Part shown: positions 1 through 64,000 of the stretch, in pieces
Layout of the letters: every line of letters starts with the position of its first letter
Position numbering within the stretch: the first letter of the stretch is position 1
From: Gammaproteobacteria bacterium
GTDB lineage: Bacteria > Pseudomonadota > Gammaproteobacteria > Eutrophobiales > Eutrophobiaceae
Direction of reading: 5' to 3'
Assembly (NCBI GenBank): GCA_965243115.1
Contig: CBDEUD010000003.1
Coordinates: 2,474,200-2,538,199 of the forward strand
DNA: 64,000 bases
The notes under the pieces: generated by a model
The model's database searches: none
What the model was told of the DNA's origin: nothing
What the model saw: the letters and a program-made list of their open reading frames with translations, nothing else
Made by a program: the position numbers and the translations under genes

Positions 1-1282
1 CCGTCACGGTGTAATTCACGTCCACCTGGTCCGCGGAACCCGGCACCGCCGGAGTCTCCACGTTGACCTCCTCGAAAAAGCCCAGCCTCTGCAGCCTGAT
101 CTTGCCTCTTTCCACCTTGGGAGTCGAAATCCAGCCGCCCTCGTGCTGGCGCATTTCCCGCCGCAACACCTCGTCCCTGGTCCTGGTATTCCCGGAAAAA
201 TTCATCCTTCTCACGTAAACCCGTTTGCCGGGGTCCACGAAGAACGTGACTTCCACCGTATTGTCGTCTTCGTTTATATCCGGGATGGAGTTGACGTTGG
301 CAAAAGCGTAGCCGGCGCCTCCCAGGCGTTCCGACATGCGTTCGCTGCTGTCGGTCACCTGCTTGCGCGAGAACAGGCTGCCCCGGGTCACGCTGATCAG
401 GTAAAACAGTTGCTCCTCCGGAAGAATGAACTCACCGGCCAGCTTCACTCCGGACACGGTGTACTGGCCGCCCTCGGTGATGTTGATGGTGATGTATATA
501 TCTTTCTTGTCGGGCGTGATCGATACCTGGGTGGAGTCGATACTGAAATTGACGTAACCCCGGTCCAGGTAAAACGAACGCAGGGTTTCCAGGTCTCCCG
601 ATAATTTCTGGCGCGAGTACTGGTCGTCCTTGGTGAAAAAGGAAAACAGGGTCGGCCTCGATAACTCAAATCCATCCAGCAGGTCATCCTCCTTGAAGGA
701 CTGGTTGCCGACGACGTTGATCTGCTTTATCCGGGCTGCTTTTCCCTCCGAAATATCGATGGTCACGGCAACCCGGTTATTGGCCAGGGGTGTTACCTGG
801 GAGTCGATTTTTACGCCGTATTTACCGGCGGAAAAATACTGCCTGCGCAGTTCCCGCTCCAGTCCGTCCAGTTGCGACTGGTCGAATACCCGCCCCTCGG
901 CAAAGCCGATCTGGTTCAGGCCGTCAAGTAAATCCTCCGTCTTTATGTCCTTGTTGCCGCTGATTTCAATACTGCCGATTGCGGCCCTTTCCTTCAATAC
1001 GATGACCAGGATATTACCGTCCCGTTTCAGTTGCACATCATCGAAGAAACCCGTCTTGAACAGGGCGCTGACCGCTTCCGAGGAAACCGCGGGATTAAAG
1101 GTGTCACCCACTTCCAGCGGCAGGTAGTTGAACACGGTTCCCGGCGTCAGGCGCTGCAGGCCCTCAACCCGGATATCTTCAATGACAAATTCCTGTGCGG
1201 CAGTGGCCTGAGCGAATACGGCAAATACCAGCACAGCAAGAAACAATTTGAATGGATGTGCTTTGAATCTTTCGGACAACAT
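1..1282 (-). CDS. bamA: Outer membrane protein assembly factor BamA, N-terminal part (continues beyond window start)
   Basis: Minus-strand translation from ATG at 1282 gives MLSERFKAHPFKLFLAVLVFAVFAQATAAQEFVIEDIRVEGLQR..., a typical BamA signal peptide and POTRA1 region. Position upstream of rseP matches the conserved bamA-rseP synteny. Not in the ORF track because the ORF runs off the window. Confidence 0.85.
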   Translation of the reverse strand, partial: MLSERFKAHPFKLFLAVLVFAVFAQATAAQEFVIEDIRVEGLQRLTPGTVFNYLPLEVGDTFNPAVSSEAVSALFKTGFFDDVQLKRDGNILVIVLKERAAIGSIEISGNKDIKTEDLLDGLNQIGFAEGRVFDQSQLDGLERELRRQYFSAGKYGVKIDSQVTPLANNRVAVTIDISEGKAARIKQINVVGNQSFKEDDLLDGFELSRPTLFSFFTKDDQYSRQKLSGDLETLRSFYLDRGYVNFSIDSTQVSITPDKKDIYITINITEGGQYTVSGVKLAGEFILPEEQLFYLISVTRGSLFSRKQVTDSSERMSERLGGAGYAFANVNSIPDINEDDNTVEVTFFVDPGKRVYVRRMNFSGNTRTRDEVLRREMRQHEGGWISTPKVERGKIRLQRLGFFEEVNVETPAVPGSADQVDVNYTVT

Positions 1283-1340
1283 GTTCCTAATAATAACACC
1301 TCCATCCGACAAATCCATCACCTTGCCTGCCGTGGAGAGA

Positions 1341-1439
1341 TGGGGGTCTGGAGATGGGGGTCAGGTCGCACATTGCACACATGAAGAAATAACCGGGAAA
1401 CTGTCACAAACCTCAATGTGTGCAATGTGCGACCTGACC
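1341..1439. repeat. REP-like palindromic element, family 1: 32-bp perfect inverted arms GGAGATGGGGGTCAGGTCGCACATTGCACACA with a 35-bp spacer
   Basis: Arms read directly as exact reverse complements. Two further copies lie at 50642-50699 and 51468-51536. Located between the rseP stop and the bamA start. Confidence 0.8.
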
Positions 1440-1458
1440 CCCATCTCCCTATTTCTCA

Positions 1459-2868
1459 TCAGCCGGCAAGCCTGAGAATGTCATTATAGATGGCCAGCGC
1501 CATCAGGCCGAACAGCAATGCGATACCGATGCGCTGGCCCAGCAGTTGTACCGGCATGGACACCGGACTGCCCTTGACAAATTCTATGAAATAATAGAAC
1601 AGGTGACCGCCGTCGAGTAACGGTATCGGCAACAAGTTCAGTACCGCCAGGCTGATGCTGACGATAGCCAGGAACCCCAGAAAGGTCACGATACCCATGC
1701 GCGCCGTCTGCGCCGCGTACTGGGCTATGCTGACCGGACCGCTGAGGTTTTTCAGGGATGCTTCCCCGGTAATCATCCTGCCCAGAATCTGCAGGGTGAC
1801 AAAGGTCATATCAACGGTTTTTCCGACACCTTTCAGCAATGCCGTATGGGCGGGATAGGTTTCTATCGCCAGCAGGGACTGGTCGGTAACGAAGTCCGCT
1901 TTCAGACCGACGCCGATAAAACCGATTGTCTCTCCTTCCCCGGAGAGCTTCTCCCCAGGTGTCAAAGTCAGTTCCATGTCGGCACCGTTGCGGGATATCC
2001 TTACCGCTAACGGAATTCCGGGCGCAGCCCTGATGAGTTCCACCCAGTGCTGCCAGTCTCTCACCGGAGTCCCGTCCACGGCCAGAATCCTGTCACCTGG
2101 CGCCAGGCCGGCCCGCCTGCCGGCGCCCTGGTCGGCAACCTCGCCGATAACGGCCGGCACCACCGGCCGCAACGGTTCTACTCCCAGCAGCCGCAACAGG
2201 TTCCCCTCTGCCATGGCATCTATCGGAATTGACGCGAGGTCGAGTTCCAGCGATCGCTCATATCCCCGGGTATCCTTCACACCGACAACCGCCGCGTCAC
2301 GTTCTATCACCCCGGCAACGAGCAGTTCCATGGCCGTATTCCAGGTCGGCGTTGCCCGCCCGTCGATATCCATGATTTCATCATCCGCCCGAAAACCTGC
2401 CTGCATGGCCACGGAACCCTCTGCCACGGTACCGATTACCGGTTTCAACCCGGTCACCCCGATTACGTAGATGAGCCAGTAAGCCAGGACTGCGAAAATA
2501 AAATTGAACACGGGCCCTGCAGCCACTATGGCCGTGCGCGCACCGAGCGATTTGTTATTGAACGCCCGGGCGCGTTCCTGCTCGGGGACAAAGCCCTCCC
2601 GCTCGTCCAGCATCTTCACGTAACCGCCCAGGGGGAATACGCCGACGACAAATTCAGTGTTGTCACTGGTGAACACCTTGCGCCACAGGGGACGTCCGAA
2701 ACCAACCGAAAAGCACAGGATTTTTACGTTGCATCTCCTGGCTGTCCAGTAATGTCCGAATTCATGGAAGGTGATCAGAATTCCCAGCGCGACAATAAAC
2801 GCACCCAGCGTCTGGATGATGGAGATCATCGCAGCACCTGGTGCGAAGTCCCGGCCGACAACCGGCAT
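1459..2868 (-). CDS. rseP: Regulator of sigma-E protease RseP (site-2 zinc metalloprotease)
   Basis: HEFGHYW zinc motif, PDZ domains and multiple TM segments. The likely true start is the ATG at 2829 ([16 protein letters not shown]..., AGGTG SD 6 nt upstream), which overlaps the dxr stop in an ATGA arrangement. Confidence 0.9.
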
Positions 2869-4028
2869 TGATCGCCTGCGTAATCCCGCGCCCGCCGGTC
2901 CGCGTCCAGGATCTGTTCCAGTGTGTCGGCAGGCTGGTTCGCTACGCCTTCCAGGGTTTGTTTCACGACTTGCGCAATTTCCGTATACCTGATACGGCCC
3001 CCCAGGAATTCATCAACGGCAACTTCATTGGCGGCGTTCAATATCGCCGTAGCCGTTCCGCCCTGCGCCAATGCCTGCCTTGCCAGTCCCAGGCACGGGA
3101 ACCTTTCCGGGTCGGGCTTTGCAAAGTTCAGTTGTGCTATGTCGGACAGGTTCAGCTTCTTTACGCCGGACTCGATGCGGCGCGGCCAGGCCATTGCATG
3201 GGCTATGGGCGTGCGCATATCCGGGTTTCCCAGTTGCGCCAGGACCGAACCGTCGGAATATTCAACCAGGGAGTGGATAACGCTCTCGGGATGGATAACG
3301 ACCTCGACATTCTCTGCGCCGGTATCAAACAGCCAGCAGGCCTCAATAACCTCCAGCCCCTTGTTCATCATGGTGGCTGAATCCACGGATATCTTCTTGC
3401 CCATGTCCCAGTTGGGGTGTGCGCAGGCTTCAGCGGGTGTCACACTGTCCAGTTCCCCCACAGGTCTGGTCAGGAACGGCCCGCCGGATGCGGTCAGCAG
3501 GATGCGCGTGACCCCGGCTACATCCAGTCCGTCGTCAAAGTCCCGCGGCATACACTGGAATATGGCGTTATGCTCACTGTCGATGGGCAGCAGCCGGCCG
3601 CCGTTTTCCCTGACTGCGTCCATAAACAGTTTTCCCGACATGACCAGCGCCTCCTTGTTGGCAAGCAGCACCCGCTTGCCGCTGCGCGCCGCAGTCAGGG
3701 TCGGCAACAGTCCCGCGGCCCCTACGATCGCCGCCATGACATAGTCCGTCTCGGCGCAGCCTGCCACCTCCTGCAATCCCTCCTGCCCCGACAACACCTT
3801 GATATCAGGCGCCTCTTGCCGCAACCTGGCCGTTAACCGGGCGGCGGCCTCAGCGTCCGCCATCACTGCATACCTGGGCCGCCAGGTCAGGCACTGCTCA
3901 TACAGCCCCCTGACATTCGTGTTGGCGGTCAGTGCAACCGGCTCAAACAAGTCCCTGTGCCTGGCGATTACATCCAGGGTGCTTACCCCGATACTTCCGG
4001 TCGATCCCAGTATGGTTACGCCGGTCAC
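2826..4028 (-). CDS. dxr: 1-deoxy-D-xylulose 5-phosphate reductoisomerase
   Basis: GTG start. N-terminus [14 protein letters not shown] and collinear similarity to E. coli Dxr ([19 protein letters not shown] motifs). Confidence 0.9.
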
Positions 4029-4858
4029 GACGTTGCCTCCAGCAGCAGAACACCGGTAAAAAACACCGGCGCCGCGGCCGTCATGCTGTCAATCCGGTCC
4101 AATGCCCCCCCGTGGCCGGGCAACAGTTCACCGCTGTCCTTGAACCCCCCGCTACGCTTTATCATGCTCTCGGTGAGATCGCCCACAACAGAGACGGCAG
4201 TTGTGACCAGACAGACCAGCAGGAACAGGATGGACTCGTACAGCGCCAGTTGCAGCAACAGGGAGCAAATGACTGCGACCAGCAGGCCACAGCCCAGGGC
4301 GCCGTATAAACCCTCCAGGGTTTTGCCCGGGCTGACCTGACTGGCAAGTTGATTCCTGCCCCACCTTTGACCCACGTAATATGCTCCCGTATCCGCGCTC
4401 CAGATCAATACCAGTAAACAGGTTACCAGAACCGGACCGCGTAAATCAGGATCAGCATGCAAAGCGACCAGGGATACCCACGCGGGAACCAGCACGACGA
4501 TGCCGATGCCGGTATGCAACGTCAGCCCCGGACTGAATTCTCTGCCGCGTTGCCGGCGTATGACCAGTACCAGGGCCAGCACCCACCAGGCCAGCGACGA
4601 ACCCACGATAAACAAGGTCACGCTGCTGCCGATATTACGGTAACAGACTGTCAAAAGTAACGCGGTCAGTACCACCGCAAATGCCTTGCGGCGTCTGTCA
4701 TGTATTCCCGCAAGACCCGCCCATTCCCATATTCCGGTCAGGATGATTACGCCGCACAGGCCGGCGAACAGTCCGTGTGTACCGTAAACGGTTACTCCGA
4801 GAACCAGCGGAATCAGCACCAGCGCAGTGCCGATCCTTGTATCAAAGGGCAGTTTCAT
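4025..4858 (-). CDS. cdsA: Phosphatidate cytidylyltransferase (CDP-diglyceride synthase)
   Basis: Multi-TM protein with the CdsA C-terminal signature (SxxKRxxGxKDxxxxxPGHGGxLDRxDS). The ORF extends to 4963, but the ATG at 4858 ([10 protein letters not shown]) is the probable start. GTGA overlap with the dxr start. Confidence 0.85.
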
Positions 4859-5639
4859 TTTGTCCGAGTTGCTCAGAGGTGCGGCCGAAGCGGCGTTGCC
4901 TGCCCACGTAGGATTGCAATGCCTTGTCATACTCCGTATTGGTAAAGTCCGGCCAGTACACATCGGTAAAATACATTTCCGTGTAAGCCAGTTGCCATAG
5001 CAGAAAGTTACTGATGCGAACCTCTCCGCCCGTGCGAATGAACAGATCAGGGTAGTCCGGCAAATCCAGTTGGCGCCTCAATGCCTCTTCCGATACCGCA
5101 TCGCTGCCGCTGTTTTCGCCGGACAGTGCGGAAAAGAGTTTTTTACAAGCCGACACGATCTCCGTACGCCCACCATAATTTATTGCGATAACCAGGTTTA
5201 ACCCGTTGTTTGCCGCGGTTCTTCGTGCTGCATTTTGAGTGGAAAGTTGCAGCTCTTCGGGAAAAACGGAAATATCACCGATAAAAGATAACCTGACGTT
5301 ATTTTTATGCAACTCATCGAGTTCATCATCCAGTGCGGTTACGAACAACTCGATCAATAAAGCCACTTCGGCGTGCGGGCGCTGCCAGTTTTCACTGCTG
5401 AAAACATAAACGGTCAGTGTCTTGACCCCGCGGTAAATACTGTGTTCGACCGTTCCGCGCAAGGCGTCTATACCGGCTTTGTGACCTGCCGCACGTGGCA
5501 AGCCCCTGCTTTTTGCCCACCTGCCGTTACCATCCATGACGATGGCCACGTGCTCCGGCATGTTTTCCATCAGACCGGACGTGGCGTCAGCCTGTGCGAT
5601 GAGCGCGCACGATATTGATCTGTGTCTTTCATCTCGCAC
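4842..5639 (-). CDS. uppS: Ditrans,polycis-undecaprenyl-diphosphate synthase
   Basis: HVAIVMDGNGRWA, FSSENWQRP and RTGGEVRISNFLLWQLAYTE motifs. Start is uncertain: GTG at 5639, or ATG at 5570 or 5561. Confidence 0.85.
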   Translation of the reverse strand: MRDERHRSISCALIAQADATSGLMENMPEHVAIVMDGNGRWAKSRGLPRAAGHKAGIDALRGTVEHSIYRGVKTLTVYVFSSENWQRPHAEVALLIELFVTALDDELDELHKNNVRLSFIGDISVFPEELQLSTQNAARRTAANNGLNLVIAINYGGRTEIVSACKKLFSALSGENSGSDAVSEEALRRQLDLPDYPDLFIRTGGEVRISNFLLWQLAYTEMYFTDVYWPDFTNTEYDKALQSYVGRQRRFGRTSEQLGQNETAL

Positions 5640-5676
5640 GCCCCGAAGGCGTACCCGCTGCCGCGGTTTCCGGGCT

Positions 5677-6234
5677 TCATATCTCCATCAACTCCGCCTC
5701 TTTGTCCTTGAGGATTTCCTCGATGTCCCTGATATGCGCATCGGTCATCTTCTGGATGTTGCCCTCCTCCCTGCGGTCCTCGTCTTCGGTAATCATCTTT
5801 TCCTTCAGCATTTCCTTCATGTGGTGGTTTGCATCGCGGCGGATATTGCGCACGGCAACCCTGGCTTTCTCCGCTTCCGATCTGACTACCCGGGTCAGTT
5901 CCTTCCTGCGTTCCTGTGTCAGGGCCGGTAACGGGACCCGCATCACGCTGCCCGCGGTGACCGGGTTCAAGCCCAGGTCCGAATTCAATATCGCCTTTTC
6001 AATGTCCGTAACCATATTCTTGTCCCACGGCGACACACCCAGTGTACGGGCATCGAGGACGGTAATGTTGGCGGCCTGGTTCAACGGCACCTGGCTGCCA
6101 TAGTAGTTAACGGTGACATGCTCCAGCAGGCTCGGGTGAGCCCGTCCGGTGCGGATTTTCGACAGCTCGCTGCGTAGCGCCTTGAGCGTTTTGTCCATGC
6201 GGCTGTCCGCGTCTTTGAGGATATCTTCAATCAT
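5677..6234 (-). CDS. frr: Ribosome recycling factor
   Basis: 185 aa, collinear with Frr ([32 protein letters not shown]...). Confidence 0.92.
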
Positions 6235-6354
6235 TTTAGTTTCTGGTTTTTAGTTTTTTAGTTGCCAGTTATTGGGTTGTGGATGCTGGTTTTCCCTTTG
6301 TTGTTGAACACCGCCTTGAACAATTACTAAAAACTGACTACTGAAAACCGACAA

Positions 6355-7080
6355 CTATTGAGTAACGAGCGTACCTTCCGCCATGCCCCTGGCAGCGCGC
6401 AACAAGGCGCCGGGCTGCATCATATTCAAAACCCGCAAGGGCATGTTGTTCTCGCGGCACAGCACAATGGCAGTCGTATCCATCACTGCAAGTTTTCTTT
6501 CAATCACTTCATCATAACCCAAAACATCATACCTGATCGCCGTTTTGTCATGTACCGGATCGGCGGAGTAAATGCCGTCCACCTTGGTCGCCTTGATTAA
6601 CAGGTCGGCATTGATCTCCACAGCCCGGAGACTGGCGGCCGAGTCGGTGGTAAAGAACGGGTTACCTGTCCCGGCCGCAAAGATCACCACCCGGCCTTTT
6701 TCCAGGTGACGCACCGCACGCCGCCGGATGTAGTCTTCACAGACCTCGTTGATTTTTATGGCCGACATTACCCTGGCGAAGGCGCCAAGCTGTTCCAGGG
6801 CATCCTGCAAAGCGAGGGAGTTCATGATGGTAGCCAGCATACCCATGTGGTCGGCGGTGACCCGGTCAATCCCTGCTGCGGCAAGTCCCGATCCGCGGAA
6901 AAAATTCCCCGCACCCAGAACCAGTGCGATCTCTGCACCGTTCCGGCTCAGGTCCCGGATCTCATTTGCCAGTCTCTTGATTGTGGCAGGATCAATCCCG
7001 TAAGCGGCTTCGCCCATCAACGCTTCGCCGCTCAGTTTAATCAGAATTCTTCGATATTGCAGTTCCGGGGATTCAGGCAA
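6355..7080 (-). CDS. pyrH: UMP kinase
   Basis: [16 protein letters not shown]-terminus and amino-acid kinase fold motifs. TTG start. Confidence 0.9.
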
Positions 7081-7087
7081 ATCACAC

Positions 7088-7984
7088 CTACTCTTTAGTC
7101 AATCCGGCCTGTTGCATGACGTCAGCGGCAAAATTATCCGCTTTCTTTTCGATACCTTCACCGACTTCATACCTGATAAAACCATTCACCGACGCGTTGT
7201 TTGCCTTTAACAGGGCTGCCACGGAGGTATCGGGGTCCTTGACGAAAGCCTGCCCGGTCAAGGTGTTTTCCCGCAAAAACTTTTTCACCCTGCCGCTGAC
7301 CATTTTCTCGATAATATCATCCGGTTTACCCGATTGCCTGGCCTGGGCAAGCAGGACCTGCCTTTCATTCTCCAATACCTGCGGCGCAACATCCTCTTCA
7401 TTGACGCACAACGGATTACTGGCTGCGATATGCATCGCCAGATCCTTTGCCAGGCCGGGATTATCCGCAGACAGGTCCACTATTACACCTATCCTGATAC
7501 CGTGCACGTAGATACCCAGGGTGCCGCCGGCCGTCTTGTTGAGCCGGGCAAAGCGGCGGATGCTGATGTTCTCCCCCAGCTTGGTCACCAACTCCTGCCT
7601 GGTATCTTCGACCGTTTGCGTTCCCCCATTGTTTAACCGTAATTGCCCCGCGCTATCCGCAGTTGCGCCGGGTTGCCCAAGGAGCGTGTTGGCAAGTTGA
7701 CTGGAGAAACCCTGAAAGTTTTCATCCTTGGCGACAAAGTCCGTTTCACAGTTGACCTCCAGTATCACTGCCTGGTTGCCGGCCTGATCCGGTTTCACAA
7801 CTATGGTCCCTTCGGCCGCGATGCGTCCTGCTTTTTTTGCCGCTTTGGCGATGCCGGATTTTCGCATCACATCGATTGCGGCTTCAATATCGCCGCCGGC
7901 TTCCTGCAGCGCCTTTTTACAATCCATCATCCCGGCACCGGTCCTGTCCCGCAATTCTTTTACCATCGACGCAGTAATTTGCAT
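7088..7984 (-). CDS. tsf: Elongation factor Ts
   Basis: [26 protein letters not shown] matches the EF-Ts N-terminus. The ORF extends to 7996, but the ATG at 7984 aligns with the E. coli start. Confidence 0.9.
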
Positions 7985-7992
7985 TGTACTTC

Positions 7993-9507
7993 TCAATCCT
8001 GTTTCACTTCGGTTTTGTCTTCAGGGACCGCGCTGTCCTGTTTTGCGGCACTTTCTGTTTTTGCCGGGATTTTAGCGGTAGTCTTTGCCGGTGTCTTTGC
8101 CGGGGCTTTAGCGGTGGTTTTTGCCGGCGTCTTTGCCGGGGCTTTAGCGGTAGTCTTTGCCGGCGTCTTTGCCGGGGTTTTAGCGGTGGTCTTTGCCGGT
8201 GTCTTTGCCGGGGCTTTTGCCGTGGTCTTTGCCGGCGTCTTTGCCGGAGCTTTTGCCGCGGTTTTTGCCGGCGTCTTTGCCGGAGCTTTTGCCGCGGTTT
8301 TTGCCGGTGTCTTTGCCGGCGTCTTTGCCGGAGCTTTTGCCGCGGTTTTTGCCGGCGTCTCAGCCGGGGCTTTTGCGGTGGTTTTTGCCGTGGCTTTTTT
8401 CGCCGCACTCCCGGTGCCCGCGGATTTTGTCGCAGCCCGCTTCGGCTTTTCGGTTGCGGCCGGCTTCACGTCCTCGCTTACCGCTTCACCTGCCGGGTCA
8501 TCTTTCTGCGCTTCAGCGGCAGCCCCGTCTTCCTTTTCCCCAGCCTGATCAGCAGCCGTCACAACCTCCGGCTCTTCGGTCTCAGCAGGGCTTTCCGTTT
8601 CCGTTAGCGCCTCGGCAACCTGTGCCTCCGCTTGTACTTCAGAACTTGCTTCATCTTCCTGTGCATTGCCGGCATCGGCTTCCGTTTCAACGGGCTTCCT
8701 GATCTTTTCCCTCACGGTCTTCTTCTTGACCAGGACTTTTTCCTCCTTGGCCTCGACAATAGGCGCCCCCTCGGCGTCAAGCTCCACGAAATCATCCTTG
8801 TCTCCGCCCTCACCAAGATGCGCAACCGAATCCTTGCCCGTTATGATCGCATCGGCCACGGCTTTTGTGTATAACCTGATTGACCTTATGGCATCATCAT
8901 TGCCCGGTATAACGTAATCAACCCCGGCAGGACTGTTGTTGCTGTCGACTATGCCGATAACGGGTATCTTGAGCTTGACCGCTTCGCTGACGGCGATATC
9001 CTCGTAGCCTACATCGATCACGAACAATGCATCCGGCCAGCCGTCCATATCCTTGATCCCTGACAGGTTCCGGTCCAGTTTTTCCAGTTCCCTCTCAAAA
9101 TGCAGTATTTCCTTCTTGCTCATGCGTTCCATGCCGCCGCCGGTTTTCATCTCCTCCAGTTCCTTCAGACGGTTGATCGATTGCTTGACCGTTTTGTAGT
9201 TGGTCAGCAGGCCGCCCAACCAGCGCAGGTTGACATACGGCATGCCGCAACGCTGGGCTTCTTCCTTGATAATCTGTTGTGCGGCGCGTTTTGTCCCCAC
9301 GAACAGGATTGTTCCCTTGTTTGCCGACAACTTGCCGGCAAAGTTCAGGGCTTCCTGGAGCAGGACCTTGGTCTTCTCCAGGTCGATAATGTGTATTTTA
9401 TTACGATGGCCATACAGGTAAGCGGCCATTTTGGGATTCCAGTAACGCGTCTGGTGGCCAAAATGTACACCGGCCTCCAGCATCTCGCGCATGCTGATTT
9501 CAGACAT
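7993..9507 (-). CDS. rpsB: 30S ribosomal protein S2 with a roughly 250-aa low-complexity C-terminal extension (acidic segment followed by [12 protein letters not shown]-type tandem repeats)
   Basis: [27 protein letters not shown]... is collinear with S2 for about 255 aa, with SD caggag 7 nt upstream of the ATG at 9507. The frame then stays open through 8742-7993, encoding an E/A/T-rich acidic stretch followed by K/A/P/T repeats. The stop lies 8 nt before the tsf ATG. Confidence 0.8.
8035..8400. repeat. Tandem 12/36-bp repeats (gccggcgtctttgccggggctttagcggt...) forming the coding minisatellite of the S2 tail
   Basis: Periodicity is directly visible in the sequence. It makes all six frames open, which explains the spurious ORFs on the opposite strand. 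Confidence 0.85.
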
Positions 9508-9654
9508 ATTCAAACTCCTGACAGGGTTAAGCCTCCGCACATCCCGCATTACACCCGGCCGTCTACCGTCGAGCCGGCCAGGACCCCGAAATGCGTTCTG
9601 TAATGTGCGTGTGTTCTAACAACAGTTCTCTTGCTATAACCGGATAATTGGAGT

Positions 9655-9747
9655 CGGGATATTTGGGGTCAGAGTAAAAATACACCCAAGTTGGCGGGTG
9701 TTGCCGTGCAATTTACCAGGTATTTTTACTCTGACCCCAAATATCCC
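9655..9747. repeat. REP-like palindromic element, family 2: arms GGGATATTTGGGGTCAGAGTAAAAATAC with a roughly 37-bp spacer
   Basis: Near-perfect inverted arms. Second copy at 19937-20023. Located in the divergent rpsB/map promoter region. Confidence 0.8.
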
Positions 9748-9832
9748 TCAAATATCCGGTTCTTGCCATAACAGCAGGCGCTTTATAACATAGAAGCACT
9801 GGAGCAACAAACATTATTTCTGCGTTTTTATA

Positions 9833-10600
9833 ATGACGATATCGCTGAAAAGCGCTGATGAGATAGAAAAGATGCGTATCGCCGGCGCGCTGGCCTCCTC
9901 GGTCCTGACCATGATAGAACCCCATGTCAAGGCAGGCGTCACCACGGCCGAACTCGATCGGATCTGCCATGAATTCATCACCGGAGAACTGGATGCAATT
10001 CCTGCGCCGCTGAATTACCGCGGCTTTCCCAAGTCCATATGTACTTCGATCAATCACGTCGTCTGTCATGGCATACCCGGAAATAAACGTCTGAAAAACG
10101 GCGATATCGTCAATATCGACATCACCGTGATTAAAGATGAATTTCACGGCGATACCAGCAAGATGTTCTGCGTCGGCAAACCGTCCGTACGGGCCCGGCG
10201 ACTGATTGAAACGACATACGAGTGCATGTTGCTGGGTATCCGGATGGTTAGGCCCGGGACACGTCTGGGCGATATAGGCCATGCCATACAGTCCTATGCC
10301 GAATCCAGGCGTTTTACGGTTGTACAGGAGTACTGCGGCCATGGCATCGGCAGAAACTTCCACGAAGATCCGCAGGTTCTGCATTACGGCATTCCGGGTA
10401 CAGGCCTGGTGCTTGAACCCGGGATGACGTTTACCATCGAACCGATGATTAATGCCGGCAAGCGCTATGTCAAACTGTTGCCGGACAACTGGACTGTCGT
10501 TACCAAAGACCATTCCCTTTCCGCACAATGGGAACATACCATCCTGGTTACCGGCGACAGCTTCGAAGTATTGACCCGGCGTCCTGAAGAGGACTTTTAA
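9833..10600 (+). CDS. map: Methionine aminopeptidase, type I
   Basis: MTISLKSADEIEKMRIAGALAS... with MetAP metal-binding residues. Divergent from rpsB as in E. coli. Confidence 0.92.
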   Translation: MTISLKSADEIEKMRIAGALASSVLTMIEPHVKAGVTTAELDRICHEFITGELDAIPAPLNYRGFPKSICTSINHVVCHGIPGNKRLKNGDIVNIDITVIKDEFHGDTSKMFCVGKPSVRARRLIETTYECMLLGIRMVRPGTRLGDIGHAIQSYAESRRFTVVQEYCGHGIGRNFHEDPQVLHYGIPGTGLVLEPGMTFTIEPMINAGKRYVKLLPDNWTVVTKDHSLSAQWEHTILVTGDSFEVLTRRPEEDF

Positions 10601-10605
10601 CCCGT

Positions 10606-13239
10606 ATGACCATTGATGAGTCATTGCTGCTGGATAAATCAGCCCTGGCCGGATCCCCTCCTGACGTAACCCGCTTTAAACATGCCCTGGACCGGGGTGA
10701 TCGCTGCCTGAACGAACAGTTTGAAGCAGGCAAACCGATACGTGAGATTATTTACCAGCGCGCCTGGTTAATCGACCAGTTACTCATCAGCGCGTGGCAC
10801 CACCATATTGACAGTGATGCAATGGCGTTGATTGCGGTAGGCGGCTACGGTCGCGGGAATTTATTACCGGCATCCGACGTGGACCTGATGCTGCTCATCA
10901 AACCGCGCAGAAAAAAAATCCTGAAATCCGGCATCGAAACCTTTCTGGCCTTTCTCTGGGACATGGGCCTGGAGGTGGGGCACAGCGTCAGAACAGTCAA
11001 GGACTGTATCCAGGAAGCAAAGTCGGATATCACGGTGGCCACGAACCTCATGGAATCCAGGTTGATAACCGGTAATGCAGCCTTGTATGAAACCATGGTC
11101 GCAATGACGGGGCCGAAAAAGGTATGGCCTTCCAGGAAATTCTTTGCCGCCAAATGGAAAGAACAAACGGCGCGCCACCATAAATTCCACGACAGCGAAA
11201 ACAACCTGGAGCCCAATGTGAAGGAAGGCCCCGGCGGCCTGCGCGATATCCAGATGATCGGCTGGGTCGCGAAAAGACATTTTGACGCAGAGCGGCTCAG
11301 GGACCTGGTCAAACATGATTTCCTGTCCCAGACGGAATACGACAGTCTCGACCGGGGCCACAATTTCCTGTGGCGTGTGCGCTACGCACTCCACGTCATC
11401 TCCGGCAGGAGAGAGGACCGGCTGCTGTTCGATCACCAGAAAAATGTCGCCGCCAAATTCGGTTTTACCTCCGCAGACAATTCCGGCGTCGAGCAGTTCA
11501 TGAGGCTCTATTACCGGACGGTGAAGGAGGTCAGCCGCCTGAATGAAATGCTGCTGCAGCATTTCCAGGAAGAGATCATTTACGCACGCAGAAGAGAAAC
11601 GATTCGGCCGTTGAACAAACGCTTCCAGATACGGAATGATTTCATCGAAGTAAAGAACCGCCAGGTTTTCAAAAAATATCCCATTGCACTGCTTGAGCTG
11701 TTCCTGCTGCTGCAGCAGAACCAGAACATCAAAGGGGTCAGGGCCAGTACGGTCAGGCTGATAAGGGAATCGCTGCACCTGATTGACGACGGCTTCAGGG
11801 CAGACATTAAAAGCCAGAGTCTGTTCCTGGAAATAATCCGCCAGCCGCATCGCGTCGGCCATGAGTTGAGACGCATGCACAAGTACGGAGTGCTGGGGGC
11901 ATACATGCCGGAATTTGCCAAGATCGAAGGGTTGATGCAGTTCGATTTGTTCCACACCTATACGGTTGATGAGCATATTCTGTTCGTAATCAGGAATATG
12001 CGGCGCTTCGGCCTGGACGAATACAGGAAAGAATATCCGCTGTGCCGGCAGGTTCTGGAACAAATTCCCAAGCAGGAGCTGCTTTATTTCGCCGGTATGT
12101 TTCATGATATGGCGAAGGGAAGAGACGGCGACCATTCCGCACTGGGCTCCAGGGACGCGCTGGAGTTCTGCAAGAGACACCACCTCAGTGACTATGATGC
12201 GAAACTGGTGGCGTGGCTGGTGGAACATCACCTGCTGATGTCAAAAACGGCGCAGAGAGAGGATATCAATGATCCTGAAGTAATCAACAAATTCGCCAAA
12301 CAGGTGGGCGACAGTATTCACCTGGATTACCTCTACCTGTTGACGGTTGCCGACATCAACGGCACCAACCCGCGTCTCTGGAACAGTTGGAAGGACGCCT
12401 TGATCGCCGACCTTTACAATAAAACGCTGTCGGCCTTGTGGCGCGGCCTGGAAAATCCGATCAACAAGGAAGAACTGATTAATGACAGTAAAACCCGCTC
12501 CCTGGCCATCATCACCAATGGAGCCAAGGCCGTCACCGCTAGCGGAGAGATTTGGTCGTACCTGAGCGCTGATTATTTCCTGCGCTATTCACCCACGGAA
12601 ATCGCCTGGCACACGCAAGCCATCATGAAATGCGGCGAAGACCGGCTACCCATGATTCTGCTGCGCGAGGAGACCGAGCGCGGGGCAACCGCGCTGTTTA
12701 TCTACATGCACGACCATGACAATATATTTTCGCGTGTCAGCCGCACCCTGGACCTGCTGGACCTGAACGTCGTTGACGCCCGCATAATGAATTCCAATCA
12801 TGGCTATACACTGGATACGTTCAGCATCCTGGAAAAATCCGGGATCACCGTGAAAGGACGCGAGCGGAAAAAGGAGATCATAACCGCGCTGAAACAAAAC
12901 CTGTTGTCGCTGGATAAACCGATAAGGCGCGCGGACCGGCTCCGGTCAAGGAGACTGCGGCATTTTTCCATACCCACCCGCATCAACTTCGACATCGACA
13001 GGAAAAACAAGCGCAATATCATGGAAGTCAGCGCCATGGACAGGCCCGGTTTCCTCTCATCGGTGGGAACGGCGCTGGAATTTTGCGGCACGCGCCTGCA
13101 GGCGGCGAAAATCGCAACCTACGGAGAACGGGTCGAGGACATCTTCTTTATCACCGACCGGAATAACCAGGTCATCACCGACGCCGCCAAACTGCAATGC
13201 CTGACCGACACGATCACCATGTCCCTCAGCATGAACTGA
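10606..13239 (+). CDS. glnD: Bifunctional [protein-PII] uridylyltransferase/uridylyl-removing enzyme
   Basis: 877 aa with an NTase domain, an HD domain (FHDMAKGR) and two C-terminal ACT domains. Sits immediately downstream of map, the conserved map-glnD synteny. Confidence 0.9.
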   Translation: MTIDESLLLDKSALAGSPPDVTRFKHALDRGDRCLNEQFEAGKPIREIIYQRAWLIDQLLISAWHHHIDSDAMALIAVGGYGRGNLLPASDVDLMLLIKPRRKKILKSGIETFLAFLWDMGLEVGHSVRTVKDCIQEAKSDITVATNLMESRLITGNAALYETMVAMTGPKKVWPSRKFFAAKWKEQTARHHKFHDSENNLEPNVKEGPGGLRDIQMIGWVAKRHFDAERLRDLVKHDFLSQTEYDSLDRGHNFLWRVRYALHVISGRREDRLLFDHQKNVAAKFGFTSADNSGVEQFMRLYYRTVKEVSRLNEMLLQHFQEEIIYARRRETIRPLNKRFQIRNDFIEVKNRQVFKKYPIALLELFLLLQQNQNIKGVRASTVRLIRESLHLIDDGFRADIKSQSLFLEIIRQPHRVGHELRRMHKYGVLGAYMPEFAKIEGLMQFDLFHTYTVDEHILFVIRNMRRFGLDEYRKEYPLCRQVLEQIPKQELLYFAGMFHDMAKGRDGDHSALGSRDALEFCKRHHLSDYDAKLVAWLVEHHLLMSKTAQREDINDPEVINKFAKQVGDSIHLDYLYLLTVADINGTNPRLWNSWKDALIADLYNKTLSALWRGLENPINKEELINDSKTRSLAIITNGAKAVTASGEIWSYLSADYFLRYSPTEIAWHTQAIMKCGEDRLPMILLREETERGATALFIYMHDHDNIFSRVSRTLDLLDLNVVDARIMNSNHGYTLDTFSILEKSGITVKGRERKKEIITALKQNLLSLDKPIRRADRLRSRRLRHFSIPTRINFDIDRKNKRNIMEVSAMDRPGFLSSVGTALEFCGTRLQAAKIATYGERVEDIFFITDRNNQVITDAAKLQCLTDTITMSLSMN

Positions 13240-13270
13240 CCCGCCTTGATTCATCCGCAGATAATAATAA

Positions 13271-13951
13271 ATGATCATCCGCATACGGCCGCCTGAGTCA
13301 GAGGAGGAACTGGTGCAGCGCTGCCGGGTACTGGCGGGAAAGTCGCTGGGCCAGGTCGCCGATGAACTGGATATTGCCGTTCCGGCATCCCGCGCCAGGG
13401 CCAAGGGATGGGCCGGGCAACTTATCGAATACTACCTGGGAGCCACTGCGGCCTCCCAGCCGCAACCGGACTTCCTGCACCTCGGTGTCGAACTTAAAAC
13501 CATACCCGTCAACCGGCGCGGCCGGGCCAAGGAGTCGACTTTCGTGTGCATGGCCCCGCTGAAGCCCGGTCCCGGCATGCGCTGGCCTGCTTCTGTCGTC
13601 AAACATAAACTGGAACGGGTCCTGTGGGTTCCCATAGAAGCCGACCCCGGCATACTCCCGGCCAACAGCAGGGTAGGAAACAGCTTCCTGTGGAGCCCGT
13701 CGCGGCAACAACTCCAGGTTCTTGAGCAGGATTGGCAGGAATTGATTGAAATGATATCTTTTGGCGAATTTGACGAGATCAGCGCAAGGCACGGTGAATA
13801 CCTGCAGATAAGGCCCAAGGCGGCCAGTGCAGCCAGCCTGGCCCGGGCCACCCTGGTCGACGGAGAAACCGGGTTGACCCTGCCCAGGGGATTTTACCTC
13901 CGCACCCGCTTTACCAACATGCTGCTTGAAGAACATGCAATTCAGTCATAA
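13271..13951 (+). CDS. mutH: DNA mismatch repair endonuclease MutH
   Basis: Collinear with E. coli MutH (GVELKTIPV, TFVCMAPL, RVLWVP, ARHGEYLQIRPKAA, LTLPRGFYL). Confidence 0.9.
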   Translation: MIIRIRPPESEEELVQRCRVLAGKSLGQVADELDIAVPASRARAKGWAGQLIEYYLGATAASQPQPDFLHLGVELKTIPVNRRGRAKESTFVCMAPLKPGPGMRWPASVVKHKLERVLWVPIEADPGILPANSRVGNSFLWSPSRQQLQVLEQDWQELIEMISFGEFDEISARHGEYLQIRPKAASAASLARATLVDGETGLTLPRGFYLRTRFTNMLLEEHAIQS

Positions 13952-14924
13952 ATTCAGCGTGGCGCCGATGATGACCCATACGGACAGGCATTTTCGCTAC
14001 TTCCTGCGCCTGCTGTCCAGGCATTCCATGCTGTACACGGAAATGCTGACGACCGGCGCCCTGCTGTACGGAGACACGGACAGGTATGCCAGGTTCAACG
14101 ATGCGGAACACCCGGTCGGCATACAACTGGGGGGGAACAACCCCGCCGACCTGGCAAGTTGTGCAGAAATCGCCACGGCATACGGTTACGACGAAATAAA
14201 CCTGAATATAGGTTGTCCCAGCAAACGGGTGAAATCCGGCCGTTTCGGCGCCTGCCTGATGGCCGAACCGGGCCTGGTTGCCGAGTGCGTCGCGGCAATG
14301 GCGGCGGCGGCCGATTGCCCGGTTACTGTCAAAACGCGTATCGGCATAGACGGGCACGACAGTTACGAACACCTGGCCCGGTTTGTTTCGACCGTCTCCG
14401 ATGCCGGCTGCCGTACGTTTATCATCCATGCCCGCAAGGCCTGGCTGAACGGTCTGAGCCCCAGGCAGAACCGGACTGTGCCGCCGCTGCGGTACCCCCT
14501 GGTATACCGGTTGAAACAGGATTTCCCGCACCTGGAAATCATCATTAACGGCGGTATTACCGGTCTTGCGGAGGCGCACGATCATTTGCGCCGTGTTGAC
14601 GGGGTCATGCTCGGCAGGGCCGTGTGCAACAACCCGTATTTACTGGCCGGGGTGGACAAAAACCTTTTCGGCGTGAACAATATAGCAGCTACACGCATGC
14701 AGATACTGCAGAAATACATGCACTACATGGAGACGGAAATTGCACAAGGTGAACATTTGTACGCCATGTCACGGCATATACTGGGTCTGTTTCACGGACA
14801 GTACGGCGCGCGCGCGTACCGGCGCCATCTGACAACAAGCGCCCATGCAGCGAATGCCGGCGTGGAAATTGTCAATGAGGCGCTGGCTCTGACGGAAATC
14901 AACCATCAGCATGCGAGGAACTAA
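13926..14924 (+). CDS. dusA: tRNA-dihydrouridine(20/20a) synthase
   Basis: FSVAPMMTHTDRHFRYFLRLLSRHSMLYTEM, YDEINLNIGCPS and HARKAWLNGLSPRQNR are near-identical to the E. coli DusA motifs. Confidence 0.9.
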   Translation: MKNMQFSHKFSVAPMMTHTDRHFRYFLRLLSRHSMLYTEMLTTGALLYGDTDRYARFNDAEHPVGIQLGGNNPADLASCAEIATAYGYDEINLNIGCPSKRVKSGRFGACLMAEPGLVAECVAAMAAAADCPVTVKTRIGIDGHDSYEHLARFVSTVSDAGCRTFIIHARKAWLNGLSPRQNRTVPPLRYPLVYRLKQDFPHLEIIINGGITGLAEAHDHLRRVDGVMLGRAVCNNPYLLAGVDKNLFGVNNIAATRMQILQKYMHYMETEIAQGEHLYAMSRHILGLFHGQYGARAYRRHLTTSAHAANAGVEIVNEALALTEINHQHARN

Positions 14925-14989
14925 AAACACGAACGGGAATCATAATCCTGCGCATGCGGGCTGAAGGCTGCCCCTATTTGATAAGCTAC

Positions 14990-15655
14990 ATGAAAATTAT
15001 ATTATTAATTGTTGTTTTGTCTATATTATCTTCCCCTATCTATGGGGAAGAAAAGGAAATGACAGAAAAACAGAAACTGAGTTATGCCCTGGGTGTCTTT
15101 TTTGCCCAGAGCGTATCACAGCAGGATATAGATATGGACCCGGACTATTTCCTGGAAGCGGTAAGAGATGTATTGAACAAGAATCAGCCAAAACTGTCGA
15201 TTGAGGAAATACAGACCATCTTTGCAAGATTTCAACAACAGGAGCAGGAAAACAGGGCCGAACAGGCCGCCGCAAACAGTCAGGCAGGTAAGGAGTTTCT
15301 GGAACGGAACAGGACGAAAGAAGGTGTTATCGAACTGGATAACGGCTTGCAATACAAAATCCTGCGGCCCGGAACCGGTGCAAATCCCGAACCTGGCGGA
15401 AATGTTACCGTCCATTACCGAGGGTCGCTGATTAACGGCGTGGAATTCGATAGTTCATACAAGCGCAACCAGCCGGCGAAACTGTCCCTTGGCCGCGTGA
15501 TCAAGGGCTGGCAACAGGCGTTGCCCCTGATGAAGACAGGCGCCCTGTGGCAACTCTATATCCCCGCCGATCTTGCCTACGGGTCAGCCGGACAAGGTGT
15601 TATCGGGCCGGATGAAGCGCTTATCTTCGAGGTCGAATTAATTGAAATTCATTAA
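14990..15655 (+). CDS. FKBP-type peptidyl-prolyl cis-trans isomerase, periplasmic FkpA/Mip-like
   Basis: Signal peptide MKIILLIVVLSILSSPIYG, an N-terminal dimerisation-like helix and a C-terminal FKBP domain (VTVHYRGSLINGVEFDSSY...IKGWQQAL...YGSAG). Confidence 0.85.
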   Translation: MKIILLIVVLSILSSPIYGEEKEMTEKQKLSYALGVFFAQSVSQQDIDMDPDYFLEAVRDVLNKNQPKLSIEEIQTIFARFQQQEQENRAEQAAANSQAGKEFLERNRTKEGVIELDNGLQYKILRPGTGANPEPGGNVTVHYRGSLINGVEFDSSYKRNQPAKLSLGRVIKGWQQALPLMKTGALWQLYIPADLAYGSAGQGVIGPDEALIFEVELIEIH

Positions 15656-16088
15656 CCCCGCAAGGGTTTCCCGCCTGCTGGCTCTGTTCACGTTGTTGGT
15701 GGTCTTCAGCGTCCGCGCCGGCGATAACCAGTCCGCTACCGGTATTGCCGCATACGAGGACGGTAATTACAAACTGGCCATGCAAAGCTTCACGCACGCC
15801 ATACAGGCGGATCCGCAAAACTCGCATCTGCATCACTGGCTGGGCAAGTGTTACGGGAGACTGGCCGAACGGAGCAACTGGTTCAAGTCCATGTCCTACG
15901 CCAGAAAAACCCTGAAACAGTTCCGCAAAGCGGTCGAACTCGATGTCAACAACTATGAAGCCCTGCGCGACCTGGTAGATTTCCTGGAAACGGCGCCGGG
16001 TTTCCTGGGAGGCAGCAGGAAGGAAGCGAAACGCCTGGGACAGCGCCTGGAAAAGTTGCAAAGGCTCCGAACGGCGAGCAATGAATAG
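15642..16088 (+). CDS. Small secreted TPR-like repeat protein (hypothetical)
   Basis: Signal peptide plus TPR-like helices (YEDGNYKLAMQSFTHAIQADPQN...). Overlaps neighbouring genes by a few codons on both sides. Confidence 0.55.
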   Translation: MKFINPARVSRLLALFTLLVVFSVRAGDNQSATGIAAYEDGNYKLAMQSFTHAIQADPQNSHLHHWLGKCYGRLAERSNWFKSMSYARKTLKQFRKAVELDVNNYEALRDLVDFLETAPGFLGGSRKEAKRLGQRLEKLQRLRTASNE

Positions 16089-18195
16089 ACTGATTGCATG
16101 GCTGTTGTTAATGGCGCCGGCGGCAGTTGCCAGTGCCGCTCCGCCGCTCGTTTCCGACGAGGAACTCCAGGCCCGGGAACGCCATGATCGCGCCGCGCTG
16201 ATCATTACCCATATAATGGATAAATACCACTACCGGAAGGAGCCGCTCGATGATACCTTGTCCAGCCGTATACTGGATTCATACCTGGAAAGCCTGGATG
16301 GAAATCGCAGCTTTTTTCTCAAACAAGACATAACGGACTTTGAGCGTTACCGCTACCTGCTCGATGACGCGATTGAACACCCGGACCTTGAGCCCGCATA
16401 CGCTATTTTCAAGGTTTACCGGCAACGAGTCGATGAGCGTTCCGCCTACGCCCGGTCTGTGCTGGAAAGCGGGTTTGATTTCAGTATTGATGAGGACTAC
16501 CTGTTCGACCGGCGCGCCGGCGACTGGGCGCAGACCGAGCGGGAATTGGATGAAATCTGGAGAAAAAAGGTAAAGAACGATTACCTGATGTTGCTGCTTG
16601 CAGACAAGGAGGGCGATGATATAAAGGAAATACTGGGCAAGCGCTATGCACGCTTCAGGACCAGTACCTTCCAGCTCAATTCCAACGACGTGTTCCAGTC
16701 ATTCATCAATGCCTATACCGTCGCCGTGGAGCCTCACACTTTCTATTTCACTCCGCGTTCGTCGGAAAACTTCGATATCACCATGAGGCTTTCGCTGGAA
16801 GGAATCGGTGCGGTGTTGCGGGCGGAACAGGATTACACGGTGGTGCAGAGGATTATCCCGGGAGGTCCGGCCGAACTCGGTGGCCAATTGCAGGCCAATG
16901 ACAGGATCACAGGCGTCGGGCAAGGTGTCCGGGGAGAGATAACGGACGTGATTGGCTGGCGTCTTGACGATGTCGTCGACATGATAAGAGGGCCGAAAGG
17001 CTCCGTAGTCAGGTTGGAAATCCGCTCCGAGAGAGACGGATTTACGGGAAACGGCAGAATTATTTCCATCACCCGGGACGAAATCAGGTTGGAAGAACAG
17101 GCAGCGAAGTCCGAGGTCATCGACCTGGAAAACGGCGGGCAAATAGGCGTCATTACCGTGCCTGCTTTCTACAGCGACTTCCCGGCCCAGGCACAGGGAA
17201 AAAAGGACTATCGCAGCACTACCCGGGACGTAAGGCGTCTGCTTGCGGGGTTAAAGGAAAAAACCCTGGATGGCCTGCTCATAGACCTGCGCGGCAACGG
17301 CGGCGGGTCATTGCTCGAAGCCCTGGAACTGACCGGCTTGTTCATCGAGTCGGGACCAATCATACAAACCAGGGACTATTCCGGCAAAATTGAGATCAAC
17401 AGCGACCCGGACCCGGATCTCGCCTACGGCGGCCCCCTGGCGGTACTGGTTAACCGTAACAGCGCCTCGGCTTCCGAGATATTTGCCGGCGCTATCCAGG
17501 ACTACCGGCGCGGGATCATTATCGGTGAGCCGACTTTCGGCAAAGGCACGGTACAGAATATTATCGATTTAAACCACTTTACCGATGCCTCCCACGAGGA
17601 CCATGGCAGGTTGAAGGCGACTATTGCCCAGTTTTTCCGTATCAGCGGCGGCAGCAACCAGCATCGCGGCGTGATTCCCGACATCATTTTTCCCACTGCG
17701 CGCTACGGTCAGGACTACGGCGAACGGGTCCTGGACAACGCCCTGCCCTGGGATGAAGTCAAACCACTCTATTTCATGCCTGTCAGCGCACCGGTCGAGA
17801 GTTTTGCCCGGGCCAGGAAACTTCACGAACAACGCATAAAGGACAACCGCCTGGTGCGGTTGTTACTTGAAGACATGGAAACGGCACAGGCGCTGGAAAA
17901 CAAAAAGACCGTCAGCCTGCAGCAAAGCAACCGCAAGGCGGAACGGGAACAGCGCCGTCTCGCAACGGCAAAACTGCGCAACGAATACCGTATTACCCTG
18001 GGATTGGAGCCGGTGCCCGCGGATACCGTCGATTTCGAGGACGAAAACGAACTGGAAGACCTCGACCCGTTGCTGGACGAGGCAGCCAGGATATTATTCG
18101 ACCTGGTCGTGCCGGTGCGCCAGGCGATAAACAAGTTTCCGGATAGAGCAAAAACCGCCGGGATAACATCCCGCGCAGGAGGGACGATACAATGA
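16081..18195 (+). CDS. prc: Carboxy-terminal processing (tail-specific) protease, S41 family
   Basis: PDZ domain, DLRGNGGGS S41 motif and FGKGTVQ. 704 aa, collinear with Prc/Tsp. Confidence 0.9.
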   Translation: MNRLIAWLLLMAPAAVASAAPPLVSDEELQARERHDRAALIITHIMDKYHYRKEPLDDTLSSRILDSYLESLDGNRSFFLKQDITDFERYRYLLDDAIEHPDLEPAYAIFKVYRQRVDERSAYARSVLESGFDFSIDEDYLFDRRAGDWAQTERELDEIWRKKVKNDYLMLLLADKEGDDIKEILGKRYARFRTSTFQLNSNDVFQSFINAYTVAVEPHTFYFTPRSSENFDITMRLSLEGIGAVLRAEQDYTVVQRIIPGGPAELGGQLQANDRITGVGQGVRGEITDVIGWRLDDVVDMIRGPKGSVVRLEIRSERDGFTGNGRIISITRDEIRLEEQAAKSEVIDLENGGQIGVITVPAFYSDFPAQAQGKKDYRSTTRDVRRLLAGLKEKTLDGLLIDLRGNGGGSLLEALELTGLFIESGPIIQTRDYSGKIEINSDPDPDLAYGGPLAVLVNRNSASASEIFAGAIQDYRRGIIIGEPTFGKGTVQNIIDLNHFTDASHEDHGRLKATIAQFFRISGGSNQHRGVIPDIIFPTARYGQDYGERVLDNALPWDEVKPLYFMPVSAPVESFARARKLHEQRIKDNRLVRLLLEDMETAQALENKKTVSLQQSNRKAEREQRRLATAKLRNEYRITLGLEPVPADTVDFEDENELEDLDPLLDEAARILFDLVVPVRQAINKFPDRAKTAGITSRAGGTIQ

Positions 18196-18638
18196 CCCTG
18201 AAAAACATCACCATGGCGAGTCTGTTATCAATATGCTGCCTGTTGCCCCAGGCGGCCGCGGAAACTGATGTCAAGGGGACAATTCAGTACCGCCAGAACT
18301 ATATGAATGCCATCAGCGGACACACCGGAGCGATACGGCGGCTCAAGGACGGCCGTTTCAGTGCGGAAGGACACCTGCAAATGCATACGGATGCCCTGGC
18401 TCAACTGACCAGGGATATCGCCCTGTTATTTCCGGAGGGAACGGGAGCGGGGAAAACCGACGCAAAACCGGAGATCTGGGAAAACTGGTCGGACTTTGAA
18501 GCCCGCGCCGGTGAAAGCCAGCAGGCGGCACAAGCCCTGCTGGACGCAGTACAATCCGGAGACGCGGAGGCGATAGATACCCGGTTCGGCGAGTTGACGC
18601 AAACCTGTAAAGCGTGCCATAAACCATTCAGGAAGTAA
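18192..18638 (+). CDS. Cytochrome c' (class II cytochrome c)
   Basis: Signal peptide, four-helix-bundle-sized protein with a C-terminal CKACH heme-binding motif. Confidence 0.75.
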   Translation: MTLKNITMASLLSICCLLPQAAAETDVKGTIQYRQNYMNAISGHTGAIRRLKDGRFSAEGHLQMHTDALAQLTRDIALLFPEGTGAGKTDAKPEIWENWSDFEARAGESQQAAQALLDAVQSGDAEAIDTRFGELTQTCKACHKPFRK

Positions 18639-18749
18639 CGCGGCGACAGGGAACACAAAGTACCGGGAGCGGCTCGATAATTTCTTCATTTTTTCTTTTG
18701 TTCGGTTATAATAATTATTTGGGAGGATGTAAAAACTAAGGAGATTGTT

Positions 18750-19010
18750 ATGAACAAACTGACGGATGTTGCCAGCATCATTATAAGTATTTTCGGGGTG
18801 GGCGCCTTATTGGCGGGATTGCTCCTGACCGGGCAAATTGGGATAAAAGACGAAATAACCGGAATAAAGGGTGAAATAGCTGGAATAAAGGATGATATAG
18901 CCGATTTGCAGCAGCGGACGGCACGCATAGAAGGTCAACTGACGCTCCTGATTGACGCCTGGAATATCGAAATGCCCACCTCCCCGGCAGTCGCCGACAG
19001 ACAGCTGTAA
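18750..19010 (+). CDS. Small membrane-anchored protein with three 7-aa (21-bp) tandem repeats GIKDEIT/GIKGEIA/GIKDDIA
   Basis: Strong SD aaggag 8 nt upstream of the ATG. N-terminal TM helix followed by a repeat/coiled-coil segment. No confident family assignment. Confidence 0.6.
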   Translation: MNKLTDVASIIISIFGVGALLAGLLLTGQIGIKDEITGIKGEIAGIKDDIADLQQRTARIEGQLTLLIDAWNIEMPTSPAVADRQL

Positions 19011-19023
19011 TCCAGGGTTCTCT

Positions 19024-19938
19024 TTGGCTGACGACGGCTGGTTCCGGTTAACTCTCGCCGGCGCTGTTTTTATACTTGCCCTGCTCTGGTGGTCGGCGCA
19101 ACCGGGACCGCTCCCTGCTTTCGCTACCACCGACAACAATCCTGCGGTGACGGATATCAGTCGCGGTGAATACCTGGTAAATATTGCCGGGTGCGTCAGT
19201 TGCCACACGGATGCCGACAACGAGGGGGCACACCTGGCAGGCGGACTTGAACTGGATACCCCGTTCGGCAGTTTTTTTGCCCCGAATATCACCTCACACA
19301 GGGAAGCCGGCATAGGCGCCTGGAGTTTCACGGATTTTGCCCGGGCAATGCACCTGGGCATCGCTCCCTCCGGGGAGCGCTACTACCCGGCCTTTCCCTA
19401 TACGTCCTATACGCAAATTACAACTGACGATCTGCACGCCATGTACGTCTACCTGCAGACAACGCCGCCCGTCGAGACCCGGAACAGGCCGCATGAGACA
19501 CCCTGGTACATCAACCGTCTGCTGATGCCTGTGTGGCAGTCCTTATTTTTCCGACCGGGTGTGTTCCAGCCTGATACCGGCCCCGACGAAACCCTGCGGC
19601 GCGGGGACTACATCGCCAACGCCCTGACCCATTGCAGTGAGTGCCATACCCCCAGGAACCTGTTCGGCGCAGTCCGTCCGGAACTGTTCCTGGCCGGTAC
19701 CGAAGATGGTCCCGACGGAGACCCGGTTCCCAACATCACATCCTCCGAGGCGGACGGCATCGGTGACTGGGACGAGGATGAATTGCTGCTCTACCTGGAG
19801 GAAGGCGAACTGCCCGACGGCGATTATGCCGGCGGCGCCATGGTTGACGTGATTGACAATTCCACCAGTCTTATGGACCCGGCAGACCTGCAGGCCGTGG
19901 TCGCATATATTCTCTCCGTTCCTGCCGTGGATAACTGA
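19024..19938 (+). CDS. Diheme c-type cytochrome (cytochrome c subunit of periplasmic dehydrogenase type)
   Basis: Two CxxCH motifs (CVSCH, CSECH) and an N-terminal TM/signal anchor. The ORF track starts at 18952, overlapping the preceding small gene, but the TTG at 19024 is more plausible. Start is uncertain. Confidence 0.7.
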   Translation: MADDGWFRLTLAGAVFILALLWWSAQPGPLPAFATTDNNPAVTDISRGEYLVNIAGCVSCHTDADNEGAHLAGGLELDTPFGSFFAPNITSHREAGIGAWSFTDFARAMHLGIAPSGERYYPAFPYTSYTQITTDDLHAMYVYLQTTPPVETRNRPHETPWYINRLLMPVWQSLFFRPGVFQPDTGPDETLRRGDYIANALTHCSECHTPRNLFGAVRPELFLAGTEDGPDGDPVPNITSSEADGIGDWDEDELLLYLEEGELPDGDYAGGAMVDVIDNSTSLMDPADLQAVVAYILSVPAVDN

Positions 19939-20023
19939 TATTTGGGGTCAGAGTAAAAATACGGTCAGTTTGATAGTAATGCCGGCTTATAGTTGGGTAT
20001 TTTTACTCTGACCCCACAAATCC
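19937..20023. repeat. REP-like palindromic element, family 2, copy 2
   Basis: Arms GATATTTGGGGTCAGAGTAAAAATAC / GTATTTTTACTCTGACCCCACAAATC lie between the convergent cytochrome c gene and the outer-membrane protein gene. Confidence 0.8.
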
Positions 20024-20101
20024 GCCAGGAGCGGACTTGGACGTCCGAAGGACGCCCGCAGGGTGTGTGCCAGGGAAGGCGCACATCAAATTTGACTGTA
20101 A

Positions 20102-21376
20102 TCAGAAATTGTAAGTCAGGTTCAACTCGATAAAGCTGTCGTTACGCGTAGAGTAGTGGATATCCTCCCTGTCGATGCCGAGCAGGACAATCGCCTCGAG
20201 GTGCAGCGACCATCGGTCTGAGAGACGCCGGTCCAGGCCTACGCCCAGTGCCTGGGTGGACCGCCCCGTATCCGTGATGAAACTGGCGGTTATTTCGGTG
20301 CTCTGAACGTCATTCAGGGCCATACGCGCGGCGACAAAGATTTCTTTTTCAAACACGCCGGGTGAACGACTCGGGGTTGCATCCCGCCCCCGGTCGTCGT
20401 AATGCCATTCACCGAACAGCGTCAATTCAGCTACAGAACCGAATATGGAATAGAGCGTGTACTCGCTGCCAACGACGGTCGCTACGTAATCCTCTTCCTT
20501 ACCCTGAAGGTTCAGCGCGCCGGCGCGTTGAATCGCCTCCAGCTTGAACAGCCAGCCGCCGAGGGTCAACTGGGCGTCCAGACCGAACTGGCGGATCTGG
20601 GTATAGTATTGAACCAGGTTCAATTCGCCCTCAGGCGTTATGTCCAGTTGCGCGGCAGGCTCACGGTTGGTGCCGTCGAAAACACTCAGTCCAAAGTCCA
20701 GCGGTCCGAAACTGTTGCTGTAGCGCAGTGCGTAGTCAAGGTGCCACTCCTCGGCTGCGCTCTCGTAGCGGATGTTATCGTCATCGATGACCAGCGGCAG
20801 GCGCAGGCGGCCACGCCGGCCGGTAAAGGTCCGGGCGCGATGATAGGGCAAGCCGAACAGTTCCAGTACGCCCCAGTCACCGGCCAGGGTGGCATGAGCC
20901 ATGGGTTGTCCCAGCTTGGCCGTCCCATCGGGATGTTCGACAAAATCCACCTGGTTGATGACATCGACCAGGCGCTGCGATTCGACCACGCCCCAGAACA
21001 CCTGGTCGACTCCCAGACGCAGTTCCCATTCGTTATCGCCCATGGAGCCGAACATCAGCAGGTAGGCTTCACGCAGGTCCACGTGGGTACGGCGAGTGTC
21101 TGCGGCATCCAAACGGAAGAAAGGCGCCAGGGTGAAGCTTCTGCCACCGGCGTCCTCGATGTAGAACTCCGGCTCCAGCACAATACCGCCGGCGTAGTCC
21201 CGTTGCCCGGAAAACAGGGGGTCCTCGGGATACCAGCGGCCTTCAATGCTTGCGCTGCCGGTAAATTCGTAGTCGGCTATCTCAATTCCCACACAGGTCA
21301 CCGGCGCGGCGATGAGCAGCAAACACCAGACAACCCGGAAGACCGCTCGGCAATCAGCGGTACTGCGCGGCATCAA
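20102..21376 (-). CDS. Putative outer-membrane beta-barrel protein (DUF1302-like partner of MMPL transporter)
   Basis: Signal peptide, alternating beta-strand pattern and C-terminal ...NLTYNF ending in Phe. Last gene of the MMPL/LolA-like/OMP cluster. Confidence 0.6.
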   Translation of the reverse strand: MMPRSTADCRAVFRVVWCLLLIAAPVTCVGIEIADYEFTGSASIEGRWYPEDPLFSGQRDYAGGIVLEPEFYIEDAGGRSFTLAPFFRLDAADTRRTHVDLREAYLLMFGSMGDNEWELRLGVDQVFWGVVESQRLVDVINQVDFVEHPDGTAKLGQPMAHATLAGDWGVLELFGLPYHRARTFTGRRGRLRLPLVIDDDNIRYESAAEEWHLDYALRYSNSFGPLDFGLSVFDGTNREPAAQLDITPEGELNLVQYYTQIRQFGLDAQLTLGGWLFKLEAIQRAGALNLQGKEEDYVATVVGSEYTLYSIFGSVAELTLFGEWHYDDRGRDATPSRSPGVFEKEIFVAARMALNDVQSTEITASFITDTGRSTQALGVGLDRRLSDRWSLHLEAIVLLGIDREDIHYSTRNDSFIELNLTYNF

Positions 21377-22194
21377 CGCACCCGTTTTAACCCGGTCTGC
21401 GTAAATTCACGATCGTTCAAATCGGTACGGAACTGGTAGTCACTCCAGTTCAGGTCGGTACTCTTGCCGGTGAGATGGTTGATCATGGTCATCTCACCGG
21501 CATACCAGTAACTGTCCAGGTACTGCGCGTAGCCGGTCATGGTAAGCGTCTTCAGGTGCGCATCCTTGCGGTCGTAGTACTCGACTTTCCAGGTGCGCAA
21601 CTCGTCCCGGTCCTGCCACACCACCTGGCGGCTGTAGCCGGACTTCCTGTCCGTGGGGACGCGCTCGATGACCGTGCAGGTCAACTCACCGCACGGTTCA
21701 TCACGCAGGTAGCGATACGTGTACTTCTCCAGTTCCTGGGCGCCCATGTCTTCATAGGAGAACTCACTGCCCATGAATGAACCGGAACGGTTGGCCGAAC
21801 TGATGCGCTTCACCCGTTTCAACGCCGGCAGGTACAGCCACTGGTCATCCGCTTCCACCTTGTGGGCATGTATGAGAAAAGCGGTACCCTCAACGTCGCG
21901 CGGTTCATCGAACACAAACAGACTCTTGTCGCCGTCGCCCTCCACCTCCAGCACCTTGACCCGGAGTGAGCGCGTGCTTTCCTGACCCTGCTTGTTGCGC
22001 AGGACCATGGTCTGGCGCGCCGTGAAATTGCCGTACCCCTGCGCCCGTTCGTCGGTTGCGCGGGCAATGTTCAATCCGATTTCTTCAGGAGTGGCTGCTT
22101 CCGAGGTTGATTTTTGCGGCATACCCAGGGCCAGTAGCGCTAAACAGCATGTAAACAGCACGTACTTCGACCGGACGGAATACGTAGTAGCCAT
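21373..22194 (-). CDS. Outer-membrane lipoprotein-sorting (LolA-like) family protein
   Basis: Signal peptide. Family resemblance (COG2834-like) and genomic coupling to the MMPL transporter. 4-bp overlap with the downstream gene. Confidence 0.55.
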   Translation of the reverse strand: MATTYSVRSKYVLFTCCLALLALGMPQKSTSEAATPEEIGLNIARATDERAQGYGNFTARQTMVLRNKQGQESTRSLRVKVLEVEGDGDKSLFVFDEPRDVEGTAFLIHAHKVEADDQWLYLPALKRVKRISSANRSGSFMGSEFSYEDMGAQELEKYTYRYLRDEPCGELTCTVIERVPTDRKSGYSRQVVWQDRDELRTWKVEYYDRKDAHLKTLTMTGYAQYLDSYWYAGEMTMINHLTGKSTDLNWSDYQFRTDLNDREFTQTGLKRVR

Positions 22195-22293
22195 AAGTTT
22201 CTCCTGTGGATGCAGTATCAGAGACAGCCTGTCAAGATCATATCACGCCGGAGTTGTGGATGACCGGCCGGGAGGATTTGTTGAGTGTATAAA

Positions 22294-24627
22294 TCATAAT
22301 TTTTTCCTGTCGACAGCCATTAACAGCGGAGGCAGCAAGAAAAAATCGGCCAGCAGGGCGAACAGGATCGTGCCTGTCACCATCAGGCCGAGCGACCAGC
22401 TGACCTCGAATCCGGATAACGCGAATACCAGGAAACCGGCAACCAGGACCAGGGTAGTGGTCCACAGTGCCCGACCGACGGTACGAAAAGTGTACAGCAC
22501 GGCTTCCGGCGCAGGGTGCCCGGCGCGCCGGGCTTTCAGGTATTTGCTCAGGAAATGAGTGGTATCGTCCACGATGATGCCGAACGCGATCGCGGTCATC
22601 ACGGACCCGGCCAGGCCCACCTGGCCGACCAGGTAGCCCCACAGACCAAAACTCATGGCCGCGGGCACAAAATTGGGCACCAGGCTGATTACACCCAGGC
22701 GCACGCTTTTGAAGACCAGTATAAAAATCAGTGAAATCAGGCTCATCGCTATAACAGTGGCGCGTAACATGCTGTTGATGTTGCGTTGGGACAGGTGGGC
22801 AAAGGTGATACTGACGCCGGTTGCCGCGGTGACCATGCCGGGGGTGTTTGCGCGCAGCCAGTCCTGCGCGCGCGCATCGAGTTCGCGCAACTGTTGAGAG
22901 GAAGTGTGGCCGTCGACCACGGCGGTCATGCGGGTGGCGGACTTGGCAACGTCGATACGGTTGTTGAGGTCACTGCCGAACGGCAGCGAGAATTCATAGA
23001 GCAACAGGTATTGCGCGGCGAGTTCCGCGTTGTCAGGCAGCCGGTAAAAGGCCGGGTCGTCTCCATGCATGTTCCTGTTCAGACGTTTCATGATGTCCGG
23101 GAAGGCCTGTACATGAAACACCTCGGGTTGCTCCCGGAACCATGCGGCAAAGGCATCGACGTCGCGCAGGTAGCCGGGTTCCGTGATGCCGCCTTCAGCT
23201 CCCGCCTCAAGCGAGTATTCCAGCGTTTCCATACCGGTCAGGTTTTCGAGCACGAAGTCCGTATCACGCCTGAACTGGTAACGCTCGTCAAAATACTGCG
23301 TCCAGTTATCGGTCAATTCATTGCGGGTGATGCCGGCGATCAGGACAACCGTCAGGAGGGTAAAGGACCAGAGCAGGATGGTACTGCGGGCAGTGACAAA
23401 CGCACCCAAGCGATCGAAGAATCCGGGCTGGTCAGCCGGGACCGGGCGAGCGCGCAGCGGCAGGACCGACAGCAGCGCCGGCAAAAGAGTCATGGAGTAT
23501 ATGAATGCGCACAGTACTCCGAACGCCACCAGATTGCCCAGCACATGGAACGGCGGTGAATCAGAGGAGTTCAAGGTGAGGAACCCGCCGGCAGTCGTGG
23601 CCGAGGTAAGAAACACCGGCCAGGCATTGCTGCGCAACGATTCGATAATTGCCTTATTTTTATCCAGGCCCCGGGCCACGCCTGCCAGCGCGGCCGTGAC
23701 GATGTGGATGGAATCGGCCACTGCAATCGTCATGATGATGAGCGGCACGCCCGCATTGACCGGGTTGAACACGATGCCAATCCAGCCGGCGAACCCCATG
23801 GTCGTGTTGACGGTGAACATGACCACGAGAATGGAGACCAGGGTACCGGTTACGGAACGCAGCAACAGGGCAGTTGCGACCAGTATGATGAGGAACACTA
23901 CCGGAGTCAGTTTCTCCATGTCGTCCTTGGTGGCGTCCGCGAAAGCGCGGTTCAGGACGACATCACCGGTGAGATAATAGGCCAGGTCCGGACGGCTTGT
24001 GCGCGCCTCATCCAGCAGCGCGTTGAGATGGTCGGTTATCTCAACCACTGCAGCGTCCGGGTTTTCCGGCAGGGAGAAGGTTATCGCCATGCCGGCCACA
24101 CGGCCGTCGCGGGCGACCAGGCGTCCGGCAATTTCGGTCGCGTTCAGCGCGATCTCTTCTACCCTCTGCAAGTCGGCATCGCTCAGGGACTGTGCGTCAT
24201 CGACCAGCGGTTCAACTACCAGGTCATCGCCGAATGCCTCGCTGTGGTTGTAGTTGGTCAATGAATCGACCCGGGTGGAATAAGGCGCAAGCCATGCGGC
24301 TTCGGTCAACTCCTCAACCGCTCCCAGGGTTTCCCGGGTAAACACCGAGCCCTGCCCGGGGCTGATCGCGATCAGCGCGGTATTGGATTCGGTGTACGTG
24401 GCTTCCAGGGCATCGAACGCGGCCAGTTGCGGGTTTCCTTCGTCAAACAGGCTGCGGTAGTCATTGGTGACGCCGATGAAGGGAACGCCCCCGGTCATGG
24501 CCAGCATGATCAGCGCTGCAAACGTAATAACCAGCCAGCGGCGGCCCAGGATGATATCGATGTAGCGGTCCAGCAGCAAGGGTATCTTCGTATCAGCCAT
24601 CATGCACAAATTCGGGGACAGATGCAC
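22294..24627 (-). CDS. MMPL/RND-superfamily membrane transporter (HpnN-like lipid exporter type)
   Basis: 777 aa with two 6-TM bundles separated by periplasmic loops, an RND/MMPL signature. GTG at 24627, or ATG ATG at 24603/24600. Confidence 0.75.
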   Translation of the reverse strand: MHLSPNLCMMADTKIPLLLDRYIDIILGRRWLVITFAALIMLAMTGGVPFIGVTNDYRSLFDEGNPQLAAFDALEATYTESNTALIAISPGQGSVFTRETLGAVEELTEAAWLAPYSTRVDSLTNYNHSEAFGDDLVVEPLVDDAQSLSDADLQRVEEIALNATEIAGRLVARDGRVAGMAITFSLPENPDAAVVEITDHLNALLDEARTSRPDLAYYLTGDVVLNRAFADATKDDMEKLTPVVFLIILVATALLLRSVTGTLVSILVVMFTVNTTMGFAGWIGIVFNPVNAGVPLIIMTIAVADSIHIVTAALAGVARGLDKNKAIIESLRSNAWPVFLTSATTAGGFLTLNSSDSPPFHVLGNLVAFGVLCAFIYSMTLLPALLSVLPLRARPVPADQPGFFDRLGAFVTARSTILLWSFTLLTVVLIAGITRNELTDNWTQYFDERYQFRRDTDFVLENLTGMETLEYSLEAGAEGGITEPGYLRDVDAFAAWFREQPEVFHVQAFPDIMKRLNRNMHGDDPAFYRLPDNAELAAQYLLLYEFSLPFGSDLNNRIDVAKSATRMTAVVDGHTSSQQLRELDARAQDWLRANTPGMVTAATGVSITFAHLSQRNINSMLRATVIAMSLISLIFILVFKSVRLGVISLVPNFVPAAMSFGLWGYLVGQVGLAGSVMTAIAFGIIVDDTTHFLSKYLKARRAGHPAPEAVLYTFRTVGRALWTTTLVLVAGFLVFALSGFEVSWSLGLMVTGTILFALLADFFLLPPLLMAVDRKKL

Positions 24628-24651
24628 ATCTGTCCCCGTTATTCACCATTG

Positions 24652-25818
24652 TCACCATTTTTTCGATAATTCCGAATGGGCGCTATCCGGAAGTTTGTAA
24701 CTGATGCCCTGCTTTTCATAATTGGAAATCTGGGTCATCAACTCGAAAGCATCCGGTATGTTCCCTTTGAAAAGTCTATTGTAAAGGGCTTTCCCCCGCT
24801 GCTCCAGGGCAAAGAAGAACAGGGAGCCCCAGGTATTCAGTCTGGGGTATTGAAGCTGGTCAGCGAGTTCATTCCCGATCAGCGCACGCGACAAACGGTA
24901 CACCCTGCGCACCAGCTTCTCGGAATCCGGGCCTTCCATGTTCACCAGCGTCGGCGCGGCGTTGATCAGGGTATTGGCCATGGCGATCGACTCCATGGGC
25001 GGCGGCGGTTCGCACATCAAGCCGATATTGAACAGGTGATTTGCCTGCTCTTCGGTGTGGGCAACCAGCACGTCGGGTATGCCCATCAGGTAACCTTGAT
25101 AACGCCAGATATGCATGAAACCATCCCGCTCTTCTGCGCTGATCTTCAGCAACAGCAAACGCCGGATATAGTGTAACACCCGCGCGGAGAATACCGTATT
25201 GGCCAGGCCCAGGTGCGCGGCGCTGATGGGCACCCCCCAGGCGTCGGTGTCCCAATCCGGCTGGCTGCTTATCAGCCGCCGGATTTGCGCATGCACCAGG
25301 CGCAGACGCACCGTCAGCTTCCAGCCCTCACCCTGGCGTTCGAGACCGCCGGGCAGGAACAGCTCCACCTGGTGCCGGTTGTTCTGCTTCAGCCTGCGCA
25401 CTCCCTGGTTTCCGTCGAACAGGCGACCCGTGTACAGGAACGATTTGGCGATGCCGCTGCTGAACCCTTCAATGAGGCCGGCGCCGACCAGCGATGCGGT
25501 AAACACATAAGGGAAACGGTAGAAGAGCCTTGAACCGTGCAAGCTTGCTTCCGGGTCGAACCAGTCCGGCGCAGTGTCCAGCCGCGCGAAAAACGCCCTG
25601 AGCGACTCCGGCGCGTCGCGCATTACAGTCTCGTTCTGCTCCATGGCGGCCTTTATATAGCCGGCTGATTCATCCTGACTCAAGGAGGCCATATCTTCGA
25701 CTACCGCATCAGCGTCGGGATCGCCCACAAACAGGTGAGAAACGTAAGTGGCCGCTACCTCAGGATCACGCAGCCGGGCTTTTTCATAACCTTCAACAAA
25801 ATCCGAGGGTATTTGCAT
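24652..25818 (-). CDS. DUF2236 (MpaB/rubber-oxygenase-like) family protein, putative oxygenase
   Basis: Family-level resemblance only (HxxR-rich helical protein of about 390 aa). Low confidence in function. Confidence 0.45.
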   Translation of the reverse strand: MQIPSDFVEGYEKARLRDPEVAATYVSHLFVGDPDADAVVEDMASLSQDESAGYIKAAMEQNETVMRDAPESLRAFFARLDTAPDWFDPEASLHGSRLFYRFPYVFTASLVGAGLIEGFSSGIAKSFLYTGRLFDGNQGVRRLKQNNRHQVELFLPGGLERQGEGWKLTVRLRLVHAQIRRLISSQPDWDTDAWGVPISAAHLGLANTVFSARVLHYIRRLLLLKISAEERDGFMHIWRYQGYLMGIPDVLVAHTEEQANHLFNIGLMCEPPPPMESIAMANTLINAAPTLVNMEGPDSEKLVRRVYRLSRALIGNELADQLQYPRLNTWGSLFFFALEQRGKALYNRLFKGNIPDAFELMTQISNYEKQGISYKLPDSAHSELSKKW

Positions 25819-25898
25819 TACCCTGTGCTCCCCATTTCACGCTATGTGTAAAGGCTGAACGGTTATTACCTGTTGCGAACTATACTAAAATTCAGAAA

Positions 25899-26858
25899 TC
25901 AAACCCGCCCTTCTCCAGACTTGCCGCTATAAAGTTCGCGGGGCAGTGAAAATACCACGCTTTCCCGTATGCCGGGCGCCTCCACGACATTTTCAACACC
26001 CCACTTCTCCAGTTGGTCAATGACTTCTTCGACCAGGACTTCGGGCGCCGAAGCGCCCGCGGTCACGCCGATATTGGTCTTGCCCTCCAGCCACCCCTGC
26101 TGTATTTCCGTGACATTATCTATCAGGTAGGCAGGGACGCCTTTCTTCTGGGAGATTTCCATCAGGCGGGTGGAGTTGGAGCTGTTCTGCGAACCCACGA
26201 CCAGGATCAGATCACACTCGCCGGTCAGTTTCTTGACCGCGTCCTGGCGGTTTTGCGTGGCATAACAGATATCCTCTTTTTTGGGCCCGACGATCTTCGG
26301 AAAGCGCAGGCGCAAGGCATCGATCACCTCGGAGGTGTCGTCCACGGACAGGGTGGTCTGTGTCACGAACGCGAGAAATTCGGGATTTTTAACATCCAGG
26401 TTATTAACATCCTCGACGGATTCCACCAGGTACATGGCGCCGCCGTTGCGGGGGCGGTACTGGCCCAGGGTGCCTTCCACCTCGGGGTGTCCCGCATGGC
26501 CGATGAGGATACATTCCCTGCCCTCATCCTGGTAGCGGCCCACTTCCATGTGCACTTTCGTGACCAGTGGACAGATCGCATCAAACACCCGCAATTTCCT
26601 GCGTACGGCCTCTTCCCGCACTGCCTTGGAAACCCCGTGGGCGCTGAAGATGACCACCGAATTATCCGGCACCTCATCCAGTTCATTCACGAATACCGCG
26701 CCTTTATCCCGCAAGGTTTCAACCACGTATTTATTATGCACCACTTCGTGGCGCACATAGACCGGCATACCGAACAGACCCAGCGCGCGTTCAACTATTT
26801 CGATTGCCCGGTCGACGCCGGCACAGAAGCCCCGGGGGTTGGCAAGAGTAATTTGCAT
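25899..26858 (-). CDS. ispH: 4-hydroxy-3-methylbut-2-enyl diphosphate reductase
   Basis: [23 protein letters not shown]... and the three conserved Cys of IspH/LytB. Confidence 0.92.
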
Positions 26859-27011
26859 TTGACACCAGTTGGCAGTTAAAATACCCGGGTATTATATACC
26901 GTTATCGCCCCTGATTACTAAACTCATATTTTTTCTTACTTTCAGGCATATCCCTTCAGCAGAGAAGAACAGAAACACACACCTCCTGTAAACCCTGCGT
27001 ATCCATGTGAA

Positions 27012-27500
27012 TCAGGGTTTTTTGAATGCATCCAGGATCAATAACAAAGCGCCGGCGGTGATGGCGGAATCCGCGATATTGAATACCGGCCACGACCACT
27101 GGTCATAATACACTTCAATAAAATCAATCACGTAGCCGTATTGCAGCCGGTCCCACAGGTTGCCGATGGCGCCGCCGATGATCAAGGCCAGGGCACAGGC
27201 CAGCGCTGCGCGCCTGGCGGGCAAGCGTAGCAGCCAGATGAACAGCACGACACTGATGCAGGTCGTCAGAACAATAAAGAAGTAACGTTGCCAGCCGCCT
27301 GCGTCCCGGAGAAAACTGAATGCCGCGCCGCTGTTATGGACCAGGGTCAGGTTGAATCCGGGGAATACCGGATGGGCGTGGTTGAACGTCAACCACTGGC
27401 TCGCCGCGAACTTTGTAACCTGGTCGAGGATAACGATGATCAGGGTCAGCCAGAGCCAGCGTAAATTTGCGGTTTTCATCAAACAGGGCTTAACATTCAA
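27012..27500 (-). CDS. lspA: Lipoprotein signal peptidase (signal peptidase II)
   Basis: 162 aa, 4 TM, conserved LspA Asn/Asp boxes (FNIAD). Abuts the ileS stop. Confidence 0.9.
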   Translation of the reverse strand: MNVKPCLMKTANLRWLWLTLIIVILDQVTKFAASQWLTFNHAHPVFPGFNLTLVHNSGAAFSFLRDAGGWQRYFFIVLTTCISVVLFIWLLRLPARRAALACALALIIGGAIGNLWDRLQYGYVIDFIEVYYDQWSWPVFNIADSAITAGALLLILDAFKKP

Positions 27501-30314
27501 TCAGGCAAACCTGCGTGTTTCGCCGGCGCCGTCCACGTTGAGCACGCAGCGGCCGCACAGTTCCGGATGTGCCGGGTCAACGCCGATATCCTCACAGTGG
27601 TGCCAGCAGCGCACACATTTTCCGAATGGCGAGGCCGTCACTCTAATCCAAAGTCCGTCCAGCTCGCTTTGACGGGCGTCGTCCGGCCTGTGCGCGGCCC
27701 CGCAAACATCCACGCGCGAGGTAATGAACACAAAGCGCAATTCATCACCGAGGTAATCCAGGGCGGTCCTGAGGGGGGCGTCACAATATATTTCCACTTC
27801 CGCATCCAGGGATGAACCGATTGCGCCTGCCGTGCGCAGGCGCTCCAGGTCACGGCTGGCTTCCTCGCGTACTTTTATGACCCTTGGCCAGTGCTCCTCT
27901 ATGGTTACCGCCGGGAAGTCCCGGTACCACTCCTCCAGGAAAACCGACTCGGCGCGCGGGCCGGGCAAATGACGCCAGATTTCATCGGCTGTGAAGCTCA
28001 GCACAGGCGCCAGCCAGCGCACCAGGGCCTCGGCGATATGATACATGGCCGTCTGTGCCGAACGCCTTGCCGGGCTGCGGCGTTGCAGGGTATACATGCG
28101 ATCCTTGATAATATCCAGGTAGAAACTGCCCAGGGTCACGACACAGAAGTGATGCAGTTTCTGGTAGATCAGATGGAACTGGAATTCGCCGTATGCCCGG
28201 ACGATCTGTTCCTGCAGCCTGACTGTCTCCAGCAACACCCACTTGTCCAGTTCCAGCATATCACCGGCCGGGACGCAATCGGTATCAGGATCAAACCGGT
28301 CCAGGTTTGCCAGCAGGTAGCGCGCGGTATTCCTGATCCTTCGGTACGCGTCAGACATACGCTTGAGGATTTCATCGGACACGTTCATCTCACCCCGGTA
28401 GTCCGTGGCGGAAACCCATAACCGCAGAATGTCGGCGCCGAGGGTTTGCATCACTTGTTGCGGCGCTATCACGTTCCCGAGCGATTTGGACATTTTCATG
28501 CCCTTTGCATCGACAGTGAAGCCGTGGGTAAGCACACCGCGGTAAGGCGCCTGCTTTCTGATGCCTACCGAGGTCAGCAATGATGACTGGAACCAGCCCC
28601 GGTGCTGGTCCGACCCTTCCAGGTAGAGGTCGGCAGGGAACGCCAGTCTTTCATCAGCTTCCAGCACGGTGGCGTGGGTAACGCCTGAATCAAACCACAC
28701 ATCCAGGATGTCCGTCACTTTCTCGTAACGGCCGCCCTCCTCTCCGAGCAACTCCCCGGCATCGAGGTCGAACCATCCATCTATCCCGGTCTGTTCAATC
28801 TTCTGCGCAACCGCCTCCACCAGGCGTGTGCTGTCCGGATGCAGATCCCCCGACTGCCGGTCGATAAACACCGCTATCGGCACTCCCCAGGTGCGTTGCC
28901 GGGAAATACACCAGTCGGTACGCTCGTTCACCATGTCATGTATGCGCTGGCGGCCCCAGTCGGGTGTCCAGCGCACCTGGTCGATCGCCGCCAGGGCGCC
29001 GGCCCGCAGCTCCCGGGCATCCATGCTGAAAAACCACTGCGGCGTCGCCCGGAAGATAACCGGGGATTTATGCCGCCAGCAATGCGGATAACTGTGCAGC
29101 ACCGTTGTTTCCACCAGCAGGTGCATCCTGTCGATAAGGACTTCGATGATATGGGAATTTGCCTTGAACACGTGTTCGCCGGCAAACAATTCCGTGTCAT
29201 CACGGAAACAGCCGTTATCGGCTACCGGGTTGCTGACAGGCAGGCCGTATTTCCGGCCTACGTTGAAATCGTCCACCCCGTGCCCCGGTGAGGTATGCAC
29301 GGCGCCGGTGCCGGTCTCCAGGGTGACGTGATCTCCCAGTATCACCGGTACGTGATAAGCATAAAACGGGTGTTGCAGTTGCAGGCCTTCCAGGTCCGTC
29401 CCCTTGAGTGAAGCCACTATCCGGTAATCCTCAATGCCGTAGCGATGCAAAGCGGAAGTAGCCAGCTTTTCGGCGAGAATCAGCCGCTCCCTGCCGCGTT
29501 GCGACTCACACTGCACGACGACGTATTCGAACTCCGGGTTAAACGCCACACCCCGGTTACCCGGCAGGGTCCAGGGTGTCGTCGTCCAGATCACCACGAA
29601 AACCTGTCCTTCGCCCCGGTCTTTACACTGTCCCGGCACCCTGCCGAACAGGTCGTCTTCATTGACTACCGGAAAACACACATCGATGGCCGGAGACTGC
29701 TTGTCCAGGTACTCTACCTCCGCTTCCGCCAGTGCCGAAGCGCAATCCAGGCACCAGTACACAGGCTTGAAACCCCGGACCAGGTGCCCTGCCTCAATCA
29801 TCCTGCCCAGGGCGCGCACGATATCGGCTTCGGTGCGGTAATTCATGGTCAGGTATGGATTATCCCAGTCTCCCAGTACTCCTAGCCGCTGGAAATCGGA
29901 ATTCTGCCGGGCAATCTGTTTGCGGGCATACTCGCGGCAGGCATCGCGAAACGTGCGCGCATCAACCCGTACGCCGGCTTTACCGATTTTCTTCTCCACC
30001 TGGTGCTCGATCGGAAGTCCATGGCAATCCCAGCCGGGCACATACGGGCAATCCAGCCCGTCCAGACCGTGCGACTTGACGATGATGTCTTTCAGGATTT
30101 TATTGACGGCATGCCCCAGGTGGATGTCGCCGTTGGCGTAGGGAGGGCCGTCATGCAGTATATACTTCTTGCGGCCTGCCCTGTGTTGCCGGATGCGTGA
30201 ATAAATATCCTGCTCCTGCCAGCGCCGCAGCATTTCCGGTTCCCGCCGGGCCAGGTTCCCCTTCATGGGGAAGTCCGTTTTCGGCAGTGTCAGGGTATCT
30301 TTATAGTCAGTCAT
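27501..30314 (-). CDS. ileS: Isoleucine--tRNA ligase
   Basis: 937 aa with HLGH and KMSKS motifs and C-terminal zinc-finger cysteines. Confidence 0.95.
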
Positions 30315-31255
30315 GACTTCGCAAGGTCGATATCCGTGAAGTATTCCCTGGCTGTCTCTATGTCCGTTGCAATCTGCGCCACCAGTTCATCGATGGAAGA
30401 GAATTTGCGTTCATCACGCAGCCGTTTGAAAAATTCGACGCTGATATGCCTGCCGTAAATCATCTTGTCAAAGTCAAACAAATGGGCTTCCAGCAACAGC
30501 TTTTTTTCATCGAATACCGGGCGCGTACCGAGGTTGGCGACTCCCAGGTGCGTCATGTCGTCGGCCCCTTTCACACTCACGGCAAATACGCCCCGCAACG
30601 GAACGTAGCGTTTGCTGAGGTTGATATTTGCCGTTGGAAACCCCAGCTGGCGGCCCCGTTTGGCGCCGTGTACGACACGCCCGCTGATACTGAAATAACG
30701 GCCCAGCAACAACTGTGCCTCCTCAAACCGGCTCTCCTGCAACCGGTCACGGATAATGCTGCTGCTGACCCGGTCGCCGTCAAGCCTGTGCGTTTCCGTG
30801 AGAATGACGTCAAAGCCCAGCCGTTTGCCGAAATCCCGCAGCATCCTGAAGTCACCCCGGCGGTTTTTACCGAACTTGAAATCATCACCGATAATCAGGC
30901 GTTTTATGGACAGGTCGCCCACCAGGACCTGTTCGATAAACTGTTCCGCAGACAGCTCGGCGATGCTCTGCTGAAACCGCAGGCAGAGCACGCGGTCAAT
31001 GTCCTGCTGCTTGAGAATCTCCAGTTTTTCCCTGAAACTCGTGATCCGGGTGGGGGCATCCCCCGCCTTGAAAAACTCCTGGGGATGGGGCTCGAAGGTT
31101 ATCACCAGTGCCGGCAAACCCATCACCTCTGCATGGCGTTTGAGCTGCCTGAGCACGGCCTGGTGTCCCAGGTGAATCCCGTCATAGTTGCCGATGGTGG
31201 CAACGCACCCACGGTGACGCGACTTGAGATTGTATGAATATCTGATCAGTTCCAT
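30311..31255 (-). CDS. ribF: Bifunctional riboflavin kinase / FAD synthetase
   Basis: 314 aa with an N-terminal FAD synthetase ([11 protein letters not shown]) and a C-terminal riboflavin kinase. Confidence 0.9.
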
Positions 31256-31260
31256 TGGGG

Positions 31261-32802
31261 CTAATGTAACGCCATTCTATGCAGTCTGATACCGGCCAGC
31301 CACATAACGGCAAAGTAGGCCAGGGCGCCGGCAAGCGTGCATAATACTACATTAACGGCGCGCTCATACATATCCCATTGGAACCAGAAAATCTGGTCAG
31401 GGACAAAGTAAACCAGACCCGCAGCCATAACCGCCAGCGCCAGAACAATCCTGGCCAGGAAACCGGGCCAGCCCGGGCCCGTATCAAACTCTTTTTCCTT
31501 GCGTAAGATCCGGTACAGCAGCGCCGCATTGATACAGGCTGACAGCGACGTTGCCAGGGCCAGCCCCGCGTGCGCCAGCGGAACAACCAGCAGCAGGTTC
31601 AGAACGATATTGGCCAGCATCGCAATCACTGCGACTTTTACCGGTGTTTTTGTATCCTGTTTGGAAAAAAATCCCGAGGACAGCACTTTTATCAGGATAA
31701 AGGCCGGCAGTCCGACCGCGTAGGCAACCAGGCTGCGACCCGCCATCCGGACATCATATTGAGAGAATTCATTATATTGAAACAGGGTTGTCAACAGGGG
31801 CGACCCCAGCAGGATCAGACCCGCTGCCGCGGGTAGAGAGACGATGAATACCCAGCGCAAGGCCCAGTCCAGGGTTTTGTTGAAGGCGCTGCTGTCACTC
31901 CCGGTATGCTCGGCCGACAGGCTGGGCAAGATCACCGTTGCCAGCGCGATGCCGAATACCCCCAGGGGAAACTCGACCAGCCTGTCGGAGAAATACAGCC
32001 AGGAGATACTGCCGGTCTGCAGGAACGAGGCGATGACGGTATCGACCAGCAGGTTTACCTGGGTAACGGAGGCGGCGAACAGGGTCGGGATCATCAGGGT
32101 AATGATCCTGCCTACCCCCTCCCGGTCCCGGTTGAACCTGGGAAGCGGCAGCAACCTGAGTCTGAACAGGAACGGAAACTGGAACAGCAGTTGCGCCAGG
32201 CCCGCCAGGAACACCCCCCAGGCCAGGGCAACGACCCTTTGTTCTGCCGGGAAATAAGGCGTCAACCACAATGCACAGCCGATCAGCGACAGGTTGAGCA
32301 ATACCGGAGTAAATGCAGGCACCGCAAACTGCCGGTAGGTATTCAGAATCCCTCCGGCCATCGCGGTCAGGGAGATAAACAGGATGTAAGGAAAAGTAAT
32401 GCGCAACATCTGCGCCGCCAGGGCCTGCTTCTCCAGGTCCTGGGCAAAACCGGGAGCGAAGATCCATATCAATACCGGCGCGGCCAGCACGCCCGCGACC
32501 GTGGTCAGGCAAAGGCAGGTGCCCAGGACCGCAGCGGTATGTTCTACCAGTGCATTGACTTCCTCCCGGTCACGGCGTTCCCGGTATTCGGACAGGACCG
32601 GCACGAATGCCTGGGAGAACCCGCCTTCCGCAAAAATACGACGTAAAAAATTCGGGATACGAAAAGCAACGATAAACGCATCGACGCTCGCCCCGGGACC
32701 AAACATGGCGCCGATGATGACATCCCGGAGCAATCCGAGAATCCGGGACAGCGACGTCATGGAGCCGACTACCAGGGTCGATTTCAGCAACCTTTCTTTC
32801 AC
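31261..32802 (-). CDS. murJ: Lipid II flippase MurJ (MviN)
   Basis: 14-TM MOP-family protein. Alignment to the E. coli MurJ N-terminus (LLKS...SMT.FSR.LG..RD) suggests a start near the GTG at 32802 rather than the ORF-track start at 32892. Start is uncertain. Confidence 0.8.
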   Translation of the reverse strand: MKERLLKSTLVVGSMTSLSRILGLLRDVIIGAMFGPGASVDAFIVAFRIPNFLRRIFAEGGFSQAFVPVLSEYRERRDREEVNALVEHTAAVLGTCLCLTTVAGVLAAPVLIWIFAPGFAQDLEKQALAAQMLRITFPYILFISLTAMAGGILNTYRQFAVPAFTPVLLNLSLIGCALWLTPYFPAEQRVVALAWGVFLAGLAQLLFQFPFLFRLRLLPLPRFNRDREGVGRIITLMIPTLFAASVTQVNLLVDTVIASFLQTGSISWLYFSDRLVEFPLGVFGIALATVILPSLSAEHTGSDSSAFNKTLDWALRWVFIVSLPAAAGLILLGSPLLTTLFQYNEFSQYDVRMAGRSLVAYAVGLPAFILIKVLSSGFFSKQDTKTPVKVAVIAMLANIVLNLLLVVPLAHAGLALATSLSACINAALLYRILRKEKEFDTGPGWPGFLARIVLALAVMAAGLVYFVPDQIFWFQWDMYERAVNVVLCTLAGALAYFAVMWLAGIRLHRMALH

Positions 32803-32803
32803 T

Positions 32804-32876
32804 ACACAAAAATTACGAATCAGGAATTTAGAATTACGAATGGGAGTATACAGTTTAATTCCTGATTCCTGATTCG
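32804..32876. repeat. Inverted repeat AAATTACGAATCAGGAAT ... ATTCCTGATTCGTAATTT with internal direct sub-repeats
   Basis: Read directly from the sequence. Lies just upstream of murJ and within the divergent murJ/rpsT promoter region. Confidence 0.7.
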
Positions 32877-32953
32877 TAATTTTGATTGACAAACCGCCGG
32901 TGTGTACGCATAGTATGCCGTCTTTTGAAATAATCGATTGTCAGGAGTTACAT

Positions 32954-33220
32954 TTGGCCAATATTGCATCAGCAAAGAAACGCGCCCGGCAGGCCGCCAG
33001 GCGGCGCCTGCACAATAATTCGCGCCGCTCCATGTTGCGATCTTCCATAAGGAAGGTGCTTGATTTCATAGCGAAGGGCGACAAGACAGGAGCGACCACT
33101 GCCTACCAGGCGGCAGTCCCCATCATCGACAGGATGGCGAACAAAGGCTTGATCCACAAAAACAAGGCGGCCCGGCACAAGAGTCGCCTGAACGCCATGA
33201 TCCGCGCACTCGGTGAGTAA
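32954..33220 (+). CDS. rpsT: 30S ribosomal protein S20
   Basis: TTG start with SD caggag 6 nt upstream. [30 protein letters not shown]...[16 protein letters not shown] is collinear with E. coli S20. The ORF-track start at 32882 is too long. Confidence 0.88.
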
Positions 33221-34351
33221 TCAGGAATCAAGAACTACCATGTTGTCCCGGTGGATCAGTTCCGCCTCATCGACGTAACCCAGCAACTGCTCAATCATAT
33301 CGCTCGGCTTTCCCATGATTTTACGGGCCTCGTCGGCGCTGTAGTTGACCAGGCCCCGGGCAACCTCCCTGCCGTCCAGGGCAACGCAACTGACGATCTC
33401 ACCCCGGCTGAACTCGCCGTGCACGGCTACCACCCCGACGGCCAGCAGACTCTTGCCGTGCCCGGCCAGTACGCTGCAGGCGCCGTCATCCAGCACCAGG
33501 CTGCCGTCCGGACGTTTGTGCCCCGCCAGCCATTGCTTGCGCGCGGCCAAACGCGAACGCGGCACGCTGAGCAGGGTTCCAACCTGTTCATTCTGCGCAA
33601 TTTTCAACAACACATCCGCCTCAAAACCCGAGCAGATGACGGTGTCGGTCCCGGATTTTGCGGCAGTCTCGGCGGCCTTGAGTTTGGTCAGCATGCCGCC
33701 GCGTCCCAACGCGCCCCCGGGACCGGCATAATCCAGCAAGGCCGGGTCACCGGCACGGCCCGTGCTGATCAATCTGGCATCGGGGGCCTGACGCGGGTCG
33801 CGGTCATATAATCCATCCTGGTCGGTCAGGATGACCAGCCGGTTCGCTTCCGCCAGGTTCGCCACCAGACCTGCCAGCGAGTCGTTATCTCCGAAGCGTA
33901 TCTCGTCGGTAGCTACGCTGTCATTCTCGTTGATTATGGGCACGACATCCAATGCCAGCAGGGTGCGCAAGGTGGACCGGGCATTCAGGTAACGCCTCCG
34001 GTCAGCTATATCATCATGTGTCAGGAGTATCTGGGCAGTGCGGATTTCATACTCATTGAATGCCGATTCATAGGCCTGTACCAGCCCCATCTGGCCAACG
34101 GCTGCCGCAGCCTGCTGCTCATGCAGGCTGACGGGCAGCATGCCCCACCCCAACCGCGCCCTGCCCTCCGCAATCGCGCCGGACGAGACAACGATAAACC
34201 GATACCCGCGGCTGCGTAATTCGGCCATCTGACCCACCCAGGCGGCGATGGCTTGCGTACGCAATCCGCAACCGTTGTCGGTCAGCAGGGCGCTGCCTGT
34301 CTTGACGACCCAGCACTGCTCCCGGTCATGTTTGGACTCTGTTTCGGACAT
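33221..34351 (-). CDS. proB: Glutamate 5-kinase
   Basis: Amino-acid kinase domain plus a C-terminal PUA domain. [12 protein letters not shown]-terminus. Confidence 0.9.
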
Positions 34352-34354
34352 GGA

Positions 34355-35380
<1,026 letters not shown>

Positions 35381-35423
35381 TCATTAATTAGGCCGGAAAG
35401 GGCCCGGGGAAGGTTATGCGGGG

Positions 35424-35684
35424 CTAGTCTGCAGCCCGGACGCTGACAAAAGTCCTGTTTCTTGGCCCCTTTTGTTCAAACACAACCGTGCCGTCAGCCG
35501 TTGCAAACAAGGTATGGTCTCTGCCGCAACCTACATTGACGCCGGGATGGAAGCGTGTGCCCCGTTGTCTGACGATAATATTTCCTGCCTTGACCGTTTC
35601 ACTGCCATAACGTTTGATTCCCAGGCGCTTCGATTGTGAATCCCGGCCGTTGCGTGTGCTGCCACCTGCTTTTTTATGCGCCAT
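35424..35684 (-). CDS. rpmA: 50S ribosomal protein L27
   Basis: [25 protein letters not shown]... Confidence 0.93.
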
Positions 35685-35701
35685 AATCCTGCTCCCGGTA
35701 A

Positions 35702-36016
35702 CTATTGCGTATTAATGCCGGTAATCTCCAGTTCGGTGTAGTCCTGGCGATGACCCATCTGCTTGCGGTGATGTTTGCGGCGTCTGAACTTGACCACCTT
35801 GATCTTGGCGCCCCGGCCATGGGATTTCACGGTTGCCGCGACTGCAGCGCCGTCCACCACGGGAGTGCCGAACGAAATATCATCGCCATCCGCAACCATC
35901 AGGACGTCATCCAGACTGATTTCACCGCCTTCCCCGGTATTGATTTTCTCAACCCGGATGGTATCGCCTTCCCGTACCTTGTACTGCTTGCCCCCGGATT
36001 TTATGACCGCATACAT
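35702..36016 (-). CDS. rplU: 50S ribosomal protein L21
   Basis: [25 protein letters not shown]... Confidence 0.93.
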
Positions 36017-36205
36017 AACAGTTTCACCTATCAGAGTAAAATTCGATCCGGTACAGATACCCGATCACATCAAACATGGAATTATATATAACAAATCAAA
36101 CTCAGACAAGTACCGTACTCAATCAGGGAGCCGGCACCCGGACACGCGCGCAAACCCCGCATCATGGTATTATCATTCCATGTTGCCGAAGAATATTGGA
36201 CGGTT

Positions 36206-37198
36206 ATGAGTGCAGTGCCGCAAAGCGACTCCGGCCTTGAGGCAATCCAGGAACTGATCAGGGACGACATGTCCCTGGTAAACGCGCTGATTGAGGAAAA
36301 ACTGCATTCCGAAATCGGACTTATAGACCAGTTAAGCCATTACATCGTCAACAGCGGAGGTAAAAGACTGCGGCCGGCACTGGTGCTGCTGAGCGCCAAC
36401 AGTTTTGGCTACAGTGGGAGCCTGCACGTCAAACTTGCCGCCGTCATAGAATTTATCCATACCGCTACCCTGCTGCACGACGACGTGGTCGATGCCTCCA
36501 TGCTGCGGCGGGGTCAAGCCACCGCCAACCAGCGCTGGGGCAATGAAGCCAGCGTCCTGGTCGGTGATTTTCTCTATTCCCGCGCCTTCCAGATGATGGT
36601 GGAAGCAGGTTCGATGCACGTCATGAAAATCATGGCTGACGCAACCAATACCATAGCCGAAGGTGAGGTACAACAACTCATCAACCGGCATGACCCGGAT
36701 ACAACAGAGCAACGTTATCTGCAGGTCATACACAATAAAACGGCAAAATTGTTCGAGGCCGCCGCCCGCGTCGGCGCCGTTATCGCCGGGCAGGAAGAAA
36801 AAACGGAACTGGCCATGTCCGACTACGGCAGGCACCTGGGCATTGCCTACCAACTCATTGACGATGCCCTTGACTACAGCGCCTCCAGCGAGAACCTGGG
36901 CAAAAATATCGGTGACGACCTGGCCGAAGGCAAACCCACCCTGCCCCTGCTGTATGCCCTCTGGCATTGCCCCGATGAGCAGGCAATCCTGATCAGGCGC
37001 GCCGTAAAACAGGGCAGCCTGGAGGATATGGAGCAAATCAGCGCAGCCATTGCGGCAACCGGAGCGATCCAGTATACACGCGAACGCGCCCGCCAGGAGG
37101 CCGCTCTCGCCATGCGTGCCCTCGAACGCCTGCCCCGGTCAAGATACCTGGACGCCCTGTACACGCTGGCCCATTTTGCTACCGAGCGGAATTACTGA
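36206..37198 (+). CDS. ispB: Octaprenyl diphosphate synthase (polyprenyl synthetase)
   Basis: Two DDxxD motifs (LLHDDVVD, LIDDALD). Divergent from rplU as in E. coli. ATG at 36206 is the probable start. Confidence 0.88.
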   Translation: MSAVPQSDSGLEAIQELIRDDMSLVNALIEEKLHSEIGLIDQLSHYIVNSGGKRLRPALVLLSANSFGYSGSLHVKLAAVIEFIHTATLLHDDVVDASMLRRGQATANQRWGNEASVLVGDFLYSRAFQMMVEAGSMHVMKIMADATNTIAEGEVQQLINRHDPDTTEQRYLQVIHNKTAKLFEAAARVGAVIAGQEEKTELAMSDYGRHLGIAYQLIDDALDYSASSENLGKNIGDDLAEGKPTLPLLYALWHCPDEQAILIRRAVKQGSLEDMEQISAAIAATGAIQYTRERARQEAALAMRALERLPRSRYLDALYTLAHFATERNY

Positions 37199-37333
37199 AT
37201 AGAAAGCTATTGAAGCAGAACCTGCCCCGGCATCCCACCAGGTTGTAGACGCAAGGTCTGTTGTAAGGTAGAGTTCGCATTGGCAAACGGCAGGTGGGTA
37301 TTTGCAGCATGCCGGTTGCCATTATTTTCGTAT

Positions 37334-37410
37334 CGGGGTGTAGCTCAGCCTGGTAGAGCACTGCCTTCGGGAGGCAGGGGCCGGAGGTTCAAATCCTCTC
37401 ACCCCGACCA
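37334..37410 (+). tRNA. tRNA-Pro (anticodon CGG)
   Basis: Cloverleaf folded by hand: 7-bp acceptor CGGGGUG/CACCCCG, D-arm GCUC/GAGC, anticodon stem CUGCC/GGCAG with loop UUCGGGA, T-arm GGAGG-UUCAAAU-CCUCU, discriminator A and encoded CCA. Strong similarity to E. coli tRNA-Pro. Confidence 0.85.
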
Positions 37411-37480
37411 ACAACTTCATAAGCCAGAGGCCTCCGAAGAAGCCTCATCGAAACTACGACAGGCTTGGCGTCACCATCAG

Positions 37481-38020
37481 CTATGACGAATCGGCCACGA
37501 GCTGCTGTTCAACGACAGTCATCCGCTCACGAATAGCCGCCTGGCCCTCCTGCAGACCGTTAAACTGCTGCGTCAGGTCGCTGCGGACTTCGTTGGTCTG
37601 CTGCGTCAGGTCGCTGCGGACTTCGTTGATCTGCTGTGTCAGGTCGCTGCGGACTTCGTTGATCTGCTGTGTCAGGTCGCTGCGGACTTCGTTGATCTGC
37701 TGTGTCAGGTCGCTACGGACTTCGTTGATCTGCTGTGTCAGGTCGCTGCGGACCTGGTTGATCTGCTTTATCAGGTCGCTGCGGAGTTCACGGATCTCAC
37801 CACGGATTTCGCGCATCTCACCACGAACTTCGCTGAGCTGTTGAGTCAGGTCGCTACGGACCCCGCTGATTTGCTGGGAAAGGAAAGTGAGGTAAGCAAA
37901 CATCATGGTAACCACGATGGCCGCGCCCCACTTCAGTACGCGCACTTCCCCGGACAGACGCCCCAACTCACGTGCGCCCTCGAGGTCCTGCACTGTCATA
38001 ACCGTGTTTTCCGTATTCAT
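37481..38020 (-). CDS. Membrane-anchored protein with about 10 tandem 11-aa repeats (SDLTQQINEVR; 33-bp minisatellite), paralog A1
   Basis: The N-terminus MNTENTVMTVQDLEGARELGRLSGEVRVLKWGAAIVVTMMFAYLTFLSQQ is identical to the paralog at 39309-39773. One TM helix, then 11-residue repeats, and a conserved C-terminus ...QFNGLQEGQAAIRERMTVVEQ. The ORF track extends it to 38086. Confidence 0.65.
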   Translation of the reverse strand: MNTENTVMTVQDLEGARELGRLSGEVRVLKWGAAIVVTMMFAYLTFLSQQISGVRSDLTQQLSEVRGEMREIRGEIRELRSDLIKQINQVRSDLTQQINEVRSDLTQQINEVRSDLTQQINEVRSDLTQQINEVRSDLTQQTNEVRSDLTQQFNGLQEGQAAIRERMTVVEQQLVADSS

Positions 38021-38143
38021 AATACTTCTCCTTCTGACGTTTCCATCACAGGTCGTATGGCCAGGACAGGGTATGATGCCCGACAACGCCTGTCAAGGGG
38101 CCCTGAGGGGTCAGACCAGTTCAGATCGCCACGAATTTAGAGG

Positions 38144-39256
38144 TCAGGACCACATCTCACCAGCTTTCTTGCGGGAATCAAGCTCATCCAAAGCCAGTTC
38201 GGCGCGCATGGCCTCGGTTGCCGTCGCCTTGGCATCCTCCAGCGGGATGCCCGTCGCATCGGCAACGCGCGGGTAGCAGTTAAATGCTGCAATGACCGCC
38301 GCGGCATCAACCATCGCCGCCTCACCCATTGCTCTTATGATTTGTTGCCGGACTGTTGCCGTGCGCGCTGCATCATCTGCGCAGACAGCCTCGACAAAGT
38401 CATTGAGAAGCTCTCCCCGGGGCAGACCGCTATCACCCGAGCCTTTACCGATTGCATCCTCAAGCGCGTACTTGTCGCCGGTATGTTTGCCGCTCAAACT
38501 GAGCCGCATTGCATGGCTGGCAGTTCAATAAAAACAGTCGAGATAGGCCGAGGTGCGAGTCGCAATGAATTCCATCTGCGCCCGTGAGATTGCTCGCTCG
38601 ACGCCCTCGAGTTCAACTCTTAACGGATTACCCAGGTAAAGCTGGTTCAACAGCGGCCAAAACCGGTTTGCTTCGTCGGGTACCAGGGTCAGCGCGCGTC
38701 GAATATAGGCGGCGGGGCCTGTCTCATAAAAATCACCGAGTTCGTGGCCGGCATCTTCCGGAGCAACCGTCGGCGCCCATCCCGGCCCTGTCTTGGCACC
38801 GGCCGGCCGCCTGCGCGGCGGTATGCCTTGCTCTCCTGTTGCGGACAACGCCAAAGGCGGGAGCCCGATACCGCGCATGAAGGTGTCCGCACCAGTGACA
38901 ATGGTAACGAGGCTCAGCAGCTCGATGAATTCGTCTTCAGCGATACCGGCAGCGATGGTTGAATCGTACCAGCTCTCAGTGATGCGGCCGGAGTCGGTAA
39001 CTATCCGGTGCACCGCCTCGACCCAGGCATCGGGGAGCGCGCCGAGGTGCTCATGATCACCCTGTACGGTATAGGGCGACAAGGCTTCCTTGCGCCGTTT
39101 GCAGAGTTCGCATTGCCATGCGTTGCGGGCTTCGTTTGCAATTGCAAGACGTTGTTCGCCGCTCAGCCAGGCGCCGGTCTGAGCCACTTCCGACCAGGCC
39201 TGGGTCAAGGCCGATTTGAGATTATCCCGTACGGTGAGTGGTGATGTATCTATCAT
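38144..39256 (-). CDS. Candidate selenoprotein of the AhpD/carboxymuconolactone-decarboxylase (CMD) family; in-frame TGA at 38525-38527 read as Sec (two ORF-track ORFs joined)
   Basis: ORFs 38525-39256 and 38144-38509 are in the same frame, separated only by one TGA. Readthrough gives ...AYLDCFY-U-TASHAM..., a C-x-x-U-x-x-x-H motif matching the AhpD C-x-x-C-x-x-x-H active site. A hairpin lies 16 nt downstream of the UGA. Confidence 0.6.
38488..38508 (-). ncRNA. SECIS-like hairpin (mRNA: UGCGGCUCA-GUU-UGAGCGGCA)
   Basis: 9-bp stem with one G.G mismatch and an apical loop containing GU. Starts 17 nt after the in-frame UGA, within the typical bacterial SECIS distance window. Confidence 0.45.
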
Positions 39257-39308
39257 ATCAGTATCCCTGTTCTGTAACAGGCAACACTTGCTCTCCTCCC
39301 TTTGTCAG

Positions 39309-39773
39309 CTATGACGAATCGGCCACGAGCCGTTGTTCAACGACAGTCATCCGCTCACGAATAGCCGCCTGGCCCTCCTGCAGACCGTTAAATTGGTGCG
39401 TCAGGTCGCTACGGACTTCGTTGGTCTGTTGCGTCAGGTCGCTACGGACTTCGTTGATCTGCTGTGTCAGGTCGCTACGGACTTGGTCAATTCGCTGTGT
39501 CAGGTCGCTATGGACTTGGTCGATTCGCTGTGTCAGGTCGCTATGGACTTGGTCGATTCGCTGTGTCAGGTCGCTATGGACTTGGTCGATCTGCTGTGTC
39601 AGGTCGCTACGGACCCCGCTGATTTGCTGGGAAAGGAAAGTGAGGTACGCAAACATCATGGTAACCACGATGGCCGCGCCCCACTTGAGTACGCGCACTT
39701 CCCCGGACAGACGCCCCAACTCACGTGCGCCTTCGAGGTCCTGCACTGTCATAACCGTGTTTTCCGTATTCAC
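39309..39773 (-). CDS. Membrane-anchored protein with about 8 tandem 11-aa repeats (SDLTQ[QR]IDQV[HR]), paralog A2
   Basis: Same N- and C-termini as A1, with a different repeat number and sequence. Its upstream about 80 bp is near-identical to the A1 upstream region. Confidence 0.65.
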   Translation of the reverse strand: MNTENTVMTVQDLEGARELGRLSGEVRVLKWGAAIVVTMMFAYLTFLSQQISGVRSDLTQQIDQVHSDLTQRIDQVHSDLTQRIDQVHSDLTQRIDQVRSDLTQQINEVRSDLTQQTNEVRSDLTHQFNGLQEGQAAIRERMTVVEQRLVADSS

Positions 39774-40041
39774 AAATATTCTCCTTCTGACGTTTCCATC
39801 ACAGGTCGTATGGCAAGGTCAGGGTATGATGCCTGACAATGCCTGTCAAGAATAATTGCCGCCCCCGCCAATAGGGTACCGGGTATTGTTGACGGAGGCC
39901 GGCGCAACCACTGACAGGAGTTGCTACTGGAGACAAATAATTGATAAAAATCATAATGATATAATAAATATTCAACATGTCTTCTAGATATATGATAAAA
40001 TCGGTGGTCGTTGATACTCAGCCATTGACAACCCCCATTCC

Positions 40042-41097
40042 ATGAATATCGCCGAAGCACTCCCGCCGTTTCCGGAAGGGTGGTATTTCATCGCCGACCG
40101 AAAAACCGTTCTCAAGAAAAAACTCACCCGGAAAACCTGGATGGGTGAGGAGATCATCGCCTGGTGTGACGCGGAAGGCCGGATCTGCGTGGCCGATGCG
40201 GTATGCCCGCACATGGGTTCCAGCCTGGGTCCGGAGGTGGGGGCCCGGGTACGCGACGGTTGCCTGGTTTGCCCCTTTCACGGATTTGAGTACGATGCAA
40301 GCGGCCAGTGCGTTGCCACCCCGAATGCCCCCGCGCCCAAATCAGCCAGGTTGAAAACGTACGAAACAAGAGAAATACTCGGTCTGGTGTTTGCCTGGTG
40401 GGGGAGCGGCGGACGGCTGCCGCAATGGCAGCTGCCGGAACAGCCGCACACCGGCCCGGACTGGAGCGATCTGGCGCTGGGCTTCTTCAGCTTCCCCGGG
40501 CATCCCCAGGAAACTTCTGAAAACTCCGTGGATCTGGCGCACCTGCGTTATATACACGGCTACGACAACGTACACCCGGTCGGCGATGTGTCGGTTAACG
40601 GCGCCCACCTTGTGTCCCGTTTCGACTTCAGGCGCAACCGGAAATTTGCCGGGTTGATTGACAACATCTACGATGTATCAGCCGTTACACATCTTTACGG
40701 CGTAGGCTACTCCTATGTTGAAATTCACGAGAAAACCATCGGTATGGATGCCAGATTATGGGTACTCTCAACACCCATAGACGGTACACATATTGAACTT
40801 GTGCTGGTGAGCCAGGTCAGGGAACTGCGCAAACCGAAACGGCCCATCGTGGGTTTGCGCTTTATCCCGGTGCATCTGCGCCACAGGTTACTGAACCGCA
40901 TTATACTGCGGGCGCAGATACAGGATGTCCGGCAGGACGTGATTATCTGGGGGAAAAAACAATATCGGCCACGCCCCCGCCTGAGTCAGGCGGATGGCGA
41001 GGTAATGACATACCGGCACTATTGCCGCCAGTTCTATCCGGAAACTTATCCGGAGACGGGCCGTGATGAGTTCCAGCTGAGTTCCGTTTCAGGTTAG
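40042..41097 (+). CDS. Rieske [2Fe-2S] non-heme-iron oxygenase (KshA/Neverland/SdmA-like)
   Basis: Rieske motif CPHMG...(17)...CPFHG and mononuclear-iron motif DLAHLRYIH (DxxHxxxxH). AT-rich promoter-like region upstream (39900-40020). Confidence 0.8.
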   Translation: MNIAEALPPFPEGWYFIADRKTVLKKKLTRKTWMGEEIIAWCDAEGRICVADAVCPHMGSSLGPEVGARVRDGCLVCPFHGFEYDASGQCVATPNAPAPKSARLKTYETREILGLVFAWWGSGGRLPQWQLPEQPHTGPDWSDLALGFFSFPGHPQETSENSVDLAHLRYIHGYDNVHPVGDVSVNGAHLVSRFDFRRNRKFAGLIDNIYDVSAVTHLYGVGYSYVEIHEKTIGMDARLWVLSTPIDGTHIELVLVSQVRELRKPKRPIVGLRFIPVHLRHRLLNRIILRAQIQDVRQDVIIWGKKQYRPRPRLSQADGEVMTYRHYCRQFYPETYPETGRDEFQLSSVSG

Positions 41098-41194
41098 TCC
41101 GCGCAACGCATACGTTATATTACATTAACACGAGTTTTTTGGGACAGTATTGGAGTCTCATATATATCTGAACCCCTGCATGGGAGAATACGGC

Positions 41195-42229
41195 ATGAAA
41201 CTAGGCAAACTACCCAATGCTCTGAAACGTGCGTACCGGGGGTCAGATGTCACCCGTCGAATAAAACATTTCGATGGCTGGAGCGGTCGAGCGGCGCAGG
41301 ATGGCGTCGGAGCGGACAGCTACGACCACAGCGAAACGGTGAAAGAATACTATGAGCTTTGCAACGAGTTCATGGTGTTCGGTTGGAATGAATCCCTGCA
41401 TTTTGCTCCCTTGACGCCCAATGAGACTCTGGAGGACTCCATCATCCGGCATCAGCGGTTGATGATCGCCAACCTGGAGCTGCAACAGGGCATGACAGTT
41501 GTTGATATCGGCTGTGGGATAGGCGGCCCGATGCGCCGCATCGTGCGTGAGTCCGGTGTCCGGGTTGTCGGGGTCAACAACAATGAGGTCCAGATGGAAA
41601 AGGCAAAAATGCTGAATATCGAGGCCGGGGTCGACCACATGGTTGAGTACGTTGCGTGCAGCTTTATGGACATGAGTGTCATCGGAGACAACACTTTCGA
41701 CGCAGGTTATGCAATCGAGTCGACGTGCCATGCGCCGGACAAGGCAGGCGCATTCGCGGAGATATTCCGCGTGCTGAAACCCGGGGCCCTGTTCTGGGGT
41801 CAGGAAATGTGCATGACGGACAAGTTCAATCCGAATGACGCAAGCCACCGGGCCATCCAGCAGGAACTTATGCACTATATTGCGCTGAATGAAATTGCGA
41901 CGCCGGGGGAAGTGAACCAAACGCTTGAAGCGGCGGGCTTCAGCGTCCTCAAAGGGATGGACCTGGGCGTCAGTGAGGATCAATCCACACCCTGGTACCA
42001 ACCCATGGAGACTCAGCATGGAACCCTGGACAAAGCCGTGCGTAGAATTCCATGGGGCCGCAGGGCGCTCATCGTGGCATTGAAGCTGGCCGAAACGGTC
42101 GGACTGTTCCCGAAGGGATCCACGGAAGTAGTCCGGCTCATGGACCGCACGGCACAGGCTTATGTCGCGGGCGGCAGAGCAGCCATATTCACGCCGTTGT
42201 ACTGTTTCCTGGCTCGCAAACCCCTTTAG
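41195..42229 (+). CDS. Sterol 24-C-methyltransferase (ERG6/SMT family)
   Basis: Collinear with yeast ERG6 across the protein: YYELCNEFMVFGWNESLHF (SMT motif I, YEYGWGxSFHF), VVDIGCGIGGP (SAM motif), YAIESTCHAP, VLKPGALF and the C-terminal GGRAAIFTPLYCFLARKP. SD gggagaa before the ATG at 41195. Confidence 0.85.
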   Translation: MKLGKLPNALKRAYRGSDVTRRIKHFDGWSGRAAQDGVGADSYDHSETVKEYYELCNEFMVFGWNESLHFAPLTPNETLEDSIIRHQRLMIANLELQQGMTVVDIGCGIGGPMRRIVRESGVRVVGVNNNEVQMEKAKMLNIEAGVDHMVEYVACSFMDMSVIGDNTFDAGYAIESTCHAPDKAGAFAEIFRVLKPGALFWGQEMCMTDKFNPNDASHRAIQQELMHYIALNEIATPGEVNQTLEAAGFSVLKGMDLGVSEDQSTPWYQPMETQHGTLDKAVRRIPWGRRALIVALKLAETVGLFPKGSTEVVRLMDRTAQAYVAGGRAAIFTPLYCFLARKPL

Positions 42230-42501
42230 ACCCCGATAGGGCCGGTTGGCCCTATACATGACGCCCGGTAGTTTCGGCTGCTATCTCCCTGACTGCACGT
42301 TGCGTAGAGGGGGATGCCGGATAACTGACCCGACGCCATGAGTCCAAAGCACTTGGCTTGATTGAAATTCATTCCATCGAGTGGTATAATGCGCGCGGTC
42401 AACACCTGTTTTTTTATGGCTTCCAATACCCTTGAGATTGAGTTCGGCGCAGGCAAAGGGGCGTTTTCCGATTCCCGGTTTATTAAGTCTAACGCACTGA
42501 A

Positions 42502-44496
42502 ATGATAAGTTTAGTTGACGAACTGGTACTGTTCCTCATCAACGAAGAAAGCGGTTACTTTCACCAGGTTTCAGGCTGGAAACTGCACTGCGCCCTCGCC
42601 GGCGCCGTGCTTGCGGACCTGTCAATGATCTCACGTATCGACACAGACCTGGAGTCTCTTTTTGTTGTCGACTCCACGGAAACAGGCGACCCCGTCCTGG
42701 ATTCCGCCTTGAGGAAAATCGGGGAAGAACCAACGCAACGAAGTACCCAATTCTGGATTGAACGGCTGAGCCCGCGCGCGGAATCGATCATCGATACGAC
42801 TCTGGAACGACTGGCGGAGCGTGGAATAGTGACGGAACATCAAGGCGGGTTTTGGACTATCTCGCGTACTACCTGGCAGACCCATTCCTATTCTTCTGAC
42901 GATGGAGATGAGACGGAGTTCGTCAAGACGCGACTTAGTAAGGTCATTTTCGATAACGAAATCCCTGACCCGAGAGATATTTTCCTCATCTCTCTCATCC
43001 ACACGTGCGATGTCTTTCGCTTTGTCTTCACCCTCGACGAAGCGGCGGAGGAACGTATTGCGGCCATTTCCAGCATGGACGTTCTGGGCCGCGCCATCGC
43101 GGAAGCCATCAGCCAGACCCTTGCAGGTCCGGCGCTGCAACGTGCGATTAAGTCCCGACCGATTCCGACCGTCCCGATACGCGACCTGCTGTTCAGCCCG
43201 CATATCCGCACCGGCAACATATCTGCGCTGTTTGCCGGGCTTGCTGAAAAACACGGGCCCGTGTTCAAGATTAAAGCGCCGTTTATGAAGGAAGACATGG
43301 TAATTCTCGCCGGCCTCGAGGCAAACAAATGGACGCATCGCTCCGGCCGCAACTACCTGAGAGCCAAGGACTATCTTGAAGGTTTCGTGAAGGTCTACGG
43401 CGCCGGGCGGTTGCTGCCCGCGATGGACGGCGCCGACCATTTCCGTTTGCGCAAAACCTATGGTTCGATGAATTCGCGCAAAAAACTTGAAAACCGCCTG
43501 GATGAACTATACGGGCCCGCCCGCGGCTACCTGGCGGGTTGGCAGGTCGGCGACGTCCTGACGGCGGTGGCGACTTTCCCCGAATTGATCAACTCGCAAT
43601 TCTCACCGATCAACATCGGCATCAACACCCAGGACTGTATCAAGGAAGTGATCGAATTCAAGAAGCGGGCGCTCGCCATTCACCTGTTGCGGATGCTGCC
43701 GGAATTCATGCTGTATACCCCGGGCATGAAACGCAGGAAGAAGCACTTTGCCAGGCTGGTCGAGCGGGTGCAGGCTGTGCATACACCAGCCCAGCGGGCG
43801 GGCTGTCCCCGGAATCTTGCGGACGATTTACTGAGCCTGCACGCAAGCGACCCGCAGTTTTTGCCGGAAACGGATTTGCCTTTTGCTTTTGTGTCATCGC
43901 TGCTTGCCGCCTTTTACCTCGGCAGCGCGTTGAGCTTCGCGGTGTACGCCATGGTGTCGCAGCCGGCCCTGTATCGCAGGATACAGGCGGAAGCCGCAAC
44001 GTTCTTTGCCAACGGCGAACCGGTAGGCGAGGAAGTCCAGGAATTCAATTTAGATGTCACCCACCGCCTCATCATGGAGTGCCAGCGTATGTACCCGGTC
44101 GTGCCGATGCAGGTCAGGAACGTAATGAATGCCTTCACGCTCGAAGGATATTCACCTCCTGTAGGAACGCGGCTTTTCATTGCCCAGACAGCCACGCATT
44201 ATATGGATGACGTCTTCCCGGACCCCTTTTCGTTCGATATCGACCGCTACCTCCCGGAACGCAAGGAACAAGTCGGCCACGGCTACGCGCCGTACGGGCT
44301 GGGCACCCACACTTGCCTCGGTCAGAACTGGGTAGAGTTGCAACTGGCGCTTAACCTGCTGCTGATTGCGCACTATTTCAACCTTGAGTTGTCCCCCGAA
44401 AACTACCAGCTGCGTTTCAACCCGATCCCGTCGCTGGCGCCGAGGAAGAGTCTCAAGTTCGTCGTCGCAGAAAAGCGGCGCGAACTGCCTGCCTGA
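42502..44496 (+). CDS. Fusion protein: N-terminal GPP34/GOLPH3-like domain (about 220 aa) + C-terminal cytochrome P450
   Basis: N-terminus MISLVDELVLFLINEESGYF...WKLHCALAGAVLADL matches the GPP34 family pattern (ELLLLALDDE...ALAGAVLAEL). C-terminus has P450 EXXR (ECQR), PERF-like PDPFSFDIDRY and heme ligand YGLGTHTCLG. It is a single 664-aa ORF. Confidence 0.75.
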   Translation: MISLVDELVLFLINEESGYFHQVSGWKLHCALAGAVLADLSMISRIDTDLESLFVVDSTETGDPVLDSALRKIGEEPTQRSTQFWIERLSPRAESIIDTTLERLAERGIVTEHQGGFWTISRTTWQTHSYSSDDGDETEFVKTRLSKVIFDNEIPDPRDIFLISLIHTCDVFRFVFTLDEAAEERIAAISSMDVLGRAIAEAISQTLAGPALQRAIKSRPIPTVPIRDLLFSPHIRTGNISALFAGLAEKHGPVFKIKAPFMKEDMVILAGLEANKWTHRSGRNYLRAKDYLEGFVKVYGAGRLLPAMDGADHFRLRKTYGSMNSRKKLENRLDELYGPARGYLAGWQVGDVLTAVATFPELINSQFSPINIGINTQDCIKEVIEFKKRALAIHLLRMLPEFMLYTPGMKRRKKHFARLVERVQAVHTPAQRAGCPRNLADDLLSLHASDPQFLPETDLPFAFVSSLLAAFYLGSALSFAVYAMVSQPALYRRIQAEAATFFANGEPVGEEVQEFNLDVTHRLIMECQRMYPVVPMQVRNVMNAFTLEGYSPPVGTRLFIAQTATHYMDDVFPDPFSFDIDRYLPERKEQVGHGYAPYGLGTHTCLGQNWVELQLALNLLLIAHYFNLELSPENYQLRFNPIPSLAPRKSLKFVVAEKRRELPA

Positions 44497-44580
44497 GACG
44501 GCAGGGATTCCCTGTCAGCATTTCCCGGGCGCCGGCAGGCAGCGCGGCTGCATTGGTTCCCGCTGGAGAAGCCAAACGCA

Positions 44581-47500
44581 TCAGGTCCCGCGCAGCCGGT
44601 TGACGCGCAGGTAGATTGCCAACAGGGCAGGCACACAGATCATGAGAATCGCTGTCGTAATCAGGATGCCGACCCCAAGCGTGGCCGCGAAGGGGGCCAG
44701 GAACTGGGCCTGGATGGCCCGTTCGAGAATGAGAGGCGTGAAGCCGAGAAAGGTGGTCACGGAGGTCAGCATGATGGGTCGAAAACGTTCCTTTGCGCCA
44801 TCGATAATCGCGCTCCGTGGGGGAGCGCCTTCGCTGAGTCGCTGATCGACGAAATCTATCATTACCAGGGAGTCGTTCACGACGACTCCGCTCAAGCCGA
44901 AGAAGCCGATCATGGACGTCGCGCTCACGGGCACACCCAGCACCCAATGCCCCAGGATCGTGCCGATGATGCCAAACGGAATGATGGCCATGACAATGAT
45001 CGGCTTGCTGTAGGAGCGCAGGGGAATGGCCAGCATGGCAAACATAAACAGCAACACGAGTATAAAACTGCGGAACAGCGCGCCCAGCGATTCAATCTGC
45101 TGTTGCTGTTCACCCCCGTATATGTAGGTCAGGCCGGGATTGGCGGCTGACAGGTCAGCGAGGATGGAATCCGCCAGGATGCTGTTTGCTTCATTAGCGG
45201 AAATCACAGCCGGGTCCACTTCAGCGATCACGGTGACGACGCGCTGGCCGTCCCTGCGCCGAATTTCCGGAGGGGAAAAACCCGTGTTCAAGCGCGCGAC
45301 CTGGGTAAGCGGCACTTCCGCCCCGCCCGGGGTGCGGATCAGGTATGCCTCAACGTCGGTCATGGCGTCGCGTTCATCCTTGGGCAGGCGGACATAGACC
45401 CGGACTTCTTCCCGGTCTCGCTGCACCCGCAGGGCTTCGGCGCCGAAGAATGCCGCGCGTGCTTGCACGGCCAGGTCTTCCAGCGTGAGTCCGAGTGTGC
45501 GCGCCTCCTCCCTCAACTCCAGTTGTATCTCCCTGACACCCGGCGCGTGGTCGGAGCGTATGTCATACACGCCCTCCAGTCCGCGCAATTCGCTGACCAC
45601 CGAACCTGCTATTTGGACGAGACGGTCCGGGTCCGGATGAGAAAGCACCGCCTCAACGGGACTGCCGAAGTCGACGACATCTCCGCTGATGGCAATGCTG
45701 CGCACGTAGGGCAGGATACCCACCTCCTCCCTCCAGGCTTGCGCGACATCTACCGTGGAGATATCTCGTTGCTGCGCGCTCACGAGCTTGAATTCGATGC
45801 CGGCAACGTTGGCTTCAGGGTTCAGCGTGAGTTTCGGTAACAATCCCCCACCCTCAACGCGAGGTTCCCGGCCAACGGTGACGACGACTCCCGAGAGCAG
45901 GGGGGGCGCTCCATCAGCCTGGGTCCCAGAGAACCGGGCAACGACGCGTCGCCCCGCCTTCTCCAGTTCCCTGGCCACCTCGTGCGTCCTGCTCGCGGTA
46001 GTCCCATCCGGCATCTCAAGGCTCGCGTTCACGAAGTCGCCTTCGATCACGTCGGCGTAAGTAGTCATCACGATACCTGCCGGCAACAGGGAGATGCTCA
46101 GGACGAGCATGCCGACCGCGACCGCCATCACCACTGCCGGCTGTTGTGTTGCAAATCGGAGCGATCGGTCCAGAGGTCCTTCCACGAACCTGTTCAATAC
46201 GCGATCAACGTAGCGCTGGGTGCGCCAGAAAAACCGCTCAACCGGACTGGTGGGCGTCCAGTCCGGACCGTGCAGGTGAGAGAGGTGGTTGGGAAGTATG
46301 AAGAAAGCATCGACGAGGGAGATCAACAGCATGGCGATGACGACTATCGGCAGCGCCTTCCATATTTCACCGATGCCCCCGGGCACGAAGAGTACGGGCG
46401 TAAACGCGGCGATGGACGTGAGCACGGCAAACGTCAGGGGCTTCTTGATCCGCCGAACGCCGCGGATTGCGGCCGCGACTCCCGGTATGCCCTGCTGCCG
46501 CTCGTGATGGATGTGCTCGGCCACGACGATGGCGTCGTCGACAATGATACCGATGGCAAGGACGAACACGAACAGGGAGACGTTGTTGAGTGAGAGGTCA
46601 AATGCCAGCATGACGGCCAGGGCGCCGATCCCCGCAGTGGCGAGTCCGACCGCGACCCATAACGCCAGCCGTATTTCGAGGAACAGCGCCAGGGCGATAA
46701 GGACGAGCATGAGCCCCAACGAGCCGTTCTTAAGCAACATGTCGACCCGCTCCGAATAAGTCTGGGTATCGTCGTTCCAGATAGAGATTTCCACGCCTTC
46801 GGGCAGGGATGGCGCAATGACGTTTGCCACGTGTTCGTGCACCGCCGCGGCGACAGCCATCACCGGTTCACCTTCCGCCCGGAAGACCTCGACAAAGGCT
46901 GCCGGCTTACCGTCGTAGCGCACAATCAGGTCATTGTCGCGAAAGCCATCGTGCACTTCTGCAATATCGCTGAGGCGCACCACGGTCCCGTCATTGCGAC
47001 TGAGAACGACAAGATTCTCAAAGTCCTGCTGATCATATCGCCGGCCGAGGGTGCGCACGCGCACTTCGGTATCCCGCGTCTTGATACTGCCGGCCGACAG
47101 GTCGAGGGAACCGCGACGCACCGCGTCGGCGACATCATCCAGTGTGAGTCCCAGGGCGCGCAGACGGCGCAGCGGTACTTCAATCGATATCTCGTAGTCC
47201 GACGTGCCGCTCGTCTCGACGTTCGATACTGCGGGCAGCGCAGCAAGATCATCCTCAATCTGGTAAGCCAGTTCCTTCAGCGATCGCCTTGGGATATCGC
47301 CATACACGACAAGACGGATGATGCTCGTGCGGGTGGACAATTTGGTAATCTCGGGACGCTCGGCCGCGCCGGGAAAGGACTGGATACGGCTGACTGCTGA
47401 CTCTACCTGGTCCAATGCCTGGTCAATATCCGTACCCGACCTCATTTCAACGCTGATGGATGCTATCCCGGGGGCAGCCACCGAGCGAATCGATTTAACG

Positions 47501-47760
47501 TCGTCCAGGGCTTCGACCTGTTCCTCAATCTTGACGACAATCGAATCTTCCACCTCCTCCGGGCTGGCGCCCGGATAGGCCATCGACACTTCAATCATGT
47601 TGAAGGGGATAGGCGGCCAGGCCTCCCGCTCAAGGCCGGTCAGCGATACCAGCCCCGCGGCGATGATGGCCAACATCAACAGGTTGGCGGCAACGCCATT
47701 GCCGGCCATGTAGGCGATCGGTCCCGGCCGTTCGCCGCCGATAAGATCCCTGGAATTCAC
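44581..47760 (-). CDS. Efflux RND transporter permease subunit
   Basis: 1059 aa, 12 TM with two large periplasmic loops, GIIVDDAIVVAEHI motif. ATGA overlap with the upstream adaptor gene. Confidence 0.9.
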   Translation of the reverse strand: MNSRDLIGGERPGPIAYMAGNGVAANLLMLAIIAAGLVSLTGLEREAWPPIPFNMIEVSMAYPGASPEEVEDSIVVKIEEQVEALDDVKSIRSVAAPGIASISVEMRSGTDIDQALDQVESAVSRIQSFPGAAERPEITKLSTRTSIIRLVVYGDIPRRSLKELAYQIEDDLAALPAVSNVETSGTSDYEISIEVPLRRLRALGLTLDDVADAVRRGSLDLSAGSIKTRDTEVRVRTLGRRYDQQDFENLVVLSRNDGTVVRLSDIAEVHDGFRDNDLIVRYDGKPAAFVEVFRAEGEPVMAVAAAVHEHVANVIAPSLPEGVEISIWNDDTQTYSERVDMLLKNGSLGLMLVLIALALFLEIRLALWVAVGLATAGIGALAVMLAFDLSLNNVSLFVFVLAIGIIVDDAIVVAEHIHHERQQGIPGVAAAIRGVRRIKKPLTFAVLTSIAAFTPVLFVPGGIGEIWKALPIVVIAMLLISLVDAFFILPNHLSHLHGPDWTPTSPVERFFWRTQRYVDRVLNRFVEGPLDRSLRFATQQPAVVMAVAVGMLVLSISLLPAGIVMTTYADVIEGDFVNASLEMPDGTTASRTHEVARELEKAGRRVVARFSGTQADGAPPLLSGVVVTVGREPRVEGGGLLPKLTLNPEANVAGIEFKLVSAQQRDISTVDVAQAWREEVGILPYVRSIAISGDVVDFGSPVEAVLSHPDPDRLVQIAGSVVSELRGLEGVYDIRSDHAPGVREIQLELREEARTLGLTLEDLAVQARAAFFGAEALRVQRDREEVRVYVRLPKDERDAMTDVEAYLIRTPGGAEVPLTQVARLNTGFSPPEIRRRDGQRVVTVIAEVDPAVISANEANSILADSILADLSAANPGLTYIYGGEQQQQIESLGALFRSFILVLLFMFAMLAIPLRSYSKPIIVMAIIPFGIIGTILGHWVLGVPVSATSMIGFFGLSGVVVNDSLVMIDFVDQRLSEGAPPRSAIIDGAKERFRPIMLTSVTTFLGFTPLILERAIQAQFLAPFAATLGVGILITTAILMICVPALLAIYLRVNRLRGT

Positions 47761-48971
47761 TTTACCGGGCCAGCCTTGGTGCTGACCAGCATGTCTTCCA
47801 CGGCAAACTGGATACCGCCGGTGATTACCGCCTGCCCGCTTTCCAGGCCGCCGGTCACGAATACCTCGTCATCGGCGCGCTGCAGCACCTGTACCGGGAC
47901 GATACCTACCCTGCCGCCGGGGTTCACCACCCACAGTTCATTGCCGGGCTGCAATGCGGCGCGCGGCGCCCGGAAGTAATTCTCCGGCGCAGCTCCCGTA
48001 ATCTCCACCTCCACGAACTCACCCAGCAACAGCGGCGGACCGGCGCCGGCCGCGGCGGAAACGCCAACCGGGATGCCGGCGCTGAACGGATCCGGCACGC
48101 GTACCACCACGTCTATGGTACGCGTCAGTTCATCTACGGAGGTCTCGCCCCGGTCAACATAGCCTTTCCAGGCATATTTCCCTGCGCCGTAACGGACCGC
48201 CACCAGCGCCTGCACCCGCTGCTCCCCGTCGCCCGCCTGAAGTTCCCACAAGCCGGGGATCAGGGCCGCATCGCTGTCGGACAGGGGCACGACCACTTCC
48301 ACGGCAGCGGATGCAAACAGCCGGCCGACGGTCTGGCCCGCCATCACGATCTGCCCGGCGTCCACGGATTCCTCGCGCACATGGCCGTCGAAGGGCGCAG
48401 CCACCCGGGTCCTGGACAGCGCCAGCCTGGCGTCGGCCAGCAGGGCTTCGGCGCGTTTCAGTTCGGCGCGCGCGGCTTCCAGTTGCGGTTCTCTCAGGGT
48501 AAGGGGACTGACACCGGCCTGACCGGCCCCATCCCCCTGCCGGCCGGAGTAACGTTCGTACTCGGCGCGGGCGATGGCCGCCTGTTCCTGTTCCTCCAGC
48601 AAGGCCACCTTGCGCGCCGCGAGATTGGCCTCCGCTTCCTGTACCCGGTACAGGTAGTCCGCTTCTTCGATACGGAACAGCGTCTGGCCCGCGTGTACCC
48701 GTCCTCCGCTCTGGAACCCGGCGTCCACCCAGACGATCCTGCCGCCGACCTGCGGCGCGACATCGACCTCGGCGCCCGCCCTGACCGTGCCGGCGCCATA
48801 TACCGGGATGGCGCCTGAACCTGCCAGCACCGTTCCGGTCTGCGCATACGGGATTTGCGGTGGCGGTTCGACGCGCTCCGGTTCCGGCGCACGTGAAACC
48901 AGGAAAGACGCCAAAGCCACGGAACCGGCGATAATGACAACGGCGATGAGGAAACTGGATATGCGGGACAT
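47757..48971 (-). CDS. Efflux RND transporter periplasmic adaptor (membrane fusion protein)
   Basis: N-terminal TM anchor, coiled-coil hairpin, and lipoyl/beta-barrel domains. Position between the OMF and the RND permease. Confidence 0.85.
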   Translation of the reverse strand: MSRISSFLIAVVIIAGSVALASFLVSRAPEPERVEPPPQIPYAQTGTVLAGSGAIPVYGAGTVRAGAEVDVAPQVGGRIVWVDAGFQSGGRVHAGQTLFRIEEADYLYRVQEAEANLAARKVALLEEQEQAAIARAEYERYSGRQGDGAGQAGVSPLTLREPQLEAARAELKRAEALLADARLALSRTRVAAPFDGHVREESVDAGQIVMAGQTVGRLFASAAVEVVVPLSDSDAALIPGLWELQAGDGEQRVQALVAVRYGAGKYAWKGYVDRGETSVDELTRTIDVVVRVPDPFSAGIPVGVSAAAGAGPPLLLGEFVEVEITGAAPENYFRAPRAALQPGNELWVVNPGGRVGIVPVQVLQRADDEVFVTGGLESGQAVITGGIQFAVEDMLVSTKAGPVK

Positions 48972-48977
48972 GTGGGT

Positions 48978-50558
48978 CTACTCCGTGGTGTTGGCAAGCA
49001 TACGCTCAGGTTCTGTATGGGTTGCGTTACTCTGCTTGGCAGCACCCCGGTCCCGGGCGGTCCACGCGCCTCCCAGGGCGCGGTGCAACGCCAGACGGGC
49101 GTAACCCAGGTCGCGCTCCGCCGCCGCCAGGCCGGATTGCGCACCCAGCAGGTTTTGCGCCGCGGTCAGGAAAGCTTCATATTCGCCCACGCCGGAAACA
49201 TAGCGCTGCTCCTGCAACGCGTTTTCAGCCTCGGCCTCTTCTGCCAGCGAGGCCAGCAGGGAATGGCGGCGGTGGCTGGCCTCCAGCCGCGCCAGGGCGG
49301 CCTCAACCTCCTTGACCGCAGTAACGACGCTGCGCCCGTAGGCGGCGGCGGCCTCGTCCAGCCTGGCCTCGGCGAGTTCGACATTGCTGCGCAACCGTGC
49401 TCCCTGGAATACCGGACCCAGCAGGTTGAAGCTCAGGTTGCGGAACCATTGGTCCGGGTCGAACCATTCACCGCCTTCCGTGCTCTGCAATCCGATGGAA
49501 CCGTACAGGGACAGGCTCGGAAACATATCGGCGCGGCGGGCGCCGACCGTGTAGCGCGCCGCTTGCATCCGCTTTCTTGCCGCGCTGACATCCGGACGCT
49601 GGACCAGCAGGTCGGCCGGAATACCGGCCGGTACCGGTTCCAAGGCAGCGGCAGGAGTCAGGGTATCGGGCAGCATGTCCTTGAGATCCGAACGGTAACC
49701 ACCCAGGAGCACCCAGAGTCTGCCCTGCGCATCCGCCAGCAGCGCTTCAATCTGCGGCAGCTCGGCTTGCGCGTTACGCAGGTTCTGGCGGGCAGAGTAG
49801 AGAGCGAGCGTGTCGATCCGGCCCCGGTCGTAACGAAATTCCGCCAGCGACTCGCGTTGCTTGAAAATTTCCACGTTTTCGCCTGCCAGCTTCTGCTGCC
49901 GGCGCAAATCGACGATTTCCAGGTAGGTCCGCACGGTTTCCGCCAGCACCCCCATGCGGGCAGTCAGGAAATCCGCTTCGGAAGCCGACCGCTCCGCCCC
50001 CGCGGCAAGCGCATCGTTGCGGTTGCGGCCCCAGAAATCGAGTTCGTAGGAAAAGTCCACTCCCAGGGTGTAGGTAGTCAGGTCAAGCCGGTCCGGCAGT
50101 TCGATGCCGAAGTCGCTGTACACGTCGGGACCCAGCCCCACCTCATCCAGTTGCGCGGCGATGCCGGCGTTGGTCGGTACATCAATGTCGGTGATGTCAG
50201 CCGAAGGCTGCAGCAAGGGAAACGCCGGGGCCTTGACGATGCGTTCCCGCGCCCTGGCCTGGTCGACACGGGCAACCGCTTCGGCCAGGTCGAAGTTCGA
50301 TTCCAGCGCCGTCTCGATCACACGGTCGAGAACCGGATCGGCGAACGACTTCCACCACTCCAGCGGCTCGTATGCCCCGCCGGTTTCACTTCCGGCGTAC
50401 GCGTCAGGCAGGTCCGCAAACGTTTCGTCAGCTTCGGGAGCCAGGTCGATGAGGTTCGTTTTCAGGGCGCAGGCGGAAAAGAGGCAGCAGGCGACGACAG
50501 CAAACAGCATCACCGGAACCCGCCTGGATAAGGTCGACCTGACTGACACCTGTCTCAT
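48978..50558 (-). CDS. Efflux outer-membrane factor lipoprotein (NodT/OprM family)
   Basis: Lipobox LFSAC, two TolC-like repeats, 526 aa. First gene of an OMF-MFP-RND operon (CzcCBA-like order). Confidence 0.85.
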   Translation of the reverse strand: MRQVSVRSTLSRRVPVMLFAVVACCLFSACALKTNLIDLAPEADETFADLPDAYAGSETGGAYEPLEWWKSFADPVLDRVIETALESNFDLAEAVARVDQARARERIVKAPAFPLLQPSADITDIDVPTNAGIAAQLDEVGLGPDVYSDFGIELPDRLDLTTYTLGVDFSYELDFWGRNRNDALAAGAERSASEADFLTARMGVLAETVRTYLEIVDLRRQQKLAGENVEIFKQRESLAEFRYDRGRIDTLALYSARQNLRNAQAELPQIEALLADAQGRLWVLLGGYRSDLKDMLPDTLTPAAALEPVPAGIPADLLVQRPDVSAARKRMQAARYTVGARRADMFPSLSLYGSIGLQSTEGGEWFDPDQWFRNLSFNLLGPVFQGARLRSNVELAEARLDEAAAAYGRSVVTAVKEVEAALARLEASHRRHSLLASLAEEAEAENALQEQRYVSGVGEYEAFLTAAQNLLGAQSGLAAAERDLGYARLALHRALGGAWTARDRGAAKQSNATHTEPERMLANTTE

Positions 50559-50641
50559 CTTGTTTAGCCCTGTCGGTTAGACTCCCCTGGAAGGGTGCCG
50601 ATTATACCATACTCCTGATTTTCAAGTAGAATGTCGGGAAT

Positions 50642-50699
50642 AATGGGGTCAGGTCGCACATTGCACATATCAATGTGCAATGTGCGACCTGACCCCATT
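50642..50699. repeat. REP-like palindromic element, family 1, copy 2 (short 6-bp spacer)
   Basis: AATGGGGTCAGGTCGCACATTGCACA-tatcaa-TGTGCAATGTGCGACCTGACCCCATT. Confidence 0.8.
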
Positions 50700-50716
50700 A
50701 TTCAACAATAACAACC

Positions 50717-51460
50717 ATGAGTCGCAAACCCGTCATAGCCGTCACGGCCGATCACATCATGGTCCGGGACATCATGCCGGCCGCGGTGGTTTATAACGTT
50801 TACACCGATGCCGTTATCCACGCCGCGGACGCCCTGCCCTGGATCGTGCCGCCGGTTGCCGGGTCCCTGGATATCGATGCCCTGCTCGGCAGGGTGGACG
50901 GCATCATCTTTACCGGCGCGCGTTCCAATATCCAGCCGCACCGTTACCGGGGTGAAGCCGCGCCGGAAAATACCGTGCAGGACGCGCAGCGGGACGCAAC
51001 CACTCTACCGTTAATTCCGAGAGTGATCGGCGCGGGCATTCCCATGCTATGCATCTGCCGCGGTATCCAGGAACTCAACGTGGCCCTGGGCGGCACCCTG
51101 CACCAGGACGTACCCGGCCTGCCGGACAAACTGGACCATTTCCCACCCGAGGACTGGAGCATCGAACAGCGTTTTGCCCATTCCCACGAGGTTGTGCTTG
51201 AAGCCGGCGGCGACCTGGCAAAATTGACCGCAATGAAGACAGTCAGGGTCAACAGCGTGCATGAACAGGGTATCGACCGGCTGGCCGACGGCCTGACCAT
51301 CGAGGCCCGCGCCCCGGACGGGCTCATTGAAGCAGTCCGGGTCAGGGACAGCAAGGCGTTTGCCGCCGGCGTGCAGTGGCATCCCGAGTGGGACTGGCGC
51401 AACCATTCCCTGAACGCAAAGATCTGGGCGGTTTTCGGCGCGGCCTGCCGGGGAGAATAA
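50717..51460 (+). CDS. Gamma-glutamyl-gamma-aminobutyrate hydrolase family protein (class I glutamine amidotransferase-like, peptidase C26)
   Basis: ICRGIQELNVALGGTL (catalytic Cys), HxE near the C-terminus (WHPEW). PuuD-like. Confidence 0.8.
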   Translation: MSRKPVIAVTADHIMVRDIMPAAVVYNVYTDAVIHAADALPWIVPPVAGSLDIDALLGRVDGIIFTGARSNIQPHRYRGEAAPENTVQDAQRDATTLPLIPRVIGAGIPMLCICRGIQELNVALGGTLHQDVPGLPDKLDHFPPEDWSIEQRFAHSHEVVLEAGGDLAKLTAMKTVRVNSVHEQGIDRLADGLTIEARAPDGLIEAVRVRDSKAFAAGVQWHPEWDWRNHSLNAKIWAVFGAACRGE

Positions 51461-51467
51461 TGTTGGG

Positions 51468-51536
51468 AATAACGGGGTCAGGTCGCACATTGCACATATA
51501 AAATGTATGTGCAATGTGCGACCTGACCCCGTTATT
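51468..51536. repeat. REP-like palindromic element, family 1, copy 3
   Basis: AATAACGGGGTCAGGTCGCACATTGCACATA-taaaatg-TATGTGCAATGTGCGACCTGACCCCGTTATT. Confidence 0.8.
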
Positions 51537-51548
51537 CTGGAGAATGCG

Positions 51549-52979
51549 TTGAGCTTATCGGTGATTTTGAGGAATCTTTTTGTTTTCATCCTCGCCCTGT
51601 GGTGCGCATGGGCCGGCGCCGCAGAGTTGCCCAAGCCCATAGCGTTCGTTGTCAAGGGCCATAAAATCCCGTCCGACGCCTATGCCCTGTACGTCAGGGA
51701 GGTGGGGCAACAGGACCCCATACTGTCGGTGAACGCGACGAGTCCGTACAACCCTGCGTCCGTCATCAAAATCATCCCGACTCTTGCTGCTCTGGAACTG
51801 CTGGGTCCCGCCTACCGCTGGAAAACCGAGGTTTACACCCTGGGGAGCATCAGGGACGGGGTGTTGCAGGGAGATATCCTGTTCAAGGGCTACGGCGACC
51901 CGTACCTCGTCACCGCGGAGTTCCGTAAAATACTCCAGGAACTGAGACGGCGGGGGATCAGGGAAATAACAGGCGACCTGCTCATCGATCACTCCTATTT
52001 TGATGTTGCGCACGAGGACCCGGGCGCTTTCGATAATGACCCCTACCGGACCTATAACGTCACGCCGAACGCCTTTCTGGTTAATTTCAAGGCGGTCTAT
52101 TTCCACTTTTATCCCCACGCAAACGGCAGGGATGTACGGGTATTTCCCGAACCCGAACTGGCCGGACTGAAAATCGACAACCGGTTGCGCCTGCGCAAAC
52201 GCTATTGCGGCGGTTTTCAGCGGGGGATTGCCGTGACCGTGCCGGACGGGGCAACGGCCGACCACGTCATTTTTTCCGGGAGATTCCCGACCGGCTGCAG
52301 CCAGTACGCCCTGGCCCGTTCGCTGCTGACCCATGAAACCTATGCCTTCGGTGCATTCAAGCCCATCTGGCGGCAACTGGGCGGGAGCATTGCGGGAGAG
52401 GTCAGGTCGGCCACGGCGCCGGAGACGGGCAAACCCTTCCTGGTGCACCATTCCCGGCCCCTTTCCGACATCATCAAACTCATCAATAAATTCAGCAACA
52501 ATGTCATGACCAGGCAACTGCTGCTGACCCTGGGCGCGGAACAGGGAGAACAGCCCGGCACGGTTGAACAAGGTATCCGGGTCATCGACGGCTACCTGGC
52601 GGACCGGGGCCTGGATACCCGGACCCTGAACATCGATAACGGGGCCGGTCTGTCAAGGGCAGCGCGCACGTCGGCGAAATTACTGGCGGATGTCCTGGAA
52701 CATGCCTGGACCATCCCCCACCGCCCGGAGTTTATCTCATCGCTATCCATCACCGGGATGGACGGCACCGCAAAGAACCGCCTGAAATACAAACCGGCAT
52801 CGGGCTATGCGCATATCAAGACCGGCACCATAGACGATGTCTCCGCCATCGCGGGTTACGTCCACGCCCGGTCCGGGCGGGAATATGTCGTTGCCGGCAT
52901 GATGAACCGCACACAGGCCCACAAGGGACACGGCAAGGAACTGATGAATGCCCTGGTTGCCTGGGTCTACGGGCTGTAG
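51549..52979 (+). CDS. dacB: D-alanyl-D-alanine carboxypeptidase/endopeptidase (PBP4)
   Basis: SVIK (SxxK), FSNN (SxN) and KTGT motifs, plus a signal peptide. The ORF-track start at 51507 lies inside the REP element. TTG at 51549 (SD ggagaa) or GTG at 51561 is more likely. Start is uncertain. Confidence 0.8.
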   Translation: MSLSVILRNLFVFILALWCAWAGAAELPKPIAFVVKGHKIPSDAYALYVREVGQQDPILSVNATSPYNPASVIKIIPTLAALELLGPAYRWKTEVYTLGSIRDGVLQGDILFKGYGDPYLVTAEFRKILQELRRRGIREITGDLLIDHSYFDVAHEDPGAFDNDPYRTYNVTPNAFLVNFKAVYFHFYPHANGRDVRVFPEPELAGLKIDNRLRLRKRYCGGFQRGIAVTVPDGATADHVIFSGRFPTGCSQYALARSLLTHETYAFGAFKPIWRQLGGSIAGEVRSATAPETGKPFLVHHSRPLSDIIKLINKFSNNVMTRQLLLTLGAEQGEQPGTVEQGIRVIDGYLADRGLDTRTLNIDNGAGLSRAARTSAKLLADVLEHAWTIPHRPEFISSLSITGMDGTAKNRLKYKPASGYAHIKTGTIDDVSAIAGYVHARSGREYVVAGMMNRTQAHKGHGKELMNALVAWVYGL

Positions 52980-53018
52980 GAACAGATCCGTCATTCCCGC
53001 TTGCGCGTGGATGACGAA

Positions 53019-53768
53019 TCAGCGGAACGACGAATTAGCGCGCCAGAGCCGGAAATTACAGGCGGGACGATCAATAGCCAAGGCGGCAACGTGAGTATCC
53101 GGTACGGGTATGTTTTTTACCAGCCAGCGGGATGCGTCTTCCTCCTTGCGGCGTATGGTCAATGCCGCATAGGCTTCATCCGGGTCGATGCTGACGTCAA
53201 ACTCCTTCAGACCGTAGGAAAGCCCGCCGCCCAGCGCCTTGACGAAGGCTTCCTTGCGGGTCCAGCAGGTAAAAAATGCTTTCAGGCCGGTCGCGCCGGG
53301 ATACCCGTCCAGGGCCCTGACTTCAACCGCAGAAAAATAATGTTGCGCCAGGGAGCGCCACTCCAGCTTCGGCCTGATTTTCTCCAGGTCCACGCCCAGC
53401 CGGCCGCCGAGGGTAAGCGCCACCAGGACAACGCCATGTGAATGGGAAACGTTGAACGCGACGTTTTCGCCGCCTGCATGACCCGCGAGAGACGGCTTTC
53501 CATGCTCGCAGTAATCAAATTCAACCCCGGCAATGTCCAGCCCGGCCATTTTCGTCAAAACCTGCCTTAGCAACCCGCGGGTAACGATATATTCCCTCGA
53601 CTTGAATTCCATCCTGAACTTTTTCAGGCGCGCAATTTCTGCGGGAGATAACAGCGCCTTGTATGCCCGTAGTTGCCGTTCTGCCGGATCAGTTGACGCC
53701 AACCAGATATCGACGTGGTCCCCGGAGATTTCAAGAACGTCCGGCGCCGTTTGCCAGGTATTGTCCAT
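53019..53768 (-). CDS. 4'-phosphopantetheinyl transferase (Sfp/EntD type)
   Basis: FNVSHSHG and WTRKEAFVKALGGG (W/KEA) motifs. Confidence 0.8.
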   Translation of the reverse strand: MDNTWQTAPDVLEISGDHVDIWLASTDPAERQLRAYKALLSPAEIARLKKFRMEFKSREYIVTRGLLRQVLTKMAGLDIAGVEFDYCEHGKPSLAGHAGGENVAFNVSHSHGVVLVALTLGGRLGVDLEKIRPKLEWRSLAQHYFSAVEVRALDGYPGATGLKAFFTCWTRKEAFVKALGGGLSYGLKEFDVSIDPDEAYAALTIRRKEEDASRWLVKNIPVPDTHVAALAIDRPACNFRLWRANSSFR

Positions 53769-53872
53769 GACCCCGGATTGTATCCCTTTTTCGGCTTTGA
53801 AGGTGACCGGAGCAGGAGATTTGCGTATTATTGAAATTCCTCAATAACAGAGACAAATAGCAAAGGTGACAG

Positions 53873-54499
53873 ATGCTGCAATTATATAATTTCCCTAAAA
53901 CCCGCGGTTTCAGGGTGACCTGGATGCTGGAGGAACTGGAGGCGGACTATGAGTTCAAGCTGGTGCCTTACGGGGCCAACGGTTTTGCCTCGGAGGACTA
54001 CCTGAAGATCAACCCGGCGGGGAAAGTGCCGGCACTGCGCGACGGTGACCTGGTACTCACCGAATCGGCCGCCATCGTCACCTACCTGGGTGATAAATTC
54101 CCGGAAAAACAACTGGTCCCGGCCGCAGGAACGGCCGCACGGGCAAAATACGACCAGTGGTGCTACTTCGTGCTCACGGAACTCGAACAGCCCTTGTGGA
54201 CCAAGGGGAAACATACCTTTATATTTCCCCCGGACAAACGCGTGCCGGCGGTAATCGACACCGCCCAATGGGAATTCCAGAAGGCATTGAACATACTCAG
54301 CAAGGGACTGGAGGGAAACAAATATATCCTGGGAGACTCATTCAGCGCCGCGGATATCCTGATAGGCCATACCCTGACCTGGGCACGGACCGCAAAACAA
54401 CCCGTTGAGTTTCAGAACGTAACAGACTACGCCGAACTGATCCTGGGCCGGGAAGCCTTGCAACGCGCCAGGGACAGGGAAGCAGCCGCGCAGGGCTGA
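53873..54499 (+). CDS. Glutathione S-transferase
   Basis: N-terminal thioredoxin-like GST domain (PAGKVPAL...ESAAI) and a C-terminal helical domain. Confidence 0.8.
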   Translation: MLQLYNFPKTRGFRVTWMLEELEADYEFKLVPYGANGFASEDYLKINPAGKVPALRDGDLVLTESAAIVTYLGDKFPEKQLVPAAGTAARAKYDQWCYFVLTELEQPLWTKGKHTFIFPPDKRVPAVIDTAQWEFQKALNILSKGLEGNKYILGDSFSAADILIGHTLTWARTAKQPVEFQNVTDYAELILGREALQRARDREAAAQG

Positions 54500-54523
54500 A
54501 AGGAGGGATCAAACTACCTGACG

Positions 54524-55969
54524 ATGAACCTGGACCATTACCAGACAGAAGGATTATACGATGAACTGTTGACGCCGCGGTTACAGGCACGGGACGGCCT
54601 CGGCAGTATGCTCGATACGCTTGAACGGCTGAGCTACAAGGAACTGGACAGGCGCAGGCGGGATGCCGAACACGCCATCTCGACCATGGGCATTACCTTT
54701 ACCATCTATAGTGAGGCCGGCAATATCGACAGGGAGTGGCCTTATGACGTGATCCCCCGGATCATCCTCGATAATGAATGGCAACGGATAGAAAAAGGCC
54801 TGGTCCAGCGCCTGCGAGCGCTCAACCTGTTTGTCTCGGATGTCTATAACGAACAAAAGATCGTAAAGGACGGAGTATTTCCCGCATCCATCCTCAAATC
54901 TTCAAAGAATTATCGCCGTGAATGCGAGGGGATGAAGCCGCCCCTGGGGGTATGGGCGCATATCTGCGGCACCGACCTGGTGCGGGACGACGACGGCGTC
55001 ATGTACGTGCTGGAAGATAACCTGCGCATCCCCTCCGGGGTGTCCTACATGCTGGAGAACCGCAGGTTGACCAAGCTCACATTTCCGGAACTGTTCGAGG
55101 ATTATTCCATCGGGCACATGGACGGTTACACCATGCAGTTGTTTGAAACCCTGGGTTCCGTCTCGCCGCGTCCGCTGGATTACCCCGAAGTCGCCGTGCT
55201 GACACCTGGTATTTATAATTCGGCCTATTTTGAGCATTCATTCCTGGCCCGCCAACTGGGCGCCGAACTGGTCGAAGGCACGGACCTGGTGGTTGCCGAA
55301 GACGACTGCGTGTACATGAAAACCATTTCCGGCCTGGACCGTGTCGATGTGGTATACCGGCGGGTCGACGACCTGTTCCTTGACCCGGAGGTGTTTCGCA
55401 AGGACTCCCTGCTGGGAGTGGCCGGCATCATGCGCGCCTGGAGAAAAGGCAAGGTCGGGCTTGCCAATGCCCCGGGGGTGGGTGTCGCGGACGATAAACT
55501 GGTTTATACCTATGTGCCGGAAATGATCCGATATTACCTGGGTGAAGAACCGTTGCTGCCGAACGTTCCAAGTTACCGTTGCAGTGACGACAAGCAGCGG
55601 CGCCACGTCCTGGCCAACCTGGACCAGCTGGTGCTCAAACCGGTCAACGAATCCGGCGGTTACGGCATCGTCATCGGACCGGGAGCAAGCAGGCGCGAGC
55701 TGGCGCAGGCGGCGGACCGGGTCAAGGCAGACCCCCGGAATTACATCGCCCAGCCGGTCGTCAACTTGTCCACGGTACCCACTTTATGCGGCAAGCGCAT
55801 CGAACCCCGCCACGTCGACCTCAGGCCGTTTATCCTGCAGGGAGGTCATTCCTACGTGACTGCCGGCGGGCTCACCCGGGTGGCCCTGGTACGCGGCTCC
55901 CTGGTGGTAAACTCATCACAGGGAGGCGGCAGCAAGGACACCTGGGTAATCGCCGGAAGGGGGCAGTGA
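54524..55969 (+). CDS. Circularly permuted type-2 ATP-grasp protein (DUF404/DUF407)
   Basis: 481 aa. Family resemblance, and the canonical coupling to a downstream alpha-E domain gene with a TGATG overlap. Confidence 0.7.
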   Translation: MNLDHYQTEGLYDELLTPRLQARDGLGSMLDTLERLSYKELDRRRRDAEHAISTMGITFTIYSEAGNIDREWPYDVIPRIILDNEWQRIEKGLVQRLRALNLFVSDVYNEQKIVKDGVFPASILKSSKNYRRECEGMKPPLGVWAHICGTDLVRDDDGVMYVLEDNLRIPSGVSYMLENRRLTKLTFPELFEDYSIGHMDGYTMQLFETLGSVSPRPLDYPEVAVLTPGIYNSAYFEHSFLARQLGAELVEGTDLVVAEDDCVYMKTISGLDRVDVVYRRVDDLFLDPEVFRKDSLLGVAGIMRAWRKGKVGLANAPGVGVADDKLVYTYVPEMIRYYLGEEPLLPNVPSYRCSDDKQRRHVLANLDQLVLKPVNESGGYGIVIGPGASRRELAQAADRVKADPRNYIAQPVVNLSTVPTLCGKRIEPRHVDLRPFILQGGHSYVTAGGLTRVALVRGSLVVNSSQGGGSKDTWVIAGRGQ

Positions 55970-56898
55970 TGCTGTCCCGGGTCGCGGAGCAATTGTACTG
56001 GTACGGGCGCCACGTGGAGCGGGCGGAGAATACCGCTCGTCTCGTCAATGTCAACGCCAACCTGCTCATGGACCTGCCGCGCCCGTTCAAACGCACCTGG
56101 GCGAACCTGATTGACATGACCGGGAGCAATGACGCGTTTTACCGGGCCTACGAGGCAGCCGACGAGAAAAGCGTCCTGCAGTTCATGCTGGCCGATGAGG
56201 CCAACCCTTCCTCGATGGCCTGTTGCGTGCGTATGGCCCGCGAGAACGCCCGCAGTTCCCGGGAGATCCTCCCGGTAGAGGCATGGGAGACGATCAACGA
56301 ATTTTACCTGTACGTGAAAAAGAATCTGGCATCGGACCTGAGACCGGGCGAACGCCATAAATACCTTAACAGCGTGATCGGCTATTGCAGGCAGATTATG
56401 GGAATGCTGTTCAGCGGCATGAGCCGCGGCAGCGCCTACCGCTTCGTGCGCATCGGCAGGAACCTGGAACGGGCCGATATGAGCTCCCGCATCATCGACG
56501 TGGGTTGCGTCAACCTCCTGCCCGTGGAAGGCGACACCGGTGCGGCCTTTGCCGAATTGTTGTGGCTGAACGTCCTGAACTCCCTGAGCAGCTACCAGAT
56601 CTACCGGCAACACGTCAAGGTGCGCCCCAATGGCGAAGACGTGGTCGATTTCCTGCTGAAATACGTGGACGCGCCGCGCAGCGTCTCCCATTGCCTGGAA
56701 GAAATCCACGCCCACCTGGTGCGCCTGCCCGGCAATGACCTGCCTTTGCAGACACTTGAGCGTACCCGGGACATGGTCAGGGAAGCTGACACCATCAACT
56801 TGATGGAACAGAGCGGATTACATGAATTCATCGACAGGATACAGCTTGGCCTGAATGAAATACATGCACAGGTGGAACAGACCTGGTTCAGGTATTGA
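55969..56898 (+). CDS. Alpha-E domain protein (DUF403)
   Basis: MLSRVAEQLYWYGRHVERAENTARL... is a characteristic alpha-E N-terminus. The ORF track starts it 61 codons earlier, overlapping the upstream gene. Confidence 0.7.
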   Translation: MLSRVAEQLYWYGRHVERAENTARLVNVNANLLMDLPRPFKRTWANLIDMTGSNDAFYRAYEAADEKSVLQFMLADEANPSSMACCVRMARENARSSREILPVEAWETINEFYLYVKKNLASDLRPGERHKYLNSVIGYCRQIMGMLFSGMSRGSAYRFVRIGRNLERADMSSRIIDVGCVNLLPVEGDTGAAFAELLWLNVLNSLSSYQIYRQHVKVRPNGEDVVDFLLKYVDAPRSVSHCLEEIHAHLVRLPGNDLPLQTLERTRDMVREADTINLMEQSGLHEFIDRIQLGLNEIHAQVEQTWFRY

Positions 56899-56954
56899 CT
56901 GCAGAGGGGCTAGGGGTTAGGGAATATAGATTCTAGCCCCTAGTCCCTAGCCCC

Positions 56955-57710
56955 TTACTGCGTATTCTGTTGCTCGTCCCAGTTGGAGGCCCAGGCGATG
57001 GGCGGCAGGTTGTTGAACGCCTCCTTCAGGTTCCTGTCCCAGCTTCTCCTCAGTTCCCTCAGATATTCGCTGTGTTCGTCGAAACAGTAATACCGTTCCA
57101 GGGAGTAACTGTCGGCAGGGTAGATGGCAACTTCGATGGGGGGACCCACCGACATATTGCTGTTCATGGTTGAATCCATCGAAACCATGGCGCACAAGGT
57201 GGCCGTCTCGAGGTTCAGGTCCGGCGCCAGGATCCGGTCCAGGATGGTCTTGCCGTATTTGCCTTCGCCGATCTGCAGGTACGGCGTGTACGTTGACGTA
57301 GTGATGTAGTTGCCCTGGGGATAGACCAGGTAGATTTCAGGGACGGAACCGGCAATCTGGCCGCCGATAATGAAGTTGGCCTCATAATTGATGTCCGTGT
57401 CGGTGTGTTTTCCCTGCTGCAGGACGCTGACATGGCCGATATAGTCGGCGGCGTCGGTCATGCTCGCAACCGTCATCAGGTTCAACGGCATCGATTGCTG
57501 TATTTCCCTGTTCAACTGCTGGACCACCCTCTGGGTGGTCGCGAGATTGCCCGCGGACAGCAACACGAACCTGCGGTCGGCGCCGGAATCAAACCGGTGC
57601 ATCTTGCTGTACGAACTGACGTTGTCGACACCTGCATTCGTGCGCGAATCCGACACGAACACCAGCCCTTTTTCAGTTGTTATGGCTACGCAATAGGTCA
57701 CTGTGATCAC
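56955..57710 (-). CDS. Proteasome-type (Ntn-hydrolase) protease, Anbu-like
   Basis: Start of the mature chain ...TYCVAITTEKGLVFVSDSRTNAG, a proteasome beta-subunit-like fold signature. Classic partner of cpATP-grasp/alpha-E genes. Confidence 0.6.
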   Translation of the reverse strand: MITVTYCVAITTEKGLVFVSDSRTNAGVDNVSSYSKMHRFDSGADRRFVLLSAGNLATTQRVVQQLNREIQQSMPLNLMTVASMTDAADYIGHVSVLQQGKHTDTDINYEANFIIGGQIAGSVPEIYLVYPQGNYITTSTYTPYLQIGEGKYGKTILDRILAPDLNLETATLCAMVSMDSTMNSNMSVGPPIEVAIYPADSYSLERYYCFDEHSEYLRELRRSWDRNLKEAFNNLPPIAWASNWDEQQNTQ

Positions 57711-57783
57711 CTGCCTGGCGTATTCCCCTCATGTTGACTTTAGCTGCCCTGACCGGTTCAGGTCAAGGAAAAACCGCACCGTT

Positions 57784-58731
57784 TCAGAAATGCAGGTAAC
57801 CCTGGCTGTGCGGAATATATTCGGAACCGTCCGTGCGGATACACCGTATCCCCCCCTCTGCCGTGACCGTGCCGATACGGTAGACCGGGTGGCCGGTGCG
57901 TTCGAGTTCCCGTTTATTTGCCGGCGGAACGGTAAAGCATAACTCGTAATCATCGCCGCCGCTGAGTACGTGGCGCCACTTCTCGGGAGGAGTGCAGTTC
58001 CTGTCCAAATATGTATCGACCGGGATGGTATCTATGCCGATCACGGCGCCCAGGCGACCGGCTTCCAGCAGGTGGCCCAGGTCCGCGAGCAACCCGTCCG
58101 AAATGTCGATCATGGCGCTTGCAATTCCGCGCAGGGAAACGCCTAATTCGACCTGCGGTAGCGGACGCAGCAGGCGCTTGGCACAATCCGGCTGGGGCTC
58201 CTGCCCGGATTTGAACATGGCCAGGGCCAGTGACGCGCTGCCCAACGGGCCGCTGACGTAGACCAGGTCGCCCGCGCCGACCCCGCTACGCCGGATTTCC
58301 CGCCCTTTCGGGCACTCGCCGATCACCTGTATCGTCACCGCCGGCGGGCCTTTGCACAGGTCCCCCCCGACCAGCGATACGCCATGATCTTTTGCCAGTT
58401 CCCCCAGGCCGCGGGCGAACCCGTCCAGCCAGTCATGGTTCAGTTCCGCTTCGGACAGGGTCAGCGCCAGGGTGATCCAGCGCGGCTCGGCGCCCATGGC
58501 GGCCATATCGCTGAGGTTTACGGCCAGGGCCTTGTAACCGATATCGGCCGGGTCTGCATCAGGGAAGAAATGTACCCCTGAAACCAGGCTGTCAGTCGTT
58601 ACGACGAGATGAGAGTCCGCTGCGGCGGCCAGCAGCGCCGCATCGTCGCCCACCCCGAGCATGACACCGCGGCCTGCGGGGGTCAGCCCGGCAAAATATT
58701 TTTCGATGACGCCAAATTCAGTCAATGACAT
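57784..58731 (-). CDS. thiL: Thiamine-monophosphate kinase
   Basis: AIR synthase-related fold. MSLTEFGVIEKYFA...GDDAAL N-terminus. Confidence 0.88.
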   Translation of the reverse strand: MSLTEFGVIEKYFAGLTPAGRGVMLGVGDDAALLAAAADSHLVVTTDSLVSGVHFFPDADPADIGYKALAVNLSDMAAMGAEPRWITLALTLSEAELNHDWLDGFARGLGELAKDHGVSLVGGDLCKGPPAVTIQVIGECPKGREIRRSGVGAGDLVYVSGPLGSASLALAMFKSGQEPQPDCAKRLLRPLPQVELGVSLRGIASAMIDISDGLLADLGHLLEAGRLGAVIGIDTIPVDTYLDRNCTPPEKWRHVLSGGDDYELCFTVPPANKRELERTGHPVYRIGTVTAEGGIRCIRTDGSEYIPHSQGYLHF

Positions 58732-58809
58732 GACACCCCGGCGGATTGCCGCCCTGCCCTGGTACGGAATATCCCGGGCACCGGCCCCGGGACATATCGC
58801 GGCGGGTCA

Positions 58810-59256
58810 TCACCGGCCTTCCGGACGGAGTTGCTGCGCAGCCTTGTCCAGTACCCCGTTGATATATTTGTAGGAATCCTCTGCCCCGAACATCCTCGCC
58901 AGTTCAACGGACTCATTCAAGACCACGCGCAGCGGCAGTCCCGGCTGATACTTGAGTTCATACACGCCCAGGTACAGTACGGCCCTGGTGACAGGGTCCA
59001 GTTCATGCATGGCCCGGTCCAGGAACGGCGCCAGGGAGTCCCTGATTGCGGCTGAATTCCCGGTGCTGCCGTTCAGAATATCACGGAAATAACCTGCATC
59101 GGCCTTCTTCAATTCTTTCCTGTCACGTTCAAACTCATCGATGATCTCCGTCACCGGCTGTTCCGTCAAAAACCACTGGTACAAGGCCTGTACCGCTGCG
59201 CGCCTGGCCCTGACCCGGGCAGCCACGGAACGGCCTGTTTTGACAGGATCAGCCAT
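58810..59256 (-). CDS. nusB: Transcription antitermination factor NusB
   Basis: 148 aa. RRAAVQALYQW...NGVLD NusB signature. Confidence 0.9.
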   Translation of the reverse strand: MADPVKTGRSVAARVRARRAAVQALYQWFLTEQPVTEIIDEFERDRKELKKADAGYFRDILNGSTGNSAAIRDSLAPFLDRAMHELDPVTRAVLYLGVYELKYQPGLPLRVVLNESVELARMFGAEDSYKYINGVLDKAAQQLRPEGR

Positions 59257-59809
59257 CGTTCCGTGTATCCAGCGAGTCGAGAGTTGCTTCCGGTGTTGTC
59301 TCCACGATTAACCTGTTGCGCTGCTCAGACTGCAAAAACCGCTCCGCTACCGCGTGGTCCAGCAAATTCAGCAGCGGGTCGAAATAGCCGTTCACGTTTA
59401 ATACGGCACAGGGTTTATCATGCAATCCAAGCTGTCTCCAGGTTACTATTTCCAGAAATTCTTCCAGGGTCCCGAAACCTCCGGGAAGGGCGATAAAGCC
59501 GGCAGACAATTCGAACATCAAGCCTTTGCGTTCATGCATTGAGCCGACTACATGAAGTTCGGTAAGTCGATCATGTATCATTTCCCGGCTTTTGTTCATC
59601 AGAAACTTCGGGACGACCCCGATCACCTCGCCGCCATGACCCAGCGCCGCATCGGCCACCGCGCCCATCAGCCCCGTTGCGCCTCCCCCGAATACCATAC
59701 CGGTTCCCCGCTTCGCCAATTCAACGCCCAGGTTGGCAGCGGCACTGGTATATCCTGAAAAACTGCCGGGGCTGGAACCGGCAAATACGCATATCCTGTT
59801 ATCCTTCAT
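59249..59809 (-). CDS. LOG-family protein (cytokinin riboside 5'-monophosphate phosphoribohydrolase-like, TIGR00730)
   Basis: GGGxGxMG and PGGxGTxEE motifs (VFGGGATGLMG, LPGGFGTLEE). Confidence 0.8.
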   Translation of the reverse strand: MKDNRICVFAGSSPGSFSGYTSAAANLGVELAKRGTGMVFGGGATGLMGAVADAALGHGGEVIGVVPKFLMNKSREMIHDRLTELHVVGSMHERKGLMFELSAGFIALPGGFGTLEEFLEIVTWRQLGLHDKPCAVLNVNGYFDPLLNLLDHAVAERFLQSEQRNRLIVETTPEATLDSLDTRNDG

Positions 59810-59830
59810 ATCAGGTTTCCATGATATGCG

Positions 59831-60928
59831 TCAGCAGCGCGGTTTGAAAACAAAGCGCCAATCCTCATCAAAGCGACGAAAATCCACCAATTCCAGTTCA
59901 TATCGATCATTCATATCCGTAATGGCGGCAGTTTCCATCATATTAACGGCCCCGGCGCCCAGTATGACCGGCGCCTGGTACACGACCAGTTCATCGAGCA
60001 GTCTTCGCTTGAGCATAGCGCCTGACAGCTTCGCTCCCGCTTCCACCAGCAGGTCGTTGACTTCATATGCCGATGCCAGTTCCCGTAACACGGAGTCCAG
60101 GAATTCGTCCTCATCCCCGCCGACAAAGCGGATACTGGCGCCGGCTCGCTCAAGGACGGCATGAATCCGTTCATCCGCGTTCCTGGTGAACAGGATGGTG
60201 GTACCGTCCTCGCCGAGCATTCTAGCGCTATCGGGGAACCTCAGGTTCCGGTCAAGCACTATCCTCAGGGGTTGCCTCCCCGCGGTATCGACGGTGCGTA
60301 CGTTCAGGCGCGGGTCATCGGCCAGCACGGTATTGATACCGGTCATGACGGCTGAACTCGCCGCCCTCAGTTCCTGCACGTCCTGCCTGGAAGCAGCGCC
60401 GGTGATCCAGCGGCTGGCCCCTCCTGCCAGCGCCGTCTTGCCGTCAACACTGACCGCGCTCTTACAGCGTACGTAAGGCCGTGCGCGCGTCATCCGGCAA
60501 ATAAACCCCTTGTTCAGTTCGTTTGCCGGTTCCGCCATCAGACCGGTTTCCACGCTGATACCGGCTTCTTTCAACGCCTTTATCCCTGCGCCAGATACCT
60601 GCGGATTCGGATCAGGCGCGGCTATCACGACCCGGCTTATTCCGGACTCGATGATGGCATCGGTACAAGGCGGCGTCCTGCCGTGATGGGAACAGGGCTC
60701 AAGCGAGACATACGCAGTGGCGCCGCGCAGATCGCAGGAAGCATCGTTCAGCGCGTTGATCTCGGCATGGGGACTCCCGGCTTTCACATGCCAGCCCGTA
60801 CCCAGAACCTTGTCATTCCTGGTGATGACGCATCCTACCCGGGGATTGGGATGGGTGGTAAACCTGCCTTTCTCTGCCAGTTCCAGGGCGTGCGACATCC
60901 AGGAGGAATCAGCCGCCGTCCACCTCAC
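59831..60928 (-). CDS. ribD: Bifunctional riboflavin biosynthesis protein RibD (deaminase/reductase)
   Basis: HAE...PCxxC deaminase zinc motif followed by a reductase domain. Confidence 0.9.
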   Translation of the reverse strand: MRWTAADSSWMSHALELAEKGRFTTHPNPRVGCVITRNDKVLGTGWHVKAGSPHAEINALNDASCDLRGATAYVSLEPCSHHGRTPPCTDAIIESGISRVVIAAPDPNPQVSGAGIKALKEAGISVETGLMAEPANELNKGFICRMTRARPYVRCKSAVSVDGKTALAGGASRWITGAASRQDVQELRAASSAVMTGINTVLADDPRLNVRTVDTAGRQPLRIVLDRNLRFPDSARMLGEDGTTILFTRNADERIHAVLERAGASIRFVGGDEDEFLDSVLRELASAYEVNDLLVEAGAKLSGAMLKRRLLDELVVYQAPVILGAGAVNMMETAAITDMNDRYELELVDFRRFDEDWRFVFKPRC

Positions 60929-60929
60929 A

Positions 60930-61427
60930 TCACTCGTCCAGCAGGTCCATCTGAGCCTCCTTCAGTTCGGCAGGCACTTCGTCTTCAAGCCTCTCAATCT
61001 CTTCGAGGAATGCCCTGACATCCGCGAAACTCTGGTACACGGAAGCGAACCGGAGATAGCCTACCTGGTCCACGGACTTTAATTCTTCCATGACCCAGTC
61101 CCCTACTTTCCTTGATTTCACTTCCCTCTCACCCAGGGACCGCAGTTTGTGCTTGAGACGGGAAATGGCGATCTCCACCTTCTCCATTGCAACCGGTCTC
61201 TTTTCCAGGGCTCGCAAGATGCCGGAACGCAGCTTGTCGTCGATAAACTGTTCGCGCCGGCCATCGGATTTGATAATCCTGGGATAATTGAATTCGGCAG
61301 ACTCGTAAGTGGTAAAACGCTCCCTGCACTCCATGCACTCACGCCGGCGCCTGACCTGATCACCCTCATCGGCCAGCCTGGAGTCTATGACCCTGGTATC
61401 TTCGAACGAACAAAACGGACAGCGCAT
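60930..61427 (-). CDS. nrdR: Transcriptional repressor NrdR
   Basis: [22 protein letters not shown]...RRRECMEC zinc ribbon plus ATP-cone. Confidence 0.93.
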
Positions 61428-61487
61428 AACGCTGATTATATGCTAAACCGCGTGAATACGTCCTGTGGTTGCAGGCTGAAATGGCAT

Positions 61488-61620
61488 TTCACCTTAATTT
61501 GGGACAACCATAACCTAATTTGGGACAACCATAAATTGTGACCAATTTGGGAAGCCTAATTCAGGACCACCATAAATCAAACAAATGTTTAAATTTATGG
61601 TTGTCCTGAATTTAGCCGCA
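61488..61620. promoter_or_regulatory. Array of direct repeats TAATTTGGGACAACCATAA (x2, with a third degenerate copy) plus a 19-bp inverted repeat AATTCAGGACCACCATAAA/TTTATGGTTGTCCTGAATT
   Basis: Read directly. Located between the glyA stop and the nrdR start, so it is a candidate nrdR-operon operator and/or the glyA terminator. Confidence 0.5.
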
Positions 61621-61628
61621 CAACAGCT

Positions 61629-62882
61629 TCAGGCATACATGGGATATTGTTTACACAATGCCATTACTTCACTTTTAGTTGTTTTAATCAGCACTTCGTC
61701 TCCCATGTTGTCTATGATGTCGCATATCCAGGTAGCGACCTGTGCGGCCTGTTCTTCCCGGAAACCGCGGGTGGTGATAGACGGGGTGCCGATGCGTATG
61801 CCGCTGGTGACGAAAGGCGATTGCGGGTCGTTGGGCACCGCGTTTTTGTTCACCGTGATGTTGGCCCGATCCAGGGCCGCGTCGAGGTCCTTGCCCGTAA
61901 TGCCCTTGCTGATAAGACTGACCAGGAACAGGTGGTTGTCGGTCCCGCCGGATACGATGTCTACACCCCGTTGGATAAATACCCCGGCCATGGTGCGCGC
62001 ATTATTGATTACCTGGTGCTGGTAATCCTTGAAACCGGGCTCCATGGCTTCCTTGAAGGCAACCGCTTTAGCGGCTATCACGTGCATCAGCGGGCCGCCC
62101 TGGTAGGAAGGAAACACCGTAAAATTCAGCTTCTTTTCCAGATCCGGGTTGGCTTTCGCCAGTATCAGGCCGGAACGCGGGCCGCGCAAGGTCTTGTGGG
62201 TCGTGGTAGTCGTCACGTCCGCGATCCGGACCGGGCTGGGATACAGTCCGGTAGCAATCAGGCCGGCCACGTGGGCGATGTCCGCCACCAGATAGGCATC
62301 AACTTTATCGGCAATATCCCTGAACCGCTGCCAGTCCACCCTGCGGGAGTACGCAGAAAAACCGGTCATGATCAGTTTCGGCTTGTGCTCCAGGGCAAGA
62401 CGTTCCGCTGCGTCGTAATCAATTTCACCCGTATCCGCGTTCAGCCCGTACTGTACCGCGTTGTACAACCTGCCCGAGACGCTGACCGACGCGCCATGGG
62501 TCAGGTGGCCGCCGTGGGCAAGACTCATTCCCATGATGGTATCGCCCGGCTGGCACAGCGCCAGGTAAACCGCACCGTTGGCCTGGGACCCGGAATGGGG
62601 CTGGACGTTGGCATAGTCCGCGCCGAACAACTCTTTTGCGCGATCGATGGCAAGCTGCTCGGCAACGTCGACGAATTCACAACCGCCGTAATAGCGTTTG
62701 CCCGGGTAGCCTTCGGCATACTTGTTGGTCAGTACCGAGCCCTGGGCCTCGAGCACCCTGGGGCTGACGTTGTTCTCCGAGGCGATCAATTCGATATGTT
62801 CTTCCTGCCTGGTCCGCTCACCCTGCATGGCCTGGTAAAGCACGTCATCGTACCCGGCAATCTTCATGTCTCTGTCAAACAT
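61629..62882 (-). CDS. glyA: Serine hydroxymethyltransferase
   Basis: 417 aa, collinear with GlyA (PLP-lysine region [14 protein letters not shown]). Confidence 0.95.
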
Positions 62883-62988
62883 TCCTCACCTTTCCGGCTG
62901 CAAAATAGAAACGGTATTATAAAGATGACACATATAATTACATCCGGATTTTTTCAAAAAAGCCGGAATCCGTGCATCTCGGCGTATA

Positions 62989-63873
62989 ATGGCGGCATTC
63001 AATAACAGAAACACCATGACGGATACGGATACACGGCTCGGTTCACTGCTGGGCCGTCTGAAATTCACAAAGCCGGCCGGGCAACCGGGACGGGCCGCCC
63101 CTCTTATGCGCTGGCGTCGTACCGGCGCCGCGCCCCGCCTGGAGGAAATCAGGCATTCCAGGGATATCGGGCTGGATGACCTGCTTTGCATCGACAGGCA
63201 AAAAAACTCGCTGTGCTCGAACACCGAACAGTTCATCAGCGGTTATCCCGCCAACAACGTCCTGTTGTGGGGACCGCGCGGCACCGGCAAGTCATCCCTG
63301 GTAAAGGCCATCTTCAGCGAGTACCGGGACCGGGGGCTGTACCTGGTGGAAGTCACGCGGGACAACCTCACCGACCTGACGGATATCTGTGACGAACTGA
63401 GCCGTTTTTCCGGCAAGTTCGTCATTTACTGTGACGACCTGTCATTCGACGTGAACGACCCCAGTTACAAGACGCTGAAAGTCATGCTGGACGGTTCGGT
63501 GAGCGACATTCCGGACAATATCCTGATCTACGCCACCTCCAACCGCCGCCACCTGATACCGGAATTCAGTTCGGAGAACCTGGAGTCCAGGATGGTCGAC
63601 GGCGAAATCCACCATGGCGAAGCCGTGGAAGAGAAACTCTCGCTGTCGGAACGCTTCGGCATCTGGCTGTCGTTCCACCCGTTCAACCAGGAACAATACC
63701 TGCAGATTGCATTTCACTGGCTGGACAGGACCGGCGTACCAATAGACGATCGCGAGACGGTCAGGAAGGCCGCCCTGCAGTGGGCGCTGGAAAAAGGCAC
63801 CCGCAGCGGCAGGAGCGCGGCCCAGTTCGCGCGCAACTGGGCGGGGATGACATTACTGGCCGGCAACCGCTGA
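62989..63873 (+). CDS. AAA+ ATPase, DUF815 family
   Basis: Walker A GPRGTGKSS and Walker B IYCDDLSF. Start possibly at the ATG at 63016. Confidence 0.7.
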   Translation: MAAFNNRNTMTDTDTRLGSLLGRLKFTKPAGQPGRAAPLMRWRRTGAAPRLEEIRHSRDIGLDDLLCIDRQKNSLCSNTEQFISGYPANNVLLWGPRGTGKSSLVKAIFSEYRDRGLYLVEVTRDNLTDLTDICDELSRFSGKFVIYCDDLSFDVNDPSYKTLKVMLDGSVSDIPDNILIYATSNRRHLIPEFSSENLESRMVDGEIHHGEAVEEKLSLSERFGIWLSFHPFNQEQYLQIAFHWLDRTGVPIDDRETVRKAALQWALEKGTRSGRSAAQFARNWAGMTLLAGNR

Positions 63874-64000
63874 TTACGACGGTCCGGGCGTATTCCCGGG
63901 TTCCAGCCGTCTGACCTGGATAATCACGCCAAACAAGGGGTGGTCAAAATAGTGCAGCTCGTCCGGTTTTATCCTCCTGCTCTCCGTTAACCTGACATAA

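Follow-up and report, generated by a model that had tools for sequence, protein, structure and literature searches.

In the window, the 64,000-nucleotide stretch of DNA analysed here, the minus strand carries rpsB (9507..7993), whose product is a uS2 protein of 504 aa; its coding sequence closes with a TGA stop (7993-7995). Exactly 8 nt separate this stop from the ATG (7984) of tsf, encoding EF-Ts (7088..7984, minus strand; PF00889, E 6.4e-71), and given this spacing tsf is probably translationally coupled to rpsB. Purine-rich, Shine-Dalgarno-like sequences for tsf overlap the last codons of rpsB, namely AGGA (7997-8000) and GAGAA (7989-7993), the latter spanning the stop. In the window, pyrH is found downstream of tsf, and the order map, rpsB, tsf, pyrH, frr also occurs in a relative (L041). 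The maximal ORF around rpsB (7993..9549, 518 aa) has a 14-codon N-terminal extension, the first 8 codons of which (24 nt) are overlapped by the rpsB leader RNA, Rfam t44 (RF00127; 9526..9631, minus strand; 49.5 bits against a gathering score of 44, E 7.7e-08); hence, the extension was taken to be non-coding. The 5' UTR leader of rpsB-tsf is a known autoregulatory element (PMC10931766). The 10-aa N-terminus of the 504-aa uS2 aligned with residue 1 of solved S2 chains, which together with the position of the leader points to the ATG at 9507 as the real start of rpsB.

Residues 1-239 (8791..9507, minus strand) constitute a canonical S2 core ending in ...GGDKDD, directly before the ancestral C-terminal FVE motif. 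The core matched Pfam Ribosomal_S2 PF00318 (E 7.8e-93, 310.1 bits against a cut-off of 26.1; ORF residues 23-238, profile positions 1-216 of 216) and TIGR01011 (E 2.2e-98, 328 bits against a cut-off of 76.3; ORF residues 18-240). Its alignment with 7unr_b, a uS2 chain from Pseudomonas aeruginosa, spans residues 1-236 of that chain (E 1.3e-96). The product was assigned to uS2 from this full-length S2 domain scoring above curated cut-offs, the rpsB-tsf context, and the upstream leader.

Past the normal core, the protein continues for a further 265 aa, making it twice the normal length. This C-terminal tail begins right after the ancestral ...DDFVE C-terminus, where ordinary gammaproteobacterial S2 stops, and, as originally predicted, the frame stays open until 8 nt before the tsf start. 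All tail segments are on the minus strand. An acidic linker of 17 aa (8740..8790, net charge -5), which includes FVE, contains the clade-wide invariant LDAEGAP and leads into a basic patch of 16 aa (8692..8739, net +7), the V.VKKK core of which is conserved across the clade. An E/A/T-rich acidic block follows (8449..8691, net -23), which is 81 aa long in the window versus 124 aa in relatives L001-L003. A second basic patch of 20 aa (8389..8448, net +6), conserved in AKTP-type relatives, precedes a tandem array of 111 aa (8056..8388, net +26), and the tail closes with an acidic end of 20 aa (7996..8055, net -3).

The array comprises about 27 AK[T/A][P/T/A] tetrapeptides (9 AKTP, 7 AKAP, 6 AKTT, 3 AKTA, 1 AKIP, and 1 AETP) grouped in 12-aa super-units, corresponding to 12-bp DNA units in 36-bp super-units. 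TRF reported a 36-bp period with 9.4 copies (8060-8397, 85% matches), and a degenerate three-unit pattern gave 26 matches, every one inside the array, versus 0 in 100 shuffles. The original prediction of K/A/P/T units generated by 12/36-bp repeats therefore stood, while its estimate of about 20 copies at 8035-8400 was replaced by the figures given here. Lysine accounts for 27 of the 111 array residues (24%, or one in every four), and proline occupies about 1 in 8 positions. Across the tail as a whole (26% A, 17% K, 14% T, 11% E, and 10% P), five residue types account for 78% of positions, hydrophobic residues are nearly absent, and the net charge is weakly basic at +8 to +9.

The caution that every frame is open in the repeat proved correct, with four alternative ORFs on both strands (8004..8408 on the minus strand; 7643..8548, 7984..8607, and 8193..8702 on the plus strand). 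Such openness would also suit a repeat that lies outside S2, whether as a spacer without coding function, as an artefact of assembly, or as a gene of its own in a different frame or on the other strand, and this reading also draws on frameshifted homologues in some MAG assemblies (P0004, P0005, P0008, P0019, and P0099) and on the absence of the window's exact S2, with any of four alternative starts, from a protein collection that contains its neighbours tsf and pyrH. Against it, the S2 frame is without a stop and bears the marks of selection. In this frame, dN/dS was 0.02-0.09 in the core, 0.35-0.47 in the acidic part, 0.07-0.21 in the repeat, where the protein-guided repeat alignment pushes the value downward, and 0.10-0.28 in the end. 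In the core and the repeat, every comparison ranked the S2 frame below the other five frames in dN/dS, and among the three sense-strand frames it ranked lowest in every region. In the acidic part, the antisense frame sharing the wobble positions of S2 tied with or marginally undercut it; this mirror frame behaves likewise in the core, which served as a control. Within the array, second codon positions were essentially invariant and variation fell at third positions, and relatives differed in repeat number by whole tetrapeptides (12-bp steps).

In-frame tails were moreover found in more than 100 independent assemblies. One assembly, L042, is frameshifted; its shifted frames carry on both the AK-encoding pattern and the conserved end (...AKQD..KQD before the stop), as 1-nt indel errors predict. 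From the core to tsf, the coding strand was free of terminator-like sites, and a single promoter-like match was found there (8097-8069), a bare consensus match close to the 3' end of the array. That the repeat lies outside S2 is thus contradicted by the evidence at hand and retains almost no probability. These comparisons indicate purifying selection on the tail in the S2 frame, and, in agreement with the original prediction of a translated acidic segment and repeat, it is at the very least highly probable that the tail is a real, translated uS2 extension forming one polypeptide with the core. An internal start yielding a separate H1-like protein was rejected, given the position of that promoter-like match and the lack of an in-frame ATG, the tail having no methionine. 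Phase variation by repeat slippage was likewise rejected because changes of 12-bp units never alter the frame.

The rpsB-tsf loci of relatives were compared, as had been proposed alongside the prediction. An S2 of at least 400 aa, its frame open nearly up to tsf, was found at all eight of the closest species-level loci (L001-L008) and in 111 of the 120 best homologues (median 458 aa), which come from independent assemblies of different sources (ENA, JGI, NCBI, and Logan). A stop after the core followed by a non-coding repeat spacer was sought in the same relatives, and none carried such a spacer. The long-tail clade is known from MAGs only, and the nearest relatives of the window organism include a sponge symbiont. 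Among more distant relatives (Chromatiaceae and Methylobacter, ~65% identity), S2 stops at 245-282 aa; hence, the tail is specific to one clade.

Repeat number, which had been put forward as a point for comparison, varied from 6 to 30 units per protein in whole 4-aa steps, with 27-30 units in the sub-lineage of the window versus 6-21 elsewhere; in that sub-lineage, the strongly basic array seems to have expanded recently. Net tail charge is not conserved: its range was -15 to +16 in AKTP-type relatives and -51 to +16 over the clade as a whole. It is therefore unlikely that all tails share one electrostatic function. Tail length was better conserved than either composition or charge, remaining at ~190-290 aa in the great majority of proteins regardless of which module they carry. 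Close relatives carried AK repeats, acidic 13-aa repeats, or other low-complexity sequence. Sister lineages filled the same position with acidic repeats, with a DNA-lesion-binding domain of Atl1-like (ATL) type, or with an uncharacterised helical domain, here termed domain D. These module swaps are a more surprising result than the AK tail itself, and a literature search for fusions of ATL to ribosomal proteins found nothing specific.

Domain D as a diverged ATL was considered and rejected, as hhalign gave a probability of 0.1% and sequence and profile searches of the PDB were empty. Foldseek against the PDB returned no significant match for domain D (best E 2.2). About 9 of its top 30 weak matches were O6-alkylguanine-DNA alkyltransferases (TM 0.3-0.39), which is suggestive at most as a hint at the fold. 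A free-standing homologue of domain D was present in Arthrobacter, where the gene context was uninformative.

AlphaFold modelling of the full S2, run with a shallow alignment of 23 sequences, gave residues 224-504 a pLDDT of 22-33 and no secondary structure. The core itself was modelled weakly (pLDDT 55-85), so the low values in the tail are supportive only; consistent with its composition, the tail is probably intrinsically disordered. In the ribosome, uS2 occupies the solvent side of the 30S subunit where head and body hinge, beside the mRNA exit and the site at which bS1 docks (PMC10931766, PMC6133939), and from this location the tail would project into solvent. All solved uS2 chains are 217-283 aa long and align only to residues 1 to ~250 of the S2 in the window. 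One PDB entry, 4toi, is an engineered S2-S1 chimera, which fits a C-terminus of S2 adjoining the S1 site; we take its design to be linked to that proximity.

The tail was also described originally as H1-like. Its composition and period agree with that description, as it has K/A/P-rich short-period tandem repeats in a predicted disordered C-terminal domain. Homology to the H1, AlgP, or Hc1 families was not detected, however, with no family of any kind matching the tail alone in Pfam or NCBIfam at E <= 1. Searches with the repeat, and then with the whole tail, against sets of 5.8 billion and 1.84 billion proteins returned compositional repeat matches only, none at E <= 1e-30, and Pfam assigned unrelated architectures to the ten top repeat matches. 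Near-identical AKAPAKT-type strings occur at the termini of actinobacterial HU (HupB), Ku, CarD, and DksA-type proteins. These proteins are associated with DNA or RNA polymerase and belong to other phyla, and the likeness (E 1e-10 to 1e-4) is compositional.

Closer parallels are found in S2 itself. Low-complexity regions occur in S2 orthologues from more than 100 genera, S2 being one of three such bacterial ribosomal proteins, and nucleic-acid binding has been suggested for those ribosomal-protein regions of this kind that are lysine-rich (Ntountoumi et al. 2019, PMC6821194). Like those extensions, the tail in the window is C-terminal, surface-exposed, low in complexity, and rich in A, E, and K. 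Unlike them, its 265 aa double the protein, it has ordered charge blocks and a 27-unit array, and sister lineages swap folded domains at its position; its array, at 24% lysine, also falls below the 30% cut-off used in that study for 'lysine-rich'. Given the S2 tails already documented in so many genera, the tail does not represent a new kind of system but takes a habit already known from S2 to an extreme. Two NCBIfam models also describe S2 with a C-terminal extension. NF051451 ('30S_S2_sunset, sunset domain variant', 382 positions) scored 285.8 bits on the window S2 against a cut-off of 710, with only positions 1-335 aligned and the last ~50 unmatched, and NF008966 (PRK12311, 334 positions) scored 290.6 bits against 526, over positions 3-239. 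Literature searches turned up no description of the 'sunset domain' and nothing specific on a lysine-rich C-terminal extension of S2.

For the array, the nearest functional comparison is AlgP, the C-terminal domain of which is a 154-aa region of KPAA tetrapeptides; peptides from it bind DNA and the domain positions polyphosphate granules, a role that PhaF, whose C-terminal domain also consists of DNA-binding KPAA repeats, plays for PHA granules (PMC9239181). The tail resembles these proteins in its tetrapeptide period, one-in-four lysine and hence charge density, richness in A and P, predicted disorder, length of more than 100 aa, and position C-terminal to an N-terminal anchor. In contrast, its unit is threonine-rich AK[T/A][P/T/A], not KPAA, the 81-aa acidic block lies upstream, and the anchor is a ribosomal protein; with no detectable homology, the likeness is compositional. 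H1-like extensions have also been reported on eukaryotic ribosomal proteins: a C-terminal tail on mosquito RPS6 (PMC548281) and N-terminal extensions on Drosophila L22 and L23a (PMC1934995). These too are K/A/P-rich tails resembling the H1 C-terminus, on a universal ribosomal protein in one restricted lineage, but they involve other ribosomal proteins in another domain of life and are of independent origin.

From these parallels, we propose that the tail may serve the 30S subunit as a polycationic, flexible arm extending from its solvent face. The AK array would bind a polyanion by non-specific electrostatics, be it mRNA or rRNA, nucleoid DNA, or polyphosphate, with the acidic block acting as a spacer or as an intramolecular counter-charge to the array. 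The array expands and contracts by whole 12-bp units. By analogy with known systems, the chance that the tail works as such an arm is about even, and a disordered uS2 extension with polyanion-binding activity is the most likely explanation of the whole, at somewhat better than an even chance. Speaking against an arm, the tail is only weakly basic overall, so the acidic block could neutralise the lysine array, and similar K/T/P/A repeats serve as plain linkers in an adhesion GPCR, an ice-binding-like protein, and an LRAT-family protein. A bolder version, which we consider improbable, would make the uS2 C-terminus an exchangeable tether placing DNA-directed modules on every 30S subunit: the AlgP-like AK array in the window, the Atl1-like domain, which binds O6-alkylguanine lesions, or helical domain D. 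Ribosomes would then be physically joined to the nucleoid or to damaged nucleic acid, for instance holding translation beside transcription or coupling ribosomes to lesion sensing. On this view, the AK array would be more than low-complexity sequence, namely one allele of a tether between ribosome and DNA.

Alternatively, the tail may be a tolerated low-complexity expansion with no specific function on an exposed, unconstrained uS2 C-terminus, its repeats inflated and deflated by slippage while selection purges only variants that harm the ribosome or the coupling to tsf. The strong turnover of tail composition among close relatives, the span of net charge and copy number noted above, and the relaxed dN/dS of the acidic part relative to the core would all fit such an expansion, low-complexity tails on S2 are common across bacteria (PMC6821194), and the tail must be translated anyway to reach the tsf start 8 nt past the stop. 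We nonetheless judge it unlikely, as dN/dS is well under 1 throughout and 0.07-0.21 in the array, tail length stays at ~190-290 aa in most proteins, and the LDAEGAP linker and V.VKKK patch are invariant clade-wide. Folded domains at the same position in sister lineages further suggest that the tether is used, and doubling one of the most abundant proteins of the cell is costly.

The persistence of tail length over composition and charge would suit a different role, that of a spacer or entropic bristle, not a binder, which by reach and excluded volume would hold ribosomes or other macromolecules apart or present anything located at its distal end. The AK[T/A]P array would then be an extended, proline-containing rod, for which the Glu-Pro/Lys-Pro region of TonB offers a likeness, the order of acidic then basic blocks in the tail recalling that region. 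Linkers of unrelated proteins are among the best database matches of the array, and sister lineages attach folded domains to the same linker. This role is quite doubtful, since about one proline per 8 array residues is too few for a rigid polyproline rod, no folded part stands at the end of the tether in the window, and one lysine per four residues is the exact density of DNA-binding KPAA domains.

Polyanion binding remains our preferred reading of a clear and comparatively well-supported case in which a universal ribosomal protein has been doubled by a lineage-specific disordered tail in an uncultured gammaproteobacterial clade. The case bears on ribosome heterogeneity and on the origin of ribosomal-protein extensions. 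In practical terms, such genes are easily mistaken for frameshifted or wrongly called ones: in several MAG versions the break falls within the repeat, and a large protein collection lacks the S2 of the window. The variants of the sister lineages mark the uS2 C-terminus as a landing pad for modules near bS1 and the mRNA-exit region, and thereby offer a testable route to the question of whether bacteria tether ribosomes to DNA or other polyanions.

The interval highlighted by the original prediction lies inside a maximal ORF of 518 aa (7993..9549) on the minus strand, the strand being one of the points corrected. Ribosomal protein S2 is encoded in full by the N-terminal half of this ORF (Pfam PF00318 over profile positions 1-216 of 216, E 7.8e-93; TIGR01011, 328 bits). 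Because the rpsB leader RNA t44 (Rfam; 9526-9631, minus strand, 49.5 bits) overlaps the maximal ORF by 24 nt (its first 8 codons), and the N terminus from the ATG at 9507 aligns to the first residue of uS2 chains with solved structures, we take this ATG as the true start, giving a protein of 504 aa. As had been observed, the S2 frame stays open up to a TGA at 7993-7995 (minus strand), exactly 8 nt before the tsf start codon at 7984 (minus strand; PF00889, E 6.4e-71), and no terminator-like site was found on the coding strand from the core to tsf. EF-Ts (7091-7984, minus strand) and UMP kinase (6358-7080, minus strand) of the window are present as exact sequences in a 15-billion-protein collection, in which S2 (7996-9507, minus strand) had no exact match with any of four plausible starts; rpsB of the window may be uncalled, differently called or flagged in the source annotation.

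The canonical S2 core (aa 1-239, net charge -1) is followed by an acidic linker containing FVE (aa 240-256, net -5), a first basic patch (aa 257-272, +7), an E/A/T-rich acidic block (aa 273-353, -23), a second basic patch (aa 354-373, +6), an array of AK tetrapeptides (aa 374-484, minus strand 8056-8388, +26) and a C-terminal end (aa 485-504, -3). The tail consists of 26% A, 17% K, 14% T, 11% E and 10% P. The repeats are as originally described except for their boundaries, which are 8056 and 8388, and their number, which is ~27 tetrapeptides where ~20 had been stated (9 AKTP, 7 AKAP, 6 AKTT, 3 AKTA, 1 AKIP, and 1 AETP), arranged in super-units of AKT[A/T]-AKAP-AKTP. TRF reported a 36-bp period with 9.4 copies at 8060-8397, and a degenerate three-unit pattern gave 26 matches, every one within the array, and 0 in 100 shuffles. 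AlphaFold, using a 23-sequence alignment, modeled residues 224-504 at pLDDT 22-33 and without secondary structure; since the core itself scored only moderately, this is supportive evidence only for a disordered tail. Ordinary S2 ends at the FVE motif of the linker: the alignment of Pseudomonas aeruginosa chain 7unr_b reaches as far as ...DEFV, S2 of Methylobacter and Chromatiaceae ends within 10-40 residues of the motif, and a counterpart of the tail is absent from all solved uS2 chains.

Elsewhere in the window, two paralogous small proteins of 201 and 154 aa (37481-38086 and 39309-39773, both minus strand) have in common a long N-terminal part that contains a single hydrophobic segment; behind it come six to seven copies of the 11-aa repeat VRSDLTQQINE (33-bp period, 92% matches; TRF arrays 37558-37789 and 39400-39614). 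The pair flanks two other ORFs, and a tRNA gene (37334-37407, plus strand) lies immediately upstream of the pair.

As predicted, the repeat is open in all six frames, and coding was therefore tested directly. Nei-Gojobori dN/dS in the S2 frame, comparing the window with the rpsB loci of four relatives (L041 and L001-L003), was 0.02-0.09 in the core, 0.35-0.47 in the linker and acidic block, 0.10-0.28 in the end, and 0.07-0.21 in the array, the last being biased downward by protein-guided alignment of the repeats. When the same nucleotide alignments were re-computed per frame, the S2 frame gave the lowest of the six values in the core and repeat part in every comparison. Across the acidic part it was the lowest of the sense-strand frames, with the wobble-sharing antisense frame tying or going marginally lower; this mirror frame was the only one to approach the S2-frame dN/dS anywhere, and it behaved likewise in the core control. 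Within the four-codon unit of the window array, second codon positions are essentially invariant, third positions vary (entropy 0.63-1.8 bits), and indels between relatives are whole tetrapeptides. The dN/dS, third-position and indel patterns uphold the predicted coding extension of S2, and effectively exclude a noncoding or artefactual tail.

Frameshifts inside the repeat occur in a few homologues (P0004, P0005, P0008, P0019, and P0099), giving GKNRGKSPG... or RQKPRQKP.... At the locus encoding P0005 (L042, 1501-3027), two insertions of 1 nt each carry the AK-encoding pattern through all three frames, and just ahead of tsf the conserved end AKQD..KQD* is found again, out of the original frame. 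This persistence of pattern and end across shifted frames is the picture expected of errors in sequencing or assembly, or of very recent lesions, and not an alternative coding scheme; errors are the probable cause of the frameshifted tails. Such MAG versions are an annotation hazard for rpsB.

The final S2 codons, AAA CAG GAT TGA, share bases with purine-rich stretches that resemble Shine-Dalgarno sequences for tsf. The motif AAACAGGAY TGA G[A/G]A (7985-8001, minus strand) was compared with the same region of L001-L008, L041, and L042; among these loci its DNA sequence is conserved in all but L007 and L008, which have GAGGA only. It persists in L005 and L006, where S2 stops ~60 nt earlier, so the conserved KQD end owes at least part of its constraint to the ribosome-binding site of tsf.

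Long S2 proteins characterize the close relatives: 111 of the best 120 homologues from a 5.8-billion-protein set reach at least 400 aa (median 458, maximum 553). In line with the original prediction, the eight closest loci in species-representative genomes (L001-L008), all from MAGs named 'Gammaproteobacteria bacterium', encode S2 of 428-533 aa. Among the remaining 32 loci, the 28 readable in frame encode S2 of 246-318 aa with a short acidic tail at most, and none of these carries a noncoding repeat spacer after S2; short S2 is found, among others, in Chromatiaceae, Thiohalocapsa, and Halochromatium, at ~65% core identity, and in a Nocardioides outlier at 52%. L001 belongs to APA_bin_93, and 'APA_bin' genomes are Aplysina aerophoba sponge symbionts (PMC11706023); hence, the closest relatives include at least one sponge symbiont.

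The tail alone matched no family in Pfam or NCBIfam, and the S2 of the window scored far below the cut-offs of the long-S2 models NF051451 ('sunset domain variant'; 286 vs. 710) and NF008966 (291 vs. 526). Large protein sets, searched first with the repeat and afterwards with the tail as a whole, gave compositional matches to the repeat only, none at E <= 1e-30, in tails of HU, Ku, CarD, DksA-type, and Lrp-like proteins and in regions of unrelated proteins, e.g., an adhesion GPCR and an ice-binding-like protein. The label 'H1-like' thus holds for composition and period, not for homology. AlgP and PhaF offer an apt analogy, sharing with the S2 array a 4-aa period and a lysine density of one in four: AlgP has a 154-aa C-terminal KPAA tetrapeptide repeat region whose peptides bind DNA, and it positions polyphosphate granules, while PhaF uses a like domain for PHA granules (PMC9239181). 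H1-like extensions are described for mosquito RPS6 and Drosophila L22 and L23a (PMC548281, PMC1934995). S2 is also among three bacterial ribosomal proteins with low-complexity regions in >100 genera; such tails are surface-located and mostly A/E-rich, with ~9% lysine-rich (PMC6821194). The S2 tail is an extreme, clade-specific variant of these documented tails and no new kind of system.

Within the clade, LDAEGAP and the V.VKKK basic patch directly past the core are invariant, and the tail beyond them is a mosaic between relatives. AK repeats were found in 13 of the 120 homologues, acidic 13-aa repeats of the AEAEQDDSAPEAA type in 47-48, a PF01035 domain in 15-17, an unrelated ~115-aa helical module (domain D) in 30, and other tails in 11. 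P0033 combines linker, PF01035 domain, acidic repeats, and conserved end. In a tree built from the S2 cores, tails of the AK, acidic, and domain-D types fall into clades; the PF01035 type is scattered among all. AK arrays range from 6 to 30 units, with the largest in the sub-lineage of the window, and tails are mostly 190-290 aa long with a net charge of -51 to +16 (window about +9). Acidic repeats, the commonest tail end, comprise 2 to ~14 copies of AEAEQDDSAPEAA or AKQADSPAEDAVA (L004, 3001-4287; also P0015-P0072), reach a net charge of -51 and vary in copy number among near-identical cores.

In sister lineages, the PF01035 domain (E 7e-21; L006, 3001-4317; L007, 3001-4386; L008, 3001-4323) stands instead of the repeats or together with them, also in P0017, P0022, P0033, P0044, P0064, P0065, P0100, P0101, and others. 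Its best PDB matches are Schizosaccharomyces pombe Atl1 (3gva, E 1.6e-16) and a Vibrio ATL (2kif). VPW[Q/H]RI occupies the place of the catalytic PCHR motif, and VPWQRI of the S2 domain, set against VPWHRV, has tryptophan at the catalytic cysteine position, which we take to be the signature of alkyltransferase-like (ATL) proteins. No description of S2-ATL fusions was found in the literature. Domain D lies at the extreme C terminus of S2 (L005, 3001-4602; also P0066, P0073, and P0081-P0120) and is predicted to be helical (AlphaFold pLDDT 90.6). Neither a Pfam family nor a significant PDB match, by sequence or Foldseek, was found for it; weak Foldseek matches include several O6-alkylguanine-DNA alkyltransferases (TM 0.3-0.39), and domain D itself shows no detectable relation to ATL. 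Free-standing homologues are hypothetical proteins of 114-195 aa, e.g., in Arthrobacter.

The anatomy, coding status, and conservation of the tail are shown by the sequence comparisons; its role is best read, by analogy with AlgP and PhaF, as that of a flexible polyanion-binding arm. The original interpretation of the tail was essentially right, its placement near mRNA entry being imprecise: uS2 adjoins the mRNA exit, where it anchors bS1 and borders the Shine-Dalgarno helix chamber (PMC10931766; PMC6133939). From that position, known from the literature, the tail would extend as a solvent-exposed arm whose distal polycationic array may bind RNA, DNA, or polyphosphate non-specifically, the acidic block serving as spacer or counter-charge. 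The chief competing views are that low-complexity sequence expanded largely neutrally on a terminus free of constraint, or that the tail is a spacer or entropic bristle; net charge is not conserved across the clade and similar repeats are plain linkers in other proteins, both of which speak against a universal electrostatic role. A ribosome-to-DNA tether, proposed because the alternative cargoes include at least one DNA-binding domain, appears unlikely. It is the pattern of exchangeable modules across the clade that holds most of the potential.

Follow-up and report, generated by a model that had tools for sequence, protein, structure and literature searches.

Two gammaproteobacterial genes that probably encode membrane-anchored hendecad rods of variable length, flanking an AhpD-related selenoprotein gene

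YtxH and DUF948 are N-terminally transmembrane (TM)-anchored helical stress proteins. Hendecad (11/3) coiled coils are found in the tetrabrachion stalk and in segments of trimeric autotransporter stalks, among others. Braun's lipoprotein Lpp and the phage i-spanin Rz, the latter with N-in/C-out orientation, are length-setting periplasmic coiled coils, and in the streptococcal M and alpha-C proteins, among other bacterial envelope proteins, length varies through coding tandem repeats (VNTRs). The principles of hendecad coiled coils and the beta-layer motif of DUF1640 have been described (PMC4786415). AhpD-like selenoproteins have been described from marine metagenomes since 2005-2008 (PMC1088965, PMC2398784).

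The locus considered here lies in a stretch of 64,000 nucleotides from a gammaproteobacterium, referred to as the window. Two genes, A1 and A2, flank an AhpD-related selenoprotein gene (AhpD below). With moderate confidence, A1 and A2 are interpreted as intact paralogues of a small unnamed family, each encoding a membrane-anchored hendecad coiled-coil rod of variable length. The features of the locus, in window coordinates, are as follows.

37334..37410, plus strand: tRNA-Pro(CGG), 70 nt from the A1 stop (ARAGORN, Rfam)
37481..38020, minus strand: A1 coding sequence, 179 aa, ATG start (ORF list, family alignment, stalk parsing)
37558..37789, minus strand: 33-bp tandem array of A1, hendecad SDLTQQINEVR (TRF: 7.0 copies, 92% matches, score 387)
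37782..37833, minus strand: 21-bp units of A1 (7 aa; heptads GEMREIR/GEIRELR; TRF period 21, 2.5 copies)
38021..38096, minus strand: putative A1 promoter and 5'UTR (-35 TTGACA, 38096-38091; 17-nt spacer; -10 TACCCT, 38073-38068)
38144..39256, minus strand: AhpD-related selenoprotein gene, 370 codons in one frame, family NF041238 (AhpD_rel_CFYUT)
38488..38508, minus strand: SECIS-like hairpin UGCGGCUCA-GUU-UGAGCGGCA, from folding, ~19 nt downstream of the TGA
38525..38527, minus strand: in-frame TGA read as selenocysteine, in the C-F-Y-U-T motif (...LDCFY*TASH...), frame common to both halves
39309..39773, minus strand: A2 coding sequence, 154 aa, GTG start, A1-like architecture with an 82-aa stalk
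39400..39614, minus strand: 33-bp tandem array of A2, SDLTQRIDQVH type followed by SDLTQQINEVR type (TRF: 6.5 copies, 92%, score 311)
39774..39849, minus strand: putative A2 promoter and 5'UTR (-35 TTGACA, 39849-39844; -10 TACCCT, 39826-39821; AAGGAG)

Gene order and the duplicated unit

Both A genes are intact minus-strand paralogues in the list of open reading frames, and the N-terminal profile matches A1 with an E value of 3e-36. The original prediction of a paralogous, membrane-anchored pair with 33-bp coding arrays on either side of a selenoprotein gene is upheld by the reading frames, TRF and translation, as is the in-frame position of the minisatellites in both genes. Its starts and lengths are amended in that the A2 start codon is GTG and no family member longer than A1 was found. 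The tRNA-Pro gene is the only tRNA gene called by ARAGORN in the window, and an Rfam scan of positions 37000-40200 returned nothing beyond it. The exact A2 protein is already on record, from an NCBI contig of 3.95 Mb.

The duplicated DNA begins at the -35 hexamer (38096 and 39849) and ends 7 nt beyond the stop codon. The coding ends, as had been predicted, are closely similar (97.6% identical in the first 165 coding nt, 95.2% in the final 105), but the leaders were also predicted to be near-identical, and this does not hold throughout because identity is only 84.7% over 85 nt. Beyond the 3' end of the duplication the sequences are unrelated, with 36% identity over the 25 nt after the stop. Three units in A1 and two in A2 are identical at the DNA level; the 21-bp array is present in A1 only, and the alignment of the two genes shows a 75-nt gap. 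An independent metagenome contig (L002; ENA ERZ23495159), 98.6% identical to the window over 5.36 kb, repeats the order A2-AhpD-A1 and stops within the A1 array. Between its A2 and that of the window, units have been turned over at constant length.

Each A gene would constitute its own transcription unit, in which a TTGACA-17-TAnnCT promoter is followed by a conserved 5'UTR with a strong Shine-Dalgarno sequence. A consensus promoter scan left the A promoters uncalled, the -10 being weak; one sigma-70-type promoter per gene is inferred because the elements are conserved in 13 loci, TTGA and TAnnCT being invariant and homology beginning exactly at the -35. The A1 leader holds a conserved 5'UTR of ~45 nt with an AAGGAG Shine-Dalgarno sequence. 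Transcription is predicted to begin ~7 nt downstream of 38068 for A1 and of 39821 for A2. A terminator scan gave no convincing terminators, and since the gap between A2 and AhpD is 52 nt with none predicted in it, the A2 transcript probably runs on into AhpD.

By its sequence, the central gene is an ordinary member of the already curated selenoprotein family NF041238, scoring 429.3 bits against the NCBIfam profile (cut-off 175; E 1.3e-128), with residues 9-360 aligned to profile positions 1-356 of 357. Most of its homologues are called as products of 243-246 aa, consistent with truncation at the TGA. The downstream hairpin is conserved in sequence across five loci, its sequence and pairs being retained where the N-terminal part of AhpD is 63-70% identical, with no compensatory changes and a z-score of only -1.6, and it may serve as a SECIS-like element. 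The locus contains no new redox system, as the central selenoprotein is already catalogued.

Architecture and variation of the A proteins

The A1 protein consists of a 30-aa N-terminal tail, a TM helix at about residues 31-51, a 107-aa repeat stalk and the conserved C-terminal QEGQAAIRERMTVVEQQLVADSS. Each paralogue has one TM helix, as originally proposed; the helix is highly conserved and preceded by GEVRVLKW, and the conserved C-terminal end piece spans 25 residues. A compact unnamed family can be defined by an invariant GEVRVLKW-TM anchor, a variable hendecad rod and a conserved end piece. Across 307 hendecad units, leucine occupies position 3 in 261, isoleucine position 7 in 257 and valine position 10 in 232. 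Fourier analysis places the peak of hydrophobic periodicity at 3.63-3.67 residues per turn, with none at 3.5, in agreement with the predicted 11/3 phasing; the power of 137-181 compares with a shuffle maximum of 73. The stalk has the 4-3-4 core spacing and the periodicity near 3.67 that define hendecads in sequence, the bundle itself being predicted. AlphaFold2 returns a single continuous helix over residues 10-153 (mean pLDDT 87), in a monomer model, in which a coiled coil and a surface-bound amphipathic helix would look alike.

The A proteins would be bitopic, with an N-terminal tail, a TM helix, an uninterrupted alpha-helix of 11-residue and some 7-residue units, and an end piece. This helix most likely self-associates, in pairs or bundles, into a nearly straight hendecad coiled-coil rod, the extramembrane part of which would measure ~15 nm for A2 and ~19 nm for A1. 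Four lysines and arginines precede the TM helix and one or two follow it, a small positive-inside margin; because this rule favours N-in/C-out, the rod would project into the periplasm. We infer that the A protein acts as a length-variable inner-membrane spacer or tether. Rather unlikely is the stronger proposal of an inner-membrane-anchored periplasmic 'ruler', specific to the clade, in which added or lost hendecad units would tune the reach in steps of ~1.65 nm, and genomes would retain several copies of unlike length (here 15 and 19 nm) that bridge or space envelope layers. If the rod is periplasmic, the family offers a natural experiment in which repeat number sets a molecular distance.

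The same periodicity of 3.63-3.67 would suit an 11/3 amphipathic helix lying on the membrane surface and coating or stabilising lipid, in the manner of apolipoprotein, alpha-synuclein, perilipin, LEA, YtxH or DUF948 proteins, and the N-terminal TM anchor does resemble that of YtxH and DUF948. The Pfam matches point the same way, with PF01442 (Apolipoprotein A1/A4/E) at 46.3 bits for A1 and 42.4 for A2 in the repeat region only, PF12732 (YtxH) at 25.3 and 16.8, and PF06103 (DUF948) at 21.2 and 18.0, but all fall under the curated gathering cut-offs (90, 37.5 and 37.2, respectively) and disappear when the query is the one-repeat member P0085 or only the termini. Furthermore, only three of 11 positions are hydrophobic, all large aliphatics on a calculated arc of ~65 degrees, whereas the flanking positions are Q, R or D, with no lysine belt and no Pro or Gly breaks; the heptad segments GEIREIR and QQQFNVM are interspersed, as is usual for coiled coils. 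Because the hydrophobic stripe is this narrow (L, I and V), a coiled-coil core is favoured, and a hendecad coiled-coil rod describes the repeat better than does a lipid-binding helix of the apolipoprotein type. The lipid-surface reading is accordingly held to be improbable, and the apolipoprotein, perilipin and LEA analogy of the original prediction, whose matches are sub-threshold and repeat-driven, is not retained.

The A family is rare: in a set of 1.84 billion representatives, only 66 clusters match at E<=1e-3. All A-bearing genomes that were located are metagenome-assembled genomes (MAGs) of uncultured Gammaproteobacteria, with one to four copies per genome. The family combines a very narrow distribution with unusually strong conservation outside the repeats. 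The absence of a confident family assignment, anticipated earlier, is confirmed, as no curated family in Pfam or NCBIfam matched the A proteins above threshold. In Pfam, NCBIfam, PHROGs and PADLOC, all matches of A1 and A2 were driven by the repeats and fell below threshold, and nothing specific was obtained with P0085 or the isolated A termini. A profile search of PDB sequences with A produced only insignificant coiled-coil matches.

Members range from 85 to 179 aa and differ mostly by multiples of 11 or 7 residues, which substantiates the expectation that the arrays vary in length. This variation is also seen in long-read, chromosome-level assemblies, while some of the short members come from short-read contigs in which the arrays are possibly collapsed. 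The rod would lengthen or shorten as units of 33 bp (and 21 bp) are added or removed, probably by slippage or unequal exchange.

The variable interval and its neighbours

The orthologous interval is organised as A2-AhpD-A1 in the window and in the near-identical L002, as A-AhpD-Fic in two relatives (L003 and L008), as A-MAPEG-AhpD in a third (L019) and as AhpD-A in a fourth (L020). The tRNA-Pro(CGG) gene marks the edge of this variable interval in relatives, and the orthologous tRNA is present in L003 and L008. Related loci carry A2 only, A1 only or both, one A unit being present or absent. Judged by the identities of the leaders and 3' flanks, the A1-type and A2-type positions form separate lineages that predate these species. 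It had been proposed that the two A genes, as direct repeats, could loop out the central gene. No such product was seen, with AhpD kept in six of six loci, and the proposal is unsupported because presence or absence of a single A unit is unattainable by recombination between A1 and A2. A decayed A promoter was not found at the 'empty' A2 site of L020, where 98 of 500 shuffles score equally well. A 19-nt motif that follows A1 also occurs upstream of AhpD in L020 and has more than three mismatches upstream of A2 in the window.

The gene order raises the possibility of a functional redox/membrane module, in which A would tether or regulate the peroxidase-like enzyme at the membrane. A2 and AhpD are co-oriented across the 52-nt gap, and the gene immediately 5' of AhpD is an A gene at four of the six orthologous positions, namely in the window, L002, L003 and L008. 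These six loci, however, all occupy a single syntenic position, and the genomes are close relatives (78-93% DNA identity). Either A copy can be missing (L019, L020), L020 has A downstream only, and a MAPEG gene separates A from AhpD in L019. Elsewhere the association is absent: AhpD is missing from at least eight further A loci, whose neighbours are unrelated (for example phoU-pst, ppk/amidase, ATP sulfurylase/groESL, toxin-antitoxin genes and IS elements), no A gene lies within 4 kb of AhpD homologues at 63-70% identity, and the AhpD family comprises at least 348 clusters against ~100 for A. An 'undescribed redox/membrane module', as first suggested, is thus very doubtful, given the NF041238 membership, the adjacency at one locus only and the loci without the partner. 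The arrangement of A genes around AhpD is most probably a local accident of gene order in one variable interval adjoining tRNA-Pro. Within the clade a local functional link may exist, since A and AhpD remain neighbours in the same orientation at five of the six positions (all but L020: the window, L002, L003, L008 and L019).

Equally doubtful is a role of the A proteins as accessory proteins of mobile or defence islands, that is, spanin-, holin- or abortive-infection-like membrane effectors whose units move with the islands. In the raw listing their neighbours are often HipBA, HigBA-like pairs, Fic, DndB/RelA-SpoT, IS21 or TnpB, the window locus adjoins a tRNA gene, an A-X-A arrangement with a different X occurs in three loci (window, L004 and L009), and weak PHROG matches to Rz-like spanins reach E 0.003-0.007. 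Yet no phage structural, lysis or integrase genes adjoin A, further copies reside among core genes, for example phoU-pst, ppk and groESL, and the PADLOC and PHROG matches are repeat-driven and gone for P0085. Target-site duplications and inverted or terminal repeats were looked for at the ends of the A unit and none were found. As a more remote variant of the periplasmic 'ruler' proposal, the three A-X-A loci would reflect A units serving as portable homology that captures accessory genes.

That the gene arrangement or the arrays are assembly artefacts is hardly credible: identical 33-bp units are hard to assemble and L002 breaks in the A1 array, but this independent assembly keeps the gene order, intact family members of many lengths occur in long-read, chromosome-scale assemblies, and both A frames are intact, with family length differences mostly in multiples of 33 or 21 nt.

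Comparison with known systems

The central gene shows no notable difference from NF041238, sharing a full-length match and the C-F-Y-U-T motif with TGA, with a candidate hairpin downstream. For the A proteins, the gain in annotation lies in naming the family, and the weak apolipoprotein, ZorA and spanin matches should not be taken as indicating function. YtxH, DUF948 and PF01442 proteins resemble A in the TM anchor at the N-terminus, in the long repetitive helices behind it, in 11-residue phasing and in the weak profile matches; A differs from them in its narrow aliphatic stripe and in the 30 conserved residues that form a tail ahead of the TM helix.

The CCDC90-like proteins of PF07798 (DUF1640; prokaryotic and mitochondrial) are likewise small bitopic coiled-coil proteins, with a juxtamembrane ...L(K/R)W leading into the TM helix. 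A remote A relative, P0129, matches the A profile at E 1.2e-8 and PF07798 at 45 bits (cut-off 33.5), both matches covering the same TM segment. DUF1640, however, has its TM helix at the C-terminus, behind the stalk; A has the opposite order, with the TM helix (31-51) ahead of the stalk. PF07798 is absent from the best 25 of 84 Pfam families for A1 and the best 25 of 51 for A2, and has no match at E<=10 in the A termini or the one-repeat member. Membership of A in PF07798/DUF1640 was rejected on the reversed domain order and on the cut-off being passed by only two of 61 remote relatives.

Lpp and Rz offer a functional analogy only, as envelope-anchored coiled-coil rods whose length would define a distance; A, in contrast, has no lipobox, o-spanin partner or lysis genes, and its periplasmic site is predicted. 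Neither an o-spanin lipoprotein gene nor a holin-endolysin cassette was found around A, either in the window or in those related loci that were inspected. An identity of A as an Rz-like i-spanin was rejected, there being no lysis cassette and the PHROG match being lost for P0085. Like the M and alpha-C proteins, A has in-frame minisatellite units, the same throughout one gene but varying in number from strain to strain; surface exposure or immune selection, however, is without support for A, and its termini are unusually strongly conserved. The likeness to hendecad coiled coils comprises the 11-residue repeat, the 4-3-4 core spacing, the periodicity of 3.67 and the heptad transitions. In contrast with the tetrabrachion and trimeric autotransporter stalks, to which it bears no sequence relationship, A is small and anchored in the inner membrane, with a predicted rod.

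Layout, duplication and expression signals of the locus

The locus consists of three consecutive genes on the minus strand, in the order A2, a 370-codon frame and A1. A1 and A2 are paralogs with a conserved N-terminus and transmembrane (TM) helix, an array of 33-bp units (11 aa each, hendecads) and a conserved C-terminus.

Features of the locus in the window
39309-39773, minus: A2, 154 aa, GTG start
39400-39614, minus: A2 33-bp array (Tandem Repeats Finder: 6.5 copies, score 311)
38144-39256, minus: AhpD-related selenoprotein gene, 370 codons
38525-38527, minus: its single in-frame TGA, within the motif C-F-Y-U-T
37481-38020, minus: A1, 179 aa, ATG start
37558-37789, minus: A1 33-bp array (Tandem Repeats Finder: 7.0 copies, 92% matches, score 387)
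37782-37833, minus: 21-bp array, A1 only (Tandem Repeats Finder)

The A1 and A2 regions are alignable between the -35 hexamer and 7 nt beyond the stop codon, with identities of 97.6% for the initial 165 nt of coding sequence, 95.2% for its final 105 nt and 84.7% for the 85-nt leader. Directly 3′ of the stop they are essentially unrelated (36% over 25 nt). The largest alignment gap, 75 nt extra in A1, is a heptad segment, and DNA-identical units number three in A1 and two in A2. An independent metagenome contig, L002, which stops within the A1 array, has the same order A2-AhpD-A1 at 98.6% identity across 5.36 kb; the feature described in the original prediction is thus real rather than an assembly artefact. 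Opposite-strand open reading frames across the arrays (37593-37844, 39238-39855 and 39333-39836, all plus; 83-205 aa with Cys/Arg/Ser-rich repeats) are not genes but a side effect of repeat DNA that lacks stop codons.

Similarity across the upstream regions of 13 A family genes starts exactly at an invariant TTGA(CA), followed by a 17-nt spacer, an invariant TAnnCT and a well-conserved 5′UTR of ∼45 nt ending in AAGGAG. These conserved promoter elements indicate that each A gene is its own transcription unit; a consensus promoter scanner left the A promoters uncalled owing to the weak -10. The A2 stop lies 52 nt from the AhpD start with no terminator predicted in the gap, and transcription probably continues from A2 into AhpD. 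Cross-species conservation of the 5′UTRs (window 38021-38067 and 39774-39820; CCATACGACCTGTGATGGAAACGT.AGAAGGAG) exceeds that of the promoter spacer, which hints at post-transcriptional control; they have no match in Rfam. At L019, a related locus, a partial start of an A-type promoter (7389-7403, GCAGTAATTCTTGAC) lies right after the A stop, before an inserted MAPEG gene.

The central selenoprotein gene and its linkage to A genes

With Cys in place of Sec, the central protein matches NCBIfam NF041238 (AhpD_rel_CFYUT, alkylhydroperoxidase-related (seleno)protein) over its full length at 429 bits (cut-off 175). The gene belongs to a known selenoprotein family and is typical of it. Descriptions of AhpD-like selenoproteins from marine metagenomes go back two decades (PMC1088965, PMC2398784). 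A hairpin ∼19 nt 3′ of the TGA, whose sequence is kept even where the N-terminal part of AhpD is only 63-70% identical, shows no compensatory changes across the compared loci and is consistent with a putative SECIS element. In two other loci, L024 and L026, an AhpD_rel selenoprotein gene (split-called) is present in two copies ∼3.4 kb apart, at 4001-5137 and ∼7454-8596.

Several related genomes (78-93% DNA identity) have an orthologous, polymorphic interval between the Rieske gene and tRNA-Pro/ispB.

Gene order at six related loci, with the variable interval where delimited
Window (37411-40041) and L002: A2-AhpD-A1
L003 (8320-13152): HipBA-A-AhpD-Fic
L008 (7292-15793): IS-A-AhpD-IS21-Fic
L019 (7437-7829): A-MAPEG-AhpD, A1 absent
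L020: AhpD-A, A2 absent

In its leader, A2 shares 95% identity with the gene of L019; in leader and flank, A1 shares 89-92% identity with that of L020; between A1 and A2, the leaders agree at only 85%. The genes at the A1 and A2 positions therefore represent separate lineages, and the pair is older than these species, with differential loss thereafter. The direct repeats had been proposed to loop out the central gene; A1 × A2 recombination should leave one A gene and no AhpD, and none of the six loci has this structure or any trace of such an event.

Unrelated neighbors of A genes at other loci, without AhpD
L005, L007: phoU-pstBAC, beside HigBA-like pairs
L006: ppx/amidase/ppk
L021: NUDIX/ATP sulfurylase/groESL
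L009, L012: IS and TnpB elements

Conversely, the genes around AhpD homologs at 63-70% identity are metabolic and unrelated, and within 4 kb to either side, as far as the contigs reach, none is a detectable A gene. Linkage of A to AhpD thus amounts to synteny at one locus. The data give no support to the proposed redox/membrane module, and its selenoprotein part is not undescribed, being already catalogued as NF041238.

In relatives, the stretch from Rieske to tRNA-Pro(CGG) is a variable hotspot holding HipBA, Fic, IS21 (istA/istB), other transposases or MAPEG. A 19-20-nt motif (GGTGACGCCAAGCCTGTCG) lies right after the A1 stop (window 37457-37475) and reappears upstream of AhpD in L020, where its copies (5608-5627 and 7425-7444) flank AhpD-A; ahead of A2 in the window there is a degenerate version with >3 mismatches. 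The motif may be what remains of an older duplication, may be an att-like site, or may have arisen by chance. A sterol-type gene cluster, unusual in a gammaproteobacterium, adjoins the locus at 40042-47760.

Sterol-type cluster in the window
40042-41097: Rieske/KshA_C oxygenase
41150-42229: methyltransferase with Sterol_MT_C domain
42502-44496: 664-aa ORF, whose L002 counterpart has P450 and GPP34 domains
44581-47760: RND transporter

Two A genes in direct orientation surround different genes at three loci: in the window they enclose AhpD, in L004 an HTH protein, and in L009 a 4.7-kb set of genes, among them those for an FRG-TPR and an HTH_37 protein. The L004 duplication reaches at least 25 nt beyond the stop, and no terminal repeats or target duplications were found at the unit boundaries. 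The pattern may come simply from local duplication within variable regions; there is no support for A homology having served to capture genes. In L001/L004 (∼5500-9700, a 4.9-Mb MAG), the surroundings of the second A pair resemble a defence island, with DndB-like, RelA/SpoT-domain, PAPS-reductase and helicase genes.

Repeat turnover and the predicted rod

Units within one A gene are identical or near-identical, and relative to its L002 counterpart (98.6% identical) A2 of the window has one less unit of RIDQVH type and one extra of QINEVR type, at constant length. Long-read chromosome-scale assemblies hold members of 121-165 aa; some very short members come from short contigs, where arrays may be collapsed. 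Together these data show that the anticipated length variation is real. Across genomes that share 78-91% identity in the flanking genes, non-repeat A coding DNA is 93-98% identical, which points to strong constraint or exchange between copies.

The hendecad consensus over 307 units is S-D-L-T-Q-Q-I-N-E-V-R, with L at position 3 in 261, I at 7 in 257 and V at 10 in 232, a 4-3-4 spacing of hydrophobic positions. Hydrophobicity of the extramembrane part has a Fourier peak at 3.63-3.67 residues per turn (power 137-181 versus a shuffle maximum of 73) and no signal at 3.5. This is the hendecad signature, 11 residues in 3 turns (PMC4786415), and bears out the predicted 11-residue periodicity. AlphaFold2 with the family alignment gives a single continuous helix over residues 10-153 (mean pLDDT 87).

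The hydrophobic stripe occupies 3/11 positions (an arc of ∼65 degrees by our own calculation); its residues are large aliphatics flanked by Q, R and D, and true heptads (GEIREIR, QQQFNVM) are scattered among the hendecads. On these grounds we take the stripe to form the core of a coiled-coil rod and consider a lipid-surface helix like those of apolipoproteins, perilipins or LEA proteins, the likeness originally suggested, the poorer fit. The predicted extramembrane helix would measure ∼15 nm in A2 and 19 nm in A1. The TM helix has four K+R residues on its N-terminal side and 1-2 on its C-terminal side, so the positive-inside rule favors N-in/C-out and the rod would be periplasmic. Our best guess is that the A protein may serve as a length-variable envelope spacer or tether.

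The A family and its relation to known families

Searched against 5.8 billion protein clusters, A2 retrieves ∼100 clusters, none of them named, that share a near-invariant N-terminal region (MNTENTVMTVQDLEGARELGRLSGEVRVLKWGAAIVVTMMFAYLTFLSQQI), a variable middle and a conserved end (QEGQAAIRERMTVVEQRLVADSS). Lengths range from 85 to 179 aa, differing mostly by multiples of 11 or 7 residues, and the stalk between TM helix and end piece spans 16-107 residues, the longest being that of A1. Searching 1.84 billion representatives exhaustively with a profile yields only 66 proteins at E<=1e-3, of which 16 reach E<=1e-10; remote relatives retain the G-E-x-R-x-L-K-W and TM module, followed by different 7- or 11-residue repeats. 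In a scan of one genome per species, the family is located only in MAGs of uncultured Gammaproteobacteria, one labelled Arenicellales, with 1-4 copies per genome.

Pfam, NCBIfam, PHROGs and PADLOC give nothing above threshold, and PDB sequences give no significant match. Matches to Apolipoprotein (46 bits, cut-off 90), YtxH (25 bits, cut-off 37.5), DUF948 (21 bits, cut-off 37.2), and ZorA, LeoA and Rz-like spanins (below threshold) are confined to the repeat region; such matches vanish with a one-repeat member (P0085) or isolated termini as query. In a remote relative, P0129, the A profile and PF07798 (CCDC90-like, DUF1640) match the same juxtamembrane/TM segment, as they do in 2 of 61 remote relatives overall. 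PF07798 would be the sole bridge to any named family, and a weak one; its domain order is reversed relative to that of A. The A proteins form a new family of narrow distribution and familiar type, namely bitopic proteins with a predicted coiled-coil rod whose length drifts through coding tandem repeats.

Follow-up and report, generated by a model that had tools for sequence, protein, structure and literature searches.

Two adjacent open reading frames of a gammaproteobacterium are almost certainly one AhpD-related gene in which UGA encodes selenocysteine

On the minus strand of the 64,000-nucleotide stretch of gammaproteobacterial DNA analysed here (the window), an open reading frame of 243 amino acids (39256..38525) ends in TGA, and a second open reading frame (38509..38144) continues in the same frame. 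Does this TGA end one gene ahead of another, or is it a codon of a single gene? The initial annotation had described two ORFs sharing a frame with a single TGA between them, and had proposed a candidate selenoprotein. The locus was found exactly so: the minus-strand segments 39256..38528 and 38524..38147 form one frame, broken only by the TGA at 38527..38525, and the local readthrough sequence is ...ATRTSAYLDCFY-U-TASHAMRLSLSGKHTG... (LDCFY-U-TASH). About 126 further codons are open after the UGA of the window gene, and its close relatives have an identical start (MIDTSPLTVR) and end (...EKWS*). Every test that was run supported one gene with UGA as selenocysteine (Sec) in a CxxUxxxH site. We conclude that the two adjacent ORFs are almost certainly one gene of 370 residues, with UGA encoding selenocysteine in an AhpD-type redox site. 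The full reading, a single gene for a cytoplasmic redox protein of the NF041238 family with Sec decoded at the UGA and AhpD-like relay chemistry, is given a probability of about 0.9. The gene comprises the following features:

38144..39256, minus strand: complete coding sequence of the probable AhpD-related selenoprotein, 370 residues including U244 (open frame and NF041238 match)
39256..39254, minus strand: start codon ATG of the AhpD-related gene (frame)
38146..38144, minus strand: final stop codon TGA of the AhpD-related gene (frame)
38525..38527, minus strand: in-frame UGA, probably read as selenocysteine, U244 (conservation of the TGA, Cys in homologues, alignment with the CxxC of solved AhpD-core proteins, at its second Cys)

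TGA is the stop codon of nine of the 16 confident genes of the window, including the AhpD-related gene's own end, and is thus an ordinary stop here, so that the genetic code has not been reassigned. A scan of the window for in-frame TGA codons with coding signal on both sides returned 26 candidates. The codon score discriminated poorly among them, and only the TGA at 38525-38527 lies in a redox context.

The family of the protein was determined by an HMM search of the joined sequence against NCBIfam and Pfam, with Cys in place of the stop codon. The window protein matched NCBIfam NF041238 with 429.3 bits against a cutoff of 175 (E = 1.3e-128); residues 9-360 form a single alignment with model positions 1-356 (of 357) that spans the UGA. 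This model, whose full name is 'AhpD_rel_CFYUT, alkylhydroperoxidase-related (seleno)protein', is named for a motif present in the window gene: C-[FYHTVLE]-Y-U-T is found in all TGA homologues and takes the form C-F-Y-U-T in the window. Scores of the window protein fell under the cutoffs of Pfam PF02627 CMD (14.9 versus a gathering cutoff of 23 bits), TIGR01926 peroxid_rel (45.3 versus 81.8 bits) and TIGR00778 (16.1 versus 27.8 bits). The CMD and TIGR01926 scores indicate that NF041238 is a distinct family inside the AhpD/CMD superfamily, and the kinship of the window protein with PF02627 and TIGR01926 is at the level of superfamily and fold only.

In 2005, 'hypothetical protein 1' of the Sargasso Sea selenoproteome was described from four sequences with a conserved CXXU and a SECIS-like stem-loop, and with no functional evidence (Zhang, Fomenko and Gladyshev; PMC1088965); a 2026 review equates NF041238, a CxxU selenoprotein, with this family (PMC13188914). 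Given the 2005 report and the curated NCBI model, the window selenoprotein is already known in kind: it belongs, with no special features, to a family that has been recognised as selenoprotein for two decades. It resembles NF041238 / 'hypothetical protein 1' in its full-length match, the C-F-Y-U-T motif, a single Sec, the CxxU and a downstream stem-loop, and differs from NF041238 in nothing of substance. The 2005 work also counted 27 sequences of AhpD-like CxxU selenoproteins from the Sargasso Sea (PMC1088965), and the 2008 GOS survey 299 sequences of 'AhpD-like 1' and 70 of 'AhpD-like 2' (PMC2398784). 'AhpD-like 1' (COG2128), 'AhpD-like 2' (PF02627) and TIGR01926 share with the window protein a CxxU in the AhpD-core helix pair, abundance in marine metagenomes and the existence of Cys homologues (PMC2398784), but 'AhpD-like 1' and 'AhpD-like 2' stand as separate families in the table of the review (PMC13188914), and the window protein scores under the TIGR01926 and PF02627 cutoffs. 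A link to COG2128 through E. coli YciW was unsupported (hhalign probability 0.3, E = 0.22) in what was a weak test, a nine-sequence profile against a single sequence. We found no biochemically characterised member of NF041238 in the literature. The analysis adds description only: a two-lobe fold, the residues of the relay, constraint on synonymous sites and, in some members, adjacency to selB-selC.

Conservation of the UGA was examined at the protein and nucleotide levels. A search of about 5.8 billion proteins listed 120 homologues and, among these listed matches, 117 have lengths of 226-268 residues and align with only the first 61-66% of the query. P0012, the one short homologue that was read, ends in ...LDCFY, which together with these lengths indicates that gene callers stop at the UGA site. 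Full-length database homologues with Cys at the UGA position are rare; P0047 (376 aa, CFY-C-ATSH) and P0069 (383 aa, CFY-C-TNAH) carry it exactly there, as the initial annotation had anticipated. From genomes and metagenomes, 62 related loci were fetched, and 56 sites, including the window, cover the UGA position. The codon is TGA in 54 of the 56 and TGT in two, and neither TAA nor TAG occurs; both TGT sites belong to copies of a single distant sequence (31% identity). The TGA forms, whose identity to the window falls as low as 28%, belong to Gammaproteobacteria (about 90% identity), Alphaproteobacteria/Rhodospirillaceae, Pseudomonadales and Actinomycetota, and in every one of them the frame past the TGA is open and conserved (…MGEAAMVDAAAVIAAFN…). 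The annotation had also foreseen that ORF callers would report two fragments, and public collections do contain two distinct unnamed proteins, one of 243 aa (P0001) and one of 121 aa (P0165), in clusters of 34 members each. This mis-split is systematic wherever selenoprotein-aware annotation is absent (NCBI-, ENA-, JGI- and Logan-derived calls). The record names of some relatives (RHO3, Spongia) hint at sponge metagenomes.

These records can also be taken at face value, the TGA being a true stop in a split gene that encodes a 243-residue N-terminal protein and a separately started 121-residue C-terminal protein (ATG at 38509), perhaps associating with each other. Both pieces are reported by gene callers, an ATG lies six codons past the TGA in the window's clade, and no Sec machinery is seen in the 64-kb window. 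Across the family, however, codon +6 is GCG, ATG, GCC, CTG or GTG, and this variation leaves no conserved internal start. Moreover, Thr at +1 and His at +4 are invariant across the family, the Thr being written with four codons (ACC 18, ACG 11, ACT 9, ACA 2). Both residues lie upstream of any possible restart codon and attest to protein-level selection between the TGA and the ATG. Selection extends along the gene, the Nei-Gojobori dN/dS in the window's clade (seven genomes) being 0.16 before the UGA and 0.24 (median) after it. Finally, full-length homologues have Cys in place of the stop, and in a split gene each of the two proteins would hold just a part of the C-x-Y-U-x3-H relay. We therefore regard two separate proteins as very improbable and a single protein translated through the UGA as the preferred reading.

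Decoding of this UGA as Sec would involve a structured RNA. Bacterial SECIS elements are stem-loops that follow closely on the UGA and have a G in a small apical loop (PMC1088965). Three features of the window bear on this point:

38488..38508, minus strand: SECIS-like hairpin, -10.5 kcal/mol for the 21-mer (family pairing, synonymous constraint)
38504..38492, minus strand: conserved upper stem GCUC/GAGC with the 5-nt loop AGUUU (pairs in 44 of 44 sequences)
38476..38522, minus strand: predicted extended imperfect helix around the hairpin (MFE -16.2 kcal/mol, 57-nt segment)

The hairpin 5'-UGCGGCUCA-GUU-UGAGCGGCA-3' (38508..38488) begins at the 17th nucleotide after the UGA and has the arrangement described for bacterial SECIS elements (PMC1088965), with little true covariation. 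From the earlier description of a 9-bp hairpin with a GU-containing loop, 17 nt after the UGA, the hairpin itself, its GUU loop and its starting point are retained, whereas the stem in fact has eight pairs and one G.G mismatch, the lower three pairs lying beyond the mismatch. This mismatch is a trait of the window's clade. Only in the window and its close clade is the extended helix predicted and, since it is not conserved family-wide, any role for it is uncertain. An Rfam scan gave no match at the UGA site, which says little on bacterial SECIS elements. The 81-nt segment around the hairpin folded no better than its dinucleotide shuffles (z = 0.25), and thermodynamic stability alone was for this reason dropped as SECIS evidence.

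Comparison across the family was more informative. In an alignment of 44 distinct 66-nt TGA segments on the codon frame, without gaps, RNAalifold revealed that the four-pair stem GCUC/GAGC is possible in every sequence, the closing pair of the upper stem being G-C in 35, G-U in eight and A-U in one. When all eight pairs of the window are considered across the family, 83.8% of cells pair, versus 26-53% with the partners slid, and none of 500 shuffles reached the observed covariation score. The top four to five pairs are kept across the family and the lower stem only partly. The loop, which starts 24 nt after the UGA, is always (A/C)-G-N-N-N in the 44 distinct TGA sequences, its G being invariant. 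Because the hairpin core never varies, there is almost no true covariation, the closing pair alone changing (one A-U, eight G-U).

As the hairpin RNA also encodes conserved residues, synonymous codons were used to separate RNA from protein constraint, codon identity being compared along the whole gene for sequence pairs with less than 75% protein identity. The seven highest eight-column windows of synonymous identity in the gene all fall within codons +1 to +22, and comparison of codons +1 to +13 with the rest of the gene gave p = 0.014 (Mann-Whitney). Leu +8 is written CTC in 40 of 40 sequences, in contrast to Leu +22 with its five codons; at +10, all listed codons end in G while encoding at least five amino acids, and Ser +11 is always AGY. 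A relative with a Cys codon has no hairpin at that offset (-0.1 kcal/mol). Taken together, the TGA at 54 of 56 sites, the stem pairing in all 44 sequences and the suppressed synonymous variation place the hairpin above chance. These sequence comparisons support a functional RNA structure after the UGA, in which true compensatory change is scarce.

Genes of the Sec machinery were searched for by an NCBIfam scan of 20 ORFs of the window and by tblastn with E. coli SelA, SelB and SelD. Neither selA, selB or selD nor a tRNA-Sec was found in the 64-kb window, which is part of a genome of about 4 Mb; such an absence is to be expected at this size and says little either way. The only tRNA of the window is a tRNA-Pro. 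Two metagenome loci, L028 and L029, have parts of the machinery beside the family gene. A SelB homologue was detected by tblastn directly upstream of this gene in both (E = 9e-44 and 4e-51, respectively), and ARAGORN placed a tRNA-Sec with anticodon UCA between the two. Each of the two loci reads as follows:

2-1237, on one strand with the tRNA-Sec and the family gene: C-terminal part of selB (tblastn)
1265-1360, same strand as selB: tRNA-Sec (UCA) (ARAGORN)
1501-2568, same strand as selB: AhpD-related TGA gene

This order indicates that at least one lineage keeps the family gene immediately behind selB-selC.

Readthrough could in principle proceed without selenocysteine, through a near-cognate Trp or Cys tRNA or another suppressor. 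Such a view takes advantage of the facts that Sec insertion is deduced and that the sel genes of the source genome were not seen in the window. Against it, homologues carry at the UGA site Cys, the usual partner of Sec; the SECIS-type hairpin, with its invariant loop G, stands at the right distance and is constrained at the RNA level; in two loci, the gene comes directly after selB and tRNA-Sec; other genes of the window use TGA as a normal stop; and NF041238 is curated as a selenoprotein. Readthrough of this kind is accordingly judged highly unlikely. A pseudogene or a sequencing or assembly error, the latter a concern of the initial annotation, has in its favor the bare presence of a stop codon and nothing more, and is effectively refuted by the conservation of the TGA, common to 54 independently assembled sequences from several phyla, and by the dN/dS of the roughly 126 downstream codons, which are open and under purifying selection.

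With Sec decoding at the UGA as the preferred reading, the place of U244 in the protein was considered using structure models of the natural Cys-form homologue P0047 and of the exact 243-aa window fragment. In these models, the protein is made of two all-helical AhpD-type lobes:

38837..39256, minus strand: predicted first (N-terminal) AhpD-fold lobe, about residues 1-140 (C49-x-x-C52, H68 and H83 invariant in proteobacterial members)
38237..38734, minus strand: predicted second (C-terminal) AhpD-fold lobe with the UGA inside it, about residues 175-340
38513..38572, minus strand: active-site helix-turn-helix with the relay E229, C241, Y243, U244, H248 (invariance, AhpD spacing)

A nine-member family profile matched the solved 'peroxidase-related / AhpD core' proteins 3c1l, 2pfx and 6k40 over profile positions 175-331 (E about 1e-11), CFYU-T-x-S-H aligning on their C-[YF]-Y-C-L-x-A-H. 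This match locates the UGA inside the second lobe rather than where two AhpD genes would meet, so that the first ORF corresponds to lobe 1 and the first helices of lobe 2. The initial notion of a TGA joining two AhpD/CMD-family ORFs is thereby replaced by that of one protein with the UGA inside the second of its two AhpD-fold lobes. The C-x-x-U-x-x-x-H motif put forward at the same time is present, being supplied by C241, U244 and H248.

The residues E229, C241, Y243, U244 and H248 are all invariant in the family alignment. In AhpD proteins, the proton relay is formed by E118/C130/H132/C133/H137 in M. tuberculosis and by E36/C48/Y50/C51/H55 in PA0269 (PMC3141380). The corresponding pattern, Glu-x11-Cys-x-(His/Tyr)-Cys-x3-His on a two-helix motif, is found in the window protein with identical spacing and with Sec for the second Cys. 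In M. tuberculosis AhpD, it is the second Cys (Cys133) that attacks AhpC, the first being partly buried, whereas the opposite emphasis was placed on the attacking Cys in B. thailandensis AhpD (PMC6626918). U244 aligns with Cys133 and, on the M. tuberculosis model, would thus occupy the attacking position rather than that of the resolving Cys, to which the UGA had been assigned; in view of the B. thailandensis enzyme, we infer this role by analogy only.

A mechanism can be proposed on these grounds. The ribosome would meet the UGA at codon 244, and the hairpin 24 nt downstream (GCUC/GAGC stem, invariant loop G) would recruit SelB with Sec-tRNA(Sec), leading to the insertion of selenocysteine and the translation of 126 more codons. 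By analogy with AhpD, the U244 selenolate may then attack an oxidised substrate, whether the sulfenate or disulfide form of a peroxiredoxin or, directly, a peroxide; C241 would close a selenenylsulfide, and a thiol donor would re-reduce the enzyme.

Compared with M. tuberculosis AhpD (1gu9) and P. aeruginosa PA0269 (2o4d), the window protein has a relay of identical spacing and an all-helical fold, and the middle relay residue is Tyr in both PA0269 and the window protein. It differs from these two proteins in having Sec for the second Cys, in its low identity to them (about 11-20%) and in its predicted organization as a two-lobe monomer instead of a single AhpD core. The solved single-domain relatives count 145-197 aa, and the window protein is about twice as long because of its extra N-terminal lobe. 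Another difference from AhpD is that the window gene has no adjacent ahpC or known partner, no ahpC or peroxiredoxin gene being found next to it in the 64-kb window.

In the first lobe, C49-x-x-C52 (39101-39112), H68 (39051-39053) and H83 (39006-39008), all on the minus strand, are invariant in all 55 mainly proteobacterial aligned sequences, and C49-x-x-C52 is missing in the actinobacterial members L015 and L018. This N-terminal Cys/His cluster may bind a metal or act as a second redox centre. A bolder view, which we hold to be rather unlikely, is that the family is a bacterial sestrin-like tandem of AhpD lobes, in which lobe 2 would carry the Cys-Sec relay and lobe 1 a metal site or an electron-feeding redox centre made of Cys49-x-x-Cys52, His68 and His83. 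If true, the protein would be a self-contained two-centre selenoenzyme, and we found none such described in the literature. The Pfam sestrin model (PF04636) did not match the window protein, and human Sestrin-2 (5cuf) showed 11% identity and no sign of shared function in a comparison that used the predicted model of the Cys-form homologue.

In the closest relatives, the gene order is Rieske-type oxygenase, AhpD-related gene, tRNA-Pro and ispB, which indicates that the gene is a stable chromosomal resident of the lineage. No neighbours are conserved across clades: synteny is clade-specific only, and the neighbouring clusters are mostly shadow ORFs. A promoter and terminator scan gave nothing convincing beside the AhpD-related gene, the nearest minus-strand promoter-like site (39983..39956) lying upstream of the preceding repeat-protein gene. 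Two paralogous genes of this repeat type, 37481-38086 and 39309-39773 (both on the minus strand), flank the selenoprotein gene and are 81% identical over 621 nt including their leaders. Both encode small proteins, and in their arrays (37558-37789 and 39400-39614) a 33-nt unit encoding the 11 residues 'VRSDLTQQINE' is repeated in tandem about 7 and 6.5 times. Against NCBIfam, one of these genes had no match and the other only one below the cutoff. Among close relatives, the repeat-protein genes are absent from L001, L003 and L005, and only the upstream copy occurs in L004 and L014.

Elsewhere in the window, genes for a Rieske-type oxygenase, a SAM-dependent methyltransferase and a 664-residue cytochrome P450 stand in a row at 40042-44496 (plus strand). 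The oxygenase, syntenic in relatives, weakly matches the 4beta-methylsterol monooxygenase model NF052579 (SdmA), and the row may be a sterol- or terpenoid-modifying cluster. The Rfam t44 RNA (RF00127) scored 49.5 bits, above its gathering score of 44, at 9526-9631 (minus strand). No NCBIfam match was obtained for the long overlapping ORFs (345-481 aa) at 54524-55969 (plus) with 55786-56898 (plus), and at 20102-21376 (minus) with 20402-21439 (plus).

The importance of the window gene lies mostly in annotation hygiene. Dozens of records present the two pieces as 'hypothetical protein', a mis-split that conceals a selenoprotein as well as its host's dependence on selenium. The family was discovered 20 years ago and has no assigned substrate; its relay, two-lobe fold and conserved SECIS element are handles for experiment that leave its kind unchanged. 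For the organism, the gene marks its uncultured gammaproteobacterial lineage as a probable user of selenocysteine.

Follow-up and report, generated by a model that had tools for sequence, protein, structure and literature searches.

A candidate sterol tailoring and export module built around a Rieske oxygenase, a divergent SMT-family methyltransferase and a GPP34-P450 fusion in a gammaproteobacterium

Functional sterol methyltransferases (SMTs) and sterol clusters acquired by horizontal transfer are present in sponge symbionts (Kelly et al., 2022, PMC9531527; Brown et al., 2023, PMC10070321). These published clusters hold the core pathway and list only ERG1/7/11/24/6 and SdmA/B, whereas KshA-type Rieske oxygenases, GPP34-P450 proteins, flavoproteins and transporters are unnamed in them. 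A separate study described GPP34_L, a protein detected only in sponge symbionts, distributed over 16 phyla and expressed in Aplysina aerophoba, for which a role in phosphatidylinositol 4-phosphate (PI4P) binding and phagosome evasion was proposed (Ferreira et al., 2025, PMC11706023). The words "sterol" and "methyltransferase" are absent from the text of that paper, and our literature search found no paper that links GPP34_L to sterol genes. Here, we describe a cassette in a 64-kb stretch of gammaproteobacterial DNA (the window) that shares with the published clusters the SMT family and a sponge-symbiont source but has tailoring genes without the core pathway. We consider it probable (roughly 0.6) that the enzymes of this cassette form the core of a "sterol tailoring and export" module that has spread horizontally among sponge-associated bacteria.

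The cassette consists of three plus-strand open reading frames (ORFs) at 40042-41097 (351 aa), 41150-42229 (359 aa when read from TTG) and 42502-44496 (664 aa). The gaps of 52 and 272 nt between these same-strand genes, already given in the initial annotation, were re-derived exactly from the ORF coordinates. Based on Pfam domains, the first gene encodes a non-haem-iron oxygenase of the Rieske type whose catalytic domain is of the KshA type, and the third a GPP34 (GOLPH3-like)-cytochrome P450 fusion; the second encodes a SAM-dependent methyltransferase from a divergent clade of the SMT family. The methyltransferase ORF opens with TTG at 41150, but its true start is probably ATG 41195, because the homologues are 344 aa long with an invariant M1. 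This ATG is preceded at a distance of 7 nt by a Shine-Dalgarno-like GGAGA sequence, and with this start the gene spans 41195-42229 (344 aa) and the first gap becomes 97 nt. The gap 5' of the fusion gene contains a candidate sigma-70-like promoter on the plus strand (42362-42390; TTGAAA-17-TATAAT with an extended TG), a consensus match only, with 11 of 12 positions in agreement. A search for intrinsic terminators found none. The catalytic motifs are intact in all three proteins, each of which has more than 1700 homologues; this abundance, together with an identity of 55-73% to homologues from other phyla, indicates that the cassette genes are real and under selection. A tRNA-Pro gene is located at 37334-37410. 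A recent genomic island at this tRNA is unsupported by composition, the GC and GC3 contents of the cassette being those of the host genes. The chromosomal site of the cassette is also occupied in two relatives (L005 and L096).

Among solved structures, the Rieske protein (Rieske, 58.6 bits; KshA_C, 75.9 bits) is closest to the steroid 9alpha-hydroxylase component KshA by sequence (E 1e-19). Its predicted fold also appears to match KshA best (Foldseek TM 0.70-0.73, 21-23% identity), the predicted structure models of the cassette proteins being of moderate confidence (pLDDT 67 and 76). The Rieske ligands C55/H57/C77/H80 are invariant across 24 homologues, as are D164/H167/H172/D299, which we read as the iron site. 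The protein therefore has the domain architecture and the Cys2His2 and His2Asp ligands of KshA, but an identity of 21-23% falls short of orthology-level similarity, and neither a KshB-like reductase nor catabolic neighbors accompany it; the genes around it serve biosynthesis and export. The SdmA/SdmB C-4 demethylase likewise employs a Rieske oxygenase in bacterial sterol metabolism. The catalytic domain of SdmA is of the VanA_C type, however (as in the SdmA-like gene of locus L001), in contrast to KshA_C in the window, SdmA is encoded as a separate gene beside a window-type Rieske gene in L001, L009 and L056, and SdmB is missing from the window. An SdmA identity was rejected: the protein scores 31.8 bits against the NCBIfam equivalog NF052579 (cut-off, at least 600 bits), and the match spans the Rieske domain only. 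The names of distant Rieske relatives were uninformative, and one 645-aa relative (P0409), considered as a possible GPP34-Rieske fusion, has no Pfam match in its N-terminal 290 aa.

Functional SMTs have a Region I consisting of Y81-E82-(Y/F)83 and 84GWGxxFHF91 and share 25 universally conserved residues, and T78 and F89 are kept in every SMT shown to be functional (Brown and Welander, 2025, preprint). The cassette methyltransferase is about 35% identical to yeast ERG6 (residue numbers follow an ERG6 sequence verified against published motif positions). It has Sterol_MT_C (60 bits) and class-I methyltransferase domains, and all defined positions of the SAM motif 125DxGxGxxGP133 are kept (D125, G127, G129, G132 and P133). 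Region I reads FMVFGWNESLHF, with M81, V82, F83, N86 and L89, and 21 of the 25 residues are retained, the deviations being T78N, G86N, F89L and L341M. In the clade as a whole, M81 and L89 occur in 120/120 members and T78 in 0/120. The earlier description of this protein as a bona fide SMT has therefore to give way to that of a divergent clade with a remodelled Region I. Only one orthologue has been assayed ("Nitrospira coral reef 2 of 2", corresponding to L056). It has S78 and L89 in place of the conserved T78 and F89 and thus does not fall among the functional SMTs; by inference, it would be inactive on desmosterol and 24-methylenecholesterol. The propylating enzyme belongs to a type that is about 41-42% identical to ERG6, whereas the cassette enzyme is of the approximately 35% type with M81/L89. 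A propylating function is unlikely: position 249 of our alignment is Ile in the window and in 119/120 clade members (the adjacent position 248, Gly in 108 of the 120, is Tyr in the window), and the propylating enzyme of A. aerophoba (gene 11) is of the other SMT type. Gene 9 of the A. aerophoba contig JGIcombinedJ30088_10000835, which the metagenome scan did not recover, may be assigned to the cassette type from its 35% identity to ERG6. Wherever their source could be identified, the relatives of the cassette SMT come from sponge metagenome series.

The third protein, initially annotated as a P450, does contain this domain (108.7 bits, residues 414-638, with the region from about 230 to 664 aligning to solved P450s) but is in fact a fusion whose GPP34 domain (125 bits, residues 4-205) had been missed. 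With PF05719 at the N-terminus and PF00067 at the C-terminus of one polypeptide, it has the same architecture and length (~664-675 aa) as GPP34_L and belongs to that family; both domains are found in 120/120 of the best homologues among the matches listed. Its close relatives derive from the sponge MAG series SB06xx, APA, COS and RHO, and the nearest named ones are Gammaproteobacteria MAG proteins. The haem ligand Cys605, the ExxR motif (E526/R529) and FDxDRY are invariant. Bacterial CYP51 proteins appear to be the nearest solved P450s (E 3e-20, TM 0.70 for the predicted model, about 20% identity), that of Methylococcus capsulatus being the best match in both sequence and structure, although BM3 and CYP51 score alike in Foldseek against the PDB. 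We rejected a CYP51 identity: the score is 75.8 bits at about 20% identity, and the I-helix reads AFYLGSA rather than an AGQHTS-type sequence, so that G474 takes the place of the Thr in the AGxxT(S) signature. True CYP51 genes occur separately in de novo clusters. As for the GPP34 domain, eukaryotic GOLPH3 binds PI4P through a pocket formed by W81, R90, R171 and R174 (Wood et al., 2009, PMC2806290). These residues correspond to W26, A33, E94 and I97 in the fusion (phmmer and hhalign, probability 95%, with moderate alignment confidence near R171/R174). Thus, the pocket retains its Trp but none of the PI4P-binding arginines, and E94 and I97 hardly vary within the fusion family.

Directly downstream of the fusion gene and convergent with it, three contiguous minus-strand genes (44581-50558) encode a tripartite RND pump of the AcrAB-TolC type: an inner-membrane permease (44581-47760; ACR_tran, 561 bits), a membrane-fusion (periplasmic adaptor) subunit (47757-48971; HlyD_3 and HlyD_D23, 44.7 bits) and an OEP/TolC-like outer-membrane channel (48978-50558; OEP, 147.5 bits). 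The pump subunits are mostly 61-76% identical to copies in other phyla. Homologues of the permease (68-71% identical) adjoin the fusion gene in Latescibacterota loci, and those of the adaptor (66-70%) and the channel (64-76%) do so in other phyla. A further minus-strand group 15 kb upstream of the cassette (20102-24627) probably represents an accessory lipid-transport set, judging from its domains: a 424-aa protein that weakly matches DUF1302 (20102-21376), a LolA-like carrier (21373-22194; LolA_like) and an RND protein with MMPL, Sterol-sensing and Patched sterol-sensing domains (SSD; 22294-24627). Homologues of this set, 49-67% identical, directly adjoin the cassette in L007, L083 and nine sponge-metagenome loci. 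Comparable arrangements, in which an SSD RND/MMPL protein and a LolA- or LppX-fold lipid carrier are encoded beside lipid-modifying enzymes, are HpnN/BstA and mycobacterial MMPL with LppX/LprG. The window protein looks HAE3/HpnN-like but scores far under both family cut-offs (HpnN, 83.6 versus 751.85 bits; BstA, 25 versus 1400 bits) and is not a member, so that only an assignment to the sterol-sensing-domain/MMPL superfamily holds. Beside it lies a gene for an MpaB/Lcp-type isoprenoid oxygenase (24652-25818).

We then considered the conservation of this gene set in 80 loci from GTDB species-representative genomes of at least 10 phyla, anchored on the fusion gene with a radius of 10 kb. The window-type SMT is present in 55/80 loci and the Rieske gene in 63/80 (both in 49), and a gene for an amine-oxidase-like flavoprotein in 46/80. 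Transporters of some kind occur in 67 of the 80 (SSD-type RND/MMPL in 48, efflux pump in 38). The tripartite RND is found in 18/25 non-Chloroflexota species loci, and a DHA2 MFS transporter and an LppX-like lipoprotein each in 20/55 Chloroflexota loci. Unbiased clustering of the ORFs recovered the same families, with none other comparably frequent. In the reciprocal test, SMT-anchored sponge-metagenome loci of at least 12 kb contained the fusion in 27/45 cases and the Rieske gene in 18/45; in some SMT-anchored 20-kb loci the SMT stands alone. The three-gene unit of the initial annotation is thus too narrow, as it is joined here by the tripartite pump and in relatives mostly by the flavoprotein and an SSD transporter, although this fourth enzyme is absent from the 64-kb window. 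The cassette enzymes are 55-84% identical between phyla, which, together with the identity of the pump subunits, points to horizontal transfer.

In some genomes the module abuts a complete bacterial sterol pathway. SE-OSC, CYP51, ERG24, SdmA and SdmB genes directly adjoin it in 6/80 loci, as well as in L003 and the metagenome loci L086 and L088. Such loci belong to Nitrospirales, Opitutales, Binatia and Thermodesulfobacteriota, and a second SMT is encoded there too. For example, the published Nitrospirales sterol cluster has the cassette on the same contig (L056, the 70,077-bp "Nitrospira coral reef" contig). Embedding in carotenoid or aromatic pathways, which had been named as grounds for abandoning a sterol reading, was not observed. 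In the window itself, tblastn, motif scans and Pfam searches of about 45 ORFs detected no OSC, squalene epoxidase, CYP51, SdmA/B or ERG24 gene within the 64 kb, and no ferredoxin or ferredoxin reductase, in agreement with the initial annotation on both the cyclase/epoxidase genes and the electron-transfer partners. No redox-partner gene recurs in the 80 fusion-anchored loci, and the missing reductase and ferredoxin are therefore a trait of the whole module family. Overall, the comparative context supports the original idea of sterol tailoring without dedicated redox partners, perhaps of exogenous sterols, while the P450 label, the SMT label and the three-gene unit had to be corrected or extended.

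These observations (gene content, intact catalytic motifs, co-location across phyla and, in some genomes, a position next to complete sterol pathways) suggest the following scheme. A sterol would arrive at the inner membrane on its cytoplasmic side; in the gammaproteobacterium, it would probably come from the host or neighboring bacteria, since there is no cyclase in the 64 kb. The GPP34 domain could serve as a membrane- or lipid-docking module for the fused P450, which together with the KshA-fold Rieske protein would hydroxylate or desaturate the sterol, using electrons from a generic cellular ferredoxin and reductase. The divergent SMT would place a SAM-derived methyl group onto an olefin, either in a sterol that is neither desmosterol nor 24-methylenecholesterol or at another position. 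The product might then be expelled through the tripartite RND pump and/or handed by the SSD RND and the LolA-like carrier to the envelope.

Several other explanations have to be weighed against a sterol module. The published proposal for GPP34_L implies a host-manipulation effector, in which the fusion enters sponge cells, binds phagosomal PI4P through GPP34 and blocks symbiont digestion, with the neighboring genes incidental. Restriction to sponge symbionts of 16 phyla and expression (PMC11706023), the sponge origin of the SMT relatives and PI4P binding by eukaryotic GOLPH3 (PMC2806290) would all agree with this. We nevertheless regard it as unlikely: three of the four pocket residues are replaced, the GPP34 match begins at residue 4 and leaves no room for a signal peptide, a P450 requires haem and cytoplasmic electron donors, and the close association, over many phyla, with genes for the SMT, the Rieske protein, the flavoprotein and lipid transporters would go unexplained. 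Alternatively, the enzymes could modify toxic steroidal or terpenoid metabolites, which abound in sponge tissue, for clearance by the pump, the gain being self-protection instead of a useful sterol. Drug-resistance-type pumps lie alongside (AcrB-like RND in diderms, EmrB/DHA2 MFS in Chloroflexota), and the module often occurs where no sterol-synthesis genes are close by. C-methylation by the SMT family is biosynthetic rather than detoxifying, however, several phyla have the module joined to pathways for de novo sterol synthesis, and SSD transporters paired with carriers of the LolA/LppX type point to directed trafficking of lipids, not drug efflux; we consider this explanation unlikely.

SMT-like enzymes of Botryococcus methylate squalene and botryococcene, and the substrate here could be a non-sterol isoprenoid (squalene, a hopanoid, a carotenoid or a sponge terpenoid bearing a terminal olefin), methylated on the chain by the SMT-like enzyme and attacked by the oxygenases. 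The remodelling of Region I, which binds sterol in SMTs, the presumed inactivity of the L056 orthologue on two sterols and the MpaB/Lcp-type gene by the SSD transporter would fit. Against this, the protein retains Sterol_MT_C and most of the SMT-conserved residues, the Rieske protein has a KshA-type catalytic domain, the P450 is nearest to CYP51, and the module adjoins sterol clusters, not hopanoid or carotenoid ones, which makes such a substrate improbable. Least credible is an entry into steroid catabolism resembling the actinobacterial breakdown of cholesterol, in which ring B would be opened by the KshA-like enzyme and the side chain attacked by the P450. No solved protein is closer to the Rieske oxygenase than KshA, and bacterial steroid catabolism reportedly occurs in host environments (PMC5790920). 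Yet KshB-like reductases and other catabolic-type families are absent from the window and not recurrent in the 80 loci, an SMT has no role in such a pathway, and the genes to which the module is linked are those of biosynthetic clusters and of exporters.

The sterol module reading is itself tempered by several points. The activities of the SMT, Rieske, P450 and flavoprotein on sterols are predictions, and the Rieske and P450 proteins appear only distantly related (about 20-23% identity) to steroid-acting enzymes. In addition, sterol-synthesis genes are missing from the surrounding 10 kb in 74/80 loci, some SMTs are solitary and the window lacks the flavoprotein. A more specific and decidedly speculative extension, which we think improbable but worth stating, is that the module, and not the sponge or canonical symbiont SMTs, makes some of the unconventional side-chain-alkylated sterols of demosponges, for instance 26-methyl sterols like aplysterol, from which the 26-methylstigmastane biomarker derives. 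The SMT would then methylate a non-C-24 position after the action of the Rieske, P450 or flavoprotein enzyme, the pumps would supply the host, and GPP34_L would be a sterol-pathway enzyme as opposed to a PI4P effector.

The locus brings together three published threads: the horizontally transferred sterol clusters of the sponge microbiome, the symbiont SMTs, which complicate the 24-isopropylcholestane biomarker, and GPP34-P450, published as the most widespread sponge-symbiosis-specific gene and so far a marker only. What is new here is that GPP34_L sits in a conserved gene set together with an SMT, a Rieske oxygenase, a flavoprotein and lipid exporters; three or four of these genes are small and can be directly expressed and assayed. 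If the module modifies and exports sterols, GPP34_L would gain a concrete, testable biochemical role, and the Rieske, P450, flavoprotein and atypical SMT proteins would become new candidates in the long debate over where unusual sponge sterols and sterane biomarkers come from. It would also suggest that many symbionts unable to make sterols may still remodel those of their hosts.

Three consecutive genes on the forward strand, separated by the gaps of 52 and 272 nt that the initial annotation had given, form the cassette: a Rieske gene (40042-41097; Pfam Rieske and KshA_C), an SMT gene (41150-42229; Pfam Sterol_MT_C and class-I methyltransferase domains) and a P450 gene (42502-44496). The Pfam P450 domain of the last is confirmed, but the earlier reading missed an N-terminal GPP34 domain on residues 4-205 (125 bits), so that the gene encodes a GPP34-P450 fusion. 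The SMT most likely starts at the ATG at 41195, judging from 344-aa homologues, an invariant M1 and an upstream GGAGA site. The 272-nt gap holds a strong sigma-70-like promoter match (42362-42390; a consensus match), and no sites resembling a terminator were found, so that the cassette may be read as two transcripts.

A scan with an alignment of the fusion protein, using one genome per species, returned at least 594 loci. The best 80, analysed here, span Chloroflexota, Latescibacterota, Nitrospirales, Gamma- and Alphaproteobacteria, Binatia, Opitutia, Gemmatimonadota, Thermodesulfobacteriota and Rhodothermaceae. Within 10 kb of the fusion gene, 63 of these 80 loci carry a KshA-type Rieske gene, 55 a window-type SMT gene and 49 both; an amine-oxidase-like FAD flavoprotein (PF01593, ~452 aa; 15450-16808 in locus L001) is encoded in 46. 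Label-free clustering of all ORFs from the 80 loci recovered exactly the SMT, Rieske and flavoprotein families. No other module member is as strongly conserved as the flavoprotein (73-83% identical between phyla), which matches no NCBIfam equivalog and whose gene is missing from the 64-kb window. In 6 of the best 80 loci (three Nitrospirales and one each of Opitutales, Binatia and Thermodesulfobacteriota) the set directly adjoins a complete bacterial sterol pathway, as it also does in the sponge Nitrospira MAG GCA_009840285.1. Its genes encode a squalene epoxidase-oxidosqualene cyclase fusion, CYP51, ERG24, SdmA, SdmB and another SMT, this one ~41% identical to ERG6. Embedding of homologous cassettes in non-sterol pathways, which the initial annotation had named as a refuting finding, was thus tested for and not seen. 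A reciprocal scan of 241 million metagenome records with the cassette SMT found only 86 relatives. All identifiable contig series with such relatives are sponge metagenomes (Petrosia, Sarcotragus and Aplysina, named from Brown's supplement), and on these contigs the SMT usually has the fusion gene as its immediate neighbor.

The Rieske protein retains intact 2Fe-2S ligands and a conserved His/Asp set, read as the mononuclear-iron site, both invariant in 24 homologues. Among solved structures, KshA steroid 9-alpha-hydroxylases are closest to it by sequence (E 1e-19), and its structural model (pLDDT 76, moderate confidence) superimposes on them at TM 0.70-0.73 and 21-23% identity. Assignment as SdmA was ruled out (31.8 bits against a 600-bit cut-off). 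A relative at 38% identity, P0409 from Acidimicrobiia (645 aa; 11 members at 90% identity), has a ~290-aa N-terminal extension matching no Pfam family. None of the gene families that recur in the 80 loci is a ferredoxin or a reductase; lacking a redox partner is thus common to the module in general rather than a peculiarity of the window, where neither ferredoxin nor ferredoxin reductase occurs in 64 kb, as first noted.

The SMT shares ~35% identity with yeast ERG6, and its SAM-binding motifs are all intact (motif positions in the ERG6 reference agree with the published ones). In Region I, which binds the sterol, its sequence is FMVFGWNESLHF; of the 25 residues that all SMTs shown to be functional have in common (Brown and Welander, 2025 preprint), four are changed. 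Throughout its clade of 120 members M81 and L89 (ERG6 numbering) are invariant, and none has T78. One orthologue, on a 70,077-bp Nitrospira coral-reef contig (L056), corresponds to "SMT 2 of 2" (IMG gene 2682229270), which was assayed in the published SMT study. It carries S78 and L89, which rules it out as one of that study's functional enzymes; from this we infer inactivity on both desmosterol and 24-methylenecholesterol. Given this probable inactivity and the four altered residues, "bona fide SMT" is too strong a description. The altered Region I and the likely inactivity on the two standard substrates point to a different sterol nucleus, an oxygenase-premodified substrate or another methylation site as the putative target.

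The P450 domain keeps its heme cysteine and ExxR motif. It is closest to bacterial CYP51, yet at 75.8 bits and ~20% identity, and the usual I-helix Thr is missing; identification as CYP51 was rejected on these grounds. The two-domain architecture is identical to that of GPP34_L, the GOLPH3-like domain fused to P450 that was described as exclusive to sponge symbionts, present in 16 phyla and expressed in situ (Ferreira et al., PMC11706023).

Transport genes accompany these enzymes. A tripartite RND pump lies beside the cassette, with its permease gene (44581-47760) converging on the fusion gene, followed by the adaptor (47757-48971) and the outer-membrane channel (48978-50558). This pump is not a chance neighbor: of 25 non-Chloroflexota loci, 18 have a homologous pump next to the fusion gene, with subunits mostly 61-76% identical to those of the window in Latescibacterota, Gemmatimonadota, Binatia, Opitutales and Thermodesulfobacteriota. 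Among the 55 loci from Chloroflexota, which we take to be monoderm, 45 have an MMPL/Patched sterol-sensing-domain transporter within 10 kb, 20 a DHA2 MFS exporter and 20 an LppX/LprG-type lipoprotein. In L011 (13074-19274), which has the Chloroflexota version of the module, a DHA2 MFS exporter, an 827-aa MMPL/Patched-SSD transporter and an LppX/LprG-like lipoprotein are encoded between the genes for the SMT, the Rieske protein and the flavoprotein. In diderms, the corresponding set consists of a sterol-sensing-domain RND, a LolA-like protein and a protein of 424 aa. This set lies at 20102-24627 in the window, 15 kb upstream of the cassette; one alphaproteobacterium, a Binatia genome and nine sponge-metagenome contigs have it directly next to the cassette. 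Of the best 80 of at least 594 loci, 67 have one or more such transporters.

The three window genes at 20102-24627 belong to a four-gene stretch (20102-25818, reverse strand) encoding the 424-aa protein (weak DUF1302 match), the LolA-like protein, the HAE3/HpnN-like RND and an MpaB/Lcp-type oxygenase. In other phyla, homologues of all but the oxygenase directly adjoin the cassette, and MpaB homologues occur near it in loci L019 and L157. In a 4.9-Mb relative (L002, 6925-8261), the stretch from the RND pump to the sterol genes includes genes for an FkbM-type methyltransferase and for a protein that weakly matches a fatty-acid hydroxylase.

Outside the cassette, the window is ordinary chromosomal core (rpsB-tsf-pyrH-frr-uppS-cdsA-dxr-rseP, glnD, ileS-lspA-ispH, murJ, obg, rplU, ispB), in keeping with nearest relatives that are named as Gammaproteobacteria. 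A t44 RNA (9526-9631, reverse) precedes rpsB, whose product S2 (7993-9549, reverse) is extended at its C-terminus by ~270 aa, with an acidic stretch and then many PAKT/AAKA-type repeats; this extension coincides with strongly negative AT skew at 8001-10000. A tRNA-Pro (CGG; 37334-37410, forward) separates ispB from the repeat, selenoprotein and cassette region; no compositional signal of a recent island was seen there. The AhpD-related selenoprotein gene (38144-39256, reverse) was cut in two by ORF callers at an in-frame TGA (38525-38527) within C-F-Y-TGA-T; its halves match NCBIfam NF041238 (AhpD_rel_CFYUT) at 279 and 112.6 bits, and L005 and L096, both close relatives, likewise have it next to the cassette. 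On either side of it lie paralogous genes for membrane-anchored coiled-coil proteins (37481-38086 and 39309-39773, both reverse), direct repeats 90-93% identical over ~580 nt, each with ~7 tandem 33-bp (11-aa) repeats and with no homologue found in related loci. In L096 (MKWU01006211.1, 1-12312; IspB 94%, AhpD 87-91% and RND 87% identical to the window), the cassette occupies the same chromosomal site, rearranged, with an SMT only 72% and a GPP34-P450 paralogue only 42% identical, which suggests that cassettes are exchanged at a fixed position.

The best-supported reading is a horizontally spread module with predicted functions in oxidizing, methylating and exporting a sterol: the module enzymes would oxidize and methylate the sterol at the membrane, and its transporters would export the product. 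A secreted PI4P effector, with the GPP34 domain as ligand-binding part, scored lower. The PI4P pocket of GOLPH3 consists of W81, R90, R171 and R174 (PMC2806290), aligned by both phmmer and hhalign with W26, A33, E94 and I97 in the window protein, so that only the Trp is kept of the four. Detoxification with efflux also scored lower, as did catabolism and a non-sterol isoprenoid as the substrate.

The component classes of this putative sterol-modifying module are each already published: GPP34_L (2025), symbiont SMTs (2023; 2025 preprint) and horizontally transferred sterol clusters (2022). Full-text searches of the open-access literature found no paper tying GPP34_L to SMT or sterol metabolism; the GPP34 paper (PMC11706023) contains neither "sterol" nor "methyltransferase", and in the SMT papers both Rieske and P450 go unmentioned. 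On this basis we regard the module as a so far undescribed putative extension of bacterial sterol gene clusters, for tailoring and export.

The window gammaproteobacterium carries the three-gene core and the pump without a core sterol pathway within 64 kb: as the initial annotation stated, oxidosqualene cyclase and squalene epoxidase are missing, and neither CYP51, SdmA/B nor ERG24 was found in this stretch. GPP34_L occurs in ~65% of surveyed gammaproteobacterial sponge-symbiont genomes (PMC11706023), whereas published cyclase-containing clusters occur in only ~21% of Ircinia MAGs. These frequencies agree with the tailoring of exogenous sterols in many lineages.
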